A stretch of DNA of 64,000 bases from assembly GCA_964405335.1 (NCBI GenBank), contig CAYONP010000005.1, positions 9,202 to 73,201 on the forward strand, in the 5' to 3' direction. A program made the translations under genes and the position numbers. Every line of letters starts with the position of its first letter. Position 1 is the first letter of the stretch. Shown piece by piece: positions 1 through 64,000 of this stretch. Source of the DNA: an uncultured Fimbriimonadaceae bacterium (GTDB lineage Bacteria; Armatimonadota; UBA10988). A model generated the notes under the pieces. The model was not told the DNA's origin and did not search any database. It saw nothing but the letters and a program-made list of their open reading frames with translations.

Positions 1-1
1 G

Positions 2-688
2 GCCCACTACCCCGAGCAGGGCATCACCGCCACGGTCTACACCTCGCCGGCTGAGTCCGAGTCGTACGTCGAGCTCGGGCTTCGCTCGCCGCTGCGCGAA
101 CTGAAGTCGGGCGACACGATGCGCTTCGCCGTCGAATACGGCGCGGCGCGCTGCCCGGCGCCGATTGTCGCGGCGAGCAACGTCGGCTGCGTCAACACGC
201 CGCTGACCGCCGAGCGGCTGGCCGACTCCGATCGCTCCGTGGCGCTGAAGGGGATCTTCGGTGTCTTCTATGCGGGTCAGGCGCAGATCGCCTTCTTTGA
301 CGCCGAGGGCGAGGTGCTCGCCCGCACCCAGCCGGTCACCGTCACGCCGCGCGAGGAGTTCCGGCTCGACACCATCGCGCCGCTGCCCGACGGCGCCGTG
401 CGCGCGGCGGTGGTCATCGTCGCCCATTCACGAGTCGACGTCGGCGAGCTGGCCGACTGCAGCATCGTCGACGCCCCCGCCCCGCCGCCCGACGGCCTGG
501 CCGCGCCGGCGCTGAGCGAGGTTACGCCGCTGCTGCCCGGCGTTCCCGAGGTGGAACTCGCACCGGGAGAGGGACCGTCCCTCGAAGCAGGGCCGGCGAT
601 GCCCGACGCGCCGGAGACGCCGGCTGACGACCAGCCCGCCGCGCCGGAGCCGATCCGGCCGCCGGAGACCGAGGATGGCACGCCGTAA
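2..688 (+). CDS. hypothetical protein (5' partial, frame open from window edge); Pro/Glu-rich C-terminal tail
   Basis: Frame 2 is open from nt 2 with no stop (AHYPEQGITATVYTSPAESESYVELGLRSPLREL...), so the gene starts upstream of the window. Protein-like composition. The stop overlaps the next gene's start by 14 nt. Confidence 0.5.
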   Translation, partial: AHYPEQGITATVYTSPAESESYVELGLRSPLRELKSGDTMRFAVEYGAARCPAPIVAASNVGCVNTPLTAERLADSDRSVALKGIFGVFYAGQAQIAFFDAEGEVLARTQPVTVTPREEFRLDTIAPLPDGAVRAAVVIVAHSRVDVGELADCSIVDAPAPPPDGLAAPALSEVTPLLPGVPEVELAPGEGPSLEAGPAMPDAPETPADDQPAAPEPIRPPETEDGTP

Positions 689-2345
689 GGCGTGGCTCGC
701 CGCACTGCTCTGCGCCGCCTGCGCCGCGCGGGGTGAGGCACCACACCGCATCGCCCTGACCGCGCGAACCGACGGACCGGCGCCGGCCGGCTGGTACCTG
801 CTGCCCGACTTGCTGGCCCACCGCACGCCGCCCGATGTGCTGCTGCGGCTCTGGTCGAACACCTGGCAGGAGGCGGCTGAGAACCTGCTCCTCGCCGCCG
901 AGGGCGGCGGCCTTCCGCTGGCCGAAGCACCGGACGGCACGCGCTGGCTGCGGCTCGACGGCATCGACCTGTGCACCGTGGCCGAGTGCGAAACCTGCCT
1001 GGCCGCGCCGCCCGACCCGCACCAGGTGCTCGAGCTGGCCGACCTGCCGGCCAGCACGGCCGACCAGTTGGCCTTCTACACCGCCGTCGGTCAGCGCGCC
1101 GAGGGGCATCGGTGGCTGCGGCTCTATGCCGTCGGCCTCGAGCCGCCGCGCCCGCCGGCTGGAGTGCGGGGGATGCCCGGTCCGCCGATCGCGCCGGTCG
1201 ATCCGCACCGGCCGCCCGGACCGCCGCTCGCGCCGGCGGGCTTGGTGCCGGCGGGACCGATCGGCGCCCGCGCCCCATTGCCGGCGCCGCCGAAGTTCCT
1301 CTCCACCGGCCTGTGGGCATACGGCGGCGACGAGTTCCGCAGCCAGCGCCGCACGGATGAGCTCGACCTGGGCGTGACCTACGAACTGCGCGCCCTGCCC
1401 GAGGGCGAGTTCCTCGGCCTGCCGGGCCGCGCGTCGCTGCTGGTCGACGACCTCGCCCCCGCCGACTCGGTCGCGGTGCGGGCGCATCCGCGCGACCTCG
1501 CGGCGATCCCCGACACCTGGTTCCACGACCGCCTCGACGCCGTCGAGGCCGGCGCTCGCACCGCGCTGGGCAACCGCTACCGCGTCGACGATCCGCTGCT
1601 CGCCCGCGCGCTCGATGTCTGTGTGCCGCTGCGCGAGCAGCTCGACCAGCCACCGTATCAGCTCGCCGCCGGGCTGGTCGACCTGGTCGCCGCGGTCGAC
1701 CAGGGCCGGCCGCTGAGCGACAGCGCCGCCAGCCGGTTGCGGCACGCCCGGCACCCCGACCTCATCCGGCGCATCGGGTCGTTGCGACGCGTGGCGGAGC
1801 TCACTCCCGGCTCGTACGCGCTGCCGGGGGCGCCGGCGGCGAGCATCGACGGGATGCTGGCGCCGGGTGAGTGGGCCACCGCCTGCCGCCTGCGCCTTGC
1901 GCTGCGCGATGACGGCACGCCGGCCGATCGCCCGGCCGAGGTCTGGCTGGCGCTGCGCGGCAACGAGCTCTGGTTTGCCGTCTCGGCGACCGAACCCGAT
2001 CCGGAAGCGGCGAGCATGGCCGACCGACTGCTCATCCGCGTGTCGACGGGCGACCTGGCGATGGTCACCGAGCACGCCTTCACCGTCGGCGGCGAGGCGA
2101 CGGCGCTCGAGCGCGACTCGATGACCGGCGCGGCGGCCGAGGCACCGGTGACCGGCCGTCACGCTGCGCTGTTCGACGGCCCCGGCTGGACGATGGAGGG
2201 CCGCCTGCGCCTGCCCGCCGGCGACGCTTGGCGGGTGCAGTTGATCACCGAGCACCGCGCCCGCTACGACCGCGACGCGACGGTGCTGCAACCAACCGCC
2301 GGCGCCGGCTGGTGGCCGCCGAGGTACGTTACGCTACACCGTTGA
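675..2345 (+). CDS. secreted hypothetical protein (Sec signal peptide, Pro-rich linker)
   Basis: N-terminus MARRKAWLAALLCAACAARG is signal-peptide-like. It has a long non-repetitive ORF with an internal PPRPPAG/PGPP linker. It overlaps the upstream gene, suggesting an operon. Confidence 0.55.
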   Translation: MARRKAWLAALLCAACAARGEAPHRIALTARTDGPAPAGWYLLPDLLAHRTPPDVLLRLWSNTWQEAAENLLLAAEGGGLPLAEAPDGTRWLRLDGIDLCTVAECETCLAAPPDPHQVLELADLPASTADQLAFYTAVGQRAEGHRWLRLYAVGLEPPRPPAGVRGMPGPPIAPVDPHRPPGPPLAPAGLVPAGPIGARAPLPAPPKFLSTGLWAYGGDEFRSQRRTDELDLGVTYELRALPEGEFLGLPGRASLLVDDLAPADSVAVRAHPRDLAAIPDTWFHDRLDAVEAGARTALGNRYRVDDPLLARALDVCVPLREQLDQPPYQLAAGLVDLVAAVDQGRPLSDSAASRLRHARHPDLIRRIGSLRRVAELTPGSYALPGAPAASIDGMLAPGEWATACRLRLALRDDGTPADRPAEVWLALRGNELWFAVSATEPDPEAASMADRLLIRVSTGDLAMVTEHAFTVGGEATALERDSMTGAAAEAPVTGRHAALFDGPGWTMEGRLRLPAGDAWRVQLITEHRARYDRDATVLQPTAGAGWWPPRYVTLHR

Positions 2346-2372
2346 CGCGAAATGTTAGCCCGGCCGTAACAT
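2342..2372 (+). promoter_or_regulatory. possible sigma70-like promoter (TTGACG-N19-TAACAT) ahead of 2436..3272
   Basis: AT-rich hexamers stand out in a GC-rich background about 65 nt upstream of the ATG. The 19-nt spacer is longer than optimal. Confidence 0.2.
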
Positions 2373-2435
2373 GAACGCGCCCGAGCGGCTGAACTCGCCC
2401 TGCCGGGCATCGTCAGTGCCGGCCAGGAGTGGTTC

Positions 2436-3272
2436 ATGCGGTCGCGGGCGAGGTCACTCGGGGTGGTCGGGTTGGCACTCTTCGGCGTCGTCGCGGCGGC
2501 GGCTCAGGACCGGCCGCAGCGCGGCGCGCGGGGAGCCATGCCGGCGATCACCGGCGAGATCCTCGACGTCGCCGACGAGTTCATCACCCTCCGCCCGTTG
2601 GCCACGCCCGACGCGGGTGCGGTGCGCGGTGGGCGCGGTGACGGCGACGGCGGCGTGTTCGGTCCCGCGCGCAGGCAGGCCGGTCCCGGCGGCGAGGTGA
2701 CCATCACGCTCGGCGGCGAGACCCGTTACCGCATTCTCGACGAGGGCGATGAAGACGCTCTCGAAGCTGATTTGCTCGCCGCGGCGCTTGGCTGGGCCGA
2801 CGACGATCCCGAGACCATGCTGGCCCGCGCGGTGGCGGTCTATCGGGCCGGCGACGAGCCGGCCGACGTGGTGCCGCTGCTGCTCGGCTCGCTGCGCCAC
2901 CTGGCTCAGGCGGCGGAGATCGGCCCGCGGCAGGGCCAGGGTCGGCCGCAGCGGCCCGAGTTCGTGTTCGGCACCATCGACACGCCGGCGCCGTTGACCA
3001 TCGAGCGGCTCGGTCGCGAAGAGCCCCGGCTGGTCGACGTCGACCTCGATCCCGAGGCGAAGGTGCTGTGCATCGATGAAATCGAGCCGGACGAGCTCGA
3101 GATCGGCCAGTGGGCCGTGGTCACGCTGGTCCGCCCGGAAGGCCGCGGCGGGCAGCGTGGGCGGCAGCCCGATTTGACGGCGGCGATGGTCATGATGACG
3201 CCGCCGATTGAGATCCGCGAGTTCGCCGGGCGCGCCGGAAGGCAGCCCGGTGATCGACCACCGGCACAATAG
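2436..3272 (+). CDS. secreted acidic hypothetical protein
   Basis: Signal peptide MRSRARSLGVVGLALFGVVAAAAQ. The body is Asp/Glu-rich. The antisense frame 2454..3269 is Arg-rich junk. Confidence 0.5.
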   Translation: MRSRARSLGVVGLALFGVVAAAAQDRPQRGARGAMPAITGEILDVADEFITLRPLATPDAGAVRGGRGDGDGGVFGPARRQAGPGGEVTITLGGETRYRILDEGDEDALEADLLAAALGWADDDPETMLARAVAVYRAGDEPADVVPLLLGSLRHLAQAAEIGPRQGQGRPQRPEFVFGTIDTPAPLTIERLGREEPRLVDVDLDPEAKVLCIDEIEPDELEIGQWAVVTLVRPEGRGGQRGRQPDLTAAMVMMTPPIEIREFAGRAGRQPGDRPPAQ

Positions 3273-3299
3273 CTCCTCCTTCCCGGTTGGTCACCTCCT

Positions 3300-3335
3300 C
3301 CGCCGCGGCGCAAGCCGCGGCGGCCTTCTTTGTGG
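3300..3335 (+). terminator. intrinsic terminator-like hairpin (CCGCCGCGGC-GCAA-GCCGCGGCGG followed by CCTTCTTTGT)
   Basis: A perfect 10-bp GC stem with a GCAA tetraloop, followed by a T-rich run. It lies between convergent genes and is oriented for the + strand transcript. Confidence 0.45.
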
Positions 3336-3347
3336 CCCGCGGAGCGG

Positions 3348-4520
3348 TCAAGCCAGGCCGCTCTGATCGAGGAGCTGGAGGAGCTTGGTCCGCGTCTCGC
3401 GGACCAGCATCTGCTCGCGGCGGAGCAGGCGCGCTTCAATGGCCCGACGGCGTGCCGCGGCGGCGCTGTTGGGCAGCGTCACGCCGGCCACCGAGGCGCC
3501 CGCCAGGGCAAGCCCGAGCCAGGCGACGGTGCGGCCGGGCAGCGCACTCGGCCACGGCGGCGGCCAGCGGCGGCGCGAGCGCAGCCAGCCATAGGCGGCG
3601 GTGAGCAAGCCGACCAGCGTGCCGCCGCCGGCGACGGCGATGGTCAGCCCGGTGGCGCGCTCGAAGTCGTGAGCCAGCCGCCGCTGCGCGGCCAGCAGCT
3701 CGAGCACCACCGGCGTGAGCTCGTGTCGGGCAGCGGCCGCGGTCACCTCGCCGAGGACCCGCTCCCGGCCGCGCAGGGCCATCATCACCGCGCTGACGCC
3801 GCCGAGCAGCACGCTCGGCCGGTCGGGCCCCGAGGCGATCTGTAGCCGGCCGATGGCGGCCATCCGGCCCAGCGGCTCGGCTGGCTCCTGGTTCCGTTGC
3901 CGGGCCGAGCGCGCGTCGGCATAGAGGTGCTCGAGCAGGTAGCGCGTCGCATCGGCCTGCCGCTCCGGCCACAACTCAGAGAGCGAGGCGCCGAGCCACG
4001 GCGCGGCCTGATCGACCGCCTCGGCGACCGGCGAACCATACGGCGTGTATCGCGTCGCGGCCAGCGCCTGGGCCAGCACGCCGGCTCCGGCTTGGCGGTC
4101 GCCGGTGCTCAGCCGCGCCGCGGCCAGGGCGAGGTGCGGCACGGCGTTATCGGCATCGAGCCGGGCGGCGGTGGCGAAGCCGCGCCGGGCATCGAGCGGC
4201 AGGCCACGCCGGCGGCCGAATCCGCCGGCGTGCGACAGGCCGTAGGCGTAGTTGATGGCGGGATCGTCCGGGGCGCCCTGGGCCGCCTCCTGGTAGGCGT
4301 GCGCGGCGGTCAGCGGGCCGGCGGCATCGACCTCGTCGGGCGCCACGCCGAGCGCCCAGCCGTAGGTCGCCAGGTGTGTCGGCTCGCCGTCCTCGGCGGC
4401 GCGGCGGAAGCAGCGCAGGACGACCCGGTCGACGCTGAGTCGGCGCGTCAGGCGACGCAGGCCGAGGTCGTACGGATCGCCCTGAAAGCGCTCAAGCAGC
4501 GCCGCCGGATCCATCGTCAC
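3348..4520 (-). CDS. TPR-like / membrane-anchored hypothetical protein (last gene of psp-like array)
   Basis: Helical repeat-like N-terminal half (AHAYQEAAQGAPDDPAINYAYGLSHAGG...). The C-terminus is hydrophobic with 2-3 predicted TM helices. It overlaps the PspA paralog stop by 29 nt, so the start codon is uncertain. Confidence 0.5.
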   Translation of the reverse strand: MTMDPAALLERFQGDPYDLGLRRLTRRLSVDRVVLRCFRRAAEDGEPTHLATYGWALGVAPDEVDAAGPLTAAHAYQEAAQGAPDDPAINYAYGLSHAGGFGRRRGLPLDARRGFATAARLDADNAVPHLALAAARLSTGDRQAGAGVLAQALAATRYTPYGSPVAEAVDQAAPWLGASLSELWPERQADATRYLLEHLYADARSARQRNQEPAEPLGRMAAIGRLQIASGPDRPSVLLGGVSAVMMALRGRERVLGEVTAAAARHELTPVVLELLAAQRRLAHDFERATGLTIAVAGGGTLVGLLTAAYGWLRSRRRWPPPWPSALPGRTVAWLGLALAGASVAGVTLPNSAAAARRRAIEARLLRREQMLVRETRTKLLQLLDQSGLA

Positions 4521-5448
4521 CCTCCGCGGCCGGGGCTGGTTCGGGCGCCGGCGCGGGCGGCGCGGCCGGCCCGCCCTTCATGCGGCGGAGCTCGTCCTCG
4601 ATGTCGGTGTCATCGGTGTCGCGGTAGCGGCGCTCGATTTCGCTGAGCATCCGCTCGCGCTCGATGGTCAGGTCGCGGCTCGGGCGGTCCCACGGGCTGC
4701 GGTACTCGACCAGCTCGGCCCGCTCGCGGCGCCGCCGGCGCGGGCGCGGCTCGTCGCTCTCGTCGCGCGGCACCTCGGCGCGGCCGAGCGTCGGCTCGGG
4801 CAGTGGCCGCTCGCGCTCGTCGGGCTCCAGCCGCCCCACGTCGGCGGCTTCGTCCTCGAGCTCGGACTCCGCCTCGGCGTCGACCTCGTCGAGCACCTCT
4901 CGCTCAATCACCTCGGCCCGGATCCGTGCGTCGAGCTCGTCGTCGGAATCGTCGAGCGGCGGCGGATCGAGGCCGAACTCGCGCCGGTACCGTTCATACC
5001 GCTCACGCAGCGCGGTGACCCGCTGGCGTGTGCGCAGAAAGTCGCTGCGCAGGCGCAACTCCTGCAGCTTGTCTTCGAGTTCGTCGATGTGGCGTTCGAG
5101 CATCGCGATCAGCTCTTGATGCTCGCTCCACTGCCGCTCGAGGATCTCGACCCCGCGGATGGCCCGCCGGCGGCGGCGGACCAGGTCGCGGCCGAGGTCG
5201 TCGTTGCCCGCGTCGACCGCCTGCTGCGCCCGCTCACGCAGCCGCTCGGCGTCGCGGCGCTCGGTATCCATGCGGCTCTTCAGCCGCTGCTCGTCGCGCA
5301 GCGCGACTTCGAGCTCGCTGCGCGCTTCGGCCAGGTCGCTTTCGAGCAGCGACAGCACCTCGTCGACGCCGTCGCGCTGCGGCGGGGCGTGGAGCAGGTC
5401 GTCCATCCCCTCGCGGATTGCCGCGCCCAGATCGCGGAAGAAACTCAC
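4492..5448 (-). CDS. PspA/IM30 (Vipp1) family protein, diverged paralog, GTG start, long acidic Pro-rich C-terminal tail
   Basis: N-terminus VSFFRDLGAAIREGMDDLL followed by coiled-coil heptads (…AQQAVDAGNDDLGRDLVRRRR…) typical of PspA. It lies 2 nt downstream of the stronger PspA paralog. The tail reads PAAPPAPAPEPAPAAEGDDG. Confidence 0.7.
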   Translation of the reverse strand: MSFFRDLGAAIREGMDDLLHAPPQRDGVDEVLSLLESDLAEARSELEVALRDEQRLKSRMDTERRDAERLRERAQQAVDAGNDDLGRDLVRRRRRAIRGVEILERQWSEHQELIAMLERHIDELEDKLQELRLRSDFLRTRQRVTALRERYERYRREFGLDPPPLDDSDDELDARIRAEVIEREVLDEVDAEAESELEDEAADVGRLEPDERERPLPEPTLGRAEVPRDESDEPRPRRRRRERAELVEYRSPWDRPSRDLTIERERMLSEIERRYRDTDDTDIEDELRRMKGGPAAPPAPAPEPAPAAEGDDGSGGAA

Positions 5449-5450
5449 GG

Positions 5451-6362
5451 CTAGAGCTCGACCCGGCGGCCCCAGCCGCCGCCGTTGTCATCGTCCTCGT
5501 CATCCTCGGGCGCGGGCCGCTGCAGATCGGCCGGCGGCTTCTCGGCCGGCTCTTCGGCCGGCGGGTCGGCCGGCGCCTCCAGCTCGCGGCGGCGCGAACG
5601 GCGGCCCTCGGACGGCTGCTCGGCGGCGCGGCCGGCCCGCTTGCGCATCTCCTCGAGCTCGATATCGACCTGCAGGTCGGCCTCGCTCTGCTGCCGCGAA
5701 CGGCCGGAACGCCGGCGGCCGGTCTCGCTGTCGATCCGCTCGGCCAGCTCGCGGTCGGGCTCCAGGTAGTCCTCAATCTCGCGCGACGCCTCGGTCCGCG
5801 CCTCGAGGTCTTCGATCTTGCCGGCCATCTCGTCGAACTTGTCGAACGCCGTCTGCTCGGTCAACGAGCCGGTGTCGATGCTCCGCGCCCTGCCGCGCCG
5901 GCCCTCGATCTGGCCCTGCGCGCGCTGCCGGTAGATGTCCGCCTGCAACGTGCGCCGCTTGTCGCGCGCCTCGCGGAGCCGCGCCTCGAGCTGCTTGTAC
6001 TGCTCGCGGAGCTTGTCCACCGCGTCCTGCTGCTCGGCCAGTTGCGTGTCGTACTCGCCGGCCAGGTCTTCGTAGGTGCGCTTCTTGCGCAGCGCGTCGC
6101 GGGCCAGGTCGTCCTTCGCCGCGTCGACCGCCTGCTGCGCCTTGCCCGCCCACAGACGGGTCAGGTCGTCGGCCTCGTCGAGCTGCCGGCGGAGGCGCTT
6201 CTCATCGGCCAGCGCGCGGATCAGGTGCTGCTTCGCCTGGCGCAGCGCATCCTCCATGTCGGTCAGGTAGAGGTCGAGCTGCTTCTCGGGATCCTCCGCC
6301 GACGAGAGCAAATCGTTGATGTTCGACTTGATGATCCTGCCCAGCCGCTTGCCGAAGCTCAC
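5451..6362 (-). CDS. pspA: phage shock protein A / IM30 family protein
   Basis: SFGKRLGRIIKSNINDLLSSAEDPEKQLDLYLTDMEDALRQAKQHL and KAQQAVDAAKDDLARDALRKK match the PspA N-terminal helix and core. GTG start with GGAAGGAG RBS 6 nt upstream. The longer ATG-start ORF (to 6431) begins with Arg-rich junk. Confidence 0.8.
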   Translation of the reverse strand: MSFGKRLGRIIKSNINDLLSSAEDPEKQLDLYLTDMEDALRQAKQHLIRALADEKRLRRQLDEADDLTRLWAGKAQQAVDAAKDDLARDALRKKRTYEDLAGEYDTQLAEQQDAVDKLREQYKQLEARLREARDKRRTLQADIYRQRAQGQIEGRRGRARSIDTGSLTEQTAFDKFDEMAGKIEDLEARTEASREIEDYLEPDRELAERIDSETGRRRSGRSRQQSEADLQVDIELEEMRKRAGRAAEQPSEGRRSRRRELEAPADPPAEEPAEKPPADLQRPAPEDDEDDDNGGGWGRRVEL

Positions 6363-6427
6363 CGCCGTCTCCTTCCGCCGCCGTCCCGCCGCTCTGCCTT
6401 GGCCACCGCGCCGCGCGATCCTCCCCG

Positions 6428-7171
6428 TCACTCCTCACAACGCTTCAGCCGCAGCCGCTGCTCCAGCCCATCGACGCGCACCTCGCGACGGCGCAGCAGC
6501 TCCAGCAGCACCGGCGCGTTGGCCACCAGGCCGAGCGGGCAGACCGACCCGCCGTCGAGGGTCAACATGCCCCACGCCGTGTCGGCTTCGCTGATCTCGC
6601 TCCACGGCCACTCGAGCCCCTCGCAGGCGAGGCCCATCGGGCCCACCTCGAGCGGCCCGAACCAGACCGTCTGCCCGCGCGCGAAGCGATCCAGCAGCTC
6701 CTCGCCCGTATTGTGATGCACCGCGGCCACCACGCGCTGGAGCAGCGGCTCGAAACCCTCCAGCTCGTCGTCGAAACGGAGCCTGCGCTCGCCCGCCTCG
6801 AGCACCACGCCGAGATAGAGCCGGTGCTCGCCCGGCAGCGGCAGCAGGCGCACCTTGGCGTCGAGGTAGAGCGCCTCCAGCTCGTCCCACCGGGCCTGAG
6901 CGATGCCCTGCAGCGCCGAGACGCGGAGACCATCTTGGTGGACCCAGACCACGCGCGTCAGCGTCGGGGCCAGATCGGCGATCAGCACGACCACCACCGC
7001 GGCGACGACCAGGCCGAACAGACCCGGCGTGAGCCGCCCACCGAGCCACTGCGCCACGGCGCTGAGCAAGACCAGGCCGGCCAGCACCGCCGGGATGGCC
7101 ACGCGGGACTTCCGCACGCGGTGGACCTCTTCCTCGGCGCCCAGTCCGGCCTCGTCGGTCGTCGCCGCCAT
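6428..7171 (-). CDS. 2-TM membrane protein, hypothetical (upstream partner of PspA pair)
   Basis: Two hydrophobic helices (IPAVLAGLVLLSAVAQWL and LFGLVVAAVVVVLIADL) then a soluble domain. The alternative frame 6435..7190 is Arg/Gly junk. Confidence 0.5.
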   Translation of the reverse strand: MAATTDEAGLGAEEEVHRVRKSRVAIPAVLAGLVLLSAVAQWLGGRLTPGLFGLVVAAVVVVLIADLAPTLTRVVWVHQDGLRVSALQGIAQARWDELEALYLDAKVRLLPLPGEHRLYLGVVLEAGERRLRFDDELEGFEPLLQRVVAAVHHNTGEELLDRFARGQTVWFGPLEVGPMGLACEGLEWPWSEISEADTAWGMLTLDGGSVCPLGLVANAPVLLELLRRREVRVDGLEQRLRLKRCEE

Positions 7172-7173
7172 GG

Positions 7174-7905
7174 TTACTCCTCAACCTCAAACAACGACTG
7201 CTGCACCGGCTCGGGTCCCACTGCTTCGCTCGCTGTCACCCGCGGCCGGCCGCGCAGCCGCGCGGCCATCGCGCGGGCGGTGTCCAGGTCGGCGGCCAAC
7301 TGGCGCTTCAGCTCGTCGAACTCGGCGCCATGCTTGCGCAGCAGGAAGGCCGGGTGAAGCACCGGCATCACCCGCGCGGGCCGGTACGGATGCTCATCGA
7401 ACCACTTGCCCCGCTCGCGGGTGATGCTCACCGCCCGACCCAGGATCAGCTCGGCCGACGGCGCGCCGATGCAGACGATCACCCGCGGGCGAATCAGCGC
7501 CAGCTCGGCGTCGATCCATGCGCGGCAGGCTTCGATCTCGTCGGGCTCAGGGTCGCGGTTGCGGCCCCGGCCGCCCTCGGTCCGGGTCCACGGCCGGCAC
7601 TTGACGATGTTCGTGATCCAGACATGCTCGCGCCGGATGCCGAGCTCGCTGAGGCACTCGGTCAGCAACTGCCCCGCCCGGCCGACGAACGGCGAGCCCT
7701 CGCGATCTTCCTGCTCGCCGGGCGACTGGCCGGCGAGCAGCATCGGCGTGTGCGGATTGCCCTGGCCGAAGACCACCTGCGTGCGATCGGCGTGCAGCCG
7801 GCAGGCGGTGCAGGCCAGCGCCGCCTGGCGCACGGCGGCGAGGGTCGCCTCGATCTGTGACCGTTCGGTTTCGGGCACCCGCAACGGCTCCCGGCAGGCC
7901 GGCAC
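7174..7905 (-). CDS. uracil-DNA glycosylase, family 4 (UdgA-type, Fe-S)
   Basis: CTACRLHADRTQVVFGQGNPHTPMLLAGQSPGEQEDREGSPFVGRAGQLL and HVWITNIVKCRP are family-4 UDG motifs. GTG start. Confidence 0.8.
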   Translation of the reverse strand: MPACREPLRVPETERSQIEATLAAVRQAALACTACRLHADRTQVVFGQGNPHTPMLLAGQSPGEQEDREGSPFVGRAGQLLTECLSELGIRREHVWITNIVKCRPWTRTEGGRGRNRDPEPDEIEACRAWIDAELALIRPRVIVCIGAPSAELILGRAVSITRERGKWFDEHPYRPARVMPVLHPAFLLRKHGAEFDELKRQLAADLDTARAMAARLRGRPRVTASEAVGPEPVQQSLFEVEE

Positions 7906-7932
7906 ACTCGGCCGGTCGGCAGGCGCCTCCTT

Positions 7933-9021
7933 TTACCACGCCGGCGCCGGGCCGTCGAACGCCAGCTCGATGCCGAGCACCCACAGCTCGGGCCCGCCGG
8001 CCGGCCAGAGGTCGAGCCGCACGGCGTCCTTTTCGGTGGTGATCACCGCCTCGCAGCCGGCGGTCGTCGCCCGCTGCACCACCCCGGCGATGTTCTCCTG
8101 CGTGTAGCGGTGGTGGTCGGGAAACGGCTCCTCCTGCACCGCCGCCGCGCCGAGCCCGGCCACCGTGGCGAAGAACGCGCCGGGATTGCCGATGCCGGCC
8201 ATGGCCGCCACCCGCCGGCCGGCGATGCGACCCAGCTCGAGGCCCGCGCCGGAGGGAAAGTGGGTCAGTCTCACCGGCGCGTGGCGCGTCAGGTAGACCG
8301 GCGCCTCGGGCGCCAGCGCGCGCAGCCGGGCGGTCAGCTCGCCGAGCGGGCAGGCGTCGGGATGGTCGGTACGGGTAATCCAGATCTGGTCGGCCCGCCA
8401 CAGCGCCGCGGGCGGGTCGCGCAGCGTGCCGTCGGGGAACAGCTCGCCGACACCGAACGGCTGCGTTGCATCGAGCAGGACGATGTTCTCGTCGACGGCG
8501 AGGCGGCGGTACTGGAAGCCGTCGTCGAGGATCAGCACCCGGGCATCGAATCGCGCGACCGCCGCCAGCGCGGTCTTGCGCCGGTCCTTGCCGGCCAGCA
8601 CCGGCACGTCGCCGAGCCGCTCGGCCAGCAGCGCCGCCTCATCGCCGATGTCGTCGACACTGAGCCGCCGCTCCAACCCGTCGTGGACCGTGTTCACGCC
8701 GCGCAGCCGCTTGCCGCCGTGGCCGCGGATGAGCACCGCCACCCGCTCGCCACGGTCGCGGAAGTGACGGGCTAGGTAGGCCACCGCCGGCGTCTTGCCC
8801 GTGCCGCCGACGGTCAGGTTGCCGACCGAGATGACCCGCGCGTCGACCTCGAGCGGACGCACCAGCCGCAGGCCGTAGGCCGCCTCGCGCAGGGCCAGAC
8901 CCAGGGCGTAGCCGCGCGCGGCCAGCCACAGGCCGGCCCGGCTCGGCGAGCGGCCGGCCACCGTGGCGAACCACCAGGCCTCCAGTGGCGCCGGCGCCGG
9001 TCTGGCGGTCGGGTCAGGCAT
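7933..9021 (-). CDS. lpxK: tetraacyldisaccharide 4'-kinase
   Basis: VISVGNLTVGGTGKTPAVAYLA P-loop and LDDGFQ motif. It overlaps kdtA by 8 nt. Confidence 0.8.
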   Translation of the reverse strand: MPDPTARPAPAPLEAWWFATVAGRSPSRAGLWLAARGYALGLALREAAYGLRLVRPLEVDARVISVGNLTVGGTGKTPAVAYLARHFRDRGERVAVLIRGHGGKRLRGVNTVHDGLERRLSVDDIGDEAALLAERLGDVPVLAGKDRRKTALAAVARFDARVLILDDGFQYRRLAVDENIVLLDATQPFGVGELFPDGTLRDPPAALWRADQIWITRTDHPDACPLGELTARLRALAPEAPVYLTRHAPVRLTHFPSGAGLELGRIAGRRVAAMAGIGNPGAFFATVAGLGAAAVQEEPFPDHHRYTQENIAGVVQRATTAGCEAVITTEKDAVRLDLWPAGGPELWVLGIELAFDGPAPAW

Positions 9022-10318
9022 CGATCAGCTCGAGCAACGCAGACGCCGTGCGCTCGGCCGCGCCCCGGCTCGAGTCGACCGCCGCCCGGGCCCGAGAGCC
9101 GGCCGCCGCCAGCTCGGCGGGCGCGTCGAGCAGCGCCAGCGCTTGTTCGGCCAGCTCGCCGGCATCGTGCACGAACCAGAGCGCGCCGGCGCGTTCGAGC
9201 AGCGCCACGCTGTCGCGGAAGTTGGCCACGTGCGGGCCGACCAGCACCGGCTTGCCCTGCGCCGCGGCCTGCATCACATTGCTCCCGCCCAGCGGCTCGA
9301 GCGTCCGGCCGACAAAGACCACCGTCGCCACCGCGTAGAGCTCGCTCAGCTCGCCGATGGTGTCGACCACCACCACCGCCTGCTCGGCCAGCGAGCGAGC
9401 CGCGCGGCCCGGCAGTTCGGTCCGCAGCACCACCGCGTGACCGGCGCGCCGGGCCGCCTCGACCACCTCGGCCGAGCGCTCGATCAGCCGCGGCACGAGG
9501 ATCAGCCGCGCGGCCGGATGCCGCCGCCGCACCGTCTCGAACGCCGCCAGCACCGCCTCGTTCTCCCCCGGCGCGGTACTGCCGGCAAGCAGCACCGGCG
9601 CCTCGGCGGCCAGACCGAGCGTCTTGCGCCACCAGGCCAGCCGGGCGGAATCGACCGTGGGGAACGGCTCGTCGAACTTGACGTTGCCGGCGACGACGAC
9701 CCGCTCGGCCGGCGCGCCGAGCGCGATCAGGCGCTCGCGGTCGAGCGCCGACTGCATCAGGCAACGGTCGAGCTGCGGCAGGAAGGCGCCGTAGAACCAG
9801 CGCAGGCCGAACGAGCGGATCCGCCGCAGTGACCGGTCGGAGATGCGGCCGTTGGCCAGCGCCACGCGCACGCCGGCCGCGCGGCAGCGGCGGATCAGGT
9901 TCGGCCACAGCTCGGTGTCGATCGAGCAGAACAAGTCCGGCCGCAGCGCGGCGATGACCCGATCGACCAGCCAGGGATAGTCGAACGGCACGTAGAAGGT
10001 GCCGGCCAAGCCGGGTAGGCGCGCCGCCAGATCGCCGCCCGAGCGGGTCCAGTGCGAGATGACCAGCACCGCGCCGGGCGCCCGCCGGCGCAGCGCGGCG
10101 ACCAGCGCGCCGGCGGCCTGCACCTCGCCGACCGAGGCGGCGTGGATCCAGATCACCCGCCGGCCGCGGCAGGCGTTGACCAGCGGCGCGGGCAGGCGGC
10201 CGAGACGGTTGAGCCAACCCTCGTGGTGCCGCCGGCGGAGCATCCGCTGCACCTGCCCACCAAGCGCCAAGAGCGGCGCGGCCAGGATCCCGACGACGTT
10301 GTAGAGCAGATAGAACAT
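9014..10318 (-). CDS. waaA: 3-deoxy-D-manno-octulosonic acid (Kdo) transferase
   Basis: IWIHAASVGEVQAAGALVAALR, the GT30 N-terminal signature, and a GT-B C-terminal half. It shares 1 nt with the msbA start. Confidence 0.85.
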   Translation of the reverse strand: MFYLLYNVVGILAAPLLALGGQVQRMLRRRHHEGWLNRLGRLPAPLVNACRGRRVIWIHAASVGEVQAAGALVAALRRRAPGAVLVISHWTRSGGDLAARLPGLAGTFYVPFDYPWLVDRVIAALRPDLFCSIDTELWPNLIRRCRAAGVRVALANGRISDRSLRRIRSFGLRWFYGAFLPQLDRCLMQSALDRERLIALGAPAERVVVAGNVKFDEPFPTVDSARLAWWRKTLGLAAEAPVLLAGSTAPGENEAVLAAFETVRRRHPAARLILVPRLIERSAEVVEAARRAGHAVVLRTELPGRAARSLAEQAVVVVDTIGELSELYAVATVVFVGRTLEPLGGSNVMQAAAQGKPVLVGPHVANFRDSVALLERAGALWFVHDAGELAEQALALLDAPAELAAAGSRARAAVDSSRGAAERTASALLELIDA

Positions 10319-12072
10319 CAGCCGGTCTGACGCGACTGCAGCAGGTAGGCACGCTGGTAGTGACCCGGCAGGCGGAGCAGCTCTTCGTGCCTGCCGGTGG
10401 CGACGATGCGGCCGTGCTCGAGGACCACGATTCGGTCGGCCCGCAGGATGGTGCTCAGCCGGTGGGCGATCATCAGCGTGGTGCGGCCGGCCATCAGCCG
10501 CTCGAGCGCCTCTTGGACCAGCGCCTCGCTCTCGGAATCGAGCGACGAGGTGGCCTCGTCGAGGATCAGCACCCGCGGGTCGCGCAGCACGGCGCGGGCG
10601 ATGGCGATGCGCTGCGCCTGGCCGCCGCTGAGCTTGGCCCCGCGCTCGCCCACCTCGGTCTGGTAGCCGTCGGGCAGCTCGGCGATGAACCCCGCGGCGT
10701 TGGCCACCTCGGCGGCGCGAGCGATCTCGCCGGCCGAGGCACCGGGCCGGCCGAAGGCGATGTTGAACCCGATGCTGCCGCGGAACAGCACCGTCTCTTG
10801 CGGCACAATCCCGAGGTGGCGACGCAGCGAGGCGAGAGTCACCTCGCGCAGGTCGTGGCCGTCGAGCCGAACCGCGCCGGCGGTCGGGTCATAAAGCCGC
10901 GGGATCAGGTTGGCCAGGGTCGATTTGCCGGCGCCGCTCGGTCCGACCACGGCCACGGTCTCGCCCGGCGCCAGCTCTAGGTCGATGTCGCACAGCACCG
11001 GCTCGCCCTGCTGATAGGCGAAGCTGACCCGTTTGAACGTCACCCGACCCTCGACGCTGCCGAGCTCGCCGGCAGCGGGCGCGTCGGCGACGGTGACCGG
11101 TGCGTCGAGCAGCTCGAACACCCGGTCGGCGGCGGTGAGCAGCTCCTCGGCCGCCACCCGCGCCCGGCCGAACTGCTTGAAGTTGGTGGTCATCAGCATC
11201 AGGCCGGTCAGCACACTGACGAACCGCCCGAGTTCGATCGAGCCGTCGCGGTAGAGCAACCAGCCGCCGAGCACGCCGAGCAGCAGCAGCCCGGCCAGGC
11301 CGGTGACATGCACCGTCGGCTCGACAAAGGCGCGCACCCGCACGGTGCGCATCATCGCCCGGCGGGTCTCGAGGTTCTCGGCCTCGAACCGCTCGACTTC
11401 CTGCGGTCCGGCGCCGAAGCACTGGATCACCCGCATGCCGCTGATGCTCTCCTGCAGCCGCGCGCTCAGGTCGGCCAGGGTCGCCTGCACCTGCGCCGTG
11501 TGGCGGCGCATGCGCCGGCCGGCGGCGTTGAGCAGCGGCACCATCACGGCCGCGGTGCCGAACGCGACGAGGGTCAGCGCGACGCTCTGGTAGAGCATGC
11601 CGGCAATGAGCAGCAGGATGGTCAGCGGGCAGCGCGCCAGGCGCGTCAGCTCGACGGTCAGGCGGGTCTGGAGCAGGTTCAGGTCGTTGGTCGCGCGGGA
11701 CATCAAGCCGCCGGTGCGTTCGCCCTCATAAAAGCTGAGCGAGAGCTGGTGGATCTTGGCGAACAGGTCGCGGCGCAGGACGAAGAGAACTTTCTGCGCC
11801 GCGTAATCGAAGCAGAAGTTGCCGCTGAAGTCGGCGATCGCCTGCGCCAGGCCGAGCAGCATCAGCAGGCGGAGCAGCGGGTAGATGCGCTCGAGGTCGA
11901 CACTGCTGCCGCGGGATTCATCGACCAATGGGGCGAGCAGCACCGCCAGGATCGGCTCGGTGGCGGCGCGTACCGCGACGGCGACCAGGGCCACGGCCAG
12001 GATCCAGCGCAGCGGCGTGAAGTAGCCGGCCAGGCGGCGGGCAATCGTGGCGTTCGCCGGCCGGGCCCTCAT
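10318..12072 (-). CDS. msbA: lipid A export ABC transporter, fused permease/ATPase (MsbA-like)
   Basis: Six-TM N-terminal domain. Walker A GPSGAGKST, signature LSGGQAQRIAIARA, Walker B LILDEATSSLD. Position within the lipid A cluster supports MsbA. Confidence 0.8.
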   Translation of the reverse strand: MRARPANATIARRLAGYFTPLRWILAVALVAVAVRAATEPILAVLLAPLVDESRGSSVDLERIYPLLRLLMLLGLAQAIADFSGNFCFDYAAQKVLFVLRRDLFAKIHQLSLSFYEGERTGGLMSRATNDLNLLQTRLTVELTRLARCPLTILLLIAGMLYQSVALTLVAFGTAAVMVPLLNAAGRRMRRHTAQVQATLADLSARLQESISGMRVIQCFGAGPQEVERFEAENLETRRAMMRTVRVRAFVEPTVHVTGLAGLLLLGVLGGWLLYRDGSIELGRFVSVLTGLMLMTTNFKQFGRARVAAEELLTAADRVFELLDAPVTVADAPAAGELGSVEGRVTFKRVSFAYQQGEPVLCDIDLELAPGETVAVVGPSGAGKSTLANLIPRLYDPTAGAVRLDGHDLREVTLASLRRHLGIVPQETVLFRGSIGFNIAFGRPGASAGEIARAAEVANAAGFIAELPDGYQTEVGERGAKLSGGQAQRIAIARAVLRDPRVLILDEATSSLDSESEALVQEALERLMAGRTTLMIAHRLSTILRADRIVVLEHGRIVATGRHEELLRLPGHYQRAYLLQSRQTG

Positions 12073-12863
12073 CGCTCGAGCTGCCGGCCGTTCTTGCCCT
12101 CACGGATCGCGGCCACGAAGTCGAGCAGCTCGACGAGTTCGGCCGGCGGCGACGGCTCGGCGCGGAGCTGCTCGAGCATCTGGCCGCGGTGACCGTGCGA
12201 GAGGTAGAGCAGCCGAATCGCGCGCTGCAGCGCCGCGCGGGCCTCGCTCGTCACCCCGTTCCGCCGCAGACCGACGACGTTGATCCCGCGGACCTTGTTC
12301 GGGTTGCCTTCGGCCAGCGCGAACGGCGGCACGTCGGTGTTGACCCCCGCCAGACCGCTGACCATCGCCATGCGGCCGATGCTCACCTTCTGGTGCACCG
12401 CGGTCATGCCACCGATGACCACCCGATCGCCCAGGTGGCAGTGGCCGCCGATGGTGACCAGATTGGCCAGCATCACGTGGTCGCCGACCTGGCAGTCGTG
12501 GCCGAGGTGGACAAAGCCCATGAGCAGGCAGCCCGACCCGACGCGGGTCACGCCGCCCTCGTGGTTCGAGCGGTGGACGGTCACATTCTCGCGGATCGAG
12601 TTGTCATCGCCAAGTTCGAGGAAGGTCTCGTCGGTGGTGCACTTGAGGTCCTGCGCCGCGCCGCCGAGGATGGCGCCGGTGTCGACGGTGCAGCGGGCGC
12701 CCAGCGTGACCCGGCCGTGGATGGTCGCCCGCGGGCCGATGACGCAGTCGTCACCCAGCCGCGCGCCGGCAAAGACGAGGGCGTAGGCTCCGATGCGGCA
12801 CCGTTCGCCCAGCTCGGCGCCCGGCTCGACGACGGCGGTCGGATGGATCTCGGTCATCGGCAA
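12069..12863 (-). CDS. lpxA: acyl-ACP--UDP-N-acetylglucosamine O-acyltransferase
   Basis: Left-handed beta-helix hexapeptide repeats throughout plus the LpxA C-terminal helical domain (…NKVRGINVVGLRRNG…). ATGA overlap with msbA. Confidence 0.85.
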   Translation of the reverse strand: MPMTEIHPTAVVEPGAELGERCRIGAYALVFAGARLGDDCVIGPRATIHGRVTLGARCTVDTGAILGGAAQDLKCTTDETFLELGDDNSIRENVTVHRSNHEGGVTRVGSGCLLMGFVHLGHDCQVGDHVMLANLVTIGGHCHLGDRVVIGGMTAVHQKVSIGRMAMVSGLAGVNTDVPPFALAEGNPNKVRGINVVGLRRNGVTSEARAALQRAIRLLYLSHGHRGQMLEQLRAEPSPPAELVELLDFVAAIREGKNGRQLER

Positions 12864-12867
12864 CCTG

Positions 12868-13386
12868 CTACTCGCCGTCGGGCCGGATCAGCGCGAACGA
12901 ACCCGTCGCCTTGGCGACCAGCTCACCCTCGACAAAGGCCGACATCTGCGCCCGGCAGTTCAGCGCGCCGCGGAAGAAGCGTGACCGTTCGAGCGTTGCC
13001 TCGAGCCGCAACAGGTCGCCGGGCACCACCGGGCGGCGGAACTTCGCGTCGTCGATGCCGGTGAACAGCGTCAGCCAGTCGCCCGGCGCCACGGCCGACA
13101 TGACCGTCATGCCCGAGACCTGCGCCAGCGCCTCGATGATCAGCACCCCGGGCATCACCGGCCGGCCCGGAAAGTGGCCGGCGAAGAACGGCTCGTTGAC
13201 CGTTACGGCTTTGACCCCCACGGCGCGGGCCGCCGGCTCTAGCTCGATGATTCGGTCGACCATCAGCATCGGCGGCCGGTGCGGCAACAGCCGGCAGATC
13301 CCGGCGACATCCAGCACCCGCCCGGCGTAATGCGCGGCGACGGCTGGATCGGGGTAGAGAAACGTGCGCTCCTCGACTGCCGACAT
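12868..13386 (-). CDS. fabZ: 3-hydroxyacyl-ACP dehydratase
   Basis: LLPHRPPMLMVDRIIELEP…VNEPFFAGHFPGRPVMPGVLIIEALAQ is the FabZ hot-dog signature. I chose the internal Met (MSAVEERTF…) as the start because the upstream 143 aa of the ORF are Arg-rich junk. Confidence 0.8.
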   Translation of the reverse strand: MSAVEERTFLYPDPAVAAHYAGRVLDVAGICRLLPHRPPMLMVDRIIELEPAARAVGVKAVTVNEPFFAGHFPGRPVMPGVLIIEALAQVSGMTVMSAVAPGDWLTLFTGIDDAKFRRPVVPGDLLRLEATLERSRFFRGALNCRAQMSAFVEGELVAKATGSFALIRPDGE

Positions 13387-13466
13387 GACCGCTCCGTGGG
13401 CGCACCCAGAACGCCCTAATCTAGCAGCGCCGCCGGTGGCAGTCAATCGCCGGTGCGCGGCGTGGG

Positions 13467-14039
<573 letters not shown>

Positions 14040-14098
14040 CGCTGCTCCGTGCAGGCGTTATGCGGGCCTGCCGGAGCGCTGTCAGGATCGCGCGGGCG

Positions 14099-17000
14099 TC
14101 ACGGCCCGACGGAGAAGTCGTCCAGCCACCAGGTGGCCAACTGCGGGTTGACCCCCATGCCGGCGTGGCGATACGGCACCGGATCCAGCATGCCGAAGAT
14201 GATCCGCTGGATGGTCAGATCCTCGTTCTCGCCGGCGGCGGCAAAGGCCGCGGCCAGGTCGAACTCGACCGCCCGCCAGGTGTCGTCGGCGCGCGCCTGC
14301 AGGTCGCCCAGCGCGCGGTAGCCGGCCGGTCGCTCCTCGCCGCCGGTGAAGCGCAACTGGTACCAGCGGTCGCGGGCGCGGACATAGGCGTTGAGCGCCA
14401 CGTTCGGCGGCACCTTGTAGCGGAAGCGCAGCCGCGGCCGGTCGCCGAGCCGGAAGTCGTCGCTGACCGCCATCACCCCAAACTCGCCGCCGGTGACCAG
14501 ATTGCTGATCGCCAGTCCGAACTGCCCGGCGGCCGCCTCGCGCTCGCGGCTGATCAGCACGGGGTGCAGCGGGTTGAGGCCGCTGAACTGCCCGATGCCG
14601 CGCTCGAAGTCATTGGCGTAGGTCTGGGCCTCATCGGCCGTGCCATGGTTGGCGGCGGCCAGCAGCGCGCCGGTGTCGACAAACGGCGTGGGGGCCGGCT
14701 CGCGCTCGTACCAGAGCTTCGCCCGCGAGACCATGACGCCGTTCTGCACGGTGTAGAGCGCCGCCTTGCCACTGTCGATCGGGTCGGGATCTTCGACGTC
14801 GAAGAGCACCTTGTCGTCGACCACCGCGAGCAGCCGTCCACCGGCCTTGCGCAGCACCAGGTGGAACCAGTGCCGGTGGAAGTTGCGCGTCCCCTCGTCG
14901 TCGGTGGCGATGTGGGTGAAGTAGCTGTCGCGCGAGTCGTTGCGGCCGATCACCTTGCCGTTCTTGAGCAGCAGCGCGCAGGTGTTGTTCTCGGCGGCGA
15001 ACATCAGCGCATAGCCGCTGGTCACATCGCGCCCGTCGCCGCACAACACGACGCACAGGTCGCTGGCGTTCTCGTACCGGTTCTCGCCGTCGCGGGCCTT
15101 CATTTTGATGGCCATGTAGGCTTCGATTTGCTGATCACCGCCGTAGTCGGCCTTGGTCCAGATCAGGGGGTGCATGTCGAGGTAGCCGCCAAAGAAGCTC
15201 CACCGCGGGTCGCACTTCCACCGGTTGGTGGTCTCCCAGGTGCCCTTGCCGACATGCCAGGCAGTCGGCGCGGTGACGAAGGTCGTGTCGTAGCCGTTCG
15301 GCGTGCCGGCCTCGACGCGATCGAGGTCGACCCGGCCGCCCTGGCGCTGGATGCCGACGCTCCGGCCCGCCTCGGCCTGCGGTCGCTGATCGAACGTGCC
15401 GATCAGATACCGCGCATCGGCGTAGAGGCCGATGAACCGACCGCGGCGCACGAACCGCAGATTGTCTGCGTCACTCAGATCGACCGACGCCTGCGCCGCC
15501 GGCTGGCCGGCGATCTCGAGGCTGAGCAGGCGGTTCGGCTCGCCTTTCGGGTCGCGGGCGATCACCGCGCCGTAGCCGCTGGCGGCGGAGCGGCCGTCGC
15601 CGGCGAGGATGAGCCGCAGCGGGCTGTCGCCCGAGCCGACCAGTCGGGCGTCGACGGTCAGCCAGGCGTCGCCGCAGAACATGCCGCGGTGCCAGACCGT
15701 GCCGTCCTGCTCGGGTGCGGCGTGCCACGAGCCCGACGGCCGGCTCCAGGCGGCCATGGTCTCTTCTTCGGTGAACTGCTCGGTGAACTCGACCGGCCGC
15801 GGCGGCAGGATCTCCTCGACCGTCACGCCGTCGAAGATCACCCGCTCGCCGGCGGCCAGCAGGCCGGCCAGGCCGGCCGAGAGCGACGGGTCGAACGCCT
15901 CCAAGATGCGCTGGCCGCCGATGGCCGCGCCGATCCAGCCGTCTTCGACGGTGAGGTTGAGCCGGTGCCACTCGCCCGCCGGCGGCGCGCCGTCGCGCTG
16001 GACCAGCACCTCTTCGGCGCCGTCGCGCACGCGGATGAGCTGCAGCTTGTCGCGCCACGGCGCCGGTGCGCCGCGCCCGCCCCAGCGCAGCGCCACGTAG
16101 TTGCGCTCGTCGCGGTAGCCGGCCACCAGGCCCGCCCCGGCGCCGGTGGCCACCTTGGCGGTGGTGCCGACCCGCACGTTGCGCCAGGCCGCGTTGCCGC
16201 CCACCAGCAGGCCGGGCGCTCCGTGGTTGGCCACCACGCCGGGGTCGCGTTCACCGGGATTGTCGGCCTCCAGACGCCAGTTGCCGGCCACCGCGCGCCA
16301 GCGGCCGGCGCGCTCGGCGCTGAACGTCTCGACCAGGTCTTCGCTGCCGACAATCGACACGTCGTCGAAGTCGGCGAATTCGACCTGCTCGGCCAGCAGC
16401 CCCACTTCGCCCTGGCCGAGCAGATCAGTCTGCGCCCGGACCGCCACGCGGCCGTCGATCTCGGCCTCGACCACCCCGCCGGTCAGCTCGAGCGCAATCT
16501 CGTACCACTGGTCCTGCTGCCAGCCGCCGTCGTTCTTGGCCAGGACCGTTTTCTGACCATCGACCACCGCCACCAGCCGCCGCTCGCCGCCGCCGCCGCC
16601 GGCCGCCTGCCACTCGAACGCGAGGTAGGTCTTGTCGTCGCGCAGGTAGCCGGCCAGGCCAACCAGCCCGCTGCCCTTGGCCCGCACCGCCGCGCGGGTC
16701 CGGTAGCGGTCCCAGAACCAGTAGCCGGTGGTCGCCAACGCGCCGTCGCGGGTTTCGGTGGCGCGGTAGGCAAACGGGTTGCTGCTCTTCGTCGCGTCGG
16801 GCTGCTTGTCGCCGAAGCCGTCCTCCTGCGACACCCCGCTGGCCGTCCAGGTACCGCTCAGTGTGCGCCAACTGCCGCGCGCCTCGCCCGCGCGCATAAA
16901 ATCGTCGGTGAACCAGACCGTCTCGGTCGGCTGCAACTGCACCGCCTCGAGCCTGACCGCGGCCGCCGCGCTGCCGACAAGCACGCGGCCCGGAGCGAAC

Positions 17001-18472
17001 TGCTCGTCGCCGACCACCAGCCGCTCGCGGTCGTCGGTCAAGACGCGGATCGCATGCCGGTCGCGCTGCACCGTGATGGTCGAGCCGGCGCCGAGTGCCG
17101 CGGCCGACTCGGCCAGCACCTGGTCCTGATCGGGCCCGCGGTGGCGAATGAGGCGCAGGCGGTTCGGCTCGGCCAGCAGCACGTAGCCCGAGTGCGCGGT
17201 GTCGACATCGAACGCAATGCCCGCGCGCGCGCCGCGCGGCCACTCGCCGTCGGGCGCCAGGCGGAAGCGAACCTTGTACTGCTCGGGCGCCTGCTCGGCC
17301 ACCACGGTGACCGGCCGCTCGCCGGCGAGCAGTTCGGCCAGGGCCAGCTCGCGCTGCGCCTCGACGCGCCAGGCATTCGGGTCGTCGGCCCCGCGGAAGG
17401 CGTAGAGATGGCCGTCGAGCGAGGCGACATAGAGCATGCCCGCCCCGAGCGCCGGCGGCCACATGATGCCCGAGAGCAGGGCCGGCTCCTGGACCGCGGC
17501 CGGCGTCCAGGTCGAGATCACCTTGCCCGTCTCGAGCAGCACCGTCGCGACGGTACCGTCCTTGCCACCCAGGAAGCCGAACGGCCCGATGGTCAGCGGC
17601 GGCGCCGCCACCGGCGCCGAGCGCGGAATGGCCAGTCTGCGCCGGCCGGTCGCGGTGTCGAGGCCGTAGAGATGGCCGTCGCTCGAGCCGAAGTAAAGCA
17701 CACCGTCGCGGACGACCATCGGCGACCAGTTCGAGGTCTGGTCGACCGGCGCGGCGGCGGCCTCGGGCGTGTAGCGCCAGCGCTCCTTGCCGTCGGCAAG
17801 GGCGAGGGCGTAGACCGTGTCGTCGGGCAGCTTGAGATAGACCGTCTCGCCCTCGACCAGGGGTTTCGAGTCGACGATGCCGTCGGCAGGGAACTGCCAG
17901 ATCGCGTCGCCCGTCGCGGCGTCCAGCACGTGGAGCCGCCGGTCGTACGACGGGACGTAGAGCCGGCCCTGGTGCTCGGTGATCGCTGAGCCGATCCGGC
18001 CCTCACACTGGTACTGCCAGCGCGGCGAGCCGTCGGCGCGGTTCAGCCCGACCACCAGACCGCTGTCGCCCATGCCGACGATCACCGTCTCGCCGCTGAC
18101 CACCGCGCCGGCGTAAATGACCGTGCCGACCTGCTGAGTCCACCGCTCGGCGCCCGAGCCGGCGTCGAGCGCGGCGACCATGCCGTTGTCGGCGGTGGCG
18201 TAGACGATGCCATCGGCGATCACCGGCTGGCCATAGACCCGGCCGCCCAGGTCGCGTTGCCAACGCACCTCGCCGCTGCGCGCGTCGACGGCGTAGAGGT
18301 GGTTGTCGCGCGAGCCGGCATAGACCAACCCGCCGGCGACCGTCGGCGTGGCGTAGAAGCCGAACTCGGCCTCGAGCTGCCAGGCGAGCTGCAGCGGCGG
18401 ATAGACCGGCTGCTGAGCGAGGGCAAGCGGTCCGCAGACCAGCAACAACGCGGACCAGCGAGGCCAGGTCAT
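14099..18472 (-). CDS. giant secreted protein: N-terminal PQQ-type beta-propeller followed by multiple concanavalin/LamG (DUF1080-like) jelly-roll domains (1457 aa)
   Basis: Start at internal Met MTWPRWSALLLVCGPLALAQQ (signal peptide, GGGAG RBS). The upstream 204 aa of the ORF are Arg-rich junk. Repeated PQQ blades (LYAVDARSGEVRWQ, VYATADNGMVAALDAGSGAERW, …). The C-terminal G-x-W-x(n)-DG jelly-roll repeats recur at least 5 times. Confidence 0.7.
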   Translation of the reverse strand: MTWPRWSALLLVCGPLALAQQPVYPPLQLAWQLEAEFGFYATPTVAGGLVYAGSRDNHLYAVDARSGEVRWQRDLGGRVYGQPVIADGIVYATADNGMVAALDAGSGAERWTQQVGTVIYAGAVVSGETVIVGMGDSGLVVGLNRADGSPRWQYQCEGRIGSAITEHQGRLYVPSYDRRLHVLDAATGDAIWQFPADGIVDSKPLVEGETVYLKLPDDTVYALALADGKERWRYTPEAAAAPVDQTSNWSPMVVRDGVLYFGSSDGHLYGLDTATGRRRLAIPRSAPVAAPPLTIGPFGFLGGKDGTVATVLLETGKVISTWTPAAVQEPALLSGIMWPPALGAGMLYVASLDGHLYAFRGADDPNAWRVEAQRELALAELLAGERPVTVVAEQAPEQYKVRFRLAPDGEWPRGARAGIAFDVDTAHSGYVLLAEPNRLRLIRHRGPDQDQVLAESAAALGAGSTITVQRDRHAIRVLTDDRERLVVGDEQFAPGRVLVGSAAAAVRLEAVQLQPTETVWFTDDFMRAGEARGSWRTLSGTWTASGVSQEDGFGDKQPDATKSSNPFAYRATETRDGALATTGYWFWDRYRTRAAVRAKGSGLVGLAGYLRDDKTYLAFEWQAAGGGGGERRLVAVVDGQKTVLAKNDGGWQQDQWYEIALELTGGVVEAEIDGRVAVRAQTDLLGQGEVGLLAEQVEFADFDDVSIVGSEDLVETFSAERAGRWRAVAGNWRLEADNPGERDPGVVANHGAPGLLVGGNAAWRNVRVGTTAKVATGAGAGLVAGYRDERNYVALRWGGRGAPAPWRDKLQLIRVRDGAEEVLVQRDGAPPAGEWHRLNLTVEDGWIGAAIGGQRILEAFDPSLSAGLAGLLAAGERVIFDGVTVEEILPPRPVEFTEQFTEEETMAAWSRPSGSWHAAPEQDGTVWHRGMFCGDAWLTVDARLVGSGDSPLRLILAGDGRSAASGYGAVIARDPKGEPNRLLSLEIAGQPAAQASVDLSDADNLRFVRRGRFIGLYADARYLIGTFDQRPQAEAGRSVGIQRQGGRVDLDRVEAGTPNGYDTTFVTAPTAWHVGKGTWETTNRWKCDPRWSFFGGYLDMHPLIWTKADYGGDQQIEAYMAIKMKARDGENRYENASDLCVVLCGDGRDVTSGYALMFAAENNTCALLLKNGKVIGRNDSRDSYFTHIATDDEGTRNFHRHWFHLVLRKAGGRLLAVVDDKVLFDVEDPDPIDSGKAALYTVQNGVMVSRAKLWYEREPAPTPFVDTGALLAAANHGTADEAQTYANDFERGIGQFSGLNPLHPVLISREREAAAGQFGLAISNLVTGGEFGVMAVSDDFRLGDRPRLRFRYKVPPNVALNAYVRARDRWYQLRFTGGEERPAGYRALGDLQARADDTWRAVEFDLAAAFAAAGENEDLTIQRIIFGMLDPVPYRHAGMGVNPQLATWWLDDFSVGP

Positions 18473-18504
18473 GTCACCACGCTCCCGGACGATCTGGATG
18501 GCGC

Positions 18505-21500
18505 TCAGCGGACGACGAGAATCCGCGTCACACGGCTGACCGCGCCGTTGGGCGACAACACCTCGGCCTCGAGGCGATAAACACCGTGCGGCACCGGCCG
18601 GCCATGCGCGTCGCGGCCATCCCATTGGAGGCTGACGACCCGCCCGGCGGACAGGTTCCGCGCCACCGCGTCGACCGCCTGGCCGCCCAGACCGCGCACC
18701 GTCACGTTGACCAGGCCCGGCTCGCTCAGGTTCAGCCGGATGCGCGTCACGCCACCGCGGCCGGGAGCCGCCTCGAGGTTGGCAATCTCCGAGCGCGCCA
18801 GCCGACCGAGCCGCGCGACGAGCTCGAAGCGCCGCTCCTCGCCCGCCCGGCCGGGCGTGTAGACATAGCTGCTGCGGGTGTTCAGCAAGACCGTCGTCTG
18901 GCTCTGCAGGTCGCGCAGCTCGACGATCCAGCCGGGCGGCGCCTGGCGGCCGAACGACGGCCAGCTCAGCGTCACCGCCGCGCCGTCGCGGCTGGTCACG
19001 CTGGCCTGCCAGACCTCCTCGGCCGGACCGGCCGGCCGCAGTTCGCCGGCCAGGCGGGTCGGCCCATCGCGCAGGAACGACCACTCGACCGCCGGCGCCG
19101 CACCCGCTTCAGGCGGCGTCTCGATGGCCAGCGTCTCGGTCAGGCTGCTGCTCAGCCCGAACAGGTTGCCCGCGTCGACTCCGCTCTCGCTGCTCGCCGT
19201 CAAGCCGACCGTCCAGCTCCCCTCTTCCTGCCGCGCCCTCGACCGGCTGACGCCGCCGAGCGGCTCGGGCACGACCAGACTGACGCCGTCACGCAGCGCC
19301 TTGAGCCACAGCCCGGCCTGCGTCGGCAGGGCCGGCAGCAGCGACTCGAAGCCCGGTCGCGTGGTGTCGAAGATGAGCAGTGGAGTGAGTCGGCCGCGCG
19401 GATAGGTCCAGCCGTAGGGCAGCACCGTGCTGGTCCACAGCTCCTGGTCGGCCAGCGTGCCGACGCGCTGCTCATCGACCCGCACTTCGATCGCCTCCAG
19501 GTCCCAGACCAGCGCGTCGAAGAACGGGTTGGCCATCTGGTTCCAGCCCATCTGGAGCGGCAGCTCGTATGGACCCGGTCGTCGCAGGTCGCCGAGGAAG
19601 CGGATCCGTTGCGGTTCGGGTGAGAGCGCCCAGACGCCGTGGCCGGAAGGCAGGATCAGCCGGCCGGCGAGCGACTCGTACCGCTCGGTCTCGGGATTGA
19701 AGCGCAACACCTGCAACGGTCCGCGACCGGTCAGGAGCTGGATGCCCTGCTGGTTCAGGTCGATTGGCAGGCCGAAGAAGCTCGGCCCGGCCGGCAGGTT
19801 GAGGTCGGCAAAGGCGCGCACCTCGAGCGTGACCGGATCGAGCGGCACATCCTGCACCATCACCTGCAGCTCGTGCCGGCCTGGGTCGCGGCTGGTCACC
19901 CGGATGACGAACTGCCCGTCGCGATCGCTCGGCCCGCCGAGCGAGAGCACGTCGACCTGGCCGGCGCCGCTCCCACCCAGCACCCGCAGATCGGGCGGCG
20001 AGCCGATGATCGGTTGATCGAGCGCATTGCGCAGGGTCACCTGAATGGCCGCCTGCTCGGTCCCATCGCCGGCGATCTGCTCGGGCTGGAGGCCCACCTT
20101 GGAGCGCAGCGGGTCGATCACGCTCGACGGGGCAAAGGCCAGCCGGGGCCGGTCGTCGAGCAGTACATCGACCACCTTGACGCCGACCATGAAGGCGACC
20201 GGCTCACCCAGGCTCTCGATGAACGCCGTCGTCTTCCCGTCGGCGTCGGTCGGCTCGACCGGGTCGAAGATCCGCACCATCGGCGCCGCGTCGGGGTTGA
20301 CGAACACATCGACGAAGGTATGCGACAGGCCGGTGACCGGCGCATCGCGATCGTCGCGGACGAAGATGTTGAGCATGAACCGCTGCCCGACCTCGGCCGG
20401 CAGCACCAGCGGATCGACCACGATGCGCGAGTTGCTTGGGTCGATCACCGGCCCGTCGTCGGGCGGCTCGCGGAACTCGGCGGTGGGCTTCTGGGTCAGC
20501 GGCTGGCCGACGTTGCGCACCTCGACGGTGAAGGTGACCGGCTCATCGGAGCTGAGAAAACCGCGCGTGATGCCGGCCGAGTCGGTCACGGTGGTCGGCT
20601 GCTGCACCGTCACCACCCCCTGGCCCGGCGGCTGCGGGAGGATCTCGAAGTCACTTCCGGGCAGGCCGGGGATCGGGTTGCTGAACCGGTCGAGCGCGGT
20701 GATCCGGACGGTCGTCTGGCTCACCCCGTCGGCATCCTGCACCAGCGGGTTGACCACCACCAGGCTGCGGTCGCGATCGAGCGGGCCGGGTAGGATGTTG
20801 AACAGATTGCTGGTCGCTTCGAACGGCCCGACGCCGAACACCTGCGGCAGAGTCGCCTTCAGCGAGTAGCCGTCGCCGGACCGGCGGAGGAGGAGATTCG
20901 TGAAGCGCGCGGTGCCGCGGTTCAGGTCCGCGCTCAGGTCGCCGAACAGCGTGGCGCCGGTCGGATTGTCGGACAGGCCGACGATCAACGACTGGCCGCT
21001 GAGCGGGACCAGGCGGCCCGCGGCGTCGAACAGACTGACCGATGGCGCGGGGTCAAACGTATCGCCGGCGACGGTGTTGCCCTGCAGCGTGACGAACTGA
21101 AGCTGGGTCGGCGGGCCGGTGACCAGTGTGTTGCCGCCGAACTCCGAGGTACCGTCGGCGCCGATGGTCGCCGTGCTGGTCAGAAAGTCGCCCGGGTCGA
21201 GGCTGCCCCGCGGGACGGTGAACCGGAAGCGGTTGGTCGTGTCGGTGCCCTGGTTCAGACCGTTGAACGGGTTGGGGTAGCTGCCGGTGCCCGAGTCGCT
21301 GTCGTCGACCGAACCCTCGAGCTGCGTGCCGACGAAGCTGATGCCGCCGCCGAACCCGGTGCCCGGCGCCTCGTAGAGGCTGACCGCCGAGCCGGGCCGG
21401 GCGAACCCGGCGACGATCAAGTCGGTGCCGGCAACCACCGCGAAGTCGATCACCGGGAAGTTGAGCAGGTTGTTCGCCCCGGTGTCGGCGTCGCCGGGAT

Positions 21501-23748
21501 CGTTGCGCGTGGTGCCGTTCGGGTTCTGCGTCCCGCCGTCGAGGTTGATGTTCAGCAGGTTGTTGCCGCTAACCAGGTTGCGCAGGAAGACATTGCTCAC
21601 CCCGGCGTCGTTGGCGCCGTAGATGCCGCTACCGCTGTTGTTGCCGATCAAGTTGCCGCTGCCCGCGGCGGTCCCGCCGATCAGGTTCCGGTTCGCGCCA
21701 TTGCCGAGCAGAATGCCGTGCTGCCCGTTGCCGCGCGGGGTCTGCCGGTCGCCGGCCAGGCCGATCACGTTGCCGCTGATGGTGTTGCCGACGGCAACCG
21801 GCTCAAGCAGCCGGATGCCGTCGCGGCCGTTGCCCGAAATGCAGTTCCCGCGCACCTGGTTGCCGGCGGCGCCACCGGCGAGGTGTACGCCTTCGTCGGC
21901 GTTCGGCAGCACATTGTTGAAGGCGCCGTCGAGGCCGATCGAGTTGCCGGTGATCAGGTTGTCGTTGGCGCCGATCACCTCGACGCCGATCCGATTGCCG
22001 CTGATCACGTTGAACTGGCCCGCGCCGGTGCCGCCGATGGTGTTGTTGTTCGGCCCATTGAAGATGCGCACGCCGGCGAACTGGTTGCCCAGCGCGGCGG
22101 TGCCCCCGACGTTGGTGCCGATGAAGTTGCCCTGCAGCAGGTTGTTGTTCGAGTTATCGGTGATCGAGACGCCGAACCCGTCATTGCCGCCGATCACCGA
22201 GTTGAGCACGTTGACGTTTTGTGTGTTGAGCAGGTGTACGCCGTTCCCGAGGTTTGGGAAAGCGCTCGAGCCACCCGTGTTGGTCCCGATGAAGTTGCCG
22301 TCGAGACTTCCGCCGTCGTGGCCGTTGATCAGGATGCCGCTCGCCCGGTTGGCGCTGATGGTGCTGTTCGTGATGGTCAGACCCGAACCGCCTGCGGCGC
22401 CGACGCCCAGGCCGTCGTTCGGCAGCGGCGCGGTGCCGCCGGTGGCCATGCCGACCGTCGAGTCGGTGATCGACGGGTTGACCACGCTGTCGAAGAACAG
22501 ACCGTTCGAGTTGTTGCCGCTGACCGTCGAGTTTGAGATGGTGACGTTGCTGCTGTTCGCCACTCGGACCCCGTCGCCGCCGTTGGGCACGGCGCCGGTG
22601 CCGGCCAGGTTGGTGCCCAGCCGGCTGGTGTTGATGGTCAGGCTGAAGCCGTTGTCCATGAACACGCCGGTGCCGGTGTTGCCGCTGATGGTCGAGTTGG
22701 TGATGGTCACCTGACCCGAGTCCTGCAGCGCCACGCCCTCGCCGTTGTTCGGCAGCGCCGCGTCGGTGGTGCCGTTGGTGCCGATCCGGCTGTCGTTGAT
22801 CGCGATGGTCGAGGTGGAGCTGAACCTGACCCCGGGAGCGCTGTTGCCGCTGACAGTCGAGTTGGTGATGGTCACGTTGCCGGCGTTCTGGATCAGCAGC
22901 CCGCCGGTGTCGTTGGCGATGCCCGCCGTGCCAGCGGCGTTGGTGCCGAGCTTGCTGTTCTGGATGGTCAGGATCGACGAGCCGTCGCCTTCGATGCCGC
23001 GCCCACCGTTGCCGCTGATCACCGAGTTGGTGATGGTCGTGGTGAAGGTGTTCTGGATCCTAATCCCGCCGGCCGCGTTGCCCTCGTCGCTGGTCCCGGC
23101 GCGGTTGGTGCCGATCCGCGCGTTGATGATGTCGTTGCCGTTGCCGGCGTTGACGATCAGCGCTCCGAACTGACCGTTGCGCGAGAGCACCAGCCCCTCA
23201 TTGGCACCCGGCCCACCGAGGTTGTTGTTCGCCGCGCCATTGAACAGCATCACGCCGTTGATGGCGTTGGTCTCGACGATCACCGTCCCGCCCGGACCGG
23301 GCCGGACACCGCTGAACACGTTGATGATATCGTTGCCGTCGGAGCCGTTGATCACCAGCCCGTTGCCCTGGAAGTTGGCGATGGCAATACCGCTCACGAC
23401 GTTGTTGTCGGCGGCCAGGTGCAAGCCGTCGCCGGTCCCCGCCGCGGCGCCGTTGAGGATGATCAGCGGCTCACCCGAGAAGCCCGGCTGGCTCTGGCCG
23501 TCGATCGTCAGCGGGTCGTTGATCTGAGGTAGTGGCGAGAGCAGGTTGAAGAACTGCGTGCCGGTGCCGACGCTGAACGTGATCATGTCGGCGCCGGTGT
23601 TGGCGTTGGCGCTGATGATCGCCTCGCGCAACGACCCGCCGCCGGCGTCGTTGGTGTTGGTCACCACGAAGTTCGCTGCACCGGCGGGTAGAGCAGCCGC
23701 CAGCAGCAGCACGGCGCAGCGGCGAACGAGGCGGGTCCCATCCAACAT
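18505..23748 (-). CDS. giant secreted right-handed parallel beta-helix repeat protein with CSLREA-type N-terminus, Big-like middle region and FlgD-Ig-like C-terminal domain (1747 aa)
   Basis: Signal peptide MLDGTRLVRRCAVLLLAAALPAGAA, then VVTNTNDAGGGSLREAIISANA (CSLREA motif). There are more than 25 PbH1-like repeats (…ITNSTISGN…). C-terminus WDGRDAHGRPVPHGVYRLEAEV (FlgD Ig-like). An alternative start 15 codons upstream (23793) is possible. Confidence 0.75.
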   Translation of the reverse strand: MLDGTRLVRRCAVLLLAAALPAGAANFVVTNTNDAGGGSLREAIISANANTGADMITFSVGTGTQFFNLLSPLPQINDPLTIDGQSQPGFSGEPLIILNGAAAGTGDGLHLAADNNVVSGIAIANFQGNGLVINGSDGNDIINVFSGVRPGPGGTVIVETNAINGVMLFNGAANNNLGGPGANEGLVLSRNGQFGALIVNAGNGNDIINARIGTNRAGTSDEGNAAGGIRIQNTFTTTITNSVISGNGGRGIEGDGSSILTIQNSKLGTNAAGTAGIANDTGGLLIQNAGNVTITNSTVSGNSAPGVRFSSTSTIAINDSRIGTNGTTDAALPNNGEGVALQDSGQVTITNSTISGNTGTGVFMDNGFSLTINTSRLGTNLAGTGAVPNGGDGVRVANSSNVTISNSTVSGNNSNGLFFDSVVNPSITDSTVGMATGGTAPLPNDGLGVGAAGGSGLTITNSTISANRASGILINGHDGGSLDGNFIGTNTGGSSAFPNLGNGVHLLNTQNVNVLNSVIGGNDGFGVSITDNSNNNLLQGNFIGTNVGGTAALGNQFAGVRIFNGPNNNTIGGTGAGQFNVISGNRIGVEVIGANDNLITGNSIGLDGAFNNVLPNADEGVHLAGGAAGNQVRGNCISGNGRDGIRLLEPVAVGNTISGNVIGLAGDRQTPRGNGQHGILLGNGANRNLIGGTAAGSGNLIGNNSGSGIYGANDAGVSNVFLRNLVSGNNLLNINLDGGTQNPNGTTRNDPGDADTGANNLLNFPVIDFAVVAGTDLIVAGFARPGSAVSLYEAPGTGFGGGISFVGTQLEGSVDDSDSGTGSYPNPFNGLNQGTDTTNRFRFTVPRGSLDPGDFLTSTATIGADGTSEFGGNTLVTGPPTQLQFVTLQGNTVAGDTFDPAPSVSLFDAAGRLVPLSGQSLIVGLSDNPTGATLFGDLSADLNRGTARFTNLLLRRSGDGYSLKATLPQVFGVGPFEATSNLFNILPGPLDRDRSLVVVNPLVQDADGVSQTTVRITALDRFSNPIPGLPGSDFEILPQPPGQGVVTVQQPTTVTDSAGITRGFLSSDEPVTFTVEVRNVGQPLTQKPTAEFREPPDDGPVIDPSNSRIVVDPLVLPAEVGQRFMLNIFVRDDRDAPVTGLSHTFVDVFVNPDAAPMVRIFDPVEPTDADGKTTAFIESLGEPVAFMVGVKVVDVLLDDRPRLAFAPSSVIDPLRSKVGLQPEQIAGDGTEQAAIQVTLRNALDQPIIGSPPDLRVLGGSGAGQVDVLSLGGPSDRDGQFVIRVTSRDPGRHELQVMVQDVPLDPVTLEVRAFADLNLPAGPSFFGLPIDLNQQGIQLLTGRGPLQVLRFNPETERYESLAGRLILPSGHGVWALSPEPQRIRFLGDLRRPGPYELPLQMGWNQMANPFFDALVWDLEAIEVRVDEQRVGTLADQELWTSTVLPYGWTYPRGRLTPLLIFDTTRPGFESLLPALPTQAGLWLKALRDGVSLVVPEPLGGVSRSRARQEEGSWTVGLTASSESGVDAGNLFGLSSSLTETLAIETPPEAGAAPAVEWSFLRDGPTRLAGELRPAGPAEEVWQASVTSRDGAAVTLSWPSFGRQAPPGWIVELRDLQSQTTVLLNTRSSYVYTPGRAGEERRFELVARLGRLARSEIANLEAAPGRGGVTRIRLNLSEPGLVNVTVRGLGGQAVDAVARNLSAGRVVSLQWDGRDAHGRPVPHGVYRLEAEVLSPNGAVSRVTRILVVR

Positions 23749-23864
23749 GGCCTCTCCCCGGGGCGGCGCTCCCCTCGACGCCCGACGCGCCACCCATACA
23801 AGGAGTATAGCCCCAAGGGCGAAGCAACGGTAACGGCTGCACCCGTCGTGGGTCGGAGTCCCTC

Positions 23865-25202
23865 ATGGCTGTCGCCCTCGGAAGCCTGCTGCTCGCCGGC
23901 CTGCGGGCTGTGCCCGCCGCCGGACCGCTGGCCGTCTGCGCCGACAACCCGCGCTGGTTTGCCGGGCCCGACGGCCGGGCGCTCGTGCTAGTCGGCTCGC
24001 ACACCTGGAACAGCCTGCAGGACTGCGGCCCGAGCGACCCGCCGCCGGCGTTCGACTGGCCGCGTTACCTCAACTTCCTGGCCGGCGTTGAACACAACTT
24101 CGTCCGCCTCTGGCGCTGGGAACTGACCCGCTGGCAGGCGCACAACACCGGCGGGCAGATGCTCCATTGCAGCCCGCACCCGTGGCCGCGCACGGGGCCC
24201 GGCACCGCGCTCGACGGTAAGCCGAAGTTCGATCTCAGCCGGTTCGACCCGGCCTACTTCGACCGGCTCCGCGAGCGGGTCGAGTCGGCCGGCCGGCAGG
24301 GCATCTACGTCTCGGTGATGCTGTTCGAGGGTTGGGGCATGCAGTTCGTCACCGACGCCTGGCAGTATCACCCTTACCACCCCGAGAACAACGTCAACGG
24401 CCTGGGCGGTGAGGTGACCGATCCGCTGACCATCCACGAGCTGGTCGACCCGGCGGTGACCGCCAACCAGGAGGCCTATGTGCGGAAGGTGATCGAGACC
24501 GTCGGCGACCTCGACAACGTGCTGTACGAGATCTCGAACGAGAACCACCCCGCCTCGACCGAGTGGCAGTACCACCTGATCCGGCTGATCAAGCAGGTCG
24601 AGGCCGAGCGGCCGAAGCAGCACCCGGTGGGCATGACCTTTCAATACCGCGGCGGCAACAACCAGGCCCTGTTCGACAGCCCGGCCGACTGGATCTCGCC
24701 GAACCCCGACGGCGGCTATCGCGACAACCCGCCGGCCGCGAACGGCACCAAAGTGGTGCTCAACGACACCGACCACCTGTGGGGCATCGGCGGCAACGGC
24801 CCGTGGGTCTGGCGCTCGTTCCTGCGCGGGCTGAACCCCATCTTCATGGACGAGTACGACGGCAATGTGCTGGGCGAGCCGTTCCAGGCCAAGTGGGACC
24901 CGATCCGCCGCCAGATGGGCTATGCCCGCCGGCTCGCCGAGCGGCTCGACCTGGCTCGGATGATGCCGCGCCCGGAGCTCGCGTCGACCGGCTACTGCCT
25001 CGCCGGCGAGACCCAGATGCTGGTCTATCAGCCGGAGCCCGGCGCGCCCTTCACGGTCAAGCTGCCGCCGGGCGCGTGGCGCGGCGAGCTGATCGACGCG
25101 CGCTCCGGCGAGTCGCAGGGCGTGACGGAGATTGCCGCGGCCGGCGAGCACCGCCTCGAGCCGCCGGGCGAGACCGAGGTGGTGGTGCTGTTGTGGCGGT
25201 GA
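23865..25202 (+). CDS. secreted TIM-barrel glycoside hydrolase-like protein (GH5-clan / DUF4038-GH140-like)
   Basis: Signal peptide. YEISNENHP resembles the GH5-type NEP catalytic motif. The aromatic-rich barrel is typical of clan GH-A. Family assignment is tentative. Confidence 0.55.
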   Translation: MAVALGSLLLAGLRAVPAAGPLAVCADNPRWFAGPDGRALVLVGSHTWNSLQDCGPSDPPPAFDWPRYLNFLAGVEHNFVRLWRWELTRWQAHNTGGQMLHCSPHPWPRTGPGTALDGKPKFDLSRFDPAYFDRLRERVESAGRQGIYVSVMLFEGWGMQFVTDAWQYHPYHPENNVNGLGGEVTDPLTIHELVDPAVTANQEAYVRKVIETVGDLDNVLYEISNENHPASTEWQYHLIRLIKQVEAERPKQHPVGMTFQYRGGNNQALFDSPADWISPNPDGGYRDNPPAANGTKVVLNDTDHLWGIGGNGPWVWRSFLRGLNPIFMDEYDGNVLGEPFQAKWDPIRRQMGYARRLAERLDLARMMPRPELASTGYCLAGETQMLVYQPEPGAPFTVKLPPGAWRGELIDARSGESQGVTEIAAAGEHRLEPPGETEVVVLLWR

Positions 25203-25205
25203 GGG

Positions 25206-28187
25206 TCAACGCACGCGCACCACGATCACCTCATCGGGCCCCAGTCGGCCGACCAGTCGCCGGCCCTCCAGCCGGAGCGACGAGCCCGCGCCGGCGTAGA
25301 GCAAGCGCGACTCGCGCGCGCCCAGCTCGGCGTCGAGCTCGATGGTCGTCGTCCGGTCGCCGCCAGCGGCGTTGAAGACCGTCAGGTAGACCGCGCCCCG
25401 CGCGGGATCGCCGTAGCGCTCGAGCCACACCTCGTCGCGATCGCCGCGGGCCAGCGTGAGCGGCTCCCAGCCGGCGGCGGCGAGCTCGCGGATGACCGGG
25501 ATGACGCGCTCGAACAGCGGCCGGTCGCGCTGGTACAACGTGGCGTTGTGCCAGTACGGGTCGTCGGCGGCGTTGTGGCTGAAGAAGCTGGGAAAGACCG
25601 CGTAGAACAGGCAGCGCTCGAAGTAGCGCGTGACCCACTCGGGCCGGAAGCGTGAGTAATCGGTGTTGAGCAGCAGGCAGTAGGGCTTCTGCCGGCACAT
25701 CGCGCGGCGGAACAGCATGTCGGCGTCGCTGTTCGGCTGATACTCACCGCCCGGAGCCCAGTCGGTCTCGATCCCGAGGACATCGAACAGCGGCGCCGCC
25801 GCGGCGAAGCGGCCGAGCACCGCGTTGGCGAAGAAGAGCCTGTCGCGCCCGTGGAGATCGTCGGCCATGGCGCGGCAGAACTCCCAGGTGTGCTGGAACC
25901 CGTAGGCGCAGACCTGCTTGCCGGCGGTCGTGTAGAGCAGCGGCAGGTCCATGACGCGCCAGTGCTCGCGACGATGGTTCGGCGTCGTCGCGGCCATCTC
26001 GAACGAGTCGATGTAGACGCCGTCGAGCTGCGGCGCGACGCCCTCGAAACGCGTCTCGAACCCGGGGTTGGCGAGCAGGTTCTCGCCACCCTCCTCGCGC
26101 AGCTCGACCTGGTCGAACCAGACCGTGCCGCGGTGGCCGCCGCGCAGCAGCAGGTGGAGCGAGACGCTGCGCACCGGCTTGGTCGGCTCGACCCGCACCT
26201 CGACGCGCTGCCAATCGCGCGCAGCGGGATCGAACGGCGCGACTTGGCCATAGAGCGGCGTGCCGTCGACGTGGCTCAGGTCGAGGTAGAGCGAGAAGTC
26301 GTTGTCCGCCTCGCCGGTGACGCCCTCGGCGCGGCACCAGGCGCTGGCCACGATCGGCCGCGGCTCGGTCTGGTCGAGCACCACACTCTGCCGCGCGCCC
26401 GCGCCGGCCTCGGTCGTGCGGGTGCAGCGGATGGCGCCACTGCCCACGAGGCCGGCGGCCGGCTCGGCGACAAAGCCCGCCTCCCACGCCGCCCAGCCGC
26501 TCAGCACCGGCCGGTCGGCGCGGGCGAAAGCCGCGTCGACGATCGACTGGTTCTGATCGGCTTGGGTCCAGCCCGCGTCGCCACGGGGCAGCTTCGGATC
26601 GGGGTTGGCGATCCACAGCGCACCATCGGACCAGGGCGCGTCGACGAGATGCCCGACCAGCTCACCGGCAGCGGTGTGGAAGCCCGACGAGAGCGCCGCC
26701 CGGGCGTTTCGCCGGCGCGCATGGCCGTCGTCGGCAGCCTCGGCCGTGAGCTGCGCCAACGCCGCCGCGGCGGTGCGCGGCGTCTCGGGCGGCATCGACA
26801 TCCAGTAGCTCATCGGCTCGATGTAGACGAAGCTGTCGATGCCCTGCGCCTCGTCGAACGGCACGTTGTTGTCGCCCTCGTGGAACTGGAAGCCGAAGCT
26901 GGCGTGGTTCTGCACCGTGCTGATGTCGGTGAACGGCATCCAGATGCCCTCGCGCGTGACCCGCTTGACGAACAGCTCCGAGTGCAGGTCGTAGTACCGC
27001 TGTAGCGCGGCGCGGAAGCCCCATTCGGGCTCGAAGCGGTAGAGCAGCAGCGAGAAGCTCGCCTCGCCGGGGGTGCGGCTGTCCTGGCTCAGGCCGAGGT
27101 CGAGGCTGGCGAACAGCTCGGCCGTGTCGGCGTTGTAGCCGAGGCGCACATGCTGGGGCCGGTCGAGCCGATAGCCGATCGCCAGCCCACGCGTTGCCGA
27201 CCAGGCGGCGGCGCAGGGATAGCGGCTCATCGAGCCGGTCGCGCCGAGGCCGGTCTCGACCGGGTTCAGATACTCGCCCTCGGCAATCGGCCGGGTGGTG
27301 CGCGGATCGTCGCCCCACTGTCCGCCGCGCAGGTCGACCGCGATCGGCCAGGTGATCGTGATTGCCCGGTCGGCGCCGGTCGTGTCGCGGACGGTGCCCT
27401 CCAAGCGGACCAGACCGGCCTCCATGGTCAATGTCTGCCTCAGCTCGAGACCGAGTTCGGCGCAGGTGCCGTGGAGCAGGTCGGGCTCCGGCTCCTGGTC
27501 GCGCACGTAGTGCGGGACAAGGAAGTCGCTGCCGGCGGCCACGTCGCGGAGCTGCAGCCGGTAGGTCAGCCAGTCGATCTCCTCGGCCGGCGGCGCGAGC
27601 AGCTCGGCCGGCCGTTCGATCGCCACGCCGTCGAAGCTCACCGCGCCGGCCGGCAGGTCGAGCTGCTTGAGGCTGAAGTCGTCGAACCAGACCACGCCGC
27701 GGTGTCCGCGAAAGAGGCCGTAGAAGGTCAGCCGCGCAATCGGCTTGGACGGCACCAGGCTGACCTCACGGTACTCCCAGTCGTGCGTGCCGACACTGAA
27801 GTTGGCCGTCTGGCCCCACAGGTGCGTGCCGTCGGCATAGTCGATGTCGACGTAAAGGCTGTAGCCGCTGGTCGGACTGCCGTCGACGCCCTCGGCGCGG
27901 CTCCACCCGCCGGCGACCACCGGCAGCGGCCTGATCTGGTTCAGCTCGACCGTCTGTGCGGCGCCGCGCTGCTCGTGTTCGTCGGTCGAGGCACAGCGCG
28001 CGCCGCGACCGGTGCGCCCCTCGTCGACCAGCTCGTAGCCGAGCTCCCACGGCTGCCAGCCCTCGTCGCCGGCGGTGAACGAGCCGTTGCGGGCCAGCTC
28101 GCGGGCGTTCGCGTCGGCGCGGATCACTCGCTTGGCCACCGTCGACGCCGGCGCGGCCAAGAGCGCGGCCAGCAGGCAGGCGATCAT
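25206..28187 (-). CDS. large secreted protein with two CBM-like beta-sandwich modules each followed by a catalytic-like domain (993 aa)
   Basis: Signal peptide MIACLLAALLAAPAST with GGGAGGA RBS. Internal duplication: NGSFTAGDEGWQPWELGYEL… and NPGFETRFEGVAPQLDG… each precede a DFSLY(V/L)D(I/L) block. Confidence 0.6.
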   Translation of the reverse strand: MIACLLAALLAAPASTVAKRVIRADANARELARNGSFTAGDEGWQPWELGYELVDEGRTGRGARCASTDEHEQRGAAQTVELNQIRPLPVVAGGWSRAEGVDGSPTSGYSLYVDIDYADGTHLWGQTANFSVGTHDWEYREVSLVPSKPIARLTFYGLFRGHRGVVWFDDFSLKQLDLPAGAVSFDGVAIERPAELLAPPAEEIDWLTYRLQLRDVAAGSDFLVPHYVRDQEPEPDLLHGTCAELGLELRQTLTMEAGLVRLEGTVRDTTGADRAITITWPIAVDLRGGQWGDDPRTTRPIAEGEYLNPVETGLGATGSMSRYPCAAAWSATRGLAIGYRLDRPQHVRLGYNADTAELFASLDLGLSQDSRTPGEASFSLLLYRFEPEWGFRAALQRYYDLHSELFVKRVTREGIWMPFTDISTVQNHASFGFQFHEGDNNVPFDEAQGIDSFVYIEPMSYWMSMPPETPRTAAAALAQLTAEAADDGHARRRNARAALSSGFHTAAGELVGHLVDAPWSDGALWIANPDPKLPRGDAGWTQADQNQSIVDAAFARADRPVLSGWAAWEAGFVAEPAAGLVGSGAIRCTRTTEAGAGARQSVVLDQTEPRPIVASAWCRAEGVTGEADNDFSLYLDLSHVDGTPLYGQVAPFDPAARDWQRVEVRVEPTKPVRSVSLHLLLRGGHRGTVWFDQVELREEGGENLLANPGFETRFEGVAPQLDGVYIDSFEMAATTPNHRREHWRVMDLPLLYTTAGKQVCAYGFQHTWEFCRAMADDLHGRDRLFFANAVLGRFAAAAPLFDVLGIETDWAPGGEYQPNSDADMLFRRAMCRQKPYCLLLNTDYSRFRPEWVTRYFERCLFYAVFPSFFSHNAADDPYWHNATLYQRDRPLFERVIPVIRELAAAGWEPLTLARGDRDEVWLERYGDPARGAVYLTVFNAAGGDRTTTIELDAELGARESRLLYAGAGSSLRLEGRRLVGRLGPDEVIVVRVR

Positions 28188-28188
28188 G

Positions 28189-29760
28189 CTATCCTCCCGG
28201 CTCGTAGCCCCACCCGGCGAACCGCGCCGGGCCCGTGGCGCGAAAGCCGAGCACCCCGCGGCGCGTGTTGTTCGTGTCGCTCACGTAGACCTGGGTCGAC
28301 TCGGCCAGTACCGCGCCGGCGGCGTCGCGGACCCGGATCTGGACCCGGTCGGTGACCACGATGCCCTCGAAGCGGTAGACCCGGCCCGGCTCGAGCCGGA
28401 GCGCATCGCTGTGCCACAGGACCCGGCCGTCAAGCGATTCGAGCCGCAGCTCGTCGCCCAGCGTACAGGCGAAGCCGGCGGCCAGCGACCCAGCGGCCTG
28501 GAACAGCAGTGAGACCGAGCCGGTGCCCTCGCCCGCCTCGACCTCCGTCGTCCAGACCCCCTGCACGCCCTCGGTGGCCAGGTGCAGCGCGGTGCCCTCG
28601 CCGGCGACCCGCAGGTCGCCGTCGCGGCTCCACTCGCCCGCCACCGCACGCCAGCCGTCGCCCAGCGTCGACTCGGGCGCGGCCGAGCTCGCCGCCTGCC
28701 CGAACTCCCAGAACGTGCCGGTGCCGTGCCAGATCATGAAGCCCAGCCCGCCGGCGCGGCCGCGCTCTTCCGGCAACAGCTCGAACGGCGGGCTGGCGGC
28801 CAGCTCGGCGCCGTCGGCCGAGAGCAGCCGCACGCGCACCTGGTCGCCGGCGATGGTCGCCTCGAGCTGGTATTCGGTGTCGTACTGCCAGACGCCCTGT
28901 GGCGACGACCAGAGCGCGGTCATCGGCAGCCGATAGAGCATCAGCCCGCCGTTGCCCCAGGTGCCGCCGAGCCAGCAGTTGAAGCCGCGCAGCAGCTCCG
29001 GATCGATACCGAACAGCAGGCCCGCGCCGCCGGCGCCCGGATCGACCTTGACCCGGCAGCGCCAGGTGCCTTCGGCGCCGCCCAGGCCGAGGTTGACCGC
29101 GGTGCTCCGCTCAACGGCGGCGATCTGCCGCAGCCCCTGCTGTTCCGGCGTCAGCCAGCGCCACTCGCCGGCCACGCCGCCCTCGCCGACCACGCGCCAA
29201 TCGGTGCCCTCGCCGTGCCGCAGGCGGAGCTTGTTCGGCGCATCGGGCACCAGCGGCGAGAGCGGCTCGGCCACCTGCTCCCAGTTGTAGAACCGCGCCC
29301 GGCGCGTGCCCGGCAGGAGCGCCAGTTGCCCGGCGGCGGCGGTCTGCGCCGCCGGCACGTCGAGCCAGTCGCTCTGGCTCTGCAGCTCGCCGCGCTGGTC
29401 GAACATCTGGACCCGGATGCGCCCCGGCTCGATCACCGCCTCGAGCGTGTAGGGCGTGTAGTAGAGGCTCGGCGCGTAGTCGTCGGCCCAGAGCACCTCG
29501 CCGGCGGCGTCGCTGAGCCGAAACCCACCGCCGAGGGTGAGCCGCCAGCCGCGGCCGAGCGCGGCGTCGGTTTGGACCGCGATGCCGGCCTCGGCCGCGC
29601 CGGGTCCGCACTCGACGACCGCCCGCCAGCAGCCGCCGGCGGCGCTGCCGTCGAGCAGCAGCGGCCCGGCCTCGGGCGCGAGCTCGAGCAGCATCGCCCC
29701 GCCGGCGGTCAGGCCGGGCGCGGCGGTCAGCGTCAGGGCGGCCAGCCACATGGCAACCAT
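28189..29760 (-). CDS. secreted protein with repeated LamG/DUF1080-like jelly-roll domains
   Basis: Start at internal Met MVAMWLAALTLTAAPGLTAGGA (signal peptide, GAGGAAAG RBS). The upstream 109 aa are Arg/His junk. G-x-WR-x-V-x-GEW repeats occur three times. Confidence 0.55.
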   Translation of the reverse strand: MVAMWLAALTLTAAPGLTAGGAMLLELAPEAGPLLLDGSAAGGCWRAVVECGPGAAEAGIAVQTDAALGRGWRLTLGGGFRLSDAAGEVLWADDYAPSLYYTPYTLEAVIEPGRIRVQMFDQRGELQSQSDWLDVPAAQTAAAGQLALLPGTRRARFYNWEQVAEPLSPLVPDAPNKLRLRHGEGTDWRVVGEGGVAGEWRWLTPEQQGLRQIAAVERSTAVNLGLGGAEGTWRCRVKVDPGAGGAGLLFGIDPELLRGFNCWLGGTWGNGGLMLYRLPMTALWSSPQGVWQYDTEYQLEATIAGDQVRVRLLSADGAELAASPPFELLPEERGRAGGLGFMIWHGTGTFWEFGQAASSAAPESTLGDGWRAVAGEWSRDGDLRVAGEGTALHLATEGVQGVWTTEVEAGEGTGSVSLLFQAAGSLAAGFACTLGDELRLESLDGRVLWHSDALRLEPGRVYRFEGIVVTDRVQIRVRDAAGAVLAESTQVYVSDTNNTRRGVLGFRATGPARFAGWGYEPGG

Positions 29761-29768
29761 CGCTTTCC

Positions 29769-30965
29769 TCACGCCGGATCGAAGCTGGGGATGTCGAGCA
29801 GCTCGCCGCCGCGGCGGCTCGATTCGTTGGCGATGATGCCCGGCACGGTCATCGCCAGCGCTTCGTAGAGGTTGACCTCCGGCTCGCGTTGCTCGACCAG
29901 CGCCATGACGAACTCGTGGGTCAGAAACGGGTGCGACCGCCCGTGCCCCGTGTCGCGGCGCATCAGCGGCGGGACCATGTGCCAGTAGTCGGGCAGCTCG
30001 CCGAGCGTGGTGCCGTCGGCGAGCAGCAGCCGGTGCGGCTGCCCGCCCGAGCCGGCCATGTAATAGGTGCCCTGGTCGCCGATCCACTGCGCCCGTTCGC
30101 CGTGGGCGTTGAGGTGCCAGCAGACGTTGCCCCGGAAGGCGTGCCCGCCGCTGGTCCGGAACATCGCCACCTGGCTTTGGAACGGGTTCTGGTAGTCGTT
30201 GTTGTCGGCCCGAAAGGCCTCGTCATCGCCGCCGAGGCCGACGCAGCTCACCTGCGTCAGCCGCTCGCCGGTGACGCTGACCAGGAACGAGGTGGTGTGG
30301 GTCGGGTAGAGCATCGGGGTCAGGCCCCAGCGCCAGGTGCGCTGGCCGTCGCGCAGGAACAGCCCCTCGCGCTCGGCTCCGCGGAAGGGATGGTAATACT
30401 CGCCCTCGACATAGAGCAGCTCGCCGAACAGCCCGTCCTGATAGAGCCGCTTGGCGGTGATGGTCTCCCAGCGGTAGTGGCTGGTCTCGGCCATCATGTA
30501 GGTCAGGCCGGTGCGCTCTTTGACCGCTTTCAGCTCGCGCGCCTCGTCGAGCGTGAGGCAGGCCGGCACGGCGCTGATCACATGCTTGCCGTGGGCAAAG
30601 CAGTCGAGCACGTGGCGGGCATGGTCGGGCGCGCCGGTGAAGACGGCCACCGCCTCGACCTGCGGGTCGGTGACCAGCACCTCGAGCGACGGGTAGCTCC
30701 GCTCGCAGCCATAGACCTGCTGCAGCCGTATGTTGCGCTCGGGGATCAGGTCGCTGACGGCATAGACCTCGCAGTTCGGGTGCTCGTGCCAGTGGAAGCT
30801 GCAGCCGAACCCGCCGCCGACCACACCGATGCGGATCTTGCGGTCGGAGGTCTGTTCCCAGGTCGGCATCGCCGCCGCCAGCCGCGGTCCGAGCGCCAGG
30901 CCGGCGGCGGCGGCGCCGACCTGCAGGAAGGTCCGACGAGTGACAGCGGTCGACGGCTCGGGCAT
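29769..30965 (-). CDS. Gfo/Idh/MocA family oxidoreductase, Tat-exported
   Basis: Twin-arginine signal TRRTFLQVGAAAAGLA. Rossmann fold IRIGVVGGGFG. The C-terminal Gfo/Idh/MocA alpha/beta domain. Confidence 0.8.
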   Translation of the reverse strand: MPEPSTAVTRRTFLQVGAAAAGLALGPRLAAAMPTWEQTSDRKIRIGVVGGGFGCSFHWHEHPNCEVYAVSDLIPERNIRLQQVYGCERSYPSLEVLVTDPQVEAVAVFTGAPDHARHVLDCFAHGKHVISAVPACLTLDEARELKAVKERTGLTYMMAETSHYRWETITAKRLYQDGLFGELLYVEGEYYHPFRGAEREGLFLRDGQRTWRWGLTPMLYPTHTTSFLVSVTGERLTQVSCVGLGGDDEAFRADNNDYQNPFQSQVAMFRTSGGHAFRGNVCWHLNAHGERAQWIGDQGTYYMAGSGGQPHRLLLADGTTLGELPDYWHMVPPLMRRDTGHGRSHPFLTHEFVMALVEQREPEVNLYEALAMTVPGIIANESSRRGGELLDIPSFDPA

Positions 30966-31011
30966 GACTCACTCCGCGGGGAGTTTTGGCCGGCCCGAGG
31001 CGGCTTCCCTC

Positions 31012-31875
31012 CTACTCGTCCGCGGGCTGCTCCGGCAGCGGCACAGTCGGCTCGCCGGTCACGGTCAGGCTCGAGTTGAGGCTGACCTTGAGCGTGTCGA
31101 CCACCAGCGCATCGCAGGTCAGGTTGCCCCCCGTGACGACCTCGAGGCGCGACAGCGGCGCGTAGACCAGGCCGTCGAGCGTGGCGTGCCCTTTCCAGAA
31201 GATCGCCGCCGTCTTCCGGCTGGTCGAACCGAACACCACGCCGGCCAACGGCCCCTCGGTCGGCGCGCTCAACTCGAGGCGGCTCTGCTCGCCGCTGAAG
31301 CTCAGCGAGCCCGGATTGTCGCCGACGAAGAGCAGCGTCACGCCCTCGCCTTGGATCACCGTGTCGCGCGGCACCCACAGGTCGCCGTCGACAAAGGCAT
31401 AGAGACCCGGCGCGAGAGTGATCTCCGAATCGCCACCGACGGTCAGGCCGCCGTAGTAGACGCCGGGTTGGAGGGTCAGCCGCAGCTCGTCGTCGAGCCA
31501 GACGCGTTCGTTCGAGCGGACTTCGTCGATCGCCGGCACCTGGAGGAAGGCATACGGGTTGTCCATCACCCCGACCTGCACCGGCTGCGGGTCGATGCGG
31601 TGGCCATGCCAGGCCATGCCGCCGACCATGCCGATGGTCCCGTCCTCGGCCACCAGCGTGCCGCGGCCCATGAACAGGCCGTGCACGTGCGAGCTGTTGA
31701 CCTGCACGTCGCCGTGCTCGACGGTCAGCACCGCGTCGCCGTCCACCAGCAGGGCCATGGCCGTGTCGTCGGCGTTGAGGACCAGCACCGGCGGAGCGGT
31801 GACGAACCGCTGCCCCGCGGCGGCAACGGCCGCGGACACGAGCAGGAATGCGAGCCCATAGCGCGCCCAGAACAT
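31012..31875 (-). CDS. secreted hypothetical protein
   Basis: Signal peptide MFWARYGLAFLLVSAAVAAAG. A beta-rich body. Same strand and tight spacing with the Gfo/Idh/MocA gene. Confidence 0.5.
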   Translation of the reverse strand: MFWARYGLAFLLVSAAVAAAGQRFVTAPPVLVLNADDTAMALLVDGDAVLTVEHGDVQVNSSHVHGLFMGRGTLVAEDGTIGMVGGMAWHGHRIDPQPVQVGVMDNPYAFLQVPAIDEVRSNERVWLDDELRLTLQPGVYYGGLTVGGDSEITLAPGLYAFVDGDLWVPRDTVIQGEGVTLLFVGDNPGSLSFSGEQSRLELSAPTEGPLAGVVFGSTSRKTAAIFWKGHATLDGLVYAPLSRLEVVTGGNLTCDALVVDTLKVSLNSSLTVTGEPTVPLPEQPADE

Positions 31876-31945
31876 GGCGGTTCACCCGTGCCGCGCCCGC
31901 GGCATAGCGCGATTCTGCGGTCGCGCCGTCGTCTCGTCAACCGCC

Positions 31946-34777
31946 TCACGGTGCGAGCGAATAGACCCCGCCGGCGACCGTTTCGAGGCTTACCAGCCCG
32001 CCGTCGGGCCGGCGCACGCGGCACGGCCCGCCGCGGTCGCTGCGGATGACCGCACCGGCCAGACGCCCGTCGCGCCAGGCCAGGTCGACCTCGAACCCGC
32101 CGCGCGCGCGCAGGCCGCGGACTTCGCCCGTCGGCCAGGTCGACGGCAGCGCCGGCAGCAGCCGGATCTCGCCCAACTGGCTCTGGACCAGCAGCTCGCA
32201 GACCGCCGCGGTGGCGCCGAAGTTGCCGTCGATCTGGAAGATGTGCGGCGGGTGGAGGTCGAACAGGTTGGCCTCGGTGCTCTTGGCCAGCAGGTTGAGC
32301 AGCCCCTCGGCGGCCCGGTCGCCCTCGCCCAGGCGGGCCCAGAAAGCGCAGATCCAGGCCTGGCTCCAGCCGGTGTGCCCGCCGCCGTGTGCCAACCGGC
32401 GCTCCAGGCTCCGCCGAGCGGCGGCCAGCAGCGCCTCGTTGCCCGGCCGCAGCAGCTCGTCGCCGGGGTGCAGGGCAAACAGGTGCGAGAGGTGCCGGTG
32501 GCCCGGCTCCGGCTCGTCGAAGTCCTCCGGCCACTCCTGCAACTGGCCGTGCCGGCCAATCCGCATCGGCGTCAGCCGCGCACGGGCGGCGGCTAGCTCG
32601 GCGGCAAGATCCGGCTCGATGTCCAGCACGCGCGCCGCCTCGAGCACATGGTCGAACAGGCTGCCGATCAGTTGCTGGTCCATGGTCGGACCGAGGCAGA
32701 GGTTGGCCTGCGCGCCGTCGGCCGTGCGGAAGCTGTTCTCGGGCGAGACGCTCGGCCCGCCGCGCAGCAGCCCAGTGCGCGGATCCTCGACCGTCCAGTC
32801 GAGACAGAACTCGGCCGCGCCACGCAAGATGGGCCAGGCAAAGCGGCGCAGCCAGGCCTCGTCGCGGGTGAACTCGTAGTGGTCCCACAGGTGCTCGCAG
32901 AGCCACACCCCGCCGGTCGGCCAGCAGCCCCAGCCGACGCCCCAGCCGGGCGCGGTGTAGCCCCACACGTTGGTGATGGTGTGCGCGGTCCAGCCCCGCG
33001 CGCCGTACATCGTCCGCGCCGTCCGGCCGCCCGGCTCGACCAGGCTGGCGATCAGCTCGAACAGCGGCTCGGCGCAGTCGCTCAGGTTGGCCGTTTCGGC
33101 CGGCCAGTAGTTCATCTGCAGGTTGATGTTCAGGTGGTAATCGCTGTGCCAGGCCGGCCGCAGCTCGTGGCACCAGAGGCCCTGTAGGTTGGCCGGCAGG
33201 CTGCCCGGCCGTGACGAGGCGAGCAGCAGGTAGCGGCCGTACTGCGCATGGAGCGCGACCAACCCCGGATCATCGCCGCCGGCACGCACCGCGGCGAGGC
33301 GTTCATCGGTCGGCAACGCGTCCTGGGCGGAGTGGCCGAGCTCGAGGTGGAAGCGGTCCATCGCCGCCTGATGCTCGGCCACGGCCGGGTTGCGCAGCGC
33401 CTGATAGGCCTTGGCCGCGGCGCGGTCGACTTGCCCCTGCGCCGCGGCGGCCGGCTCGGCCTCGCGAAAGCCCGTCGCCGCGGCGATCACGATGGTCGCC
33501 GCATCGGCGCCGTCGACCACCAGCGTGGCGCCCTCGGCGCGCAGCGTGCCGCCCTCGGGGACGATCCGCGCCCGGGCGGCGAAGCGCATCCCCGCCCCGC
33601 CGTCGCAGGCGCCGTCGAGGGTGAGGGTGTCGCCCGCCGCGCCGGCCGTCGCATCCGCCTCGCGCGACAGACCGGCGGCGAAGGTGAGTCGCCCCGGCCG
33701 ATCGCAACTCAGTCGCAGCACCAGCACCCCGTCGGGCGCCGAGGCGAACAGCTCGCGGGTGAACCGCGCCCCGCCGGCGAGATACTCGACCCGCGCCAGG
33801 CCGCGCCGCAGGTCGAGCGTGCGGACGTAGTCGTCGACCCGTTCGGGTTGGTCGGCGAAGGTGAGGGTCAGGTCACCGAGGGTCTGGAATGTGGTGTGAT
33901 AGACCCCGTCAAACCCGCCGCCGAGGTTGGTCAAGTGCTGCTGCGCCAGGCCTTGCGCCTCGGTATAGCGGCCGTCGAGCAGCAGCGCGCGGATCTCCGG
34001 CAGATGCTCGAGCGCCGCCGGGTTGTCGGCCTCGGCCGGCCCGCCCGACCAGAGGCTGTCCTCGTTGAGCTGCAGTCGCTCGATTTCGAGCCCGCCGTGG
34101 GGCATCGCCCCCAGCCGACCGTTGCCGACCGGCAGCGCGGCGAACCAGTCCTCGGCCGGGGCGCGGTACCACAGCGTCAGTGGCTCCGCCGGCGGGCGCT
34201 GTCGGCCGGCGACGATGGTCCGCGGCCGGCCCGCCGGCCGGCCCGCCGCCGCGCGATACTGCTCCGCGGCCATGGCCAACTCTCCTTGCGCGAGTGACGC
34301 CCACCGCGGGTCGTCGCCGAGCCGGAACTGCCACTCGCCCGCCAGCTCCAGCTCGCCGCGCGGGCCGACCAGCCGCAGCGGCCCGGCGGTGATGCCGCCC
34401 GAGCCGCCGGCATCGTAGACCCGCACGGCAATCAGGTTGTCCTCGCCGAACCGCCACCCGGCCGCCGGCACGCGATACTCACGCTGCGCCTGCCAGGCCG
34501 TCCGCGCGTCGGGCGGCATCGTCCCCGTGGCGCCGACCAGCGCACCATTGACGTAGGTCTCGTCGCAGTCATCGATCTGGCCGAGCCGGAGGGTCAGGTC
34601 GGCGCCGGCCCAGTCGGCCGGCAGGTGGACGAAGCAGCGGTACCAGGCGAAGCCGTCATGGCTGCGCTGTGCGGCCGGCAGCACCTGGCTCCAGTCGCCG
34701 GGCACCGGCACCAGCGACCAGTCGGGTCCGGCGAGCAGGATGCAGAGGGCAAGGGTGGTCATCGCGGCACGATGCAC
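31946..34777 (-). CDS. glycoside hydrolase family 95-like (alpha-L-fucosidase type) with N-terminal sugar-binding jelly-roll domain
   Basis: [39 protein letters not shown] and the (alpha/alpha)6 region are GH95 hallmarks. The N-terminal GH2-like sugar-binding domain (FAWYRCFV…NGALVG). Confidence 0.75.
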
Positions 34778-34832
34778 CGGCGGCGGCGGAATCCCTCCGA
34801 CAGGACTCTCGCAAATCCATTGCAGAAAAGTG

Positions 34833-34858
34833 GGAACGCGGTTCCGGCTGACCCGTCT
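34833..34858 (+). promoter_or_regulatory. ECF sigma-type promoter GGAAC-N16-CGTC upstream of Spy-like/sigma operon
   Basis: tGGGAACgcggttccggctgacCCGTCtc, with -35 GGAAC at 34833-34837, an exact 16-nt spacer, and CGTC at 34854-34857. It lies about 30 nt upstream of ATG 34888, leaving room for a GAGGAGG RBS. This is consistent with autoregulation by the ECF sigma encoded two genes downstream. Confidence 0.5.
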
Positions 34859-34887
34859 CGGAAGGTGGATGCGCGAGGAGGTAGATC

Positions 34888-35340
34888 ATGAAGCGCATGA
34901 TTTGGACGCTGGCGGCGGCGCTGATGACCGTCGCGGCGGTGCACGCGCAGGCCGCTGATCCGGCGCCGGACACCTGTCCGCTGTGTGGCCGGGTCGGGCC
35001 GGTCGGTCCGGTGTGGCAGAGCCAGGCTCAGGCCGACCTGCGCCAGGCGGTGCGCGAGGCCAACTGGGAGTTGTACCGGCTGATGAACACCGAGCCGGTC
35101 GACGAGGCGGCGGTGGCCGCGCAGCAGGCGCGGGTCGACGAGCTGCGCCAGGAGATGTGGGCCCAGCGCGACCTGGAGCGGCAGCAGATGCAGCAGACGC
35201 GGCCGGGCCAGGGCTTCGGCCGGGGCAACGGGCCGTTCGGTCAGGGCCGTGGCCAGGGCTTCGGACGCGGCTACGGCCGCGGCGGCGGGCAGCGGGCGGG
35301 CTGGGGCCGCGGCTTCGGTCGTGGGCCGAATGCCTGGTGA
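34888..35340 (+). CDS. periplasmic Spy/CpxP/ZraP-family chaperone-like protein with CxxC motif and FGRG-repeat tail
   Basis: Signal peptide MKRMIWTLAAALMTVAAVHAQA. Helical core (LRQAVREANWELYRLMNTEPVDEAAVAAQQARVDELRQEMWAQRDLERQQMQQ), as in Spy/ZraP. CPLCG after the signal peptide. Tail GFGRGNGPFGQGRGQGFGRGYGRGGG. Confidence 0.55.
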   Translation: MKRMIWTLAAALMTVAAVHAQAADPAPDTCPLCGRVGPVGPVWQSQAQADLRQAVREANWELYRLMNTEPVDEAAVAAQQARVDELRQEMWAQRDLERQQMQQTRPGQGFGRGNGPFGQGRGQGFGRGYGRGGGQRAGWGRGFGRGPNAW

Positions 35341-35352
35341 ACTGAGGCGCGC

Positions 35353-35907
35353 ATGGGCGCTGGGGCATGGTCGAATGGTGCGGGCGGGCTCGTCGAGCGC
35401 GCCCGCACCGGCGACCGCGGCGCCCAGCAAGCGCTGTTCGAGGTCTGGCAGATGCCTGTCTACAACTACCTCAAGCAGATGACCCGCGACCCCGACGCGG
35501 CCGCCGACCTGACCCAGGAGACCTTCGTCCGGGCGCTGGGCAACCTGCGCCGCTTACGTCACGACGGCGCGTTCCGGTCGTGGCTGTTTCAGATCGCGCA
35601 CAACCTGGTCAAGGACCGCGCCGCGGCGCCGCTGGTCGAGCTGGATGAGGATCCGCCCGAGACCGCCGATCCGGCCGCCGGGCCAGAAACGAGCCTCGAG
35701 CGCGACGAGCTGAAGAGCGCCGTCGATCGGGCGGTGGCCGGGCTCTCGGCCGAGCATCGCGAGGTAGTGCTGCTGCACCACCTGCGCGGCCTAGAAGTCG
35801 ACGAAATCGCGCACAGCCTGCGCCTGCCGGCCGGCACGGTGAAGTCGCGGCTGGCGCGGGCGCGGGGCATCCTGCGGCGGCGCCTGGCGCCGTATGTGGA
35901 GGGCTGA
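35353..35907 (+). CDS. RNA polymerase ECF-type sigma factor (sigma-70 region 2 + region 4)
   Basis: Region 2 LFEVWQMPVYNYLKQMTRDPDAAADLTQETFVRA…FRSWLFQIAHNLVKD. Region 4 REVVLLHHLRGLEVDEIAHSLRLPAGTVKSRLARA. Confidence 0.85.
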   Translation: MGAGAWSNGAGGLVERARTGDRGAQQALFEVWQMPVYNYLKQMTRDPDAAADLTQETFVRALGNLRRLRHDGAFRSWLFQIAHNLVKDRAAAPLVELDEDPPETADPAAGPETSLERDELKSAVDRAVAGLSAEHREVVLLHHLRGLEVDEIAHSLRLPAGTVKSRLARARGILRRRLAPYVEG

Positions 35908-35908
35908 C

Positions 35909-36328
35909 ATGGACTGCGACAAGCTGCGCCAACGGCTGCCCGAGCTGATCGAGGGCTGCCTCAAGCAGCGCGACCGGCTGGCGCTCGAGCAGCACCTCGG
36001 GTCGTGCCCCGAGTGCCAGGCCGAGCTGGCCTGCCTGCGCCGGGTCGCCTCGCTGTTCGAGACCCTCTGCGACGAGCCGCCGCCGGCGGGTCTGTGGGAC
36101 CAGGTCTCGGCCCGGCTGCCGGTCGCCGCGCCGCGGCGGCTGCCGCGCCTGGCCCTGGCCGGCGCGCTCGCAGCCGGGCTGATTGGCCTGGCGCTGCTGC
36201 GCCCGCCGGAGCCCGAGCCGGCGACGCCATTCCTGCGCGACCACTACCGCGCCACCTCGCTGGTCGCCCTGGGCAACCCGGCGGTCAGCGACGTGATGGC
36301 CTATGTGGTGACGGAGCCCGGGCAATGA
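35909..36328 (+). CDS. anti-sigma factor, zf-HC2 type, single TM
   Basis: MDCDKLRQRLPELIEGCL…HLGSCPECQAE (H-x3-C-x2-C zinc motif) and one TM (LALAGALAAGLIGLALL). It lies immediately after the ECF sigma. I chose the Met 2 nt after the sigma stop, with GGAGGG RBS. Confidence 0.65.
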   Translation: MDCDKLRQRLPELIEGCLKQRDRLALEQHLGSCPECQAELACLRRVASLFETLCDEPPPAGLWDQVSARLPVAAPRRLPRLALAGALAAGLIGLALLRPPEPEPATPFLRDHYRATSLVALGNPAVSDVMAYVVTEPGQ

Positions 36329-37299
36329 TCCGCTCCCTCCTGGCCCTGCTGCTGGCCGCCGGCGCCGCCGGCGCCGACGACCTGGCGCTGCTCCGCCGCG
36401 CGGTCGAGGCCGACGCGGCGCGGCCGCGCATCGGGCGGCAGAGCATCGAGGTCTATCCCACGGAGGCGGCGGTCCGCAGCGAGGTCGAGGTCGCCTTCGA
36501 CGGCGCCGGACATGCCCGGCGCGAGCACCGCAGCGGCCCGAGCGCTGGGCTGGTGGTGATCAGTGAGGGCCGTTACGAGTGGCTGCGCGGGCCCGGCGCG
36601 ACGGCCTGGGTGCGGACCATCTCGAGCCGCGCCGGCGATGTCGATCTCCGTGCCGGGCAGCTCGACCGGCTGGCTTCGAACTACACGATCAGCATCAGCC
36701 GCGGCGGCGAGGTGGCCGGGCGGGCGACGCAACGCCTCGACCTCACTCCGCGCCGCGAGGGCAACCCGTCGCGGCGACTGTGGGTCGACGCGGCCACCGG
36801 CCTGACGCTCCGCTGCGAAATCCGCAACCGAGCCGGCGAGCTGGTCCAGCGCTGGAGCTACGCCAGCCTGCGCTATGCCGCGCCCGACCCGGCCACGGTC
36901 CGCCTGCCGGCCGACGCCGAACGCTACACCGGCGCCGCGCCGGGCAGCCTCGAACAGGTCGCCAGCCAGGCCGAACTCGAACGGCGGCTCGGCCATCCGG
37001 TGCTCCGGCCGCGCAACCTGCCCGCCGGCTATATCGCCAGCGGCTGGTTTGTCCGGGCTTGCCGCGAGGGTGGCTTCACGCCGGTGACGACTTTCTCGGA
37101 CGGGCTTAACGCGGTCACCCTGATGGAAACTCGCGGCCGTGGCAGGGGACGCGGCCGCCGCTGGCGCGGTGGGCGATGTCAGATCCAGCCGAGCCGGCTG
37201 CAGGTCGTCGTCCGGGTCGGGGTCGACGGGCACGAGGCGGTGATTGTCGGCGACCATGCGCCGGCCGGGCTCGAGGCCATGGCGCGGAGTTTGGAGTGA
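36325..37299 (+). CDS. MucB/RseB-like periplasmic sigma-E regulatory protein (LolA-fold), tentative
   Basis: ATGA overlap with the anti-sigma stop. Signal peptide MIRSLLALLLAAGAAGA. Weak but patterned similarity to RseB (…D(R/L)AGELVQRW… and a C-terminal helix). The upstream 107 aa of the ORF are Arg/Gly junk. Confidence 0.45.
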   Translation: MIRSLLALLLAAGAAGADDLALLRRAVEADAARPRIGRQSIEVYPTEAAVRSEVEVAFDGAGHARREHRSGPSAGLVVISEGRYEWLRGPGATAWVRTISSRAGDVDLRAGQLDRLASNYTISISRGGEVAGRATQRLDLTPRREGNPSRRLWVDAATGLTLRCEIRNRAGELVQRWSYASLRYAAPDPATVRLPADAERYTGAAPGSLEQVASQAELERRLGHPVLRPRNLPAGYIASGWFVRACREGGFTPVTTFSDGLNAVTLMETRGRGRGRGRRWRGGRCQIQPSRLQVVVRVGVDGHEAVIVGDHAPAGLEAMARSLE

Positions 37300-37304
37300 C
37301 CACC

Positions 37305-37907
37305 ATGCACCGGCGGAGCTTCTCACCGCGAGCCTTCGTCTCGTTGGTCGCCGCCGTCCAACTGGTGCTGCTGGCTGCCAGCGGGCTGGTGCTCTTGGTC
37401 GCGCCGGCGTGCGGAGTGGCGGCCCGCATGGGCTGGGCGGTCGGCGGGCTGAGCAAGGAGCAGTGGCAGGCGGTCCACGTCAACACCGGGCTGGTCTTCC
37501 TGATCATCGGCACCTGGCATCTGGTCTTCAACTGGAAGGCGCTGCTGCACTACCTGCGCCGGCGGCTCGGCGCGGAACGACGTTGGCGGCTCGAGCCGCT
37601 CTATGCCGGGCTGTTCGGCCTGCTGCTGGTGCTCGGCCCGGCCACCGACATGGCGCCCTTCGCGCAGGTGACCGCCCTGTCCGAACGGCTCTCCGCGGCG
37701 TGGACCGCCCGCGTCTCGACGTCTGGCGGGCAGAGCTGGGGACAGATGAACCTGGCCGAGCTCTGCGAGGCCGCCGAGCTGAGCCTGCCGGCCGTGCTCG
37801 ACCGCCTGGCCGGCCTCGGACTGGCGGCCGACGACACCACCTCGGTGCGCGCCGTGGCCGACGCGCTCGGCTTGCCGCCCAGCCAGCTGGCCGAGGCGTT
37901 GCGGTAA
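37305..37907 (+). CDS. DUF4405-like small membrane protein with C-terminal helix-hairpin-like region
   Basis: Start at internal Met MHRRSFSPRAFVSLVAAVQLVLLA (TM1) with GGAG RBS. The second helix has conserved His/Trp (LVFLIIGTWHLVFNW). Confidence 0.45.
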   Translation: MHRRSFSPRAFVSLVAAVQLVLLAASGLVLLVAPACGVAARMGWAVGGLSKEQWQAVHVNTGLVFLIIGTWHLVFNWKALLHYLRRRLGAERRWRLEPLYAGLFGLLLVLGPATDMAPFAQVTALSERLSAAWTARVSTSGGQSWGQMNLAELCEAAELSLPAVLDRLAGLGLAADDTTSVRAVADALGLPPSQLAEALR

Positions 37908-37955
37908 CGCGCAGGACCGGCCGGGCCGGCGGCCAACCTCTCCACGGAGCCGCCG

Positions 37956-40187
37956 ATGCCGACTCTCTGCCTGCTGATCCTGCTCACCGCGCCGGCCGAC
38001 CCGTGGGCCGCCACCGCCGAGCACGGCCGGCAGGGCGCGGAGGCTCTGGCCTGTGCCCAGGGCGTGCTGCACGGCTGGTGGGCGATCCGCGACGAGGCGA
38101 CCGGTCTGCTGCCGCAGCACGTGACGCAGAACGTCTGGACGCCGTCCAATGCGGCCGCCGACCTCTACCCGTTCCTCGTCCTGACCGCCCACTGGACCGA
38201 GCCCGCGCTGCTGCCCGACCTGCTTGCCACGCTGCGGCACGAGCTCGCCTTGACCACGCGCATCGGCGTCATGGGCGACAACTACGATCTCGGCGCGCAT
38301 CGCTTCAGCCACGCCGAGCCCGACCTGGCGCGGCTGATCTTCGGCGCCTCGGAGTACTGCAAAGACGGTCTGCTCCCCGTCTGGGAGCTGGCCGGCCGCG
38401 GCGTCTGGTTCCACCGTCTGGTCGACCTCGAGCAGGCGGTCTGGGCCGCCGCGCCCATCGAGACGCCGTTCGGCCGGCTGCCGGCGGCCGATACCGAGGT
38501 CAACGGCGAGCAGCTCCAGGTCCTGTCGCGGCTCTGGTGGGCCACGCGCGACGCCCGCTACCTCGACTGGGCCAGCCGCATCGGCGAGGCTTACTGCCAG
38601 GAGATCCTGCCCCTCGGCGGCTGGTTGCCGGCGCATGTCTGGGACTTCGCCGCGCATCGCCCGGCGCGCGACCTGTTCAGCCTCAACGACCACGGCAACG
38701 AAATCGTCCTCGGCCTGGCCGAGTGGCACCACGCCCTGCGCGCCGCCGACCCGGCGCGCGCGGCGGCGGCGGAGCCGGCGCTGCGACGGATGTTCGACCG
38801 ACTGCTCGAGGTCGGCCGCAGCCCCGACGGGCTCTGGTTCGCCCAGCTCAAGCCGACCACCGGCGAGGTCCTCGCCCGCGGCACGCCCGATACCTGGGGC
38901 TATGCCCTGTGCGGCGTCTACACCTTCGGCCTCGGCACTGGTGAGGAGCTCTACCGCGACGCGGCCCGACAGGCGCTGGCCGCGCTCGACCAGCCGGCTT
39001 ACTACGACTGGGGCGGCGCGGACGCCTTCGCCGACTCGATCGAAAGCGGTCTGCTGCTGATCAACCGCCTCGACGAGCCGGCGGCGCTGCGCTGGCTCGC
39101 TGAGGTGGTGCCGCGCCTGCTGGCCAAGCAGCAGCCCGGCGGCATCGTCGAGGGCTGGTACGGCGACGGCAACACCGCCCGCACCTGCCTGATGGTCGCC
39201 ATGTATCACAGCCAGGGCGCCCGCGTACTGCCCTGGCGGCCCGACCTGCACCTCGGCGCCGTGCGCGACGGCGAGTCGCTGCTGGTCTCGCTCGAGTCGC
39301 CGGCCGACTGGTCCGGCACGCTCCACCTCGACTACCCACGGCACCGCGAGCATCTCGGTCTGCCGGTCGACTATCCGCGCTTGAACCAGTTTCCGGAGTG
39401 GTTCACGGTCGAGCGCACCGGGCTCTACACGGTCGAGCGAATCGGCGTCGACGCGCCGCTGGAGCTGCGCCTGGGCGAGGAACTGATCGCCGGCCTGCCG
39501 CTCGAACCGGCCGACGGCGGGCCGCTGCGCCTGCGCATCGCGCCCTACCTGTCGCCGCCCTATGGCACCCAGATGCCGCGGCTGGCCGGGCCCGGCGTGG
39601 TCGGCTCGACCGGCGCGTTCAGCCTCGATCTGGAGGTCGGCAACCCGTCCGACCAGCCGGTCTCGCTCCGGCTCTCTGCCGATCTCGGCACGGTCGACCC
39701 GGCCGACCTTGAGCTGCCCGCCGGCGGCACGGCGACGGTGCGGCTCAGTGGCCAGGTGGCCGAGGAGCGGACCGTCACGGTGACGGCCACTGCGCGCGAG
39801 CCGTGGCGGAGCACGGCGCACCGGGTGCGGGTGCTGCTCGACCCGCTGCTGGTCGGTTTCGCCGACTGCGACGGCGGCGAGGTCTATGCCGGCGAGAGCT
39901 ACCAGTGGTGCGGTCGCGGGCCGTTCGAGGTGACGCTCGACGCACTGCCCGGCGTCGACCAGGTGCTCGTCCTCCGCTGGGGCGCCAAGGGGGATCAGCG
40001 CCGGGCACGGGTCACCGTGGCCGGATCGTCGCACGAGCTGACGCACGGTGGATACGACGGCTGGGAGACGGTCGAGGTCGTGCTGCCGGCCGCGGCGGTG
40101 ACCGAACCGCGGCTGACGGTGCGCGTCGAGTCGCTCGGCGATCCGGCGGCGTTCATCAGCGAGATGCGGGTCCGTCGCACCGAATGA
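37956..40187 (+). CDS. secreted hypothetical protein (743 aa), possible glycan-active enzyme
   Basis: Signal peptide MPTLCLLILLTAPADPWAA. A long non-repetitive ORF. The antisense 907-aa ORF 37323..40046 is Arg-rich and rejected. Confidence 0.55.
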   Translation: MPTLCLLILLTAPADPWAATAEHGRQGAEALACAQGVLHGWWAIRDEATGLLPQHVTQNVWTPSNAAADLYPFLVLTAHWTEPALLPDLLATLRHELALTTRIGVMGDNYDLGAHRFSHAEPDLARLIFGASEYCKDGLLPVWELAGRGVWFHRLVDLEQAVWAAAPIETPFGRLPAADTEVNGEQLQVLSRLWWATRDARYLDWASRIGEAYCQEILPLGGWLPAHVWDFAAHRPARDLFSLNDHGNEIVLGLAEWHHALRAADPARAAAAEPALRRMFDRLLEVGRSPDGLWFAQLKPTTGEVLARGTPDTWGYALCGVYTFGLGTGEELYRDAARQALAALDQPAYYDWGGADAFADSIESGLLLINRLDEPAALRWLAEVVPRLLAKQQPGGIVEGWYGDGNTARTCLMVAMYHSQGARVLPWRPDLHLGAVRDGESLLVSLESPADWSGTLHLDYPRHREHLGLPVDYPRLNQFPEWFTVERTGLYTVERIGVDAPLELRLGEELIAGLPLEPADGGPLRLRIAPYLSPPYGTQMPRLAGPGVVGSTGAFSLDLEVGNPSDQPVSLRLSADLGTVDPADLELPAGGTATVRLSGQVAEERTVTVTATAREPWRSTAHRVRVLLDPLLVGFADCDGGEVYAGESYQWCGRGPFEVTLDALPGVDQVLVLRWGAKGDQRRARVTVAGSSHELTHGGYDGWETVEVVLPAAAVTEPRLTVRVESLGDPAAFISEMRVRRTE

Positions 40188-40260
40188 GCGGCGGCGAGGA
40201 GTTGTCCGGCAGGACGCGAAGAGCGGCCGGCGAACGGGTGAGACACGAAGCTAGGAGCGG

Positions 40261-41538
40261 GTGATGGCAAACGAGCCGACCCTGTCGCGGCGGCAGGTGA
40301 TCACATCGATGGTCGGCGCGGCGATGGCGCCGATGGTGCTGACCAGCGCCAAGGGCCGCGCGGCGCCGGGTGATCGTATCACCATGGGCTGCATCGGCAT
40401 CGGCAACATGGGCAGCGGCAACACGGGCGCCTTTCTGGGCCGCGGGCAGGTGCAGGTGGTGGCCGTCTGCGATGTCCGCAAGTGGGTCCGCGACGACTGG
40501 CAGCAGCGGGTCAACCAGCGCTATGCCGAGGCCGCCGGGCGCGGTGAGTATGCCGGCTGCACGGCCTATGCCGATTTCCGCGAGCTGCTCGCGCGCGACG
40601 ACATCGACGCGGTGATGATCGCCACGCCCGACCACTGGCACGCGCTGGTCGCCATCGAAGCGGCCAAGGCGGGCAAGGACATCTACTGCGAAAAGCCGAT
40701 GACCCTGACCGTCCGCGAGGCCCGCGCGCTGGTCGACGCGGTGCGGCGCTACGGGCGGGTCTTCCAGACCGGCAGCCAGCAGCGCTCGTCGCCCGAGTTT
40801 CACCGCGCCTGCGAACTGGTGCGTAACGGTCGGATCGGCAAGGTCGAGCAGGTCAACGTCAATGTCGGCGGGCCGTCGCTGCCGAGGAGCTATGTCGAGG
40901 AACCGATTCCCGAGGGCTTCGACTGGGACATGTGGCTCGGCCCGGCGCCTTATGCGCCGCACAACGGCGAGCGCTGCAGCGGCGACTACGGCGGCGGCTG
41001 GCGCCAGGTGCGCGACTACTCGGGCGGCATGATGACCGACTGGGGCGCGCACCACTTCGATATCTGCCAGTGGGGCCTGGGCATGGACGGCTCGGGCCCG
41101 GTCGAGGTCCACCCGCCCGACGGCAAGGACTACGACAAGCTCACTTACATCTATGCGAACGGCGTCCGGGCGGTCCACCAGGGTGGCGGCAACGGCGTGC
41201 TGTTCATCGGCACCGAGGGCACCGTCGAGGTCAATCGCGGCCACCTGGCGACCAACCCGCCCGAGCTGATGCACGAGGTCATCGGCCCGAGCGAGACCCG
41301 GCTCTACCAGAGCCGCGACCACCACGGCGACTTCCTCGGCTGCATCCGCACCCGGCAGCGGCCGATCTGCGATGTCGCCGTCGGGGCGAGCAGTGTGACC
41401 ATGTGCCACCTGGGCAACATCGCCTGGTGGACCGGCCGCTCGTTCCGCTGGGACCCGCAGACCGAGCAGATCGTGGATGATGGCGAGGCGGCGCGCTGGC
41501 TCGATCGGCCGCGGCGCGACCCGTGGCGCCTGGCGTAG
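40261..41538 (+). CDS. Gfo/Idh/MocA family oxidoreductase, Tat-exported
   Basis: LSRRQVITSMVGAAMAP Tat signal. ITMGCIGIGNMG Rossmann. DIDAVMIATPDHWHA…EKPM core, paralogous to 45789..47027. Confidence 0.8.
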   Translation: MMANEPTLSRRQVITSMVGAAMAPMVLTSAKGRAAPGDRITMGCIGIGNMGSGNTGAFLGRGQVQVVAVCDVRKWVRDDWQQRVNQRYAEAAGRGEYAGCTAYADFRELLARDDIDAVMIATPDHWHALVAIEAAKAGKDIYCEKPMTLTVREARALVDAVRRYGRVFQTGSQQRSSPEFHRACELVRNGRIGKVEQVNVNVGGPSLPRSYVEEPIPEGFDWDMWLGPAPYAPHNGERCSGDYGGGWRQVRDYSGGMMTDWGAHHFDICQWGLGMDGSGPVEVHPPDGKDYDKLTYIYANGVRAVHQGGGNGVLFIGTEGTVEVNRGHLATNPPELMHEVIGPSETRLYQSRDHHGDFLGCIRTRQRPICDVAVGASSVTMCHLGNIAWWTGRSFRWDPQTEQIVDDGEAARWLDRPRRDPWRLA

Positions 41539-41547
41539 GAGGTTGGC

Positions 41548-43953
41548 ATGAAGCGGTTCGTTATCCTGGCGGTTCTGGCGCTCGGCACGGCCCACGGCAT
41601 CACCCCCGAGACGCAGGCGACAGTCGATGCCCTGTGCGGGCGGGCCGACGCGCCGGCCGACTACCCGGCGGCGGTGCAGCAGGTGCTCGACGCGCTGGTG
41701 ACCGACTTCGCCGGCGACGACATCAACACGCAGTTCACCAGCCGCACCGCCTGGGAGCAGGTCGGCATGCACGCGGCGCGGCCCGGCGCCGAGGCCGAGC
41801 GGCTCGCCTTCTGCCAGGTCAGCCTGTCCAAGCTGACCCCCGGCGTGCCGACCTGGAGCCAGGTCTGGATCCTGCGCCAGCTTCAGAACGTCGGCGGCGC
41901 CGAGGTGGTGCCGCGGCTGGCCGAGCTGCTCGGCAGTCAGGACGAACTGATCGCCGAGCACGCCCTGCTGGCGCTGGCCAACAACCCCTCGGCCGAGGCC
42001 GCCGGCGCGCTGCGCGATGCGCTCGCCGCGGCGACCGACTCCGCCGGCCGCATCGCCCTGATCAACGCGCTCGGCTTTCGCGCCGATGCCGCGGCCATGC
42101 CCGCGCTGACCGGCCTGCTCGGCGACGGCGACGAGCAGGTGATCATCGCCGCCGCCGACGCGCTCGGGCGGATCGGCACCGCTGACGCCGCCACCGCTCT
42201 GGCCGCTGCGCGGGGCAATGTGGCCGGCGAGGCGGTCCGCCGCATCGACGACGCCACGCTGAAGTGCGCCGACAAGCTGGCGGCCGGCGGCGCCCGTGAC
42301 CAGGCGGTGGCCATCTATCGCGCGGCGTTCGGAGTCGATCGCGACCTGCGCACCCGTTCGGCGGCGCTGCGCGGCCTGGGGCTGACCCTCGGCGGCGAGG
42401 CCGCCCAGCTCGTGATCGAGGTACTCGGCGGCGATGAGGCCGAGCTGCAGCCGGTGGCCGGCCGGCTGGTGGTCGATATCCCCGGCGAGGCGGCGACCCG
42501 CGCCTTTGCCGATCAACTGCCCGGCCTGCAGCCGCCGATGCAGGTGGTCCTGCTCGGCGCGCTGGCCGAGCGCGGCGACCCGGCGGCGCTGCCGCGCATC
42601 GCCGAGCAGTTCGAGTGCGCCAACGAAGAGGTCGCCGTCGCCGCGGTCGACGCCGGCGCCGCTTTGGGCAACGAGACCTTGGTGCCCTCGTTGGTGGCCC
42701 TGGCCACCGGCGAGCAGCCGCGCGTGCGCGACGCGGCGCGCGGGGCGCTGACCCGGCTCCGCGGCGCGGCGGTCGATCCCGCGATTGCCGCGGCGCTCGA
42801 CGGCGCGCCGAACGCGACGGTCACCATGCTGGCCACCGTGCTGGCCGAGCGCCATGCCTCGGCGGCGGTGCCGGCGCTGATCGCCACCGCCGGCCGGCTG
42901 ACCGACAATCGCACCCTCTCGGCCGTCTACCGCGCGATGGTGCAGGCCGCGGGCGAGGCGGAGCGCGACGCCGTGCGCGACGCGCTGCGGACCGCTCTCG
43001 GCGGCGACGCGGCGCGGCAGCGCGGGGCTCTGGCCGGCTACGAGGTCTGGCCGAACGACGCGCCGATGGACGAGCTGCTGGCGCTCAGCCGCGGCGCCGA
43101 GGACGAAACCGTGCGCACGCTGGCGCTGCAGCAGTATCTGCGCATGTTCGGCATGTCGGAGCGCACGGCGGCAGAGCGGCTGGCGCGCTACCAGGAGCTG
43201 CTGGCCGCGACCCAGAGCGAGGACGAGGCGGCGGTAGTGCTCGAGGCGATCGGCGAGGTGCCGACCATCGAGGCGCTGCGCGCGGCCGAGGCGCGCCTGC
43301 CGGCCACGGCGGCGGCGCAGGCGGTGATCAACATCGCTCGCGAGCTGGCCATGACGCACCGCGAGGCGGCCACCACGGCGCTCGAGGCGATTGCCGCCAA
43401 CGCGCAGGACGGGGCGGTCAAGGCCCAGGCCGGGGCGGTGCTCGAGCAGCTCAAGGCGCTCGGCGCATACCTCACCGACTGGCTCTTCGCCGGGCCCTAC
43501 ACGCAGGGCAACCTGAATAACCTCCAGCTCTACGACACGGTCTTTGATCCCGAGAAGCCCGAGGCCGAGGTTACCTGGCAGCGGCTCGAGTGGGCCGTTG
43601 ACGGCAACGAGCCGTGGCGGGTGAACCTCGATCAGAGCCCCTGGAACGGCAACAACCGGGCCTGCTACGCGCGCACGCGGGTGTTTGCCCCGGCGGCCGG
43701 GCCGGTGCAGTTCGAGCTGGGCAGCGACGACGGCGCGAAAGTGTGGCTGAACGGGACCGTGGTTCACGAGCAGAATGTCAACCGGGCTCACGCCACCGGC
43801 TCGGACAAGTTCACCGCCGAGCTGCGGCAGGGCTGGAACGTGGTCATGATCAAGATCACCCAGGGCGGCGGCCAGTGGGCGCTCAGCCTGCGCATCGTGA
43901 CGCCCGAGGGCACGGTGATCGACGGCCTCCGCGTACAGGCCGAAGAGGAATGA
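41548..43953 (+). CDS. HEAT-repeat protein with C-terminal beta-sandwich (DUF1080/PA14-like) domain, secreted
   Basis: Signal peptide MKRFVILAVLALGTAHG. Many ALxxLG/AAxALG HEAT-like helices. C-terminal FELGSDDGAKVWLNGTVVHEQ jelly-roll. Confidence 0.65.
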   Translation: MKRFVILAVLALGTAHGITPETQATVDALCGRADAPADYPAAVQQVLDALVTDFAGDDINTQFTSRTAWEQVGMHAARPGAEAERLAFCQVSLSKLTPGVPTWSQVWILRQLQNVGGAEVVPRLAELLGSQDELIAEHALLALANNPSAEAAGALRDALAAATDSAGRIALINALGFRADAAAMPALTGLLGDGDEQVIIAAADALGRIGTADAATALAAARGNVAGEAVRRIDDATLKCADKLAAGGARDQAVAIYRAAFGVDRDLRTRSAALRGLGLTLGGEAAQLVIEVLGGDEAELQPVAGRLVVDIPGEAATRAFADQLPGLQPPMQVVLLGALAERGDPAALPRIAEQFECANEEVAVAAVDAGAALGNETLVPSLVALATGEQPRVRDAARGALTRLRGAAVDPAIAAALDGAPNATVTMLATVLAERHASAAVPALIATAGRLTDNRTLSAVYRAMVQAAGEAERDAVRDALRTALGGDAARQRGALAGYEVWPNDAPMDELLALSRGAEDETVRTLALQQYLRMFGMSERTAAERLARYQELLAATQSEDEAAVVLEAIGEVPTIEALRAAEARLPATAAAQAVINIARELAMTHREAATTALEAIAANAQDGAVKAQAGAVLEQLKALGAYLTDWLFAGPYTQGNLNNLQLYDTVFDPEKPEAEVTWQRLEWAVDGNEPWRVNLDQSPWNGNNRACYARTRVFAPAAGPVQFELGSDDGAKVWLNGTVVHEQNVNRAHATGSDKFTAELRQGWNVVMIKITQGGGQWALSLRIVTPEGTVIDGLRVQAEEE

Positions 43954-43954
43954 G

Positions 43955-44818
43955 ATGAAGCGACGTGAGATGCTCATGAACCTGGGTGCAGCGATGGTCG
44001 GACTCTCGGCGGGGCTCGCGGCGAGGGCCGCGGGGCCGCGCCGGCGGATCCTCTTCTACACCAAGTCGGCGGGCTTTCAGCACTCGGTGATCACCCGCCA
44101 GAACGGCGAGCTGGGCCACGCCGAGAAGGTCCTCATGCAGATGGGGAACGAGTACAACGTCGAAGTCGTGTGCAGCAAGGATGGCGGGCTGTTCACCGCC
44201 GACTCGCTCAAGACCTTCGACGCGCTCGCCTTCTACACCACCGGCGACCTGACCCAGACCGGCACCGACGGCCAGCCGGGGTTGCCCGACGGCGGCAAGC
44301 AACTGCTGCTCGACACGGTGGCCGCGGGCAAGCCGGTGGTCGGCTTCCACTGCGCCACCGACACGTTCCACAGCCAGGGCGACCAGGTCGATCCGTTCAT
44401 CACCCTGATCGGCGGCGAGTTCGCCGGACACGGCGCGCAGCAGGAGGCGACCCAGCGAGTGGTCGACCACTCGCTGCCCGGCCTCGACGAACTCGGCGCC
44501 AGCTTCCGGCTGCACGAGGAGTGGTACGCCTTCCGCAACATCAACCCCGACATCCGCGTGCTGCTGGTCAACGAGACCGAAGGCATGACCGGCGGCGACT
44601 ATGAGGGTAAGCCGCCGTTCCCCTCGACCTGGGTGCGGATGCACGGCGAAGGGCGCGTCGCCTACACCAGCATGGGCCACCGCGAGGATGTCTGGACCAA
44701 CCCGATCTTTCAGGGCGTCACGGTCGGCCTGTTCGCCTTCGCCTTCGGCGAGGCCGACCTCGACCTGACGCCGAACCTGAAGCGAGTCTGCCCGGACTTC
44801 ACGGCGGTGGCGGGGTAG
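43955..44818 (+). CDS. ThuA-family (trehalose-utilisation / glutamine amidotransferase-like) protein, Tat signal
   Basis: RREMLMNLGAAMVGLSAGLAARA, then ILFYTKSAGFQHSVI…VVGFHCATDTF…YTSMGHRE typical of ThuA. It starts 1 nt after the HEAT gene stop. Confidence 0.75.
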   Translation: MKRREMLMNLGAAMVGLSAGLAARAAGPRRRILFYTKSAGFQHSVITRQNGELGHAEKVLMQMGNEYNVEVVCSKDGGLFTADSLKTFDALAFYTTGDLTQTGTDGQPGLPDGGKQLLLDTVAAGKPVVGFHCATDTFHSQGDQVDPFITLIGGEFAGHGAQQEATQRVVDHSLPGLDELGASFRLHEEWYAFRNINPDIRVLLVNETEGMTGGDYEGKPPFPSTWVRMHGEGRVAYTSMGHREDVWTNPIFQGVTVGLFAFAFGEADLDLTPNLKRVCPDFTAVAG

Positions 44819-44819
44819 C

Positions 44820-45127
44820 GCCGGGTAGGGCCGCCTCGCCGAGGCGGCCGCCATCGACCGCCGGTAGCGCCCGAACGGACCGCCGGCGTCCCCGCCGGCA
44901 TTGGCCCGTTCGGCGAACGGGCCCTACCCGAGCCCGAACAGACCGCCGGCGTCCCCGCCCCGTTGAGCAGCCCTGGTAGGGGCAGCCCTTGTGGCTGCCC
45001 GCGGTTCGATAAACCCGCTCCAGCAGCGGGCGACCACAAGGGTCGCCCCTACCGGATCGGCGTTCGGTGCCGTTCCATAGCACGTGCGACCCGCCGGCAG
45101 CGGCCCGTTCGGCGAACGGGCCCTACC
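44820..45127. repeat. cluster of REP-like palindromic intergenic repeats between convergent genes
   Basis: Two copies of GCCCGAAC(G/A)GACCGCCGGCGTCCCCGCC (about 44870 and 44932). Two identical copies of the self-palindrome GGCCCGTTCGGCGAACGGGCCCTACCC (about 44904 and 45103). Hairpin GGCCGCCTCG-C-CGAGGCGGCC (about 44829-44849). A 27-nt-arm imperfect inverted repeat GTAGGGGCAGCCCTTGTGGCTGCCCGC … GCGGGCGACCACAAGGGTCGCCCCTAC (about 44975-45052). Confidence 0.6.
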
Positions 45128-45436
45128 CTACGCCGGCAGCTCCGGCGCGGCGGTCGGTGCCGGCCTGGCTCGCGCCAGCAGCCCAAAGCCGACCACCAGG
45201 AGGAGGTACAGGCTGGCCGGCGGCACCGTCCAAATCAGGTACAGAGCGCTCATGTCGCCGTCGCGGATGCCGCCGGTCATTGATGCGATGACGATGCCGT
45301 AGCTGGGCACGGTCAGAATCAGCGGCAACGCCGCCGCCCAGCGCCAGCCGCGGCGCAACACCGCCAGGGCGATGACCTGCAGCAACGGGTAGCCGGCGAA
45401 GACGAGGAAGCTCACCAGGAACATGACGCCGCCCAT
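45128..45436 (-). CDS. small 3-TM membrane protein, unknown family (paralog B)
   Basis: Start at internal Met MGGVMFLVSFLVFAGYPLLQV with GGAG RBS. Paralogous to 45475..45792 (shared PLLQVxALxVLRRGWR…motif). The upstream part of the ORF is Arg-rich junk. Confidence 0.5.
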   Translation of the reverse strand: MGGVMFLVSFLVFAGYPLLQVIALAVLRRGWRWAAALPLILTVPSYGIVIASMTGGIRDGDMSALYLIWTVPPASLYLLLVVGFGLLARARPAPTAAPELPA

Positions 45437-45474
45437 CGAGCATCTCCGGCCGACGCCGATGCGCGGCGGTGCTG

Positions 45475-45792
45475 CTATTCTGTGGCGTCCGCCGGCGGCG
45501 CGTCCGCCCGCCGCGCCGCGATGAGGCCTCCGATCAGCACGATCAGCAGGTAGACCGCGCCGATCGGCCCGAACAACAGCGCCCAGATGCCGCCGAGATT
45601 GTCCATCGAGCGCGGCTTGCTCCAACTGGCCAGCAGCGCGGCATAGGCCAGCACGCCCGGCAGCAGCGGGATGAACGCCGCGGTGCGCCAACCGCCGCGG
45701 AGCACGAACAGGGTCACCGCCTGCAGCACCGGCCAGGCGCAGATCAGCACCGCGGCGAGGTAGACGATAGGCGACGTGTCCTGGTCGCTCAT
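45475..45792 (-). CDS. small 3-TM membrane protein, unknown family (paralog A)
   Basis: MSDQDTSPIVYLAAVLICAWPVLQAVTLFVLRGGWR… The ATG overlaps the TGA of the upstream Gfo/Idh/MocA gene (ATGA). Confidence 0.55.
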   Translation of the reverse strand: MSDQDTSPIVYLAAVLICAWPVLQAVTLFVLRGGWRTAAFIPLLPGVLAYAALLASWSKPRSMDNLGGIWALLFGPIGAVYLLIVLIGGLIAARRADAPPADATE

Positions 45793-47027
45793 GCCGGCAT
45801 GGTCCACGGTGCGCGGTAGTCGTAGCTCAGCATCGCGTTGGCCTCCGGGTCGTTGACGATCTGCTCGCTCTCCGCATTCCAGGTTATCTTGCGGCCCGTG
45901 CGGATCGCGAGGTTGCCGAGGTGGCAGACCGTCGCGCTGCGGTGGCCGATCTCCACATCGCAGATCGGCAGCTCGCGGCTGCGGATGCAGTCCATCCAGT
46001 TGCCCGTCTGGCTGCGCGAGCGGTAGAGCCGCACATCGCCCTCGCCGAGCGGCGTCTCGATGACCTCCGCCGGCTCCGAGGCGAGCTTGCCGCGGTTGAC
46101 CATGATCTTGCCGTCGCTGCCCTCGAAGGTCGTCCCGCCCGGCTGGCTGCTGCCGCACAGGACGGTCACGCCGTCGGGATACTCGTAGGTGCAGTCGAAC
46201 CGCCGCGGCACTTCGTACCAGCCGTCGGGGTGATACTCGGCGGTACCCTCGACCGCCAGCGGCCCGGCCGCATCCATGCCCAGTCCCCACTGGGCGATGT
46301 CGAGGTGGTGCGCGCCCCAGTTGGTCATCTGCCCGCCCGAGTAGGGCCAGAAGAAGCGGAAGTTGTAGTGTACCTGCTTGGCGTTGTAGGGCCGGTACGG
46401 CGCCGGGCCGAGCCACATGTCGTAGTTCAGCTCGGGCGGCGGATCGCCGTCGGGCACCGCCGGTCCCTCGAAGTTGACGCCGGGGATGCCGACGCGGACG
46501 GTGTGGACCCGGCCGATCCGCCCGCTGCGGACCAGCTCGCAGGCGGTGCGGAACTCGTTGGCCGAGCGCTGCTGGCTGCCGCACTGAAGGATCCGCCCGG
46601 TCGCGCGCGCGGCGGTGACCATCGCCCGGCCCTCGGCGACGGTGAGTGTCATCGGCTTCTCGCAGTAGACATCGAGCCCGGCGCGCATCGCCTCGATGCT
46701 CAGCTTGGCGTGCCAGTGGTCGGGCGTGGCGATGATCACCGCGTCGATCAGGCCCGACTCGAACAGCCGCCGATAGTCACCAAAGCCGGGCACCTCGCGC
46801 TCGGTCTTCTCGCGGACCAGCGTCTGCGCGGCGGCCAAGATGCTCGCATCGACGTCGCAGATGGCGGCGCAGTAGCGGGCCAGCCCATTGAGGTGCGACT
46901 TGCCCATGTTGCGCACGCCGATGAAGCCAAGGCGGAGGTCAACGTCGGCGGCCCATGCGCGGCGGGTGATGATGAACGGCAGCGCAACGGCGGCTTTGAG
47001 GATGTCGCGGCGGGACGCGGTTGGCAT
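45789..47027 (-). CDS. Gfo/Idh/MocA family oxidoreductase, Tat-exported
   Basis: SRRDILKAAVALPFIITRRAWA Tat signal. RLGFIGVRNMG Rossmann. DAVIIATPDHWHA…EKPM. GGGAG RBS. Confidence 0.8.
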   Translation of the reverse strand: MPTASRRDILKAAVALPFIITRRAWAADVDLRLGFIGVRNMGKSHLNGLARYCAAICDVDASILAAAQTLVREKTEREVPGFGDYRRLFESGLIDAVIIATPDHWHAKLSIEAMRAGLDVYCEKPMTLTVAEGRAMVTAARATGRILQCGSQQRSANEFRTACELVRSGRIGRVHTVRVGIPGVNFEGPAVPDGDPPPELNYDMWLGPAPYRPYNAKQVHYNFRFFWPYSGGQMTNWGAHHLDIAQWGLGMDAAGPLAVEGTAEYHPDGWYEVPRRFDCTYEYPDGVTVLCGSSQPGGTTFEGSDGKIMVNRGKLASEPAEVIETPLGEGDVRLYRSRSQTGNWMDCIRSRELPICDVEIGHRSATVCHLGNLAIRTGRKITWNAESEQIVNDPEANAMLSYDYRAPWTMPA

Positions 47028-47197
47028 GGGGCGGCTCCCGGTATGTGGTTCGCGGTGGCATGGCGGTGCCCTGCCTGGTTCCGCGGAGGTCGACCGTCTC
47101 GGTCGACGTGGCCTGGGACGGCTGTCCGGCGCCGACCGGGACGGTCGGCCTACGCAGCATCACGGGTCGGCCGACCCGGAAACCGCCACCCCTGTCC

Positions 47198-47226
47198 TTG
47201 ACCCCCCGCCCCACGATAGCTATAAC
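47198..47226 (+). promoter_or_regulatory. sigma70-type promoter TTGACC-N17-TATAAC for the GT2 gene
   Basis: -35 at 47198-47203, a 17-nt spacer, and -10 at 47221-47226, about 25 nt upstream of ATG 47251. The hexamers are conspicuous in an otherwise above-70%-GC divergent intergenic region. Confidence 0.4.
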
Positions 47227-47250
47227 AGCCCTCACACCACGGAGCACGGC

Positions 47251-48195
47251 ATGGCGTTGCGGCTCGGGCCGGGGGAGCCTTCGATTGCGCGCGGGGCGGC
47301 GTTGCGCGAGGCGCCGCGAGTCAGCGTGGTCATCCCCACCTTCACCCACACCTGGCTCGACGACTGCCTCGACAGCATCCGCGCGCAGACCTTCGATAAC
47401 TGGGAGATCGTGCTCGTCGACGACGGCTCGCCCGAACCGGCCGCGCCGAGTCGGTCCGACGACCTGACCCTCGTCCGGCAGGAGAACACCCGACCCGGCG
47501 GGGCGCGGAACCGCGGCGTCTCGCTCGCCCGCGGTGAGTGGATTGCCTTCCTCGACAGCGACGACCGCTGGCGGCCCGAAAAGCTCGAGCGCCAGCTCGC
47601 CTTCCACGAGGCGCATCCGCGCTGCCTGCTATCGACCACCGAAACCTGCTACCTGACGCCCGACGGGCTGGTCGAGAAGGAGTCGCTGCAGCGTTCGCGG
47701 CTGACCCCCGGCATCGTGCCCTACGGCGAGCTGTTCTACGAGAACTTCATCGCCTGCAGCGCGGCGATGGTGCAGCGCGAGGCCTATCTCGCCGTCGGCG
47801 GCATGGCCGTCGGCCGCTGGTGCGAAGAGGTCGACGCCTGGCTCCGGGTGGGCCTGCTGGGCGAGGTCGGTTACCTCGGCGACATCCTGGTCGAGCGGCG
47901 GCATCACGCGGCGAGTTGGACCCGCGTGACCTCGACCGACGGCAAGCTGCTGGCCGACGAGGAGAGCTGCTACGAGGAGTTCTTCGCCGAGCACCCCGAG
48001 CAGAGGGCCAAACCGTATGCGCGGCGGGCGATGTCGCGGCTGCGCCTGCACCGCTGCTTCGCCCACCTGCGCGCGGGCGACCGCGCCGCGGCGCGGCGGG
48101 CGAGCCTCGAGGCGATCCGCTTCGATCCCACGCACCGCCGCGCCTGGGCCGCCTGGTGGAAGTCTATTCGGCCGCGACCGCCGGCCCGTTCATAA
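47251..48195 (+). CDS. family 2 glycosyltransferase (GT-A fold)
   Basis: Start at internal Met MALRLG… The upstream 121 aa are junk. VSVVIPTFTHTWLDDCLDSIRAQTF…EIVLVDDGS…FLDSDD (DxD) are classic GT2. Confidence 0.7.
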   Translation: MALRLGPGEPSIARGAALREAPRVSVVIPTFTHTWLDDCLDSIRAQTFDNWEIVLVDDGSPEPAAPSRSDDLTLVRQENTRPGGARNRGVSLARGEWIAFLDSDDRWRPEKLERQLAFHEAHPRCLLSTTETCYLTPDGLVEKESLQRSRLTPGIVPYGELFYENFIACSAAMVQREAYLAVGGMAVGRWCEEVDAWLRVGLLGEVGYLGDILVERRHHAASWTRVTSTDGKLLADEESCYEEFFAEHPEQRAKPYARRAMSRLRLHRCFAHLRAGDRAAARRASLEAIRFDPTHRRAWAAWWKSIRPRPPARS

Positions 48196-49531
48196 CCGGT
48201 GGCGGGTACATCTGCCCGGTGCTGCCGTTGAGCCAGGCGACCAGATAGCTGCGCGGCGCGGTGGGTGACCAGGCGTTCATGTGCCGCGCCGGGCCGATGT
48301 GGTTGCCCGCGACGGCGGTGTTGCGGGCCACCGGCTCGGTCTCGAAGAAGATCGCCAGCCGCCGGCGGTTGACCAGCTCGTGCAGGTTCTTCCCGGCCAG
48401 CTCGGCGTTGATGGCGAAGGTGATCTGACCCTCCTCGACCTCGACACCCGGTGTGACCAGCAGCTCGCCGCCGTCGGCCGCGCGCGGCTCGAGCAGCGGC
48501 TCGAGCTCGTCGCACCAGGTCGCCGCCTCGGGCAACAGGCCGTCGTTCTGCTCGGCATACTTGAGCAGCGCGGCGACCAGCGCGGCGAGCCGCGATTGGG
48601 TCGCCTCGAGCCGGTCGTTGGCCGCCCAGACATCCTCATAGCTCATGCCGCCGGGGATCTGGAACGTGTTCTCGGCGGTGGTGGCAACCACGTTGACGTC
48701 GCCGTAGCGCGGTTCCATGGCCGCCAGTTCGTCGGGGAAGAAGATCTGGTTGGGCTCGTTGCCGCCCACGTCGGCGAGCAGGACGGTGCGCTGCCGGACC
48801 TGCCAATCGTCGCCCGGGCCCTGTTCGGCCAACTCGGCGTTCATCGCGAAGCTGTAGGTCTCGTCGGGCTTGATGGGTGAGCCGAACGGCCGCTCGCCCT
48901 CGACATAGGGCCGGATCGCGTCGCACCACTCGTCGGGCTCGGGGTAGACGCCGTCGTGCTCCTCGGCGTAGGCGTTGAGCGCGCTGGCCAAGGTCCTGAG
49001 CTGGTTCTCGACCTCGTACGGCGCCATGCGGCCCTCGACCATGGCCGCCTGCTCGGGCATGTTGGCCATCATCTCGGCCTGGCGGATCATCATGCTCCGC
49101 CCCTCGCCGACGGTGGCGTTGAGACTGGCGCGGAGATCGACTCGCCAGGTGCCGTCGTCCTGCCGGGCGAGGATGAGCACCAGCGGGCGAGCCAACTGGA
49201 AGCTGAGTTCGAGCCGTCCGTCGGCGGCCGTCGCCTCGCCGAGTTCGATCGGCGCATCCGGCGTGGTCGGCAGGATGGCCAGCTCGGTCATCACATCCCA
49301 CGGGTTCATGCCGCCCGCGGCCTCGGCGCTGAACTGGCCGCGCATCATGCGCACCATGTTCAAGATGGGCGGGTCGTTGGCGAGGAGCGGCAGCGCGGCG
49401 TCCAGGTCGCCCGCGCGGACCGCGGCGAGGTAGGCCTGCGCGACGGCGTTCTGGTCGGTCAGGTCGACCGCCGGCCGCTCGCCGGCGCGCAGCGGCAGCG
49501 CGAGGATGATGAGCAGGGCGAGCTTCGGCAT
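48164..49531 (-). CDS. secreted hypothetical protein with two pseudopilin-core-like repeats
   Basis: Start at internal Met MPKLALLIILALPLRAGE (signal peptide, GGAG RBS). The upstream 79 aa are junk. Internal repeats LRTLASALNAYAEEHDGVYPEPDEWCDAIRPY and LAALVAALLKYAEQNDGLLPEAATWCDELEPL. The start coordinate is derived from the ORF-table frame. Confidence 0.5.
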   Translation of the reverse strand: MPKLALLIILALPLRAGERPAVDLTDQNAVAQAYLAAVRAGDLDAALPLLANDPPILNMVRMMRGQFSAEAAGGMNPWDVMTELAILPTTPDAPIELGEATAADGRLELSFQLARPLVLILARQDDGTWRVDLRASLNATVGEGRSMMIRQAEMMANMPEQAAMVEGRMAPYEVENQLRTLASALNAYAEEHDGVYPEPDEWCDAIRPYVEGERPFGSPIKPDETYSFAMNAELAEQGPGDDWQVRQRTVLLADVGGNEPNQIFFPDELAAMEPRYGDVNVVATTAENTFQIPGGMSYEDVWAANDRLEATQSRLAALVAALLKYAEQNDGLLPEAATWCDELEPLLEPRAADGGELLVTPGVEVEEGQITFAINAELAGKNLHELVNRRRLAIFFETEPVARNTAVAGNHIGPARHMNAWSPTAPRSYLVAWLNGSTGQMYPPPVMNGPAVAAE

Positions 49532-49643
49532 GGGGCGCTCCTGAGCAGTAACAGCCTGGTGCAACGGCGGCACCTGCAGCAACCGGCCTGGCGCGGCGAG
49601 GTTCACATCGCCTGCGCCCGGCCGCCGGTTCCCGCGGAAGGAC

Positions 49644-50384
49644 TTGGCGCCGCCGGGTGGTAGCCACGCTCGACGGGAGGTGCGCTTGGCCCGGCTGTTC
49701 GACTGGTTCTTGCGCGGCGGACCGCTGATGTGGCTGCTGCTGGCCGCCTCCATCGCGGCGGTGGCCACCGCGGTCGAGCGCTGGCTCTGCTACCGCGCCG
49801 CCCTGCGCCGGCCTGAGGCGCTGCCGGCCGCCCTGCTCCGCGGCTGGCACAGCGCCGGTGCCGCCGGTCTCGCCGGCGCCGCGCAGCCGCACGGCAGCGC
49901 CGCGGTGGCCCTGGCGCGGACCGCCGCCGAAGTGGCCGAGCTCGACGCCGACCTGGCCGCCGACCGGCTGAGCTGCACGGCGGAGGCTCAGCTTGCGCGG
50001 CTGGCCGGCCCGCTGCGGTTGCTCGAGGCGATCTGCGTCGGCGGGCCGTTGCTCGGTCTGCTGGGCACGGTGATCGGCTGGTCGGGCGTGCTCGAGGCCG
50101 CCGCACGGCGGGGCTCGGCCGAGCTGAGCGCCATCGGCGGCGATATGTCGCGGGCGCTGATCACCACCGTCTTCGGCCTCATGGTCGGCCTCGAGGCGTG
50201 GCTGCTGGGGCAGATTCTGCAGGCCCGCTACGAGCGGCTCAAGGTGCCGATCCAGGCGCTGGTGCCGAGGCTCCTGACCATCCTGCGCGGGCAGGGCGAG
50301 GCACCGCCCGAGCCACCACCAGCCACCGAGCCGGCGCCGCCGGAGCCCGAGCCGCAGCCCGAGCCGGCAGAGGAGTACACATGA
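49644..50384 (+). CDS. exbB: MotA/TolQ/ExbB-family proton channel
   Basis: LFDWFLRGGPLMWLLLAASIAAVATAVERWL, then GPLLGLLGTVIGW and GGDMSRALITTVFGLMVGL, the canonical ExbB/TolQ helices. A TTG start at 49689 with GGGAGG RBS 5 nt upstream is an alternative. Confidence 0.7.
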   Translation: MAPPGGSHARREVRLARLFDWFLRGGPLMWLLLAASIAAVATAVERWLCYRAALRRPEALPAALLRGWHSAGAAGLAGAAQPHGSAAVALARTAAEVAELDADLAADRLSCTAEAQLARLAGPLRLLEAICVGGPLLGLLGTVIGWSGVLEAAARRGSAELSAIGGDMSRALITTVFGLMVGLEAWLLGQILQARYERLKVPIQALVPRLLTILRGQGEAPPEPPPATEPAPPEPEPQPEPAEEYT

Positions 50385-50767
50385 GGCGCGCCGGCCTGGC
50401 CGCGGTGCTGGTCGCGACGGCCGATCTGGCGCTGCTCGGCTCGCTCTTCGCCATGGCCACCGCCGTCGCCGCCGAGCAGGCCGGCAGCGAGGTCTTCCTC
50501 GCCGCGCCCGAGGCGGCCGAGGCCGGCCTGCCGCCACGGGCGGTGATTGTCGACGTTGCCGCCGACCGTAGCTACCGGCTCGGCCCGCAACGCCTGCCGC
50601 GGGCGGCGCTGGCGCAGGCGATCCGCGCGCCGCTGGCCGGCCTGCCCGAGCCGATAGTCGCCGTCCGGCCGGCGCCGGGCGCCGACTGGGACGACATCGC
50701 CCACCTGCTCCGTGTCGCGCGTGAGGCCGGCGCGACCCGCGTCGAACTGCTCGGATCGGCGCCGTGA
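50381..50767 (+). CDS. exbD: ExbD/TolR-family biopolymer transport protein
   Basis: ATGA overlap with exbB. Single TM MRRAGLAAVLVATADLALLGSLFAMATAVAA then a periplasmic domain (VIVDVAADRSYRLG…IVAVRPAPGADWDDIAHLLRVAREAG). Confidence 0.6.
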   Translation: MRRAGLAAVLVATADLALLGSLFAMATAVAAEQAGSEVFLAAPEAAEAGLPPRAVIVDVAADRSYRLGPQRLPRAALAQAIRAPLAGLPEPIVAVRPAPGADWDDIAHLLRVAREAGATRVELLGSAP

Positions 50768-51459
50768 GCCGCGCCGGCGGCTGGCTGGCGGTCCCTGCCG
50801 CCCTCGCCCTCCATGCGGCGGCGCTGGCCTTTGTACGGCTGCCGGCGCCGCAAGATCCGGTCCTTTACCGCGCGGTGCCGGTCACCGGTCCGCGGCTGAC
50901 CTTCTGGCCGACGGCACCACGGTTTGTCCCGGCCGATGTGACCGTCCCGCCGTCGCCGCCGGCCGAGCGGCGGATTGAGATCCAGCGTCGGCGCGAGATC
51001 CACCCGGCGCCGCCGCGGCCGCCACAGCCGCCCGTCATGCGCGAGCCACTACTGCCGCCGCTCTGGCGCGGCGAGTGGGAGCTGGCCCCACCACTGCCAC
51101 CGCTGCTGGCCGCGCTGGCCGCTGCCGAGCAGGCGCCGCGAGCGACCGTCGATGGCGTGGCGCTCGGTCTGCCGGCGAGCGCCGATGACGAGGCGGCGAT
51201 GCTGGTCGACCCGCCGGCGGTGCTGGCCGGCCTGGGCGATGCGCCGCCGGAGACGGGCGAGTGGCGTTGGTTGCCGGCGGACGTGTCGCTCTCGCCCGGG
51301 GTGGCGGCCTGGCTGGCCGAGAGCGGCTCGCAGGTGTGGCGCGGCGAGCGCGACGGCGAGTCGGTGCTCTATCTCCCGCTGGCGGCGCGAGCGGGTTGGG
51401 AGGCTCGACGGCCGGAGTCGCTGGCGCTGTGGCAGAGTCTGGTGAGGAGTGCCCGATGA
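50764..51459 (+). CDS. TonB-like protein (N-terminal TM, Pro-rich spacer), tentative
   Basis: GTGA overlap with exbD. The TM (WLAVPAALALHAAALAF) precedes a Pro-rich spacer (PPSPPAERR…PAPPRPPQPPVMREPLLPPLW). The C-terminal domain is diverged. Confidence 0.4.
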   Translation: MSRAGGWLAVPAALALHAAALAFVRLPAPQDPVLYRAVPVTGPRLTFWPTAPRFVPADVTVPPSPPAERRIEIQRRREIHPAPPRPPQPPVMREPLLPPLWRGEWELAPPLPPLLAALAAAEQAPRATVDGVALGLPASADDEAAMLVDPPAVLAGLGDAPPETGEWRWLPADVSLSPGVAAWLAESGSQVWRGERDGESVLYLPLAARAGWEARRPESLALWQSLVRSAR

Positions 51460-51767
51460 TTGTGGTAGCGAACCGGATCCCGGTGGCCGAGGGCCATGAG
51501 CAGGCGTTCGAGGAGCGGTTCCGCCGGCGGGCCGGGATGATCGACGAGAGCCCTGGGTTCATCCGCAACCTGGTGTTGCGGCCCGAGCAGGGCGACTGCT
51601 ACGTGGTGATGACCTTCTGGGCCGATGAGGCGAGCTTCCGCGCCTGGTGCGACAGCGACTCGTTCCGCGCCGCCCATGCCGACCGGCCGCCGAAGGAGAT
51701 GTTCCGCGGCCCGAGCCAGCTTGAGATTCTGAGCGTGGTGACGGATACTGGTGACAGAGGGGAATAG
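51456..51767 (+). CDS. antibiotic-biosynthesis-monooxygenase (ABM) domain protein, HmoA/IsdG-like
   Basis: ATGA overlap with the upstream gene. MIVVANRIPVAEGHEQAFEERFRRRAGMIDESPGFIRNLVLRP…YVVMTFWADEASFRAWCDSDSFRAAH matches the ABM ferredoxin-like fold. Confidence 0.65.
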   Translation: MIVVANRIPVAEGHEQAFEERFRRRAGMIDESPGFIRNLVLRPEQGDCYVVMTFWADEASFRAWCDSDSFRAAHADRPPKEMFRGPSQLEILSVVTDTGDRGE

Positions 51768-51843
51768 ACCGAGCATGGATCCGTTGGCGGCCGGGCGGCG
51801 TCTGATGATCGGAGCCGGTCACCGCGGGCCGGTGGAGTCTTGG

Positions 51844-52953
51844 ATGCGTCGCAGTTTGGCAGGGATGTTGGCCTTGCTCGCCATGTCAGCCGCGCCGGCG
51901 GCGGCACAGCTCGTCGAGGGCCGCGACTTCTTGATGGTCCCGCCGGCCGACACCTGGGCCGCCGAGCGCTGGCCGGTGGTGGTCGCGCTGGCTGGGCCCG
52001 AGCACGAGTTGCAGGCGGTGGCCGACCAGTTCAAGCCGCTGACGGTCATGCGCGGCGCGCTGCTGGTGGTGCTCTCGATGACCGACAACGACACCGCCCG
52101 GCTGCAGCAGGTGGTCAACCACGCGTTTCGCACGCATCCGGCGCAGCCGAACTCGACGGTGCTCGTCGGCGAGGGGCCGATGGCGCTGTTCTGCCGCGAC
52201 GAGACACTCCGCCGGCGCGAGGACGTGGCCGGCTTCATCGGCATCAACACGCCGATGGCGATGACCCCCGTCGCCGCGCCGGGCCCGCCGCAGAAGGCGG
52301 TGCTGCTGGTCAGCGACGCGACCTACCGCGACACCGGCATCCGGCTGCGCGACGAGCTGCGCCGCCAGGGCCTGCAGGCGGCCACGCGCGAGGTGCCGGC
52401 GGCCGAGCTGATGTATCACGTGTCGACCGCGCTGACCCAGATTCTGCCCCCCACCCCACCGCGCTTCCGGCTGCATGATGTGCTGACCGACAGCTACCTG
52501 ACCGCGCTGCCTGGCTGGCAGTTCGACCGTGCCGACGGAATGCTCGCCATCGCCCGGCCGGTCAACGCGACGACCGGTCCGGTGGTGCAAATCTTCAGCG
52601 GCACGCTGGGCGAGCAGACGTTCGAAGGCTACATGCAGGAAGCGCGCCAGTTCTTGGCCCAGGACGAGATCGAGATCCTCAACGAGGAGACGCTCAACGA
52701 GGCCCAGGACGGCACCACCGCGTTGGCCTTCCACTTCGTCGATCGACGCGCCGAAATCGAGTACGCCGTCTACTGGATCCAGGTCGGCCACGACCGGCGC
52801 CTGGTCTCGTTCCGCTCGATGGCCAAGCAGGGCGAACTCGAACCGTACCTGCCGCTGGTTCGCCAGCTCGCGCTGGCCACCACCTTCGACAAGCCGCCCG
52901 AGGGACCGGTGGTCGAGCCTGGTGCTCAGGCCCGGCCGCACGAGCCGGAGTAG
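51844..52953 (+). CDS. secreted hypothetical protein, possibly alpha/beta-hydrolase-like N-terminal domain
   Basis: Signal peptide MRRSLAGMLALLAMSAAPAAAQ. Alternative starts exist at 51751 and 51775. WPVVVALAGPEHE…LLVVLSMTD resembles an esterase core. Weak. Confidence 0.4.
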   Translation: MRRSLAGMLALLAMSAAPAAAQLVEGRDFLMVPPADTWAAERWPVVVALAGPEHELQAVADQFKPLTVMRGALLVVLSMTDNDTARLQQVVNHAFRTHPAQPNSTVLVGEGPMALFCRDETLRRREDVAGFIGINTPMAMTPVAAPGPPQKAVLLVSDATYRDTGIRLRDELRRQGLQAATREVPAAELMYHVSTALTQILPPTPPRFRLHDVLTDSYLTALPGWQFDRADGMLAIARPVNATTGPVVQIFSGTLGEQTFEGYMQEARQFLAQDEIEILNEETLNEAQDGTTALAFHFVDRRAEIEYAVYWIQVGHDRRLVSFRSMAKQGELEPYLPLVRQLALATTFDKPPEGPVVEPGAQARPHEPE

Positions 52954-53990
52954 GCTTCAAGCACTCGGCGGTAGACCGCCACCGTCGCCTCGGCCATGCC
53001 CGGCCACGTCCGCTGCTGCGCCCGCGCCAGGCCCTGGATCATGCGTCTCCGCCGAACCGCCTCGTCAGTGACCAGCGCCGCCAGCGCCGCGACCTGAGCA
53101 GCAGCGTCGCCGAGCGTCACCGCCGGACCGCCGATCTCGGCCAGGAGCGCGTCGGCCGGTCCGACCGCCGGTGTGCCGCAGGCCATCGACTCGAGCAGCG
53201 CCAGCGCGGTCGGCTCGCCCGACGCGCCGAGAATGATCGCCCGCGCCGCGCTGAGCACCGCCGGGCCGAGCTGCGACTCGAGCTCGCGAATCGCCCGGAT
53301 GCCGGCCGGCGCGTCGCCCTCGATGACCAGCTCCAGGTCGAGCCCATGCTCTTTGCGCGCCCGCTCCCAGACCGCCGTCACGGCCTCGGCGCCACCGGCC
53401 CTCGCGCGGCCGAGGACGAACCGCTCGGGTAGCTCGACCAGCCGCAGCGCCGCCGTCTGCACCGACTCGCACTGCGGGCGGTAGGCCGGCTCGACCCCGT
53501 AGGGGGTGACGACCACTTCATTGACACCCAGGCGATCGCGCAGCTCGGCCGCGGTCGTCTCGGAACAGGTGATCACCGCCGCGGCGCGACCGATCTGCCT
53601 CGGCAGCAGGTGCCGCCAGGCCCAGGCGACGGTGCGCGGGTAGGCCTCCGGGCGATCGATCGGCCCCAGGTGTCGCAGGGTGGTGACCACGGGAATCGGC
53701 GAGGCGACCGGCAGCGTGCCCTGGACGTGGAGCAGCCGGCAGCCGGCGCGCTGGGCCGCCGGCGCCAGGGCGCTCGGCTTCCACAGCGATGGGTGGGCGC
53801 GGAGCTGTGAGACGGCTATCTGGTCGGAGCGTGGGATCAGCTCGACCGCGGGCTCGCGGTCGACGAACAGGTGAAAGCCGAACTCGGGTTTGAGGTAGGC
53901 CAGGGCATGGACCAGGTGGAGGGTGTAGGCGTGGGCGTCACTCCCCGGGTCGCACAGCGGGCGGGCGTCGATGCCGATGGTCACGGGCAT
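52926..53990 (-). CDS. family 4 glycosyltransferase (GT-B)
   Basis: The C-terminal half contains E-x7-E-like LESMACGTPAV. The N-terminal half carries the GT-B acceptor domain. It overlaps the convergent upstream gene end by 28 nt. Confidence 0.7.
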   Translation of the reverse strand: MPVTIGIDARPLCDPGSDAHAYTLHLVHALAYLKPEFGFHLFVDREPAVELIPRSDQIAVSQLRAHPSLWKPSALAPAAQRAGCRLLHVQGTLPVASPIPVVTTLRHLGPIDRPEAYPRTVAWAWRHLLPRQIGRAAAVITCSETTAAELRDRLGVNEVVVTPYGVEPAYRPQCESVQTAALRLVELPERFVLGRARAGGAEAVTAVWERARKEHGLDLELVIEGDAPAGIRAIRELESQLGPAVLSAARAIILGASGEPTALALLESMACGTPAVGPADALLAEIGGPAVTLGDAAAQVAALAALVTDEAVRRRRMIQGLARAQQRTWPGMAEATVAVYRRVLEAYSGSCGRA

Positions 53991-53993
53991 ACG

Positions 53994-55112
53994 TCACTCA
54001 GGCACCTCGACAGTATACACGTGACTCCAGCCCCCGCCGTTGTCGCTGGTGTAGATCACCCGCCGCCCGTCCGGGCTGAAGCTGGGGTGCGGGTGCGTCC
54101 ACTGCGGGCCGTAAACCCCCTCCGGCATCGCCGGCGTTGGGGCTGGGTCGCTCGCCGGGTCGTCGCCGCGGATGATGCTGGTGTCGATGCCCGCGCCGGC
54201 CGCCGGCACGGTCAGCGCCCACTGCCTGCCCTGCGCGCTGGCGTTCGGCTGGCAGAGCCGCCGCGCCGCGCCGGTGATCGGGTCGAGCAGAAACAGCCCG
54301 CGGCTCGGGCGCGCCGTGTCGCAGACAATCGACCGGCCGTCGCGCCGGCCGCAGGCGTGCCAGGCGGCGAACTCGGCCACCGTGCGGACGGCGCCCGAGT
54401 CGGGATCGATCGCCCGCAGCGCCCGCGGCCAGTGGGTGAAGATCACCTCGTCGCCGGCGCCAAGCCACGATTCGTGGACAATCCACTCGTCCGTCGTCTG
54501 CTCATAGAGCGGCCGCAGGCCGGATCCGTCGGCCCGCACCAGCCACATCCGTTGCGTCGGCGGGCCGCTGAACAGCAGTGTCTCCGGGTCGCACGGCCGG
54601 AACTGCAGGTGGCCGACCTCGTCGCAGCGGAGCACGGCGTCGGCGCCCGAGCCGTCGCAGCAGACGAGGGCCAGCTCGCCGTAGCCGTCGTAGCGGCAGC
54701 CGACGGCGATCCGCCGGCCGGCCGGATCGAGACTGCAGTTGCCCAGCCGCGCGCCGGCGAAGCGGGCCAGCGGCGCCACCTCGAGCGTCTCGGCATCAAT
54801 CCGCAGCACCTGTTCGCCGGCGGTGGCATAGAGCGCGCTGCCGTCGGGCGCGACGGCGGGCGAGAAGGGGTTCAGGTCGACCCGCGCGGTGACCTGCATC
54901 AGCGCGCCGTCAGCCTCGTCGCAGGCCAACAGGTTGGGGTAGCCGTCGCGGTAGCAGATCAGGTAGAACCGCCCGCCGGCGGCCGGCCACGAGCTGTTGG
55001 TGAAGTAAAGCTGATGATGCATCGCCGGCGCGGCGGTCCAGCGAGTCACCCGCGCGCCGGTGGCCACGTCGCGGAAGGTCCGGCGCTCAGGACGCAGGCG
55101 CACGCCGATCAC
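53994..55112 (-). CDS. oligogalacturonide-lyase-like / TolB-type beta-propeller protein
   Basis: N-terminus RTFRDVATGARVTRWTAAPAMHHQLYFTNSSW parallels the Ogl N-terminus (TFDTYQDAATGVKVTRLT…YFY). C-terminus HPHPSFSPDGRRVIYTSD is the Ogl/TolB propeller motif. The GTG start overlaps the TGA of the upstream gene (GTGA). A start at 55103 is an alternative. Confidence 0.55.
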   Translation of the reverse strand: MIGVRLRPERRTFRDVATGARVTRWTAAPAMHHQLYFTNSSWPAAGGRFYLICYRDGYPNLLACDEADGALMQVTARVDLNPFSPAVAPDGSALYATAGEQVLRIDAETLEVAPLARFAGARLGNCSLDPAGRRIAVGCRYDGYGELALVCCDGSGADAVLRCDEVGHLQFRPCDPETLLFSGPPTQRMWLVRADGSGLRPLYEQTTDEWIVHESWLGAGDEVIFTHWPRALRAIDPDSGAVRTVAEFAAWHACGRRDGRSIVCDTARPSRGLFLLDPITGAARRLCQPNASAQGRQWALTVPAAGAGIDTSIIRGDDPASDPAPTPAMPEGVYGPQWTHPHPSFSPDGRRVIYTSDNGGGWSHVYTVEVPE

Positions 55113-55951
55113 GCCGCGCCCCGCAAGCACTCGAAGGCGTGGCGAGCGCTGGCGGCCCAGGTCTCGGTCAGCGGCCGAGTCGGCGCGTCGTCGGGAAAGG
55201 CCGGCTCGAACACCGCCGCACCGTCGAACCCGGCGGCGAGCAGCGCCGCACCAATCTTCGCCTGGTCGTCGATGCCCTCGTCGAGCCCCTCGCTCCACTC
55301 CTGAGCCGCGCGCCGGTTGCGCAGGTGGCAGAGCGTGATCCGGTCGCCCCAGCGGCGGATCACCTCGAGCGGGTCGCCGCCGCCCCAGGCGAGCCAGGCC
55401 AGGTCGGGGCCGAAGGCCAGCTCGTCGGGCTGCAGGCGCGACAGCGTCTCGCGCACCTCGCAGTAGTCGTCGGCCGCGTCGGGCGCGTAGGTGTGCAGGT
55501 TGGGTGTAATGCCGTGCCGGCGGGCCATCCGGGCCACCGCGCGCAGCGTCTCGGCCTGGGCGTCCCAGTCCGCGGCGGTCTTGGCCCGGCCGGTCGGCGG
55601 CGGCACGCACGAGAGGCCGAGGTGCCGGCCGCCGAGCGGCGCCATCTGCCGACAGATGTGCTCGAGGTAGTCGACCTGCTGCTCGCGCTGGGCCGGGTCC
55701 CAGAAGGGCGCGTTGTGGCTGGCGCCGAGCAACTCGATTGGCCCCGTGCGCAGCGCCTGGCGGTGCAGCGCCACCGCCTCGTCGGTCTCGAGCAGGTTGG
55801 CCATGCTCTCGAAGCCCTCGAAGCCGGCCTGGGCCACGTCGCGGACAATCGTGCCGAGCCGGCGCAGCACCGCCTCGCAGGCCACGGCGAGGCTCGGCGT
55901 CTCGCGCAGCTCGAGCTGAACATAGACCCAGGGATGGAAACCAACCACCAT
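55109..55951 (-). CDS. sugar phosphate isomerase/epimerase (xylose-isomerase-like TIM barrel)
   Basis: Start at internal Met MVVGFHPWVYVQ with GGAGAGG RBS. AQAGFEGFESM and the metal-binding His/Asp/Glu pattern. The upstream 69 aa are junk. Confidence 0.65.
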   Translation of the reverse strand: MVVGFHPWVYVQLELRETPSLAVACEAVLRRLGTIVRDVAQAGFEGFESMANLLETDEAVALHRQALRTGPIELLGASHNAPFWDPAQREQQVDYLEHICRQMAPLGGRHLGLSCVPPPTGRAKTAADWDAQAETLRAVARMARRHGITPNLHTYAPDAADDYCEVRETLSRLQPDELAFGPDLAWLAWGGGDPLEVIRRWGDRITLCHLRNRRAAQEWSEGLDEGIDDQAKIGAALLAAGFDGAAVFEPAFPDDAPTRPLTETWAASARHAFECLRGAA

Positions 55952-56051
55952 GCCGCCTCTCCGCCCGCCGATTCGCGGCCCGACGGCGCGGCCCTTCCGC
56001 AGGGGCAGCCGGCCGCCTGCCGAACGACCGGGCATGCCGCCGGAGGCGACC

Positions 56052-57203
56052 ATGAACATCGACGCCCTGTGCGCACGGGTCGACGCCGACCGACTCGGCG
56101 ACCTGACCCACGAGCTGGTCGGCATCCCCAGCCCGACCGGCCGTGCGCGCCGCTGCACCGAGCATTACGCCGCGCTGCTGGCCGATCTCGGCTGCGAGGT
56201 GAGCCTCGAGGCGGGCGGTTACCCCGATCATCCCAGCGCCGTGGCCCGGCTGCACGGCGGCGACGGGCCGGTGATCCAGTTCAACGCCCACACCGACACG
56301 GTGCCGCTCGATCATCCGCCGGCCGAGCGGCTGAGCGACCGCGTGGTCGGTCGCGGCGCGGCCGACATGAAGGGCGCGCTGGCGATCATGGCCGAGCTGG
56401 CCCGCCTGCTGGCGCCGCTCCGCGCGGCGCTGCCGGGCAGCCTGCTCTTGACCGCGCACGACCTGCACGAGGCGCCGGGCGGGCTGGGCGAGACCATCAC
56501 CGACCTCTGCCGCCGGGGCATCCACGGCGACCTGGCCGTGGTCTGTGAGGGCGGCACGACCGATGTCGGGATCGTCGGCCGCGGCATGGGCATCTTCGAG
56601 CTGACCGTCCGCCGCGACGGCGAGCCGGCGCACGAGGTGACCGGCGCGCCGAACCCGGTCCACGGCGCGGCGGCCGTGGCCGCTGCTCTGCTGGCCCGGC
56701 GCGACGCGATGGCCGCCCGGCCCGAGCCCTACGTCGGCGCCGAGACCATCTTCCTCGGCCAGCTCCACGCCGGCACGTTCTACAACCAGATCCCGCGCGA
56801 GGCGTTCCTCAACGGCACCTGGCGGTTCAGCCCGGCCAAGACCTTCGACCAGGCCGAGCGCGAGCTGGCCGAGCTGCTCGCCGCGGTCGAGTTGCCCGAC
56901 GGCCTGCGCCTCGACCGCCACTTCTTCCAGGTCCGGCCGAGCTACTCGCTGTCACCCGATGAACCACTGGTGACCGCGCTGCAGGCGGCCTATCAGGCCG
57001 AGCACGGCCGCCCTCTGCCGCTGGCCGGCGCGCGGGTGGTCTGCGACGTCCCGGTGCTCATCCGCGAGGCCGGCATCCCCTGCGTCGGCCACGGCCCGGT
57101 CGGTCACGGCGCGCACGGCGAGCCGGAGTGGGTAGCCATCGCCAGCCTGACGGCCACGGCGCGGGTCTATCTGCGGTTGATCGAGGCGTTGTGGCGCGGT
57201 TGA
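56052..57203 (+). CDS. M20-family metallopeptidase / deacylase (ArgE/DapE/ACY1-like)
   Basis: Start at Met MNIDALCARV with GGAGG RBS. HTDTVP…GRGAADMKG…EGGTTDVG…GHG are M20 metal-binding blocks. Confidence 0.75.
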   Translation: MNIDALCARVDADRLGDLTHELVGIPSPTGRARRCTEHYAALLADLGCEVSLEAGGYPDHPSAVARLHGGDGPVIQFNAHTDTVPLDHPPAERLSDRVVGRGAADMKGALAIMAELARLLAPLRAALPGSLLLTAHDLHEAPGGLGETITDLCRRGIHGDLAVVCEGGTTDVGIVGRGMGIFELTVRRDGEPAHEVTGAPNPVHGAAAVAAALLARRDAMAARPEPYVGAETIFLGQLHAGTFYNQIPREAFLNGTWRFSPAKTFDQAERELAELLAAVELPDGLRLDRHFFQVRPSYSLSPDEPLVTALQAAYQAEHGRPLPLAGARVVCDVPVLIREAGIPCVGHGPVGHGAHGEPEWVAIASLTATARVYLRLIEALWRG

Positions 57204-57209
57204 TGCCGG

Positions 57210-58550
57210 TCACCCCGCCCCGCGATGGAACAACACCTCGAACACCGTCTTGACCGCGATCTGCAGGTCGAGCATCAGCGACCAATGGTCGATGTAGTAG
57301 AGGTCGTAGCGCGTCCGCCGGCTGATGTCGCTGCCGCCGCCGCGCTCGCCGTTGACCTGCGCCCAGCCGCTGATGCCGGCCTTCATGCGGTGCCGGTCGC
57401 CGTAGCGCGGCAGCTCGGCGGCAAACTGGGCGACGAACTCGGGCCGCTCCGGCCGCGGGCCGATCAGGCTCATGTCGCCCCGTAGCACATTCCAGAGCTG
57501 CGGCAGCTCGTCGAGGCTGGTCCGCCGCAGGAAGGCGCCCAGCCGCGTCCGGCGCGGATCGCCGGCGGTCGCCCAGACCGCGCCCGAGCCGTGCTCCGCA
57601 TCGCAACGCATGGTGCGGAACTTCAGGATCTCGAACCGCCGGCCCGCCTCCGTCACCCGCGTCTGGCGGTAGAGCGCCGGGCCGGGCGAGGTCAGCCGCA
57701 CCAGCAGCCCGATGAGCAGCAACAGCGGCGAGAGAAGGAGCAGGACGAGGCCGGCGACGACCGCGTCGATCAGTCGCTTGGCCGCGCGCTGCAGACTGTC
57801 CAGCGGCGTCTCGCGAATGTGCAGCAGGGCGATGCCGGCGACCTCCTCGCGCGCGCCGCGGGCGAGGATGAGGTCGATCCGGTCGGGCACCAGCACCAGC
57901 TCGGCGCCGTGCTGTTCGCAGCAGCTCAGCAGCTCGAGCAGCGCCTCGGCCGCCAGTCCGTTGCGCTGCAGCAGCACGTGGTCGACGGCGCCACTGGCCA
58001 CCTGCTCGCGCAGAGCCGGCAGGGCGGCGGCCGGGTCGGCCTGCTGCATGACCAGGTCGCAGTCGTCGCCGATCAGCTCGCCGGCCAGGTCGTCGGCGCC
58101 GAGCAGCGCCACGCGGCGGCGGAAGGCCGGCCGCCGGCGGAGGCGTCGGCCGAGCAGGATGCCACCCGCCCGCACGCCCGAGACGGCCGGCACCGCGAGG
58201 GCGAAGGCGAAGGCAACGGTCAGGCGCGAGTACTCGAACTCACGGTAGAAGAAGCTCAGCGCCACCGCGCCGATGAACACCGCCGCGCCGGCGATCAGCA
58301 CGCGGTAGGTCTCGTCCAGCGCGCTGGTCCAGCGCTCGACACGGTAGAGGTCGAACAACTGGAAGACGATCAGTTGGACCACGGTGACGGCGACCATCGC
58401 GCCGAGGTAGGCCTCCTGGGTCAGCGGCTCGCCCTTCGGCACGGCCAGCCAGCCCGAGCGGAAGCGGACCCAGTAGGCGACGATCATCGCCGCGTTGACG
58501 GCCACGATGTCGCCGGCGACCGCCAGCAGCCGCAGGCCGCGGGTGAGCAT
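57210..58550 (-). CDS. polyprenyl-phosphate sugar-1-phosphate transferase (WbaP/exopolysaccharide initiating transferase family)
   Basis: Four to five N-terminal TMs. C-terminal KRLIDAVVAGLVLLLLSPLLL…RFEILKFRTM…DELPQLWNVLRGDMSLIGPRP is the bacterial sugar transferase signature. I chose the start Met MLTRGLRLLAVAG. Confidence 0.8.
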   Translation of the reverse strand: MLTRGLRLLAVAGDIVAVNAAMIVAYWVRFRSGWLAVPKGEPLTQEAYLGAMVAVTVVQLIVFQLFDLYRVERWTSALDETYRVLIAGAAVFIGAVALSFFYREFEYSRLTVAFAFALAVPAVSGVRAGGILLGRRLRRRPAFRRRVALLGADDLAGELIGDDCDLVMQQADPAAALPALREQVASGAVDHVLLQRNGLAAEALLELLSCCEQHGAELVLVPDRIDLILARGAREEVAGIALLHIRETPLDSLQRAAKRLIDAVVAGLVLLLLSPLLLLIGLLVRLTSPGPALYRQTRVTEAGRRFEILKFRTMRCDAEHGSGAVWATAGDPRRTRLGAFLRRTSLDELPQLWNVLRGDMSLIGPRPERPEFVAQFAAELPRYGDRHRMKAGISGWAQVNGERGGGSDISRRTRYDLYYIDHWSLMLDLQIAVKTVFEVLFHRGAG

Positions 58551-58603
58551 CGCCCGCCGCTCGGTCGGGCGGTCAAGGCTGAGCGCAGCCGGTCGCGCGC
58601 CGG

Positions 58604-60646
58604 TCACCGTGACTCCGGCGGAAGCGGCTCCAGGCGCCAGCTTCCGTCGCTCTCCTTGTACCATGTCAGCAGCACCCGGTCGGGCCAGGCAAGGGCGACC
58701 GCCTCGCGCTGCGGCGTGCCCTCGGCGTCGATCGAACGAGCGACCAGCAGCTCACCCGCCAGACCCGGCGGGTTGAGCGCGAAGCCGATCCCGTAGTCCG
58801 GCGCGATCTGCCCCGGCGCCACCACCCGCTGGTCAAGGATGACCACCGCCGGTCGACCGCCGGCCAACTCGCGCGCGGCGGCGAGCACCGCTCTATCCGA
58901 GGCGTCGCGGCCGCGATGGTTGCGATACGCCGTGCCCAGCTCGTAGGGCACAAAGCCCAGCCAGGCGGCCGCGGTGGCGCAGACGAACAACGCGCCGAGC
59001 CGGCGGCGGTGCACCTCGCGCCGGCCGCCGAGCCAATCGAGCAGCACCCGCGCCCCGGCCACGGTGGCGAGGCAGAGCGGCACGATCAGCGGATGCCAGA
59101 ACCGCGGGCCGAAGGCGATGCCGTGGTACCAGTAGGCGGTGTAGATCAGGATGATGCCGCCGCCGTAGACCAGCCACCGCCGGTCGAGCGCCGCGCGCCG
59201 GCCCCAGAGCAGCCCGACCAGTGCCAGCGCCAGCGAGCCGCAGGCCCAGCCGAAGCCGAGGCGGTTGAGCTCCCAGGCGTTGGCGTTGCTGTTCCACAGG
59301 CCCTCGAGCAGCGAGTGGCCGGCGCCGAGCGAGTGGTCCCAGACCAATCCGCGGTCGGCGCCGAAGCCGGGCCGGTTGACCGGCGCGCCATACTCGACGG
59401 TGTAGAAGTGCTCGACCGGCGTCACCGTCGGCGAGCCGGTCTTGGCCGCGTTGTCGGCCACGACCAGGCCGATACCGGGCAGCATCGCCGCCGCGGCGAC
59501 CAGCCAGCAGCGCGCCGGCGGGCGTCGCTGAGCCGCGGCGCCGAGGGCCACCAGCCCCAGCAGCAGTCCCTCGGCATACCGCGTCGCGAAGCACATGCCG
59601 ACGGCCAGGCCGACCAGCGCCGCGTCGACGGGGCGCTCCATCCGCCGCAGCGCCCGCAGGCCGAGCACAATCCAGAATAGCGTCGCCGTGTGCGAGAGGT
59701 AGGACGCCGCCTGGAGCAGGAGGAACGGGCTGCCGGCCAGGAGCCAGGCCGCCCAGGTGCCGGGCCGCCGGTCGCCGGTCGAGTCGCCGACCAGCCAGAC
59801 GACCGCGCCGGCCAGCAGAGGGTTGACCAGCCAGCCCAGGTCGACCGATGCGCCGATTGCGAGCAGCAGCGGCCAGCCGGGCGGGAAGACGCCGAACATC
59901 CGCCCGCCTGACTGCATCACCCAGCAGAAGCGCGCCTCGAACGCCCCCGGCACCGGCGGCAGCGGGATGGTCAGACCGCCGGCCAGCAGAGACTTGGCCT
60001 CGAACAGATAGGCGAGGCCGTCCTCGACGTGCGGCAGCGGGCCGATCACGCGGTACGACAACAGCGCCGCGGCGAGCGTGGCCACCGCCGGCGCGGCCCA
60101 GCGCGGCAGGTCGAGCAGCCACCGCTCCAGCGCGGCGAGCCAGCCCGCCGGCAGCGCCCGCGCGGCGCAGACCAGCGCGGCCAGGCCGAGCGGCATGGTG
60201 ACCATCGGCAGCAGGCCGCGGACGATGCCGCCGGGATGGTCGCTCCCGGCGAACCATCGCGCGCCGGCATAGAGCATCAGCGCCAGGAGGAGCCCGCCGC
60301 GCGGCGTGGCCAATTGCCGCAGCACGATGCGCGCCCACCGGCCCCAGGCCAGAATGGCGCAGAGCAGCCCCAGCCCGCCGGCCAGGCCGAAGGCCAGCCA
60401 GGTGGCGCCGACGGCGACCGGCGGCAGGCGCAGGTGATAGATCCAGGCCAGCAGGCAGGCGGTGACCATGCCGAGCAGCCAGCGGGCCAGCTCGCGCGCG
60501 GGCAGGCGCGGCTGGAGCAGCATCGCGCCGAGGAGGCAGGCGCCGAGCGAGGCCGGCAGCGCGGCGACGATGGTGAAGCCGCCGAGGATCGGCACCAAGA
60601 GCGCGATCCCGACGCCGCCGAGGAGCGCCTGGACGACGAGCCTCAT
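58604..60646 (-). CDS. polytopic membrane protein (at least 12 TM), GT-C-like (PMT/ArnT-type) glycosyltransferase candidate
   Basis: Hydrophobic helices throughout. The first extracytoplasmic loop has PHVEDGLAYLFEAKSLL (DE/ED-x3-Y-type motif as in GT39/GT83). ATGA overlap with the upstream GT4. Confidence 0.5.
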   Translation of the reverse strand: MRLVVQALLGGVGIALLVPILGGFTIVAALPASLGACLLGAMLLQPRLPARELARWLLGMVTACLLAWIYHLRLPPVAVGATWLAFGLAGGLGLLCAILAWGRWARIVLRQLATPRGGLLLALMLYAGARWFAGSDHPGGIVRGLLPMVTMPLGLAALVCAARALPAGWLAALERWLLDLPRWAAPAVATLAAALLSYRVIGPLPHVEDGLAYLFEAKSLLAGGLTIPLPPVPGAFEARFCWVMQSGGRMFGVFPPGWPLLLAIGASVDLGWLVNPLLAGAVVWLVGDSTGDRRPGTWAAWLLAGSPFLLLQAASYLSHTATLFWIVLGLRALRRMERPVDAALVGLAVGMCFATRYAEGLLLGLVALGAAAQRRPPARCWLVAAAAMLPGIGLVVADNAAKTGSPTVTPVEHFYTVEYGAPVNRPGFGADRGLVWDHSLGAGHSLLEGLWNSNANAWELNRLGFGWACGSLALALVGLLWGRRAALDRRWLVYGGGIILIYTAYWYHGIAFGPRFWHPLIVPLCLATVAGARVLLDWLGGRREVHRRRLGALFVCATAAAWLGFVPYELGTAYRNHRGRDASDRAVLAAARELAGGRPAVVILDQRVVAPGQIAPDYGIGFALNPPGLAGELLVARSIDAEGTPQREAVALAWPDRVLLTWYKESDGSWRLEPLPPESR

Positions 60647-61740
60647 GGCGCGACCTCGCGGTAGAGCCGCAACATCGCCGCGGCCGTCTGCCGCCACGAG
60701 AACCGCGCCGCCTGCACCGGCCCGGCGGCGGACAGCCTGGCGCGCAGCGCCGAGTCGTCGAGCAGCGCGGCCAGCCCGTCGGCCAGCGCTTCAGTTGAGT
60801 CGGCCCGCACGCGCAGCGCCGCGTCGCCGACCACTTCGGGCAGGCTGGCGGCGTCGCAGACCAGCGTCGGCGTGCCGCAGGCTAACGCCTCGAGCGGCGG
60901 CAGGCCGAAACCCTCGTAGATCGACGGCCAAGCAAACAGCGTCGCCGCGGTGTAGAGCGCCGGCAGATCCTCCTCCGGCACAAACCCGAGCAAGGTGAGC
61001 CGGTCGCCCAACCCGAGCGATGCGGCGTGCGCGGCGAGGTCGTAGTCGCCGTGCTGCGTCGGCCCGGCGAAGACAAGCTGCTCGGGCCGGCCGGGCAGCA
61101 CGCGGGCGCAGGCCTCGACCAGCAGATCGACCTGCCGCCGCGGCCGCACACCGCCGACGTAGAGAATGAACCGCTCCGGCAGGGCAAGCCGCGCGCGCAG
61201 CGGCGCCGGGTCGATGCCGGGCTTGAACTCCGGCCCGGCGGCCAGCGGCACGATGCGCAGCCGCTGTTCGGGCACGCGCAGCAGCTCGGCGATCTCGTCG
61301 GCGGCGAAGCGCGAGTCGGTGACGATCCGATCGGCCCGACGCGCCGCGCGGCGCGCGCCGTCGGTGTAGAACCAGCGGGCCTTGCGCGGGAACCACTCGG
61401 GATAGCGCAGGAAGGCGACGTCGTGGATGGTGACCACGCTCGGGCAGCGCACGCCGCGGGGCAGGATGTAGGAGACGTTGTGCAGCAGGTCGGCCTGTTC
61501 GCGGCGCAGCGCCGCCGGCAGGGCGAGGTGACACCAGGTCAGGTTGTTCTCGCGCAGCGGCGCGGTCAGCCGTCGCGCGCTGATGTTGCCGGCCGGCGGC
61601 ACGGTCGCCTCGCCGTCGTGGAGGACGAGGAACTCGTCGCCGGTCGCTTGCTCGCCATACTCCCGCAGCAGGTGCCAGAGGTAGTTGCCCACACCGCCGC
61701 GCGGGCCGAGCAGCCGCCAGGCCGGCAGCACGACGCGCAT
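60643..61740 (-). CDS. family 4 glycosyltransferase (GT-B)
   Basis: LFAWPSIYEGFGLPPLEALACGTPTLV (E-x7-E) and LYVGGVRPRRQVDLLVEA. Confidence 0.8.
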   Translation of the reverse strand: MRVVLPAWRLLGPRGGVGNYLWHLLREYGEQATGDEFLVLHDGEATVPPAGNISARRLTAPLRENNLTWCHLALPAALRREQADLLHNVSYILPRGVRCPSVVTIHDVAFLRYPEWFPRKARWFYTDGARRAARRADRIVTDSRFAADEIAELLRVPEQRLRIVPLAAGPEFKPGIDPAPLRARLALPERFILYVGGVRPRRQVDLLVEACARVLPGRPEQLVFAGPTQHGDYDLAAHAASLGLGDRLTLLGFVPEEDLPALYTAATLFAWPSIYEGFGLPPLEALACGTPTLVCDAASLPEVVGDAALRVRADSTEALADGLAALLDDSALRARLSAAGPVQAARFSWRQTAAAMLRLYREVAP

Positions 61741-62639
61741 CAGCCGCGCTCCGCCAGGTGGCGCAGCGCCAGCGGCACCAGGCAGGGCGCCAAGGGTAGG
61801 AAGTAGCGCGTCTCGCCAACCAGGCCGAAGCAGAGGTGCACGACGAGGAAGACCGGCACCAGGACCAGGCTGCGGCGAAGGAACGCCGGCGCCCCGCGCA
61901 GCCGCCAGAGGGCCAGCGCCCAGACCGGCCCGAAGAGCACGACCACGCGCAGCGAGCCGGCCCGGCTCAGGTTCTCGGGGATGTTGACAGCCGGCGTGAC
62001 CAGTTCGGTGAACGCCTCACGCGGGCCGTAACCCAGGCGCAGCGCCAGCCAGACCATCGCCGCGGTCGCCGCCAGGCCGAGTATCAGGCGCCAATACTCG
62101 AGCCGCCGCCACTCGTCGACGCGCACCGCGGCGGCGAGCAGGACGAGCAGGCCGACGGTCTCTCTGGCCGTCATGCCGACGGCGATGACAACGAACAGCC
62201 AGCCGTCGCGCCGCTGCTCGAGCAGCCGGAAGCCCAGGCAGAAGCAGAGCAGAGCGAACGGATCGGTCTCTTGGAAGCCCTGGCCGATGACGCTGAAGGG
62301 CAGCAGCGCGGCGACCAGCAGCAGGCCGACGAAGGTGGTGTCGGCATCGAGGTAGCGTTCGCAGAAGGCCCGCAGCACAAGCAAGGCGAGCCACCAGAAG
62401 AGCAGCCGCTGCGCCAGATAGGCCAGCGGCAGCGGCAGCGGCAGCAGCTCGCACAGCCAGGGAACCAGCGGGCGGTATTGGTGCGGATAGTCGGCCACGC
62501 CGGCGATGATGCTGTCGTGGATCGGCGCGGCCACACCGCCGCTCCAGACCGGCTCGACCAGCACCCAGGTGGTCCACCCGCCGGCCAGCAGCAGGCCGGC
62601 GAGCAGAGCGGTCTGGATTCGTCGCCGGTCGGGCGCCAT
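61740..62639 (-). CDS. polytopic membrane protein, hypothetical (glycan-assembly locus)
   Basis: Start at internal Met MAPDRRRIQTALLAGLLLAGGW. Eight to nine hydrophobic helices. 1-nt overlap with the downstream GT4. Confidence 0.5.
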   Translation of the reverse strand: MAPDRRRIQTALLAGLLLAGGWTTWVLVEPVWSGGVAAPIHDSIIAGVADYPHQYRPLVPWLCELLPLPLPLAYLAQRLLFWWLALLVLRAFCERYLDADTTFVGLLLVAALLPFSVIGQGFQETDPFALLCFCLGFRLLEQRRDGWLFVVIAVGMTARETVGLLVLLAAAVRVDEWRRLEYWRLILGLAATAAMVWLALRLGYGPREAFTELVTPAVNIPENLSRAGSLRVVVLFGPVWALALWRLRGAPAFLRRSLVLVPVFLVVHLCFGLVGETRYFLPLAPCLVPLALRHLAERG

Positions 62640-62641
62640 GC

Positions 62642-64000
62642 TCACTCCGCGAAGCCGATCAACTGCGGTCCCCGCTCCTTCGAGTAGCGGAACACGGCAT
62701 ACGGTTTCGGCTCGTCGACGGTGATGCTCGGCCCGACATGCCGGCGCAGCGAGGCGATCGGCCGGGCGGCGACCAGCGGATAACCCTCCCAACCCCACCA
62801 GGCGCCGCCGGCGGGCACCTGGTCGGGCGGCATCCAAAGCACGACGTGGGCGCCCGCCGGCAGGTCGGCGGCATCGAACAGGGCGAAGTCGCGCCGCAGC
62901 GTGTCACTCGCCACCTGCCAGTGCTGGGTCTCATCGAGCCGGTTGCGCTGCAAGCCGTAGACCTGCCAACAGAGCAGCACGATGGTCAGAATCACCGCCG
63001 GCCAGAGCAGGATCCGACGGTCGTTTGCCCGCCGCCAGAGGGTGACCAGCCCAAGCGCCACCAGGCCCATCGCCGGCGCGGTGGCCAGGTAGAGGTAACG
63101 CGACGGCAGGTGATCGGGGGTCAAGGAGGCCAGCGGCGCGTAGACGAGCGGCTGGAGCGCCACCCAGCCGGCCAGCACGCGCACCTCACCTCGGCCGCGC
63201 GCCGCCAGCCAGACGACCACCAGCGCGACGGCACCGGTGACCAGGGGCAGCAGCGACGGATCGAGCCGGCGCGTGACCCACACCGGGAACAGGTCGCTGG
63301 CGAACGACGCGGTGACCAGCCCAGTCCAGTTGCCGAGCAGGTGTGGGCCGAGGGCATACTCGGAGTAGTAGAGCCGCGGCCCGGCCAGGCGCCAGGCCAG
63401 GTAGCCGGCGAAGAGCAGCCCCGGACCGAGCCACCGGCGCCATGCGACACGATCGTCGAGCCACTCCATCCAAAGCAGCAGCAGCACCGGGGCGATCGAC
63501 TCCTTGATCAGGCAGCCGAGGATCCCCAGCGCCGTGAGCAGCCACAGCCGGCTCGGCGAGCCGGCGCTACCTGCGTCGCCCGCTCTATCGCGCAGCATCA
63601 GGATCGTCAGCGCGAGCGTCAGGCAGAACGATTCGTTGAGGTTCGAGATCCAGCAGACGCCGTTGCGCGGGCCGTAGGCGGTGGCGAAGAGCAGCGCCGC
63701 GAGCAAGCCGACCGTCGCATCGACGCGGCGGCTCAACCAGACCGCCAGCAACGCGGCGTTGAGCAGGTGGAGGCCAATCAGCAGCACGTAGTAAGCCGGC
63801 GCCTGATGGCCGAACAGGGCGGTCAGCACGGCCCAGAGCGCATTGCCAACCGGTCGCTTCCAGGCGCCGATGTAGAGCTCATCCAGCGGCCCGGGCGCCA
63901 GCACGAGCCCCGGCTCGGCGGCCAGGGTCTCACCGACCTGGAGGTAGGCGAAGTCGTCGCAGACGAAGTAGTTGTCGAGCAGCGGCAGGTAGACCCACAG
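62642..64000 (-). CDS. polytopic membrane protein, GT-C-like candidate (5' end beyond window)
   Basis: The frame stays open to the window edge (LWVYLPLLDNYFVCDDFAYLQV…). There is a DD-x2-Y motif near the N-terminus and many TM helices. Confidence 0.5.
   Translation of the reverse strand: MWVYLPLLDNYFVCDDFAYLQVGETLAAEPGLVLAPGPLDELYIGAWKRPVGNALWAVLTALFGHQAPAYYVLLIGLHLLNAALLAVWLSRRVDATVGLLAALLFATAYGPRNGVCWISNLNESFCLTLALTILMLRDRAGDAGSAGSPSRLWLLTALGILGCLIKESIAPVLLLLWMEWLDDRVAWRRWLGPGLLFAGYLAWRLAGPRLYYSEYALGPHLLGNWTGLVTASFASDLFPVWVTRRLDPSLLPLVTGAVALVVVWLAARGRGEVRVLAGWVALQPLVYAPLASLTPDHLPSRYLYLATAPAMGLVALGLVTLWRRANDRRILLWPAVILTIVLLCWQVYGLQRNRLDETQHWQVASDTLRRDFALFDAADLPAGAHVVLWMPPDQVPAGGAWWGWEGYPLVAARPIASLRRHVGPSITVDEPKPYAVFRYSKERGPQLIGFAE

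What the first reader, a model, noticed from the sequence alone, without database searches (positions are those of the whole stretch)
49644..51767. ExbB-ExbD-TonB-like-ABM monooxygenase string, every junction a 4-nt start/stop overlap
There are four genes with ATGA, GTGA and ATGA overlaps, so they are tightly translationally coupled. The fourth is an IsdG/HmoA-like ABM monooxygenase (heme-degrading type) rather than the usual TonB-dependent receptor or TolA/TolB/Pal. No TBDT gene is adjacent. A Ton-type energiser hard-linked to a cytoplasmic ABM enzyme suggests an uptake-plus-degradation unit (heme or another tetrapyrrole, or an aromatic compound) whose outer-membrane partner is elsewhere or non-canonical.
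Basis: partly seen in the sequence, partly recalled or inferred. Interest (0 to 1): 0.55.

Follow-up and report, generated by a model that had tools for sequence, protein, structure and literature searches.

The report
Ton/Tol-like motor module with heme-oxygenase-like gene
A small, lineage-restricted (probably Armatimonadota) gene cluster joins a proton-driven ExbB/ExbD membrane motor to a TonB-shaped protein with an unrecognised end domain, an IsdG-type (heme-degrading-like) enzyme and a secreted inactive-esterase/PsbP-fold protein; it looks like a new variant of the Ton/Tol force-transducing systems, not a proven heme-uptake unit.

Summary
Four co-directional genes are joined by ATGA, GTGA and ATGA start/stop overlaps. 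Gene 1 is MotA/ExbB/TolQ, gene 2 ExbD/TolR, gene 4 an ABM protein. Gene 1 more likely starts at TTG 49686 than at 49644.

- Gene 3 has TonB/TolA architecture: a membrane helix with an invariant His, a Pro-rich linker and a roughly 120-aa C-terminal domain. It has no TonB_C or TolA_C domain by any test. Only two close relatives were found among 5.8 billion proteins.
- The ABM protein sits with the heme-degrading IsdG/MhuD/HmoB group and keeps the Asn/Trp/His triad. It scores below every NCBIfam equivalog cut-off. Its closest solved relative, Thermus TT1380, is uncharacterised.
It encodes a secreted protein with a catalytically dead alpha/beta-hydrolase domain and a PsbP-fold domain, and it travels with the module.
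- The string recurs in about ten metagenomic loci, two of them labelled Armatimonadota. One relative has gene 3 directly followed by gene 5, with no ABM.
- ABM homologues at 61% identity or less are not next to ExbBD.
- I found no TBDT, heme ABC transporter, Fur-box-like site or riboswitch.

Best reading: a Ton/Tol-like force-transduction module with a new transducer and periplasmic partner, and an accessory IsdG-like enzyme.

The parts
49686..50384 (+). Three hydrophobic helices and a Pro/Glu-rich C-terminal tail.
   Evidence: PF01618 E 1.4e-17. The best NCBIfam match is TolQ at 38.9 bits, far below its cut-off. Three TM segments. GTV and T161, equivalent to E. coli TolQ T145/T178, are invariant. 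Start evidence.
50381..50767 (+). Gene 2: ExbD/TolR-family subunit (128 aa), one membrane helix carrying Asp15. ATGA overlap with gene 1.
   Evidence: PF02472 at 31.8 bits against a cut-off of 25.4. One TM segment.
50764..51459 (+). Gene 3: TonB/TolA-shaped protein (231 aa). Layout: TM helix 6-26 with invariant His17; a short beta-strand-like motif around residues 44-48; a basic helix R..EI.RRR.IH (67-80); a Pro-rich linker (29-41% Pro); and a roughly 120-aa alpha/beta C-terminal domain with an invariant AGW.A motif. GTGA overlap with gene 2.
51456..51767 (+). Gene 4: cytoplasmic ABM-domain protein (103 aa) of the IsdG/MhuD/HmoB group, TT1380-like. ATGA overlap with gene 3.
   Evidence: PF03992 E 1.2e-21. 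HmuQ model 62.6 bits against a cut-off of 130. PDB matches: 1IUJ E 3e-29, HmoB and MhuD 1e-13 to 1e-15, SnoaB 1e-5. N6/W64/H74 are invariant in 11 sequences and align with IsdG N7/W67/H77. No hydrophobic segment.
51721..51749 (+). Sigma-70-like promoter match (TTGAGA-17-GATACT) inside the 3' end of gene 4, 95 nt before the gene 5 start.
   Evidence: 1 site found against 0.0 +/- 0.2 in shuffles. This is a consensus match only; function is not shown.
51844..52953 (+). Gene 5 (not in the finding): secreted 369-aa protein. It has a signal peptide, an alpha/beta-hydrolase-fold domain without a catalytic triad (about residues 29-200), and a PsbP-fold domain (about 209-346) that carries nearly all the invariant polar residues.

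Best explanation
This is a lineage-restricted envelope module, probably from Armatimonadota, an LPS-containing diderm. It works like a Ton/Tol system.

- Genes 1 and 2 form a proton-driven ExbB/ExbD-type inner-membrane motor. This is shown by family membership and by the conserved proton-path Asp and Thr residues.
- Gene 3 is its force transducer (inferred). A single membrane helix with an invariant His docks on the motor as TonB and TolA do. A Pro-rich linker spans the periplasm. A C-terminal domain that is not the TonB/TolA domain engages a different target.
- Gene 5 is the most likely target or partner (inferred from synteny only). It is a secreted protein made of a dead esterase fold and a PsbP-fold binding domain.
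- Gene 4 is a cytoplasmic IsdG-family protein translationally coupled to gene 3. It probably binds or degrades heme or a related tetrapyrrole (inferred from the conserved Asn/Trp/His triad). It is an accessory member of the operon, comparable to the cytoplasmic thioesterase YbgC in tol-pal operons, and is not evidence that the motor imports heme.
For: Motor. PF01618 and PF02472 score above their gathering thresholds. The ExbD Asp and the TolQ-type Thr residues are invariant. TM topology is 3+1+1.

Transducer.
- His17 in the TM helix is invariant in 7 full-length homologues, and Ser sits four residues before it in 4 of them, as in the SHLS motif.
- hhalign places His17 on TonB His20.
- The linker is 29-41% Pro.
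- A conserved alternating-hydrophobic motif lies about 27 residues after the His, where TonB has its D-box/motor box (framework from PMC12204202).
- That paper describes motor-adjacent TonB-shaped proteins with a non-TonB (vWA) C-terminal domain, so the pattern has precedent.

Partner. Gene 5 follows the module in every relative with enough sequence. It follows gene 3 directly in L019. It has a signal peptide and a high-confidence two-domain model.

Diderm host. LpxK, LpxA and an MsbA-like ABC exporter are in the window.

ABM as accessory. It is absent from L019. ABM homologues at 61% identity or less sit in unrelated contexts.

Taxon. L009 is a Fimbriimonadaceae MAG, and the L025 contig is named Armatimonadota_UBA10988.
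Against: - No interaction was tested. Motor-transducer docking and gene 3-gene 5 contact are inferred from architecture and synteny.
- The gene 3 structure model is weak (pLDDT 61, three near-identical sequences). 'Novel C-terminal fold' therefore rests mainly on negative sequence searches.
- The hhalign match of the TM helix is not significant (probability 0.65%).
- Gene 5 is separated from gene 4 by 76 nt and may have its own promoter.
- A distant gene 5 homologue (30% identity) occurs without any ExbBD.
- The 4-nt coupling of the ABM gene to gene 3 is kept in most relatives. This argues that the ABM protein is more than a passenger.
- Only 64 kb of the genome is visible, so a canonical TonB, TBDTs or Tol-Pal elsewhere cannot be excluded.
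Confidence: 0.5

Rival explanations
1. Heme (or other tetrapyrrole) uptake-plus-degradation unit. The motor and gene 3 energise import through an outer-membrane partner encoded elsewhere. Gene 5 may act as a periplasmic or surface binding protein. The ABM enzyme degrades the imported heme in the cytoplasm.
For: - The ABM protein keeps the IsdG catalytic triad and is nearest to proven heme degraders: HmoB, MhuD and IsdI/G (triad roles from PMC6018153).
- It is translationally coupled to gene 3 in most relatives.
- An IsdG-like heme degrader is known in a Gram-negative: B. japonicum HmuQ (cited in PMC6449446). That hmuQ lies among heme-transport genes is my recollection of Puri & O'Brian 2006, which I could not open.
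- Gene 5 has an invariant Tyr263 in its conserved domain. Tyr is a common heme ligand in binding proteins (my knowledge), but this is not a test.
Against: - Gene 3 has no TonB_C.
- There is no TBDT, no periplasmic-binding-protein/ABC importer, and no HemS or ChaN-type gene in the window or in any relative's flanks.
- There is no Fur-box-like site (best 10 of 19 matches) and no riboswitch.
- The ABM scores below every heme-oxygenase equivalog cut-off.
- L019 keeps gene 3 and gene 5 but has no ABM between them.
- Close ABM homologues in other phyla sit in housekeeping contexts.
Confidence: 0.2
2. Divergent Tol-Pal-like envelope-maintenance or division system. Genes 1-3 act as TolQ/TolR/TolA analogues and gene 5 takes the place of the periplasmic TolB. 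The ABM gene is a cytoplasmic operon companion, like ybgC.
For: - The best NCBIfam match of gene 1 is TolQ.
- The gene order (motor, motor, transducer, periplasmic protein) mirrors tolQ-tolR-tolA-tolB.
- The host makes LPS.
- The flanks are rich in glycosyltransferases and an initiating sugar transferase.
- PMC12204202 reports that Pro-rich TolA proteins are common outside Gammaproteobacteria.
Against: - The TolQ score of 38.9 bits is far below the cut-off of 221.
- There is no TolA_C-like domain.
- Gene 5 is not a beta-propeller.
- No Pal/OmpA-like lipoprotein or CpoB is in the locus or in relatives.
- The gene 5 family is tiny, at 18 clusters. That is unlike an essential, widely conserved envelope system.
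Confidence: 0.15
3. Motor-assisted export or surface display of the secreted proteins encoded downstream: gene 5, and in some relatives a secreted GH123_N-like glycoside hydrolase. This would be by analogy with TonB-dependent secretion. The ABM protein would be unrelated to it.
For: Gene 5 has a signal peptide. In L006-L008, L021 and L025 a large GH123_N-like protein is joined to gene 5 by a 4-nt overlap, and the L007 copy carries a signal peptide.
Against: No outer-membrane channel is encoded in the module. The GH-like gene is absent from the window. The idea rests on gene order alone.
Confidence: 0.08

Closest known systems
ExbB-ExbD-TonB (Ton system)
   Same: ExbB-family and ExbD-family genes are followed by a bitopic protein with an N-terminal helix bearing a conserved His and a Pro-rich periplasmic linker. 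The three genes are tightly coupled in one operon.
   Different: The third protein has no TonB_C domain by HMM, profile or fold search. No TonB-dependent transporter is nearby. A dedicated secreted two-domain protein and an ABM enzyme belong to the operon.
TolQ-TolR-TolA-TolB-Pal with the cytoplasmic YbgC
   Same: The order is motor, motor, transducer, periplasmic protein. A small cytoplasmic enzyme is embedded in the same operon. Gene 1 scores slightly better against TolQ than against ExbB.
   Different: There is no TolA C-terminal domain, no beta-propeller TolB, and no Pal or CpoB. All Tol equivalog scores are far below their cut-offs.
vWA-type motor-driven force transducers (Williams-Jones et al. 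2025, PMC12204202)
   Same: A TonB/TolA-shaped protein (TM helix with His, disordered/Pro-rich linker, globular C-terminal domain) is encoded next to tolQR-like motor genes, and its C-terminal domain is not the TonB/TolA fold.
   Different: The C-terminal domain here is a roughly 120-aa alpha/beta domain with no detectable vWA, or any other Pfam, similarity. The companions differ: an ABM protein and a pseudo-esterase/PsbP protein instead of a TPR protein. The lineage also differs (Armatimonadota).
IsdG-family heme oxygenases (IsdG/IsdI, MhuD, HmoA/HmoB, HmuQ); closest solved structure TT1380 (1IUJ) of Thermus thermophilus
   Same: ABM ferredoxin-like domain of about 100 aa. The Asn/Trp/His triad lies at the aligned positions. 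PDB matches are E 3e-29 to TT1380 and 1e-13 to 1e-15 to HmoB and MhuD.
   Different: It scores below the curated cut-off of every heme-oxygenase equivalog model. Its nearest relative, TT1380, has no assigned function. Close homologues occur in many phyla without any heme-uptake context.
Family-wide carboxylesterase/acyl-protein-thioesterase alpha/beta-hydrolases and PsbP/CyanoP/MTC28-fold proteins (for gene 5)
   Different: No nucleophile, acid or His is conserved, so it is not an esterase. I know of no described protein with this two-domain combination, and no Pfam or PDB sequence match exists.

Membership tests
MotA/TolQ/ExbB proton channel (PF01618) | HMM score above the Pfam gathering threshold | tested here: met
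   64 bits against 22.9.
MotA/TolQ/ExbB proton channel (PF01618) | Three membrane helices and the conserved Thr residues lining the pore (TolQ T145/T178) | tested here: met
   Three hydrophobic segments.
ExbB or TolQ equivalog (NCBIfam) | Score above the curated equivalog cut-off | tested here: not met
   TolQ 38.9 against 221; ExbB 14-24 against 135-206. It is a family member, but is not assignable to either orthologue.
ExbD/TolR (PF02472) | HMM score above the gathering threshold, and the membrane-helix Asp | tested here: met
   31.8 bits against 25.4. D15 is invariant and aligns with ExbD D25 and TolR D23.
TonB | N-terminal membrane helix with the conserved His of the SHLS motif | tested here: met
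   His17 is invariant in 7 homologues. Ser at His-4 is present in 4 of 7, but not in the window protein. hhalign puts His17 on TonB His20, without statistical support.
TonB | Pro-rich periplasm-spanning domain II | tested here: met
   29% Pro in residues 26-66 and 41% in residues 82-113.
TonB | C-terminal TonB_C domain (PF03544) | tested here: not met
TonB | Acts on TonB-box-bearing outer-membrane transporters | not testable with these tools
   No TBDT in the 64-kb window. The rest of the genome is not available.
TolA / Tol-Pal | TolA C-terminal domain and synteny with tolB (beta-propeller) and pal | tested here: not met
   No TolA-type hit. Gene 5 is alpha/beta-hydrolase plus PsbP fold, not a propeller. 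No Pal/OmpA-like gene in the locus or in relatives.
IsdG-family heme oxygenase | ABM domain with the Asn/Trp/His triad (IsdG N7, W67, H77) | tested here: met
   PF03992 at 77 bits. N6/W64/H74 are invariant in 11 sequences and aligned to N7/W67/H77. Triad definition from PMC6018153.
IsdG-family heme oxygenase | Score above a curated heme-oxygenase equivalog cut-off (HmuQ, IsdG, IsdI, PRK1331x) | tested here: not met
   Best is HmuQ at 62.6 against 130.
IsdG-family heme oxygenase | Binds and degrades heme | not testable with these tools
   Needs recombinant protein. The nearest solved relative, TT1380 (1IUJ), is annotated as hypothetical.
Polyketide-type ABM monooxygenases (ActVA-Orf6/SnoaB) | Closer to these than to the heme group | tested here: not met
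   SnoaB E 1.7e-5, against HmoB and MhuD at 1e-13 to 1e-15 and TT1380 at 3e-29.
Gram-negative heme-uptake locus (Hmu/Phu/Shu type) | TBDT, periplasmic binding protein, ABC permease/ATPase and iron-responsive control in the locus | tested here: not met
   None of these is in the window or in relatives' flanks. The best Fur-box match upstream is 10 of 19, using the E. coli consensus only, so regulation is inconclusive.
Alpha/beta-hydrolase esterases (gene 5 N-domain) | Fold | tested here: met
Alpha/beta-hydrolase esterases (gene 5 N-domain) | Ser (or Cys) nucleophile, acid and His triad | tested here: not met
   The elbow residue is Gly, Asp or Ala in 15 homologues. The acid and His positions are not conserved.
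PsbP-fold proteins (gene 5 C-domain) | Fold | tested here: met
   Foldseek: 3lyd E 2.5e-7 (TM 0.64 on target), CyanoP 2lnj and 2xb3, plant PsbP, MTC28. No sequence-level match.
Anti-phage defence motors (Zorya and others, PADLOC) | HMM match to a defence-system component | tested here: not met
   No hit for genes 1-5 or the upstream gene.

The most novel reading that the evidence does not exclude
Genes 3 and 5 define a previously undescribed class of PMF-driven periplasmic force transducer and its dedicated target. The transducer has a TonB/TolA-like anchor and linker but a new C-terminal fold. The target is a PsbP-fold/pseudo-esterase protein. The class is confined to a branch of Armatimonadota. 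Its expression is stoichiometrically tied, by translational coupling, to an IsdG-type heme-handling enzyme, which would link an envelope process to heme turnover in a way not seen in Ton or Tol systems.
Probability: 0.3. Interest if true: 0.65.

Novelty: new variant of a known kind. Interest (0 to 1): 0.45.

Why it matters
ExbB/ExbD-type 5:2 motors are now recognised as general power sources for envelope processes. Only a few output modules are known: TonB, TolA, the gliding and T9SS stalks, and the recently proposed vWA transducers. This module offers another candidate output: a transducer whose end domain matches nothing known, paired with a well-modelled secreted partner. It comes from Armatimonadota, a phylum with little experimental work. 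If the ABM protein is truly a heme degrader, its tight coupling to a membrane motor would also be an unusual regulatory or functional link. If the module is simply a divergent Ton system, the finding is ordinary.

Tried and rejected
1. Fused profile (A4). I searched the 5.8-billion-protein index with a fused profile of gene 3 (minus its Pro-rich linker) plus gene 5, hoping to recover both families in one capped search. It returned only the window's own gene 5, because the candidate list was swamped.

3. Locus scans with gene 5 profiles:
- The genome-contig scan found one species representative.
- The 15-sequence profile had no stretch conserved enough to scan with.

4. The afdb50 fold library was unavailable.

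5. Anti-phage defence (Zorya-like MotAB) was rejected: no PADLOC hit.

6. A riboswitch or other known RNA upstream was rejected: no Rfam match at E<=1 in 47500-54500.

7. An intrinsic terminator between genes 4 and 5: none found.

8. Apparent extra conservation of the upstream intergenic region against L001 was checked and dismissed. It is 87.7% identical, the same as the coding DNA.

9. Puri & O'Brian 2006 (the hmuQ context) could not be opened. That precedent is cited second-hand and partly from memory.
Full report
**What is in the sequence**

The window is about 70-76% G+C around the finding. Reading 49400-52000 and listing ORFs gives four co-directional genes whose junctions are exactly as described:
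- ATGA at 50381-50384
- GTGA at 50764-50767
- ATGA at 51456-51459 (junction strings re-printed)

The better start is TTG 49686. It has GGGAGG 6 nt upstream, it is the start called in the closest relative (L001), and the 49644 codon reads TTA in L001. Genes 2 and 4 also have GAGGAG-type Shine-Dalgarno sequences inside the preceding gene.

Four-nucleotide overlaps are common. By my rough count, about a quarter of same-strand junctions in the unrelated flanks of the loci I fetched have them. Three in a row is what a tight operon looks like, not a rarity. The same overlaps recur at the same junctions in relatives, so the arrangement is conserved.

**Family assignment**

Gene 1 is PF01618 MotA_ExbB (E 1.4e-17) and gene 2 is PF02472 ExbD (31.8 bits, cut-off 25.4). 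Gene 4 is PF03992 ABM (E 1.2e-21). Gene 3 matches nothing.

With NCBIfam, gene 1 scores best against TolQ and gene 2 against ExbD, all far below the equivalog cut-offs. The pair therefore belongs to the family but cannot be assigned to Ton or Tol.

The functional residues are present:
- Asp15 in the gene 2 helix is invariant and aligns with ExbD D25 and TolR D23.
- The two pore Thr of TolQ are invariant in gene 1.
- Hydropathy gives 3, 1 and 1 membrane segments for genes 1-3, none for gene 4, and a signal peptide for the next gene.

**Gene 3**

It has the TonB/TolA architecture but not their C-terminal domain.
- Residues 6-26 form a membrane helix with an invariant His17.
- Residues 26-113 are 29-41% Pro, interrupted by a conserved basic helix (R..EI.RRR.IH).
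- Residues 114-231 form an acidic alpha/beta domain with an invariant AGW.A motif.
- A short alternating-hydrophobic motif (LTFW, LVYR, TVYR) lies about 27 residues after the His. This is where TonB carries the D-box/motor box described by Loll 2024 and Zinke 2024, as summarised in PMC12204202. This is an inference from position and pattern only.

TonB_C was looked for in every way available:
- Pfam and NCBIfam on the window protein.
- Pfam at E<=10 on five family members.
- A family profile against all PDB sequences.
- hhalign against E. coli TonB, which aligned only residues 3-22 to TonB 7-25, His on His, at probability 0.65%.

The family is very small. Two close relatives were found among 5.8 billion clustered proteins, plus those I recovered by synteny at 33-35% identity.

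**Gene 4**

It sits with the heme-degrading branch of the ABM superfamily.
- Against solved structures the order is TT1380 of Thermus (1IUJ, E 3e-29), B. subtilis HmoB/YhgC (1e-15), MhuD (1e-13), IsdI/IsdG (1e-5 to 1e-7), then SnoaB (1e-5).
- N6, W64 and H74 are invariant in an 11-sequence alignment spanning several phyla. They align residue-for-residue with IsdG N7, W67 and H77, the catalytic triad (PMC6018153).

Two cautions apply. Every curated heme-oxygenase model scores below its cut-off, the best being HmuQ at 62.6 against 130. The nearest relative, TT1380, has no assigned function.

**A fifth gene**

Downstream, after 76 nt, lies a 369-aa secreted protein (ATG 51844 to 52953) that the finding did not include. 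It follows the module in every relative where enough sequence is present.

It is the best-conserved gene of the set against L001, at 96% aa compared with 78% for gene 3. The family is tiny: 18 representative clusters among 1.84 billion proteins.

With those homologues AlphaFold gave a confident model (pLDDT 89, pTM 0.84).
- The C-terminal domain is a PsbP fold (Foldseek 3lyd E 2.5e-7, CyanoP, PsbP, MTC28). It carries nearly all the invariant polar residues.
- Neither domain has a sequence-level match.

A sigma-70-like hexamer pair lies in the end of gene 4 (51721-51749), so gene 5 may also be transcribed on its own.

**Conservation and distribution**

- The order ExbB-ExbD-gene 3-ABM-gene 5 is found in L001 (gene 3 78% identical), L002-L004, L005 and L015/L016, and L009. 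The flanks differ between these loci.
- L024 shows an ABM C-terminus followed by gene 5.
- In L006-L008 a secreted GH123_N-like protein of 871 aa is inserted between ABM and gene 5, with 4-nt overlaps on both sides. L021 and L025 show the same protein preceding gene 5.
- In L019/L020 the C-terminus of a gene 3 homologue is followed after about 150 nt directly by gene 5. There is no room for an ABM gene.
- A 30%-identical gene 5 homologue (L017/L018) lies in an unrelated context, on a contig that also carries a canonical TonB_C protein next to a TBDT.
- ABM homologues at 61% identity or less are not next to ExbBD. P0013 is beside ETF genes, P0018 overlaps a BamD/YfiO gene in an alphaproteobacterium, and P0024 (an Armatimonadetes MAG) is beside an acetyltransferase.

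The conserved core is therefore motor plus gene 3 plus gene 5. The ABM gene is a frequent but dispensable member within one clade.

The only species representative holding gene 5 is a Fimbriimonadaceae MAG, and one metagenomic contig is labelled Armatimonadota_UBA10988. The window probably comes from that phylum.

**Surroundings**

No predicted ORF in the 64-kb window has a Plug, TonB-dependent-receptor or TonB_C domain. There is no periplasmic-binding-protein/ABC importer typical of heme systems. The same holds for the flanks in relatives.

The window does encode LpxK, LpxA and an MsbA-like exporter, so the host builds an LPS outer membrane. The downstream flank is glycosyltransferases and an initiating sugar transferase.

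Further negatives:
- Upstream of gene 1 there is no Fur-box-like site (best 10 of 19 against the E. coli consensus).
- There is no Rfam match.
- There is no terminator within the string.
- No PADLOC defence model matches.

**How it most likely works**

Shown:
- An ExbB/ExbD-type motor with intact proton-path residues.
- A bitopic, Pro-rich, His-bearing third protein.
- A cytoplasmic IsdG-family protein with the triad.
- A secreted pseudo-esterase/PsbP protein.
- Conserved order and coupling.

Inferred:
- Gene 3 docks on the motor through its helix and transmits force across the periplasm as TonB and TolA do.
- Its unrecognised C-terminal domain addresses a target other than a TonB box.
- Gene 5 is that target or an adaptor.

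Williams-Jones et al. 2025 (PMC12204202) describe the same logic for TonB-shaped proteins with a vWA end domain next to tolQR-like genes. They argue that more such outputs remain to be found. This module fits that pattern with a different end domain and different companions.

The ABM protein probably binds or degrades heme or a related tetrapyrrole. Nothing in the context says the motor imports heme. A cytoplasmic enzyme embedded in a motor operon has a precedent in ybgC of tol-pal (NCBIfam names it 'tol-pal system-associated acyl-CoA thioesterase', seen among the weak hits).

**Verdict**

The thing is best filed as a new variant of the Ton/Tol kind of system: same motor, same transducer layout, different output domain and partners, in a little-studied phylum. 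Interest is moderate (0.45). It would rise if the gene 3 end domain proves to be a new fold that binds gene 5, or if the ABM protein is shown to couple heme turnover to the motor. It would fall if a deeper alignment reveals a hidden TonB_C.

Noticed in passing
window 48164-49531 (- strand): Divergently transcribed secreted protein of about 455 aa, with no Pfam, NCBIfam or PADLOC match. It contains two similar internal motifs (YAEEHDGVYPEPDEWCDAIRPY and YAEQNDGLLPEAATWCDELEPLL). It is conserved next to the module only in the closest relative, L001.
   Followed up: partly
window 7933-9024, 10318-12099, 12069-12887 (- strand): LpxK, an MsbA-like ABC exporter and LpxA: a lipid A cluster, indicating that the host is an LPS-containing diderm.
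   Followed up: partly
window 4492-5487 and 5451-6434 (- strand): Two adjacent PspA/IM30-family genes, followed by a DUF6585 gene and a uracil-DNA glycosylase-superfamily gene.
   Followed up: no
window 14099-19108 and 18505-23862 (- strand): Two giant ORFs of about 1,670 and 1,785 aa. The first has PQQ/BamB-like beta-propeller repeats. The second has right-handed beta-helix, Big_1/invasin and FlgD-Ig domains. They are probably surface proteins. The stop-to-stop ORFs overlap, so the true starts are unclear.
   Followed up: no
window 34885-36328 (+ strand): A small Metal_resist/DUF2076-like protein, an ECF sigma factor and a zf-HC2 anti-sigma factor in a row.
   Followed up: no
window 50300-50381 (gene 1, C-terminal tail): Gene 1 ends in a Pro/Glu-rich tail (APPEPPPATEPAPPEPEPQPEPAEEYT). 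The tail is present only in the window and L001, and is absent from the L002, L005 and L006 homologues.
   Followed up: partly
L013/L014 4237-5004 and 5001-5327: In an alphaproteobacterial MAG, a 57-61%-identical ABM homologue overlaps by 4 nt the end of a BamD/YfiO-like (TPR) outer-membrane-assembly gene. This is another envelope-related coupling of this ABM subfamily.
   Followed up: no
L006-L008 6315-8930; L025 1-2298; L021 1-381: In some relatives a secreted GH123_N-like protein with a concanavalin-like middle region (871 aa in L007) is inserted between the ABM gene and gene 5, with 4-nt overlaps. It has no homologue in the window.
   Followed up: partly
L017/L018 5896-8110 and 9625-12770: A distant gene 5 homologue (30% identity) follows a membrane-anchored alpha/beta-hydrolase-like protein whose gene overlaps grpE. 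Canonical TonB_C and TBDT genes lie 1.5 kb downstream on the same contig.
   Followed up: partly
window 52926-56164 (- strand); L001, L002, L025: The genes downstream of gene 5 on the opposite strand recur in several relatives, so gene 5 has a conserved neighbourhood on both sides. They are a GT4 glycosyltransferase and an AP_endonuc_2/xylose-isomerase-like TIM barrel. In the window and L001 there is also an oligogalacturonate-lyase/PD40-like protein.
   Followed up: partly
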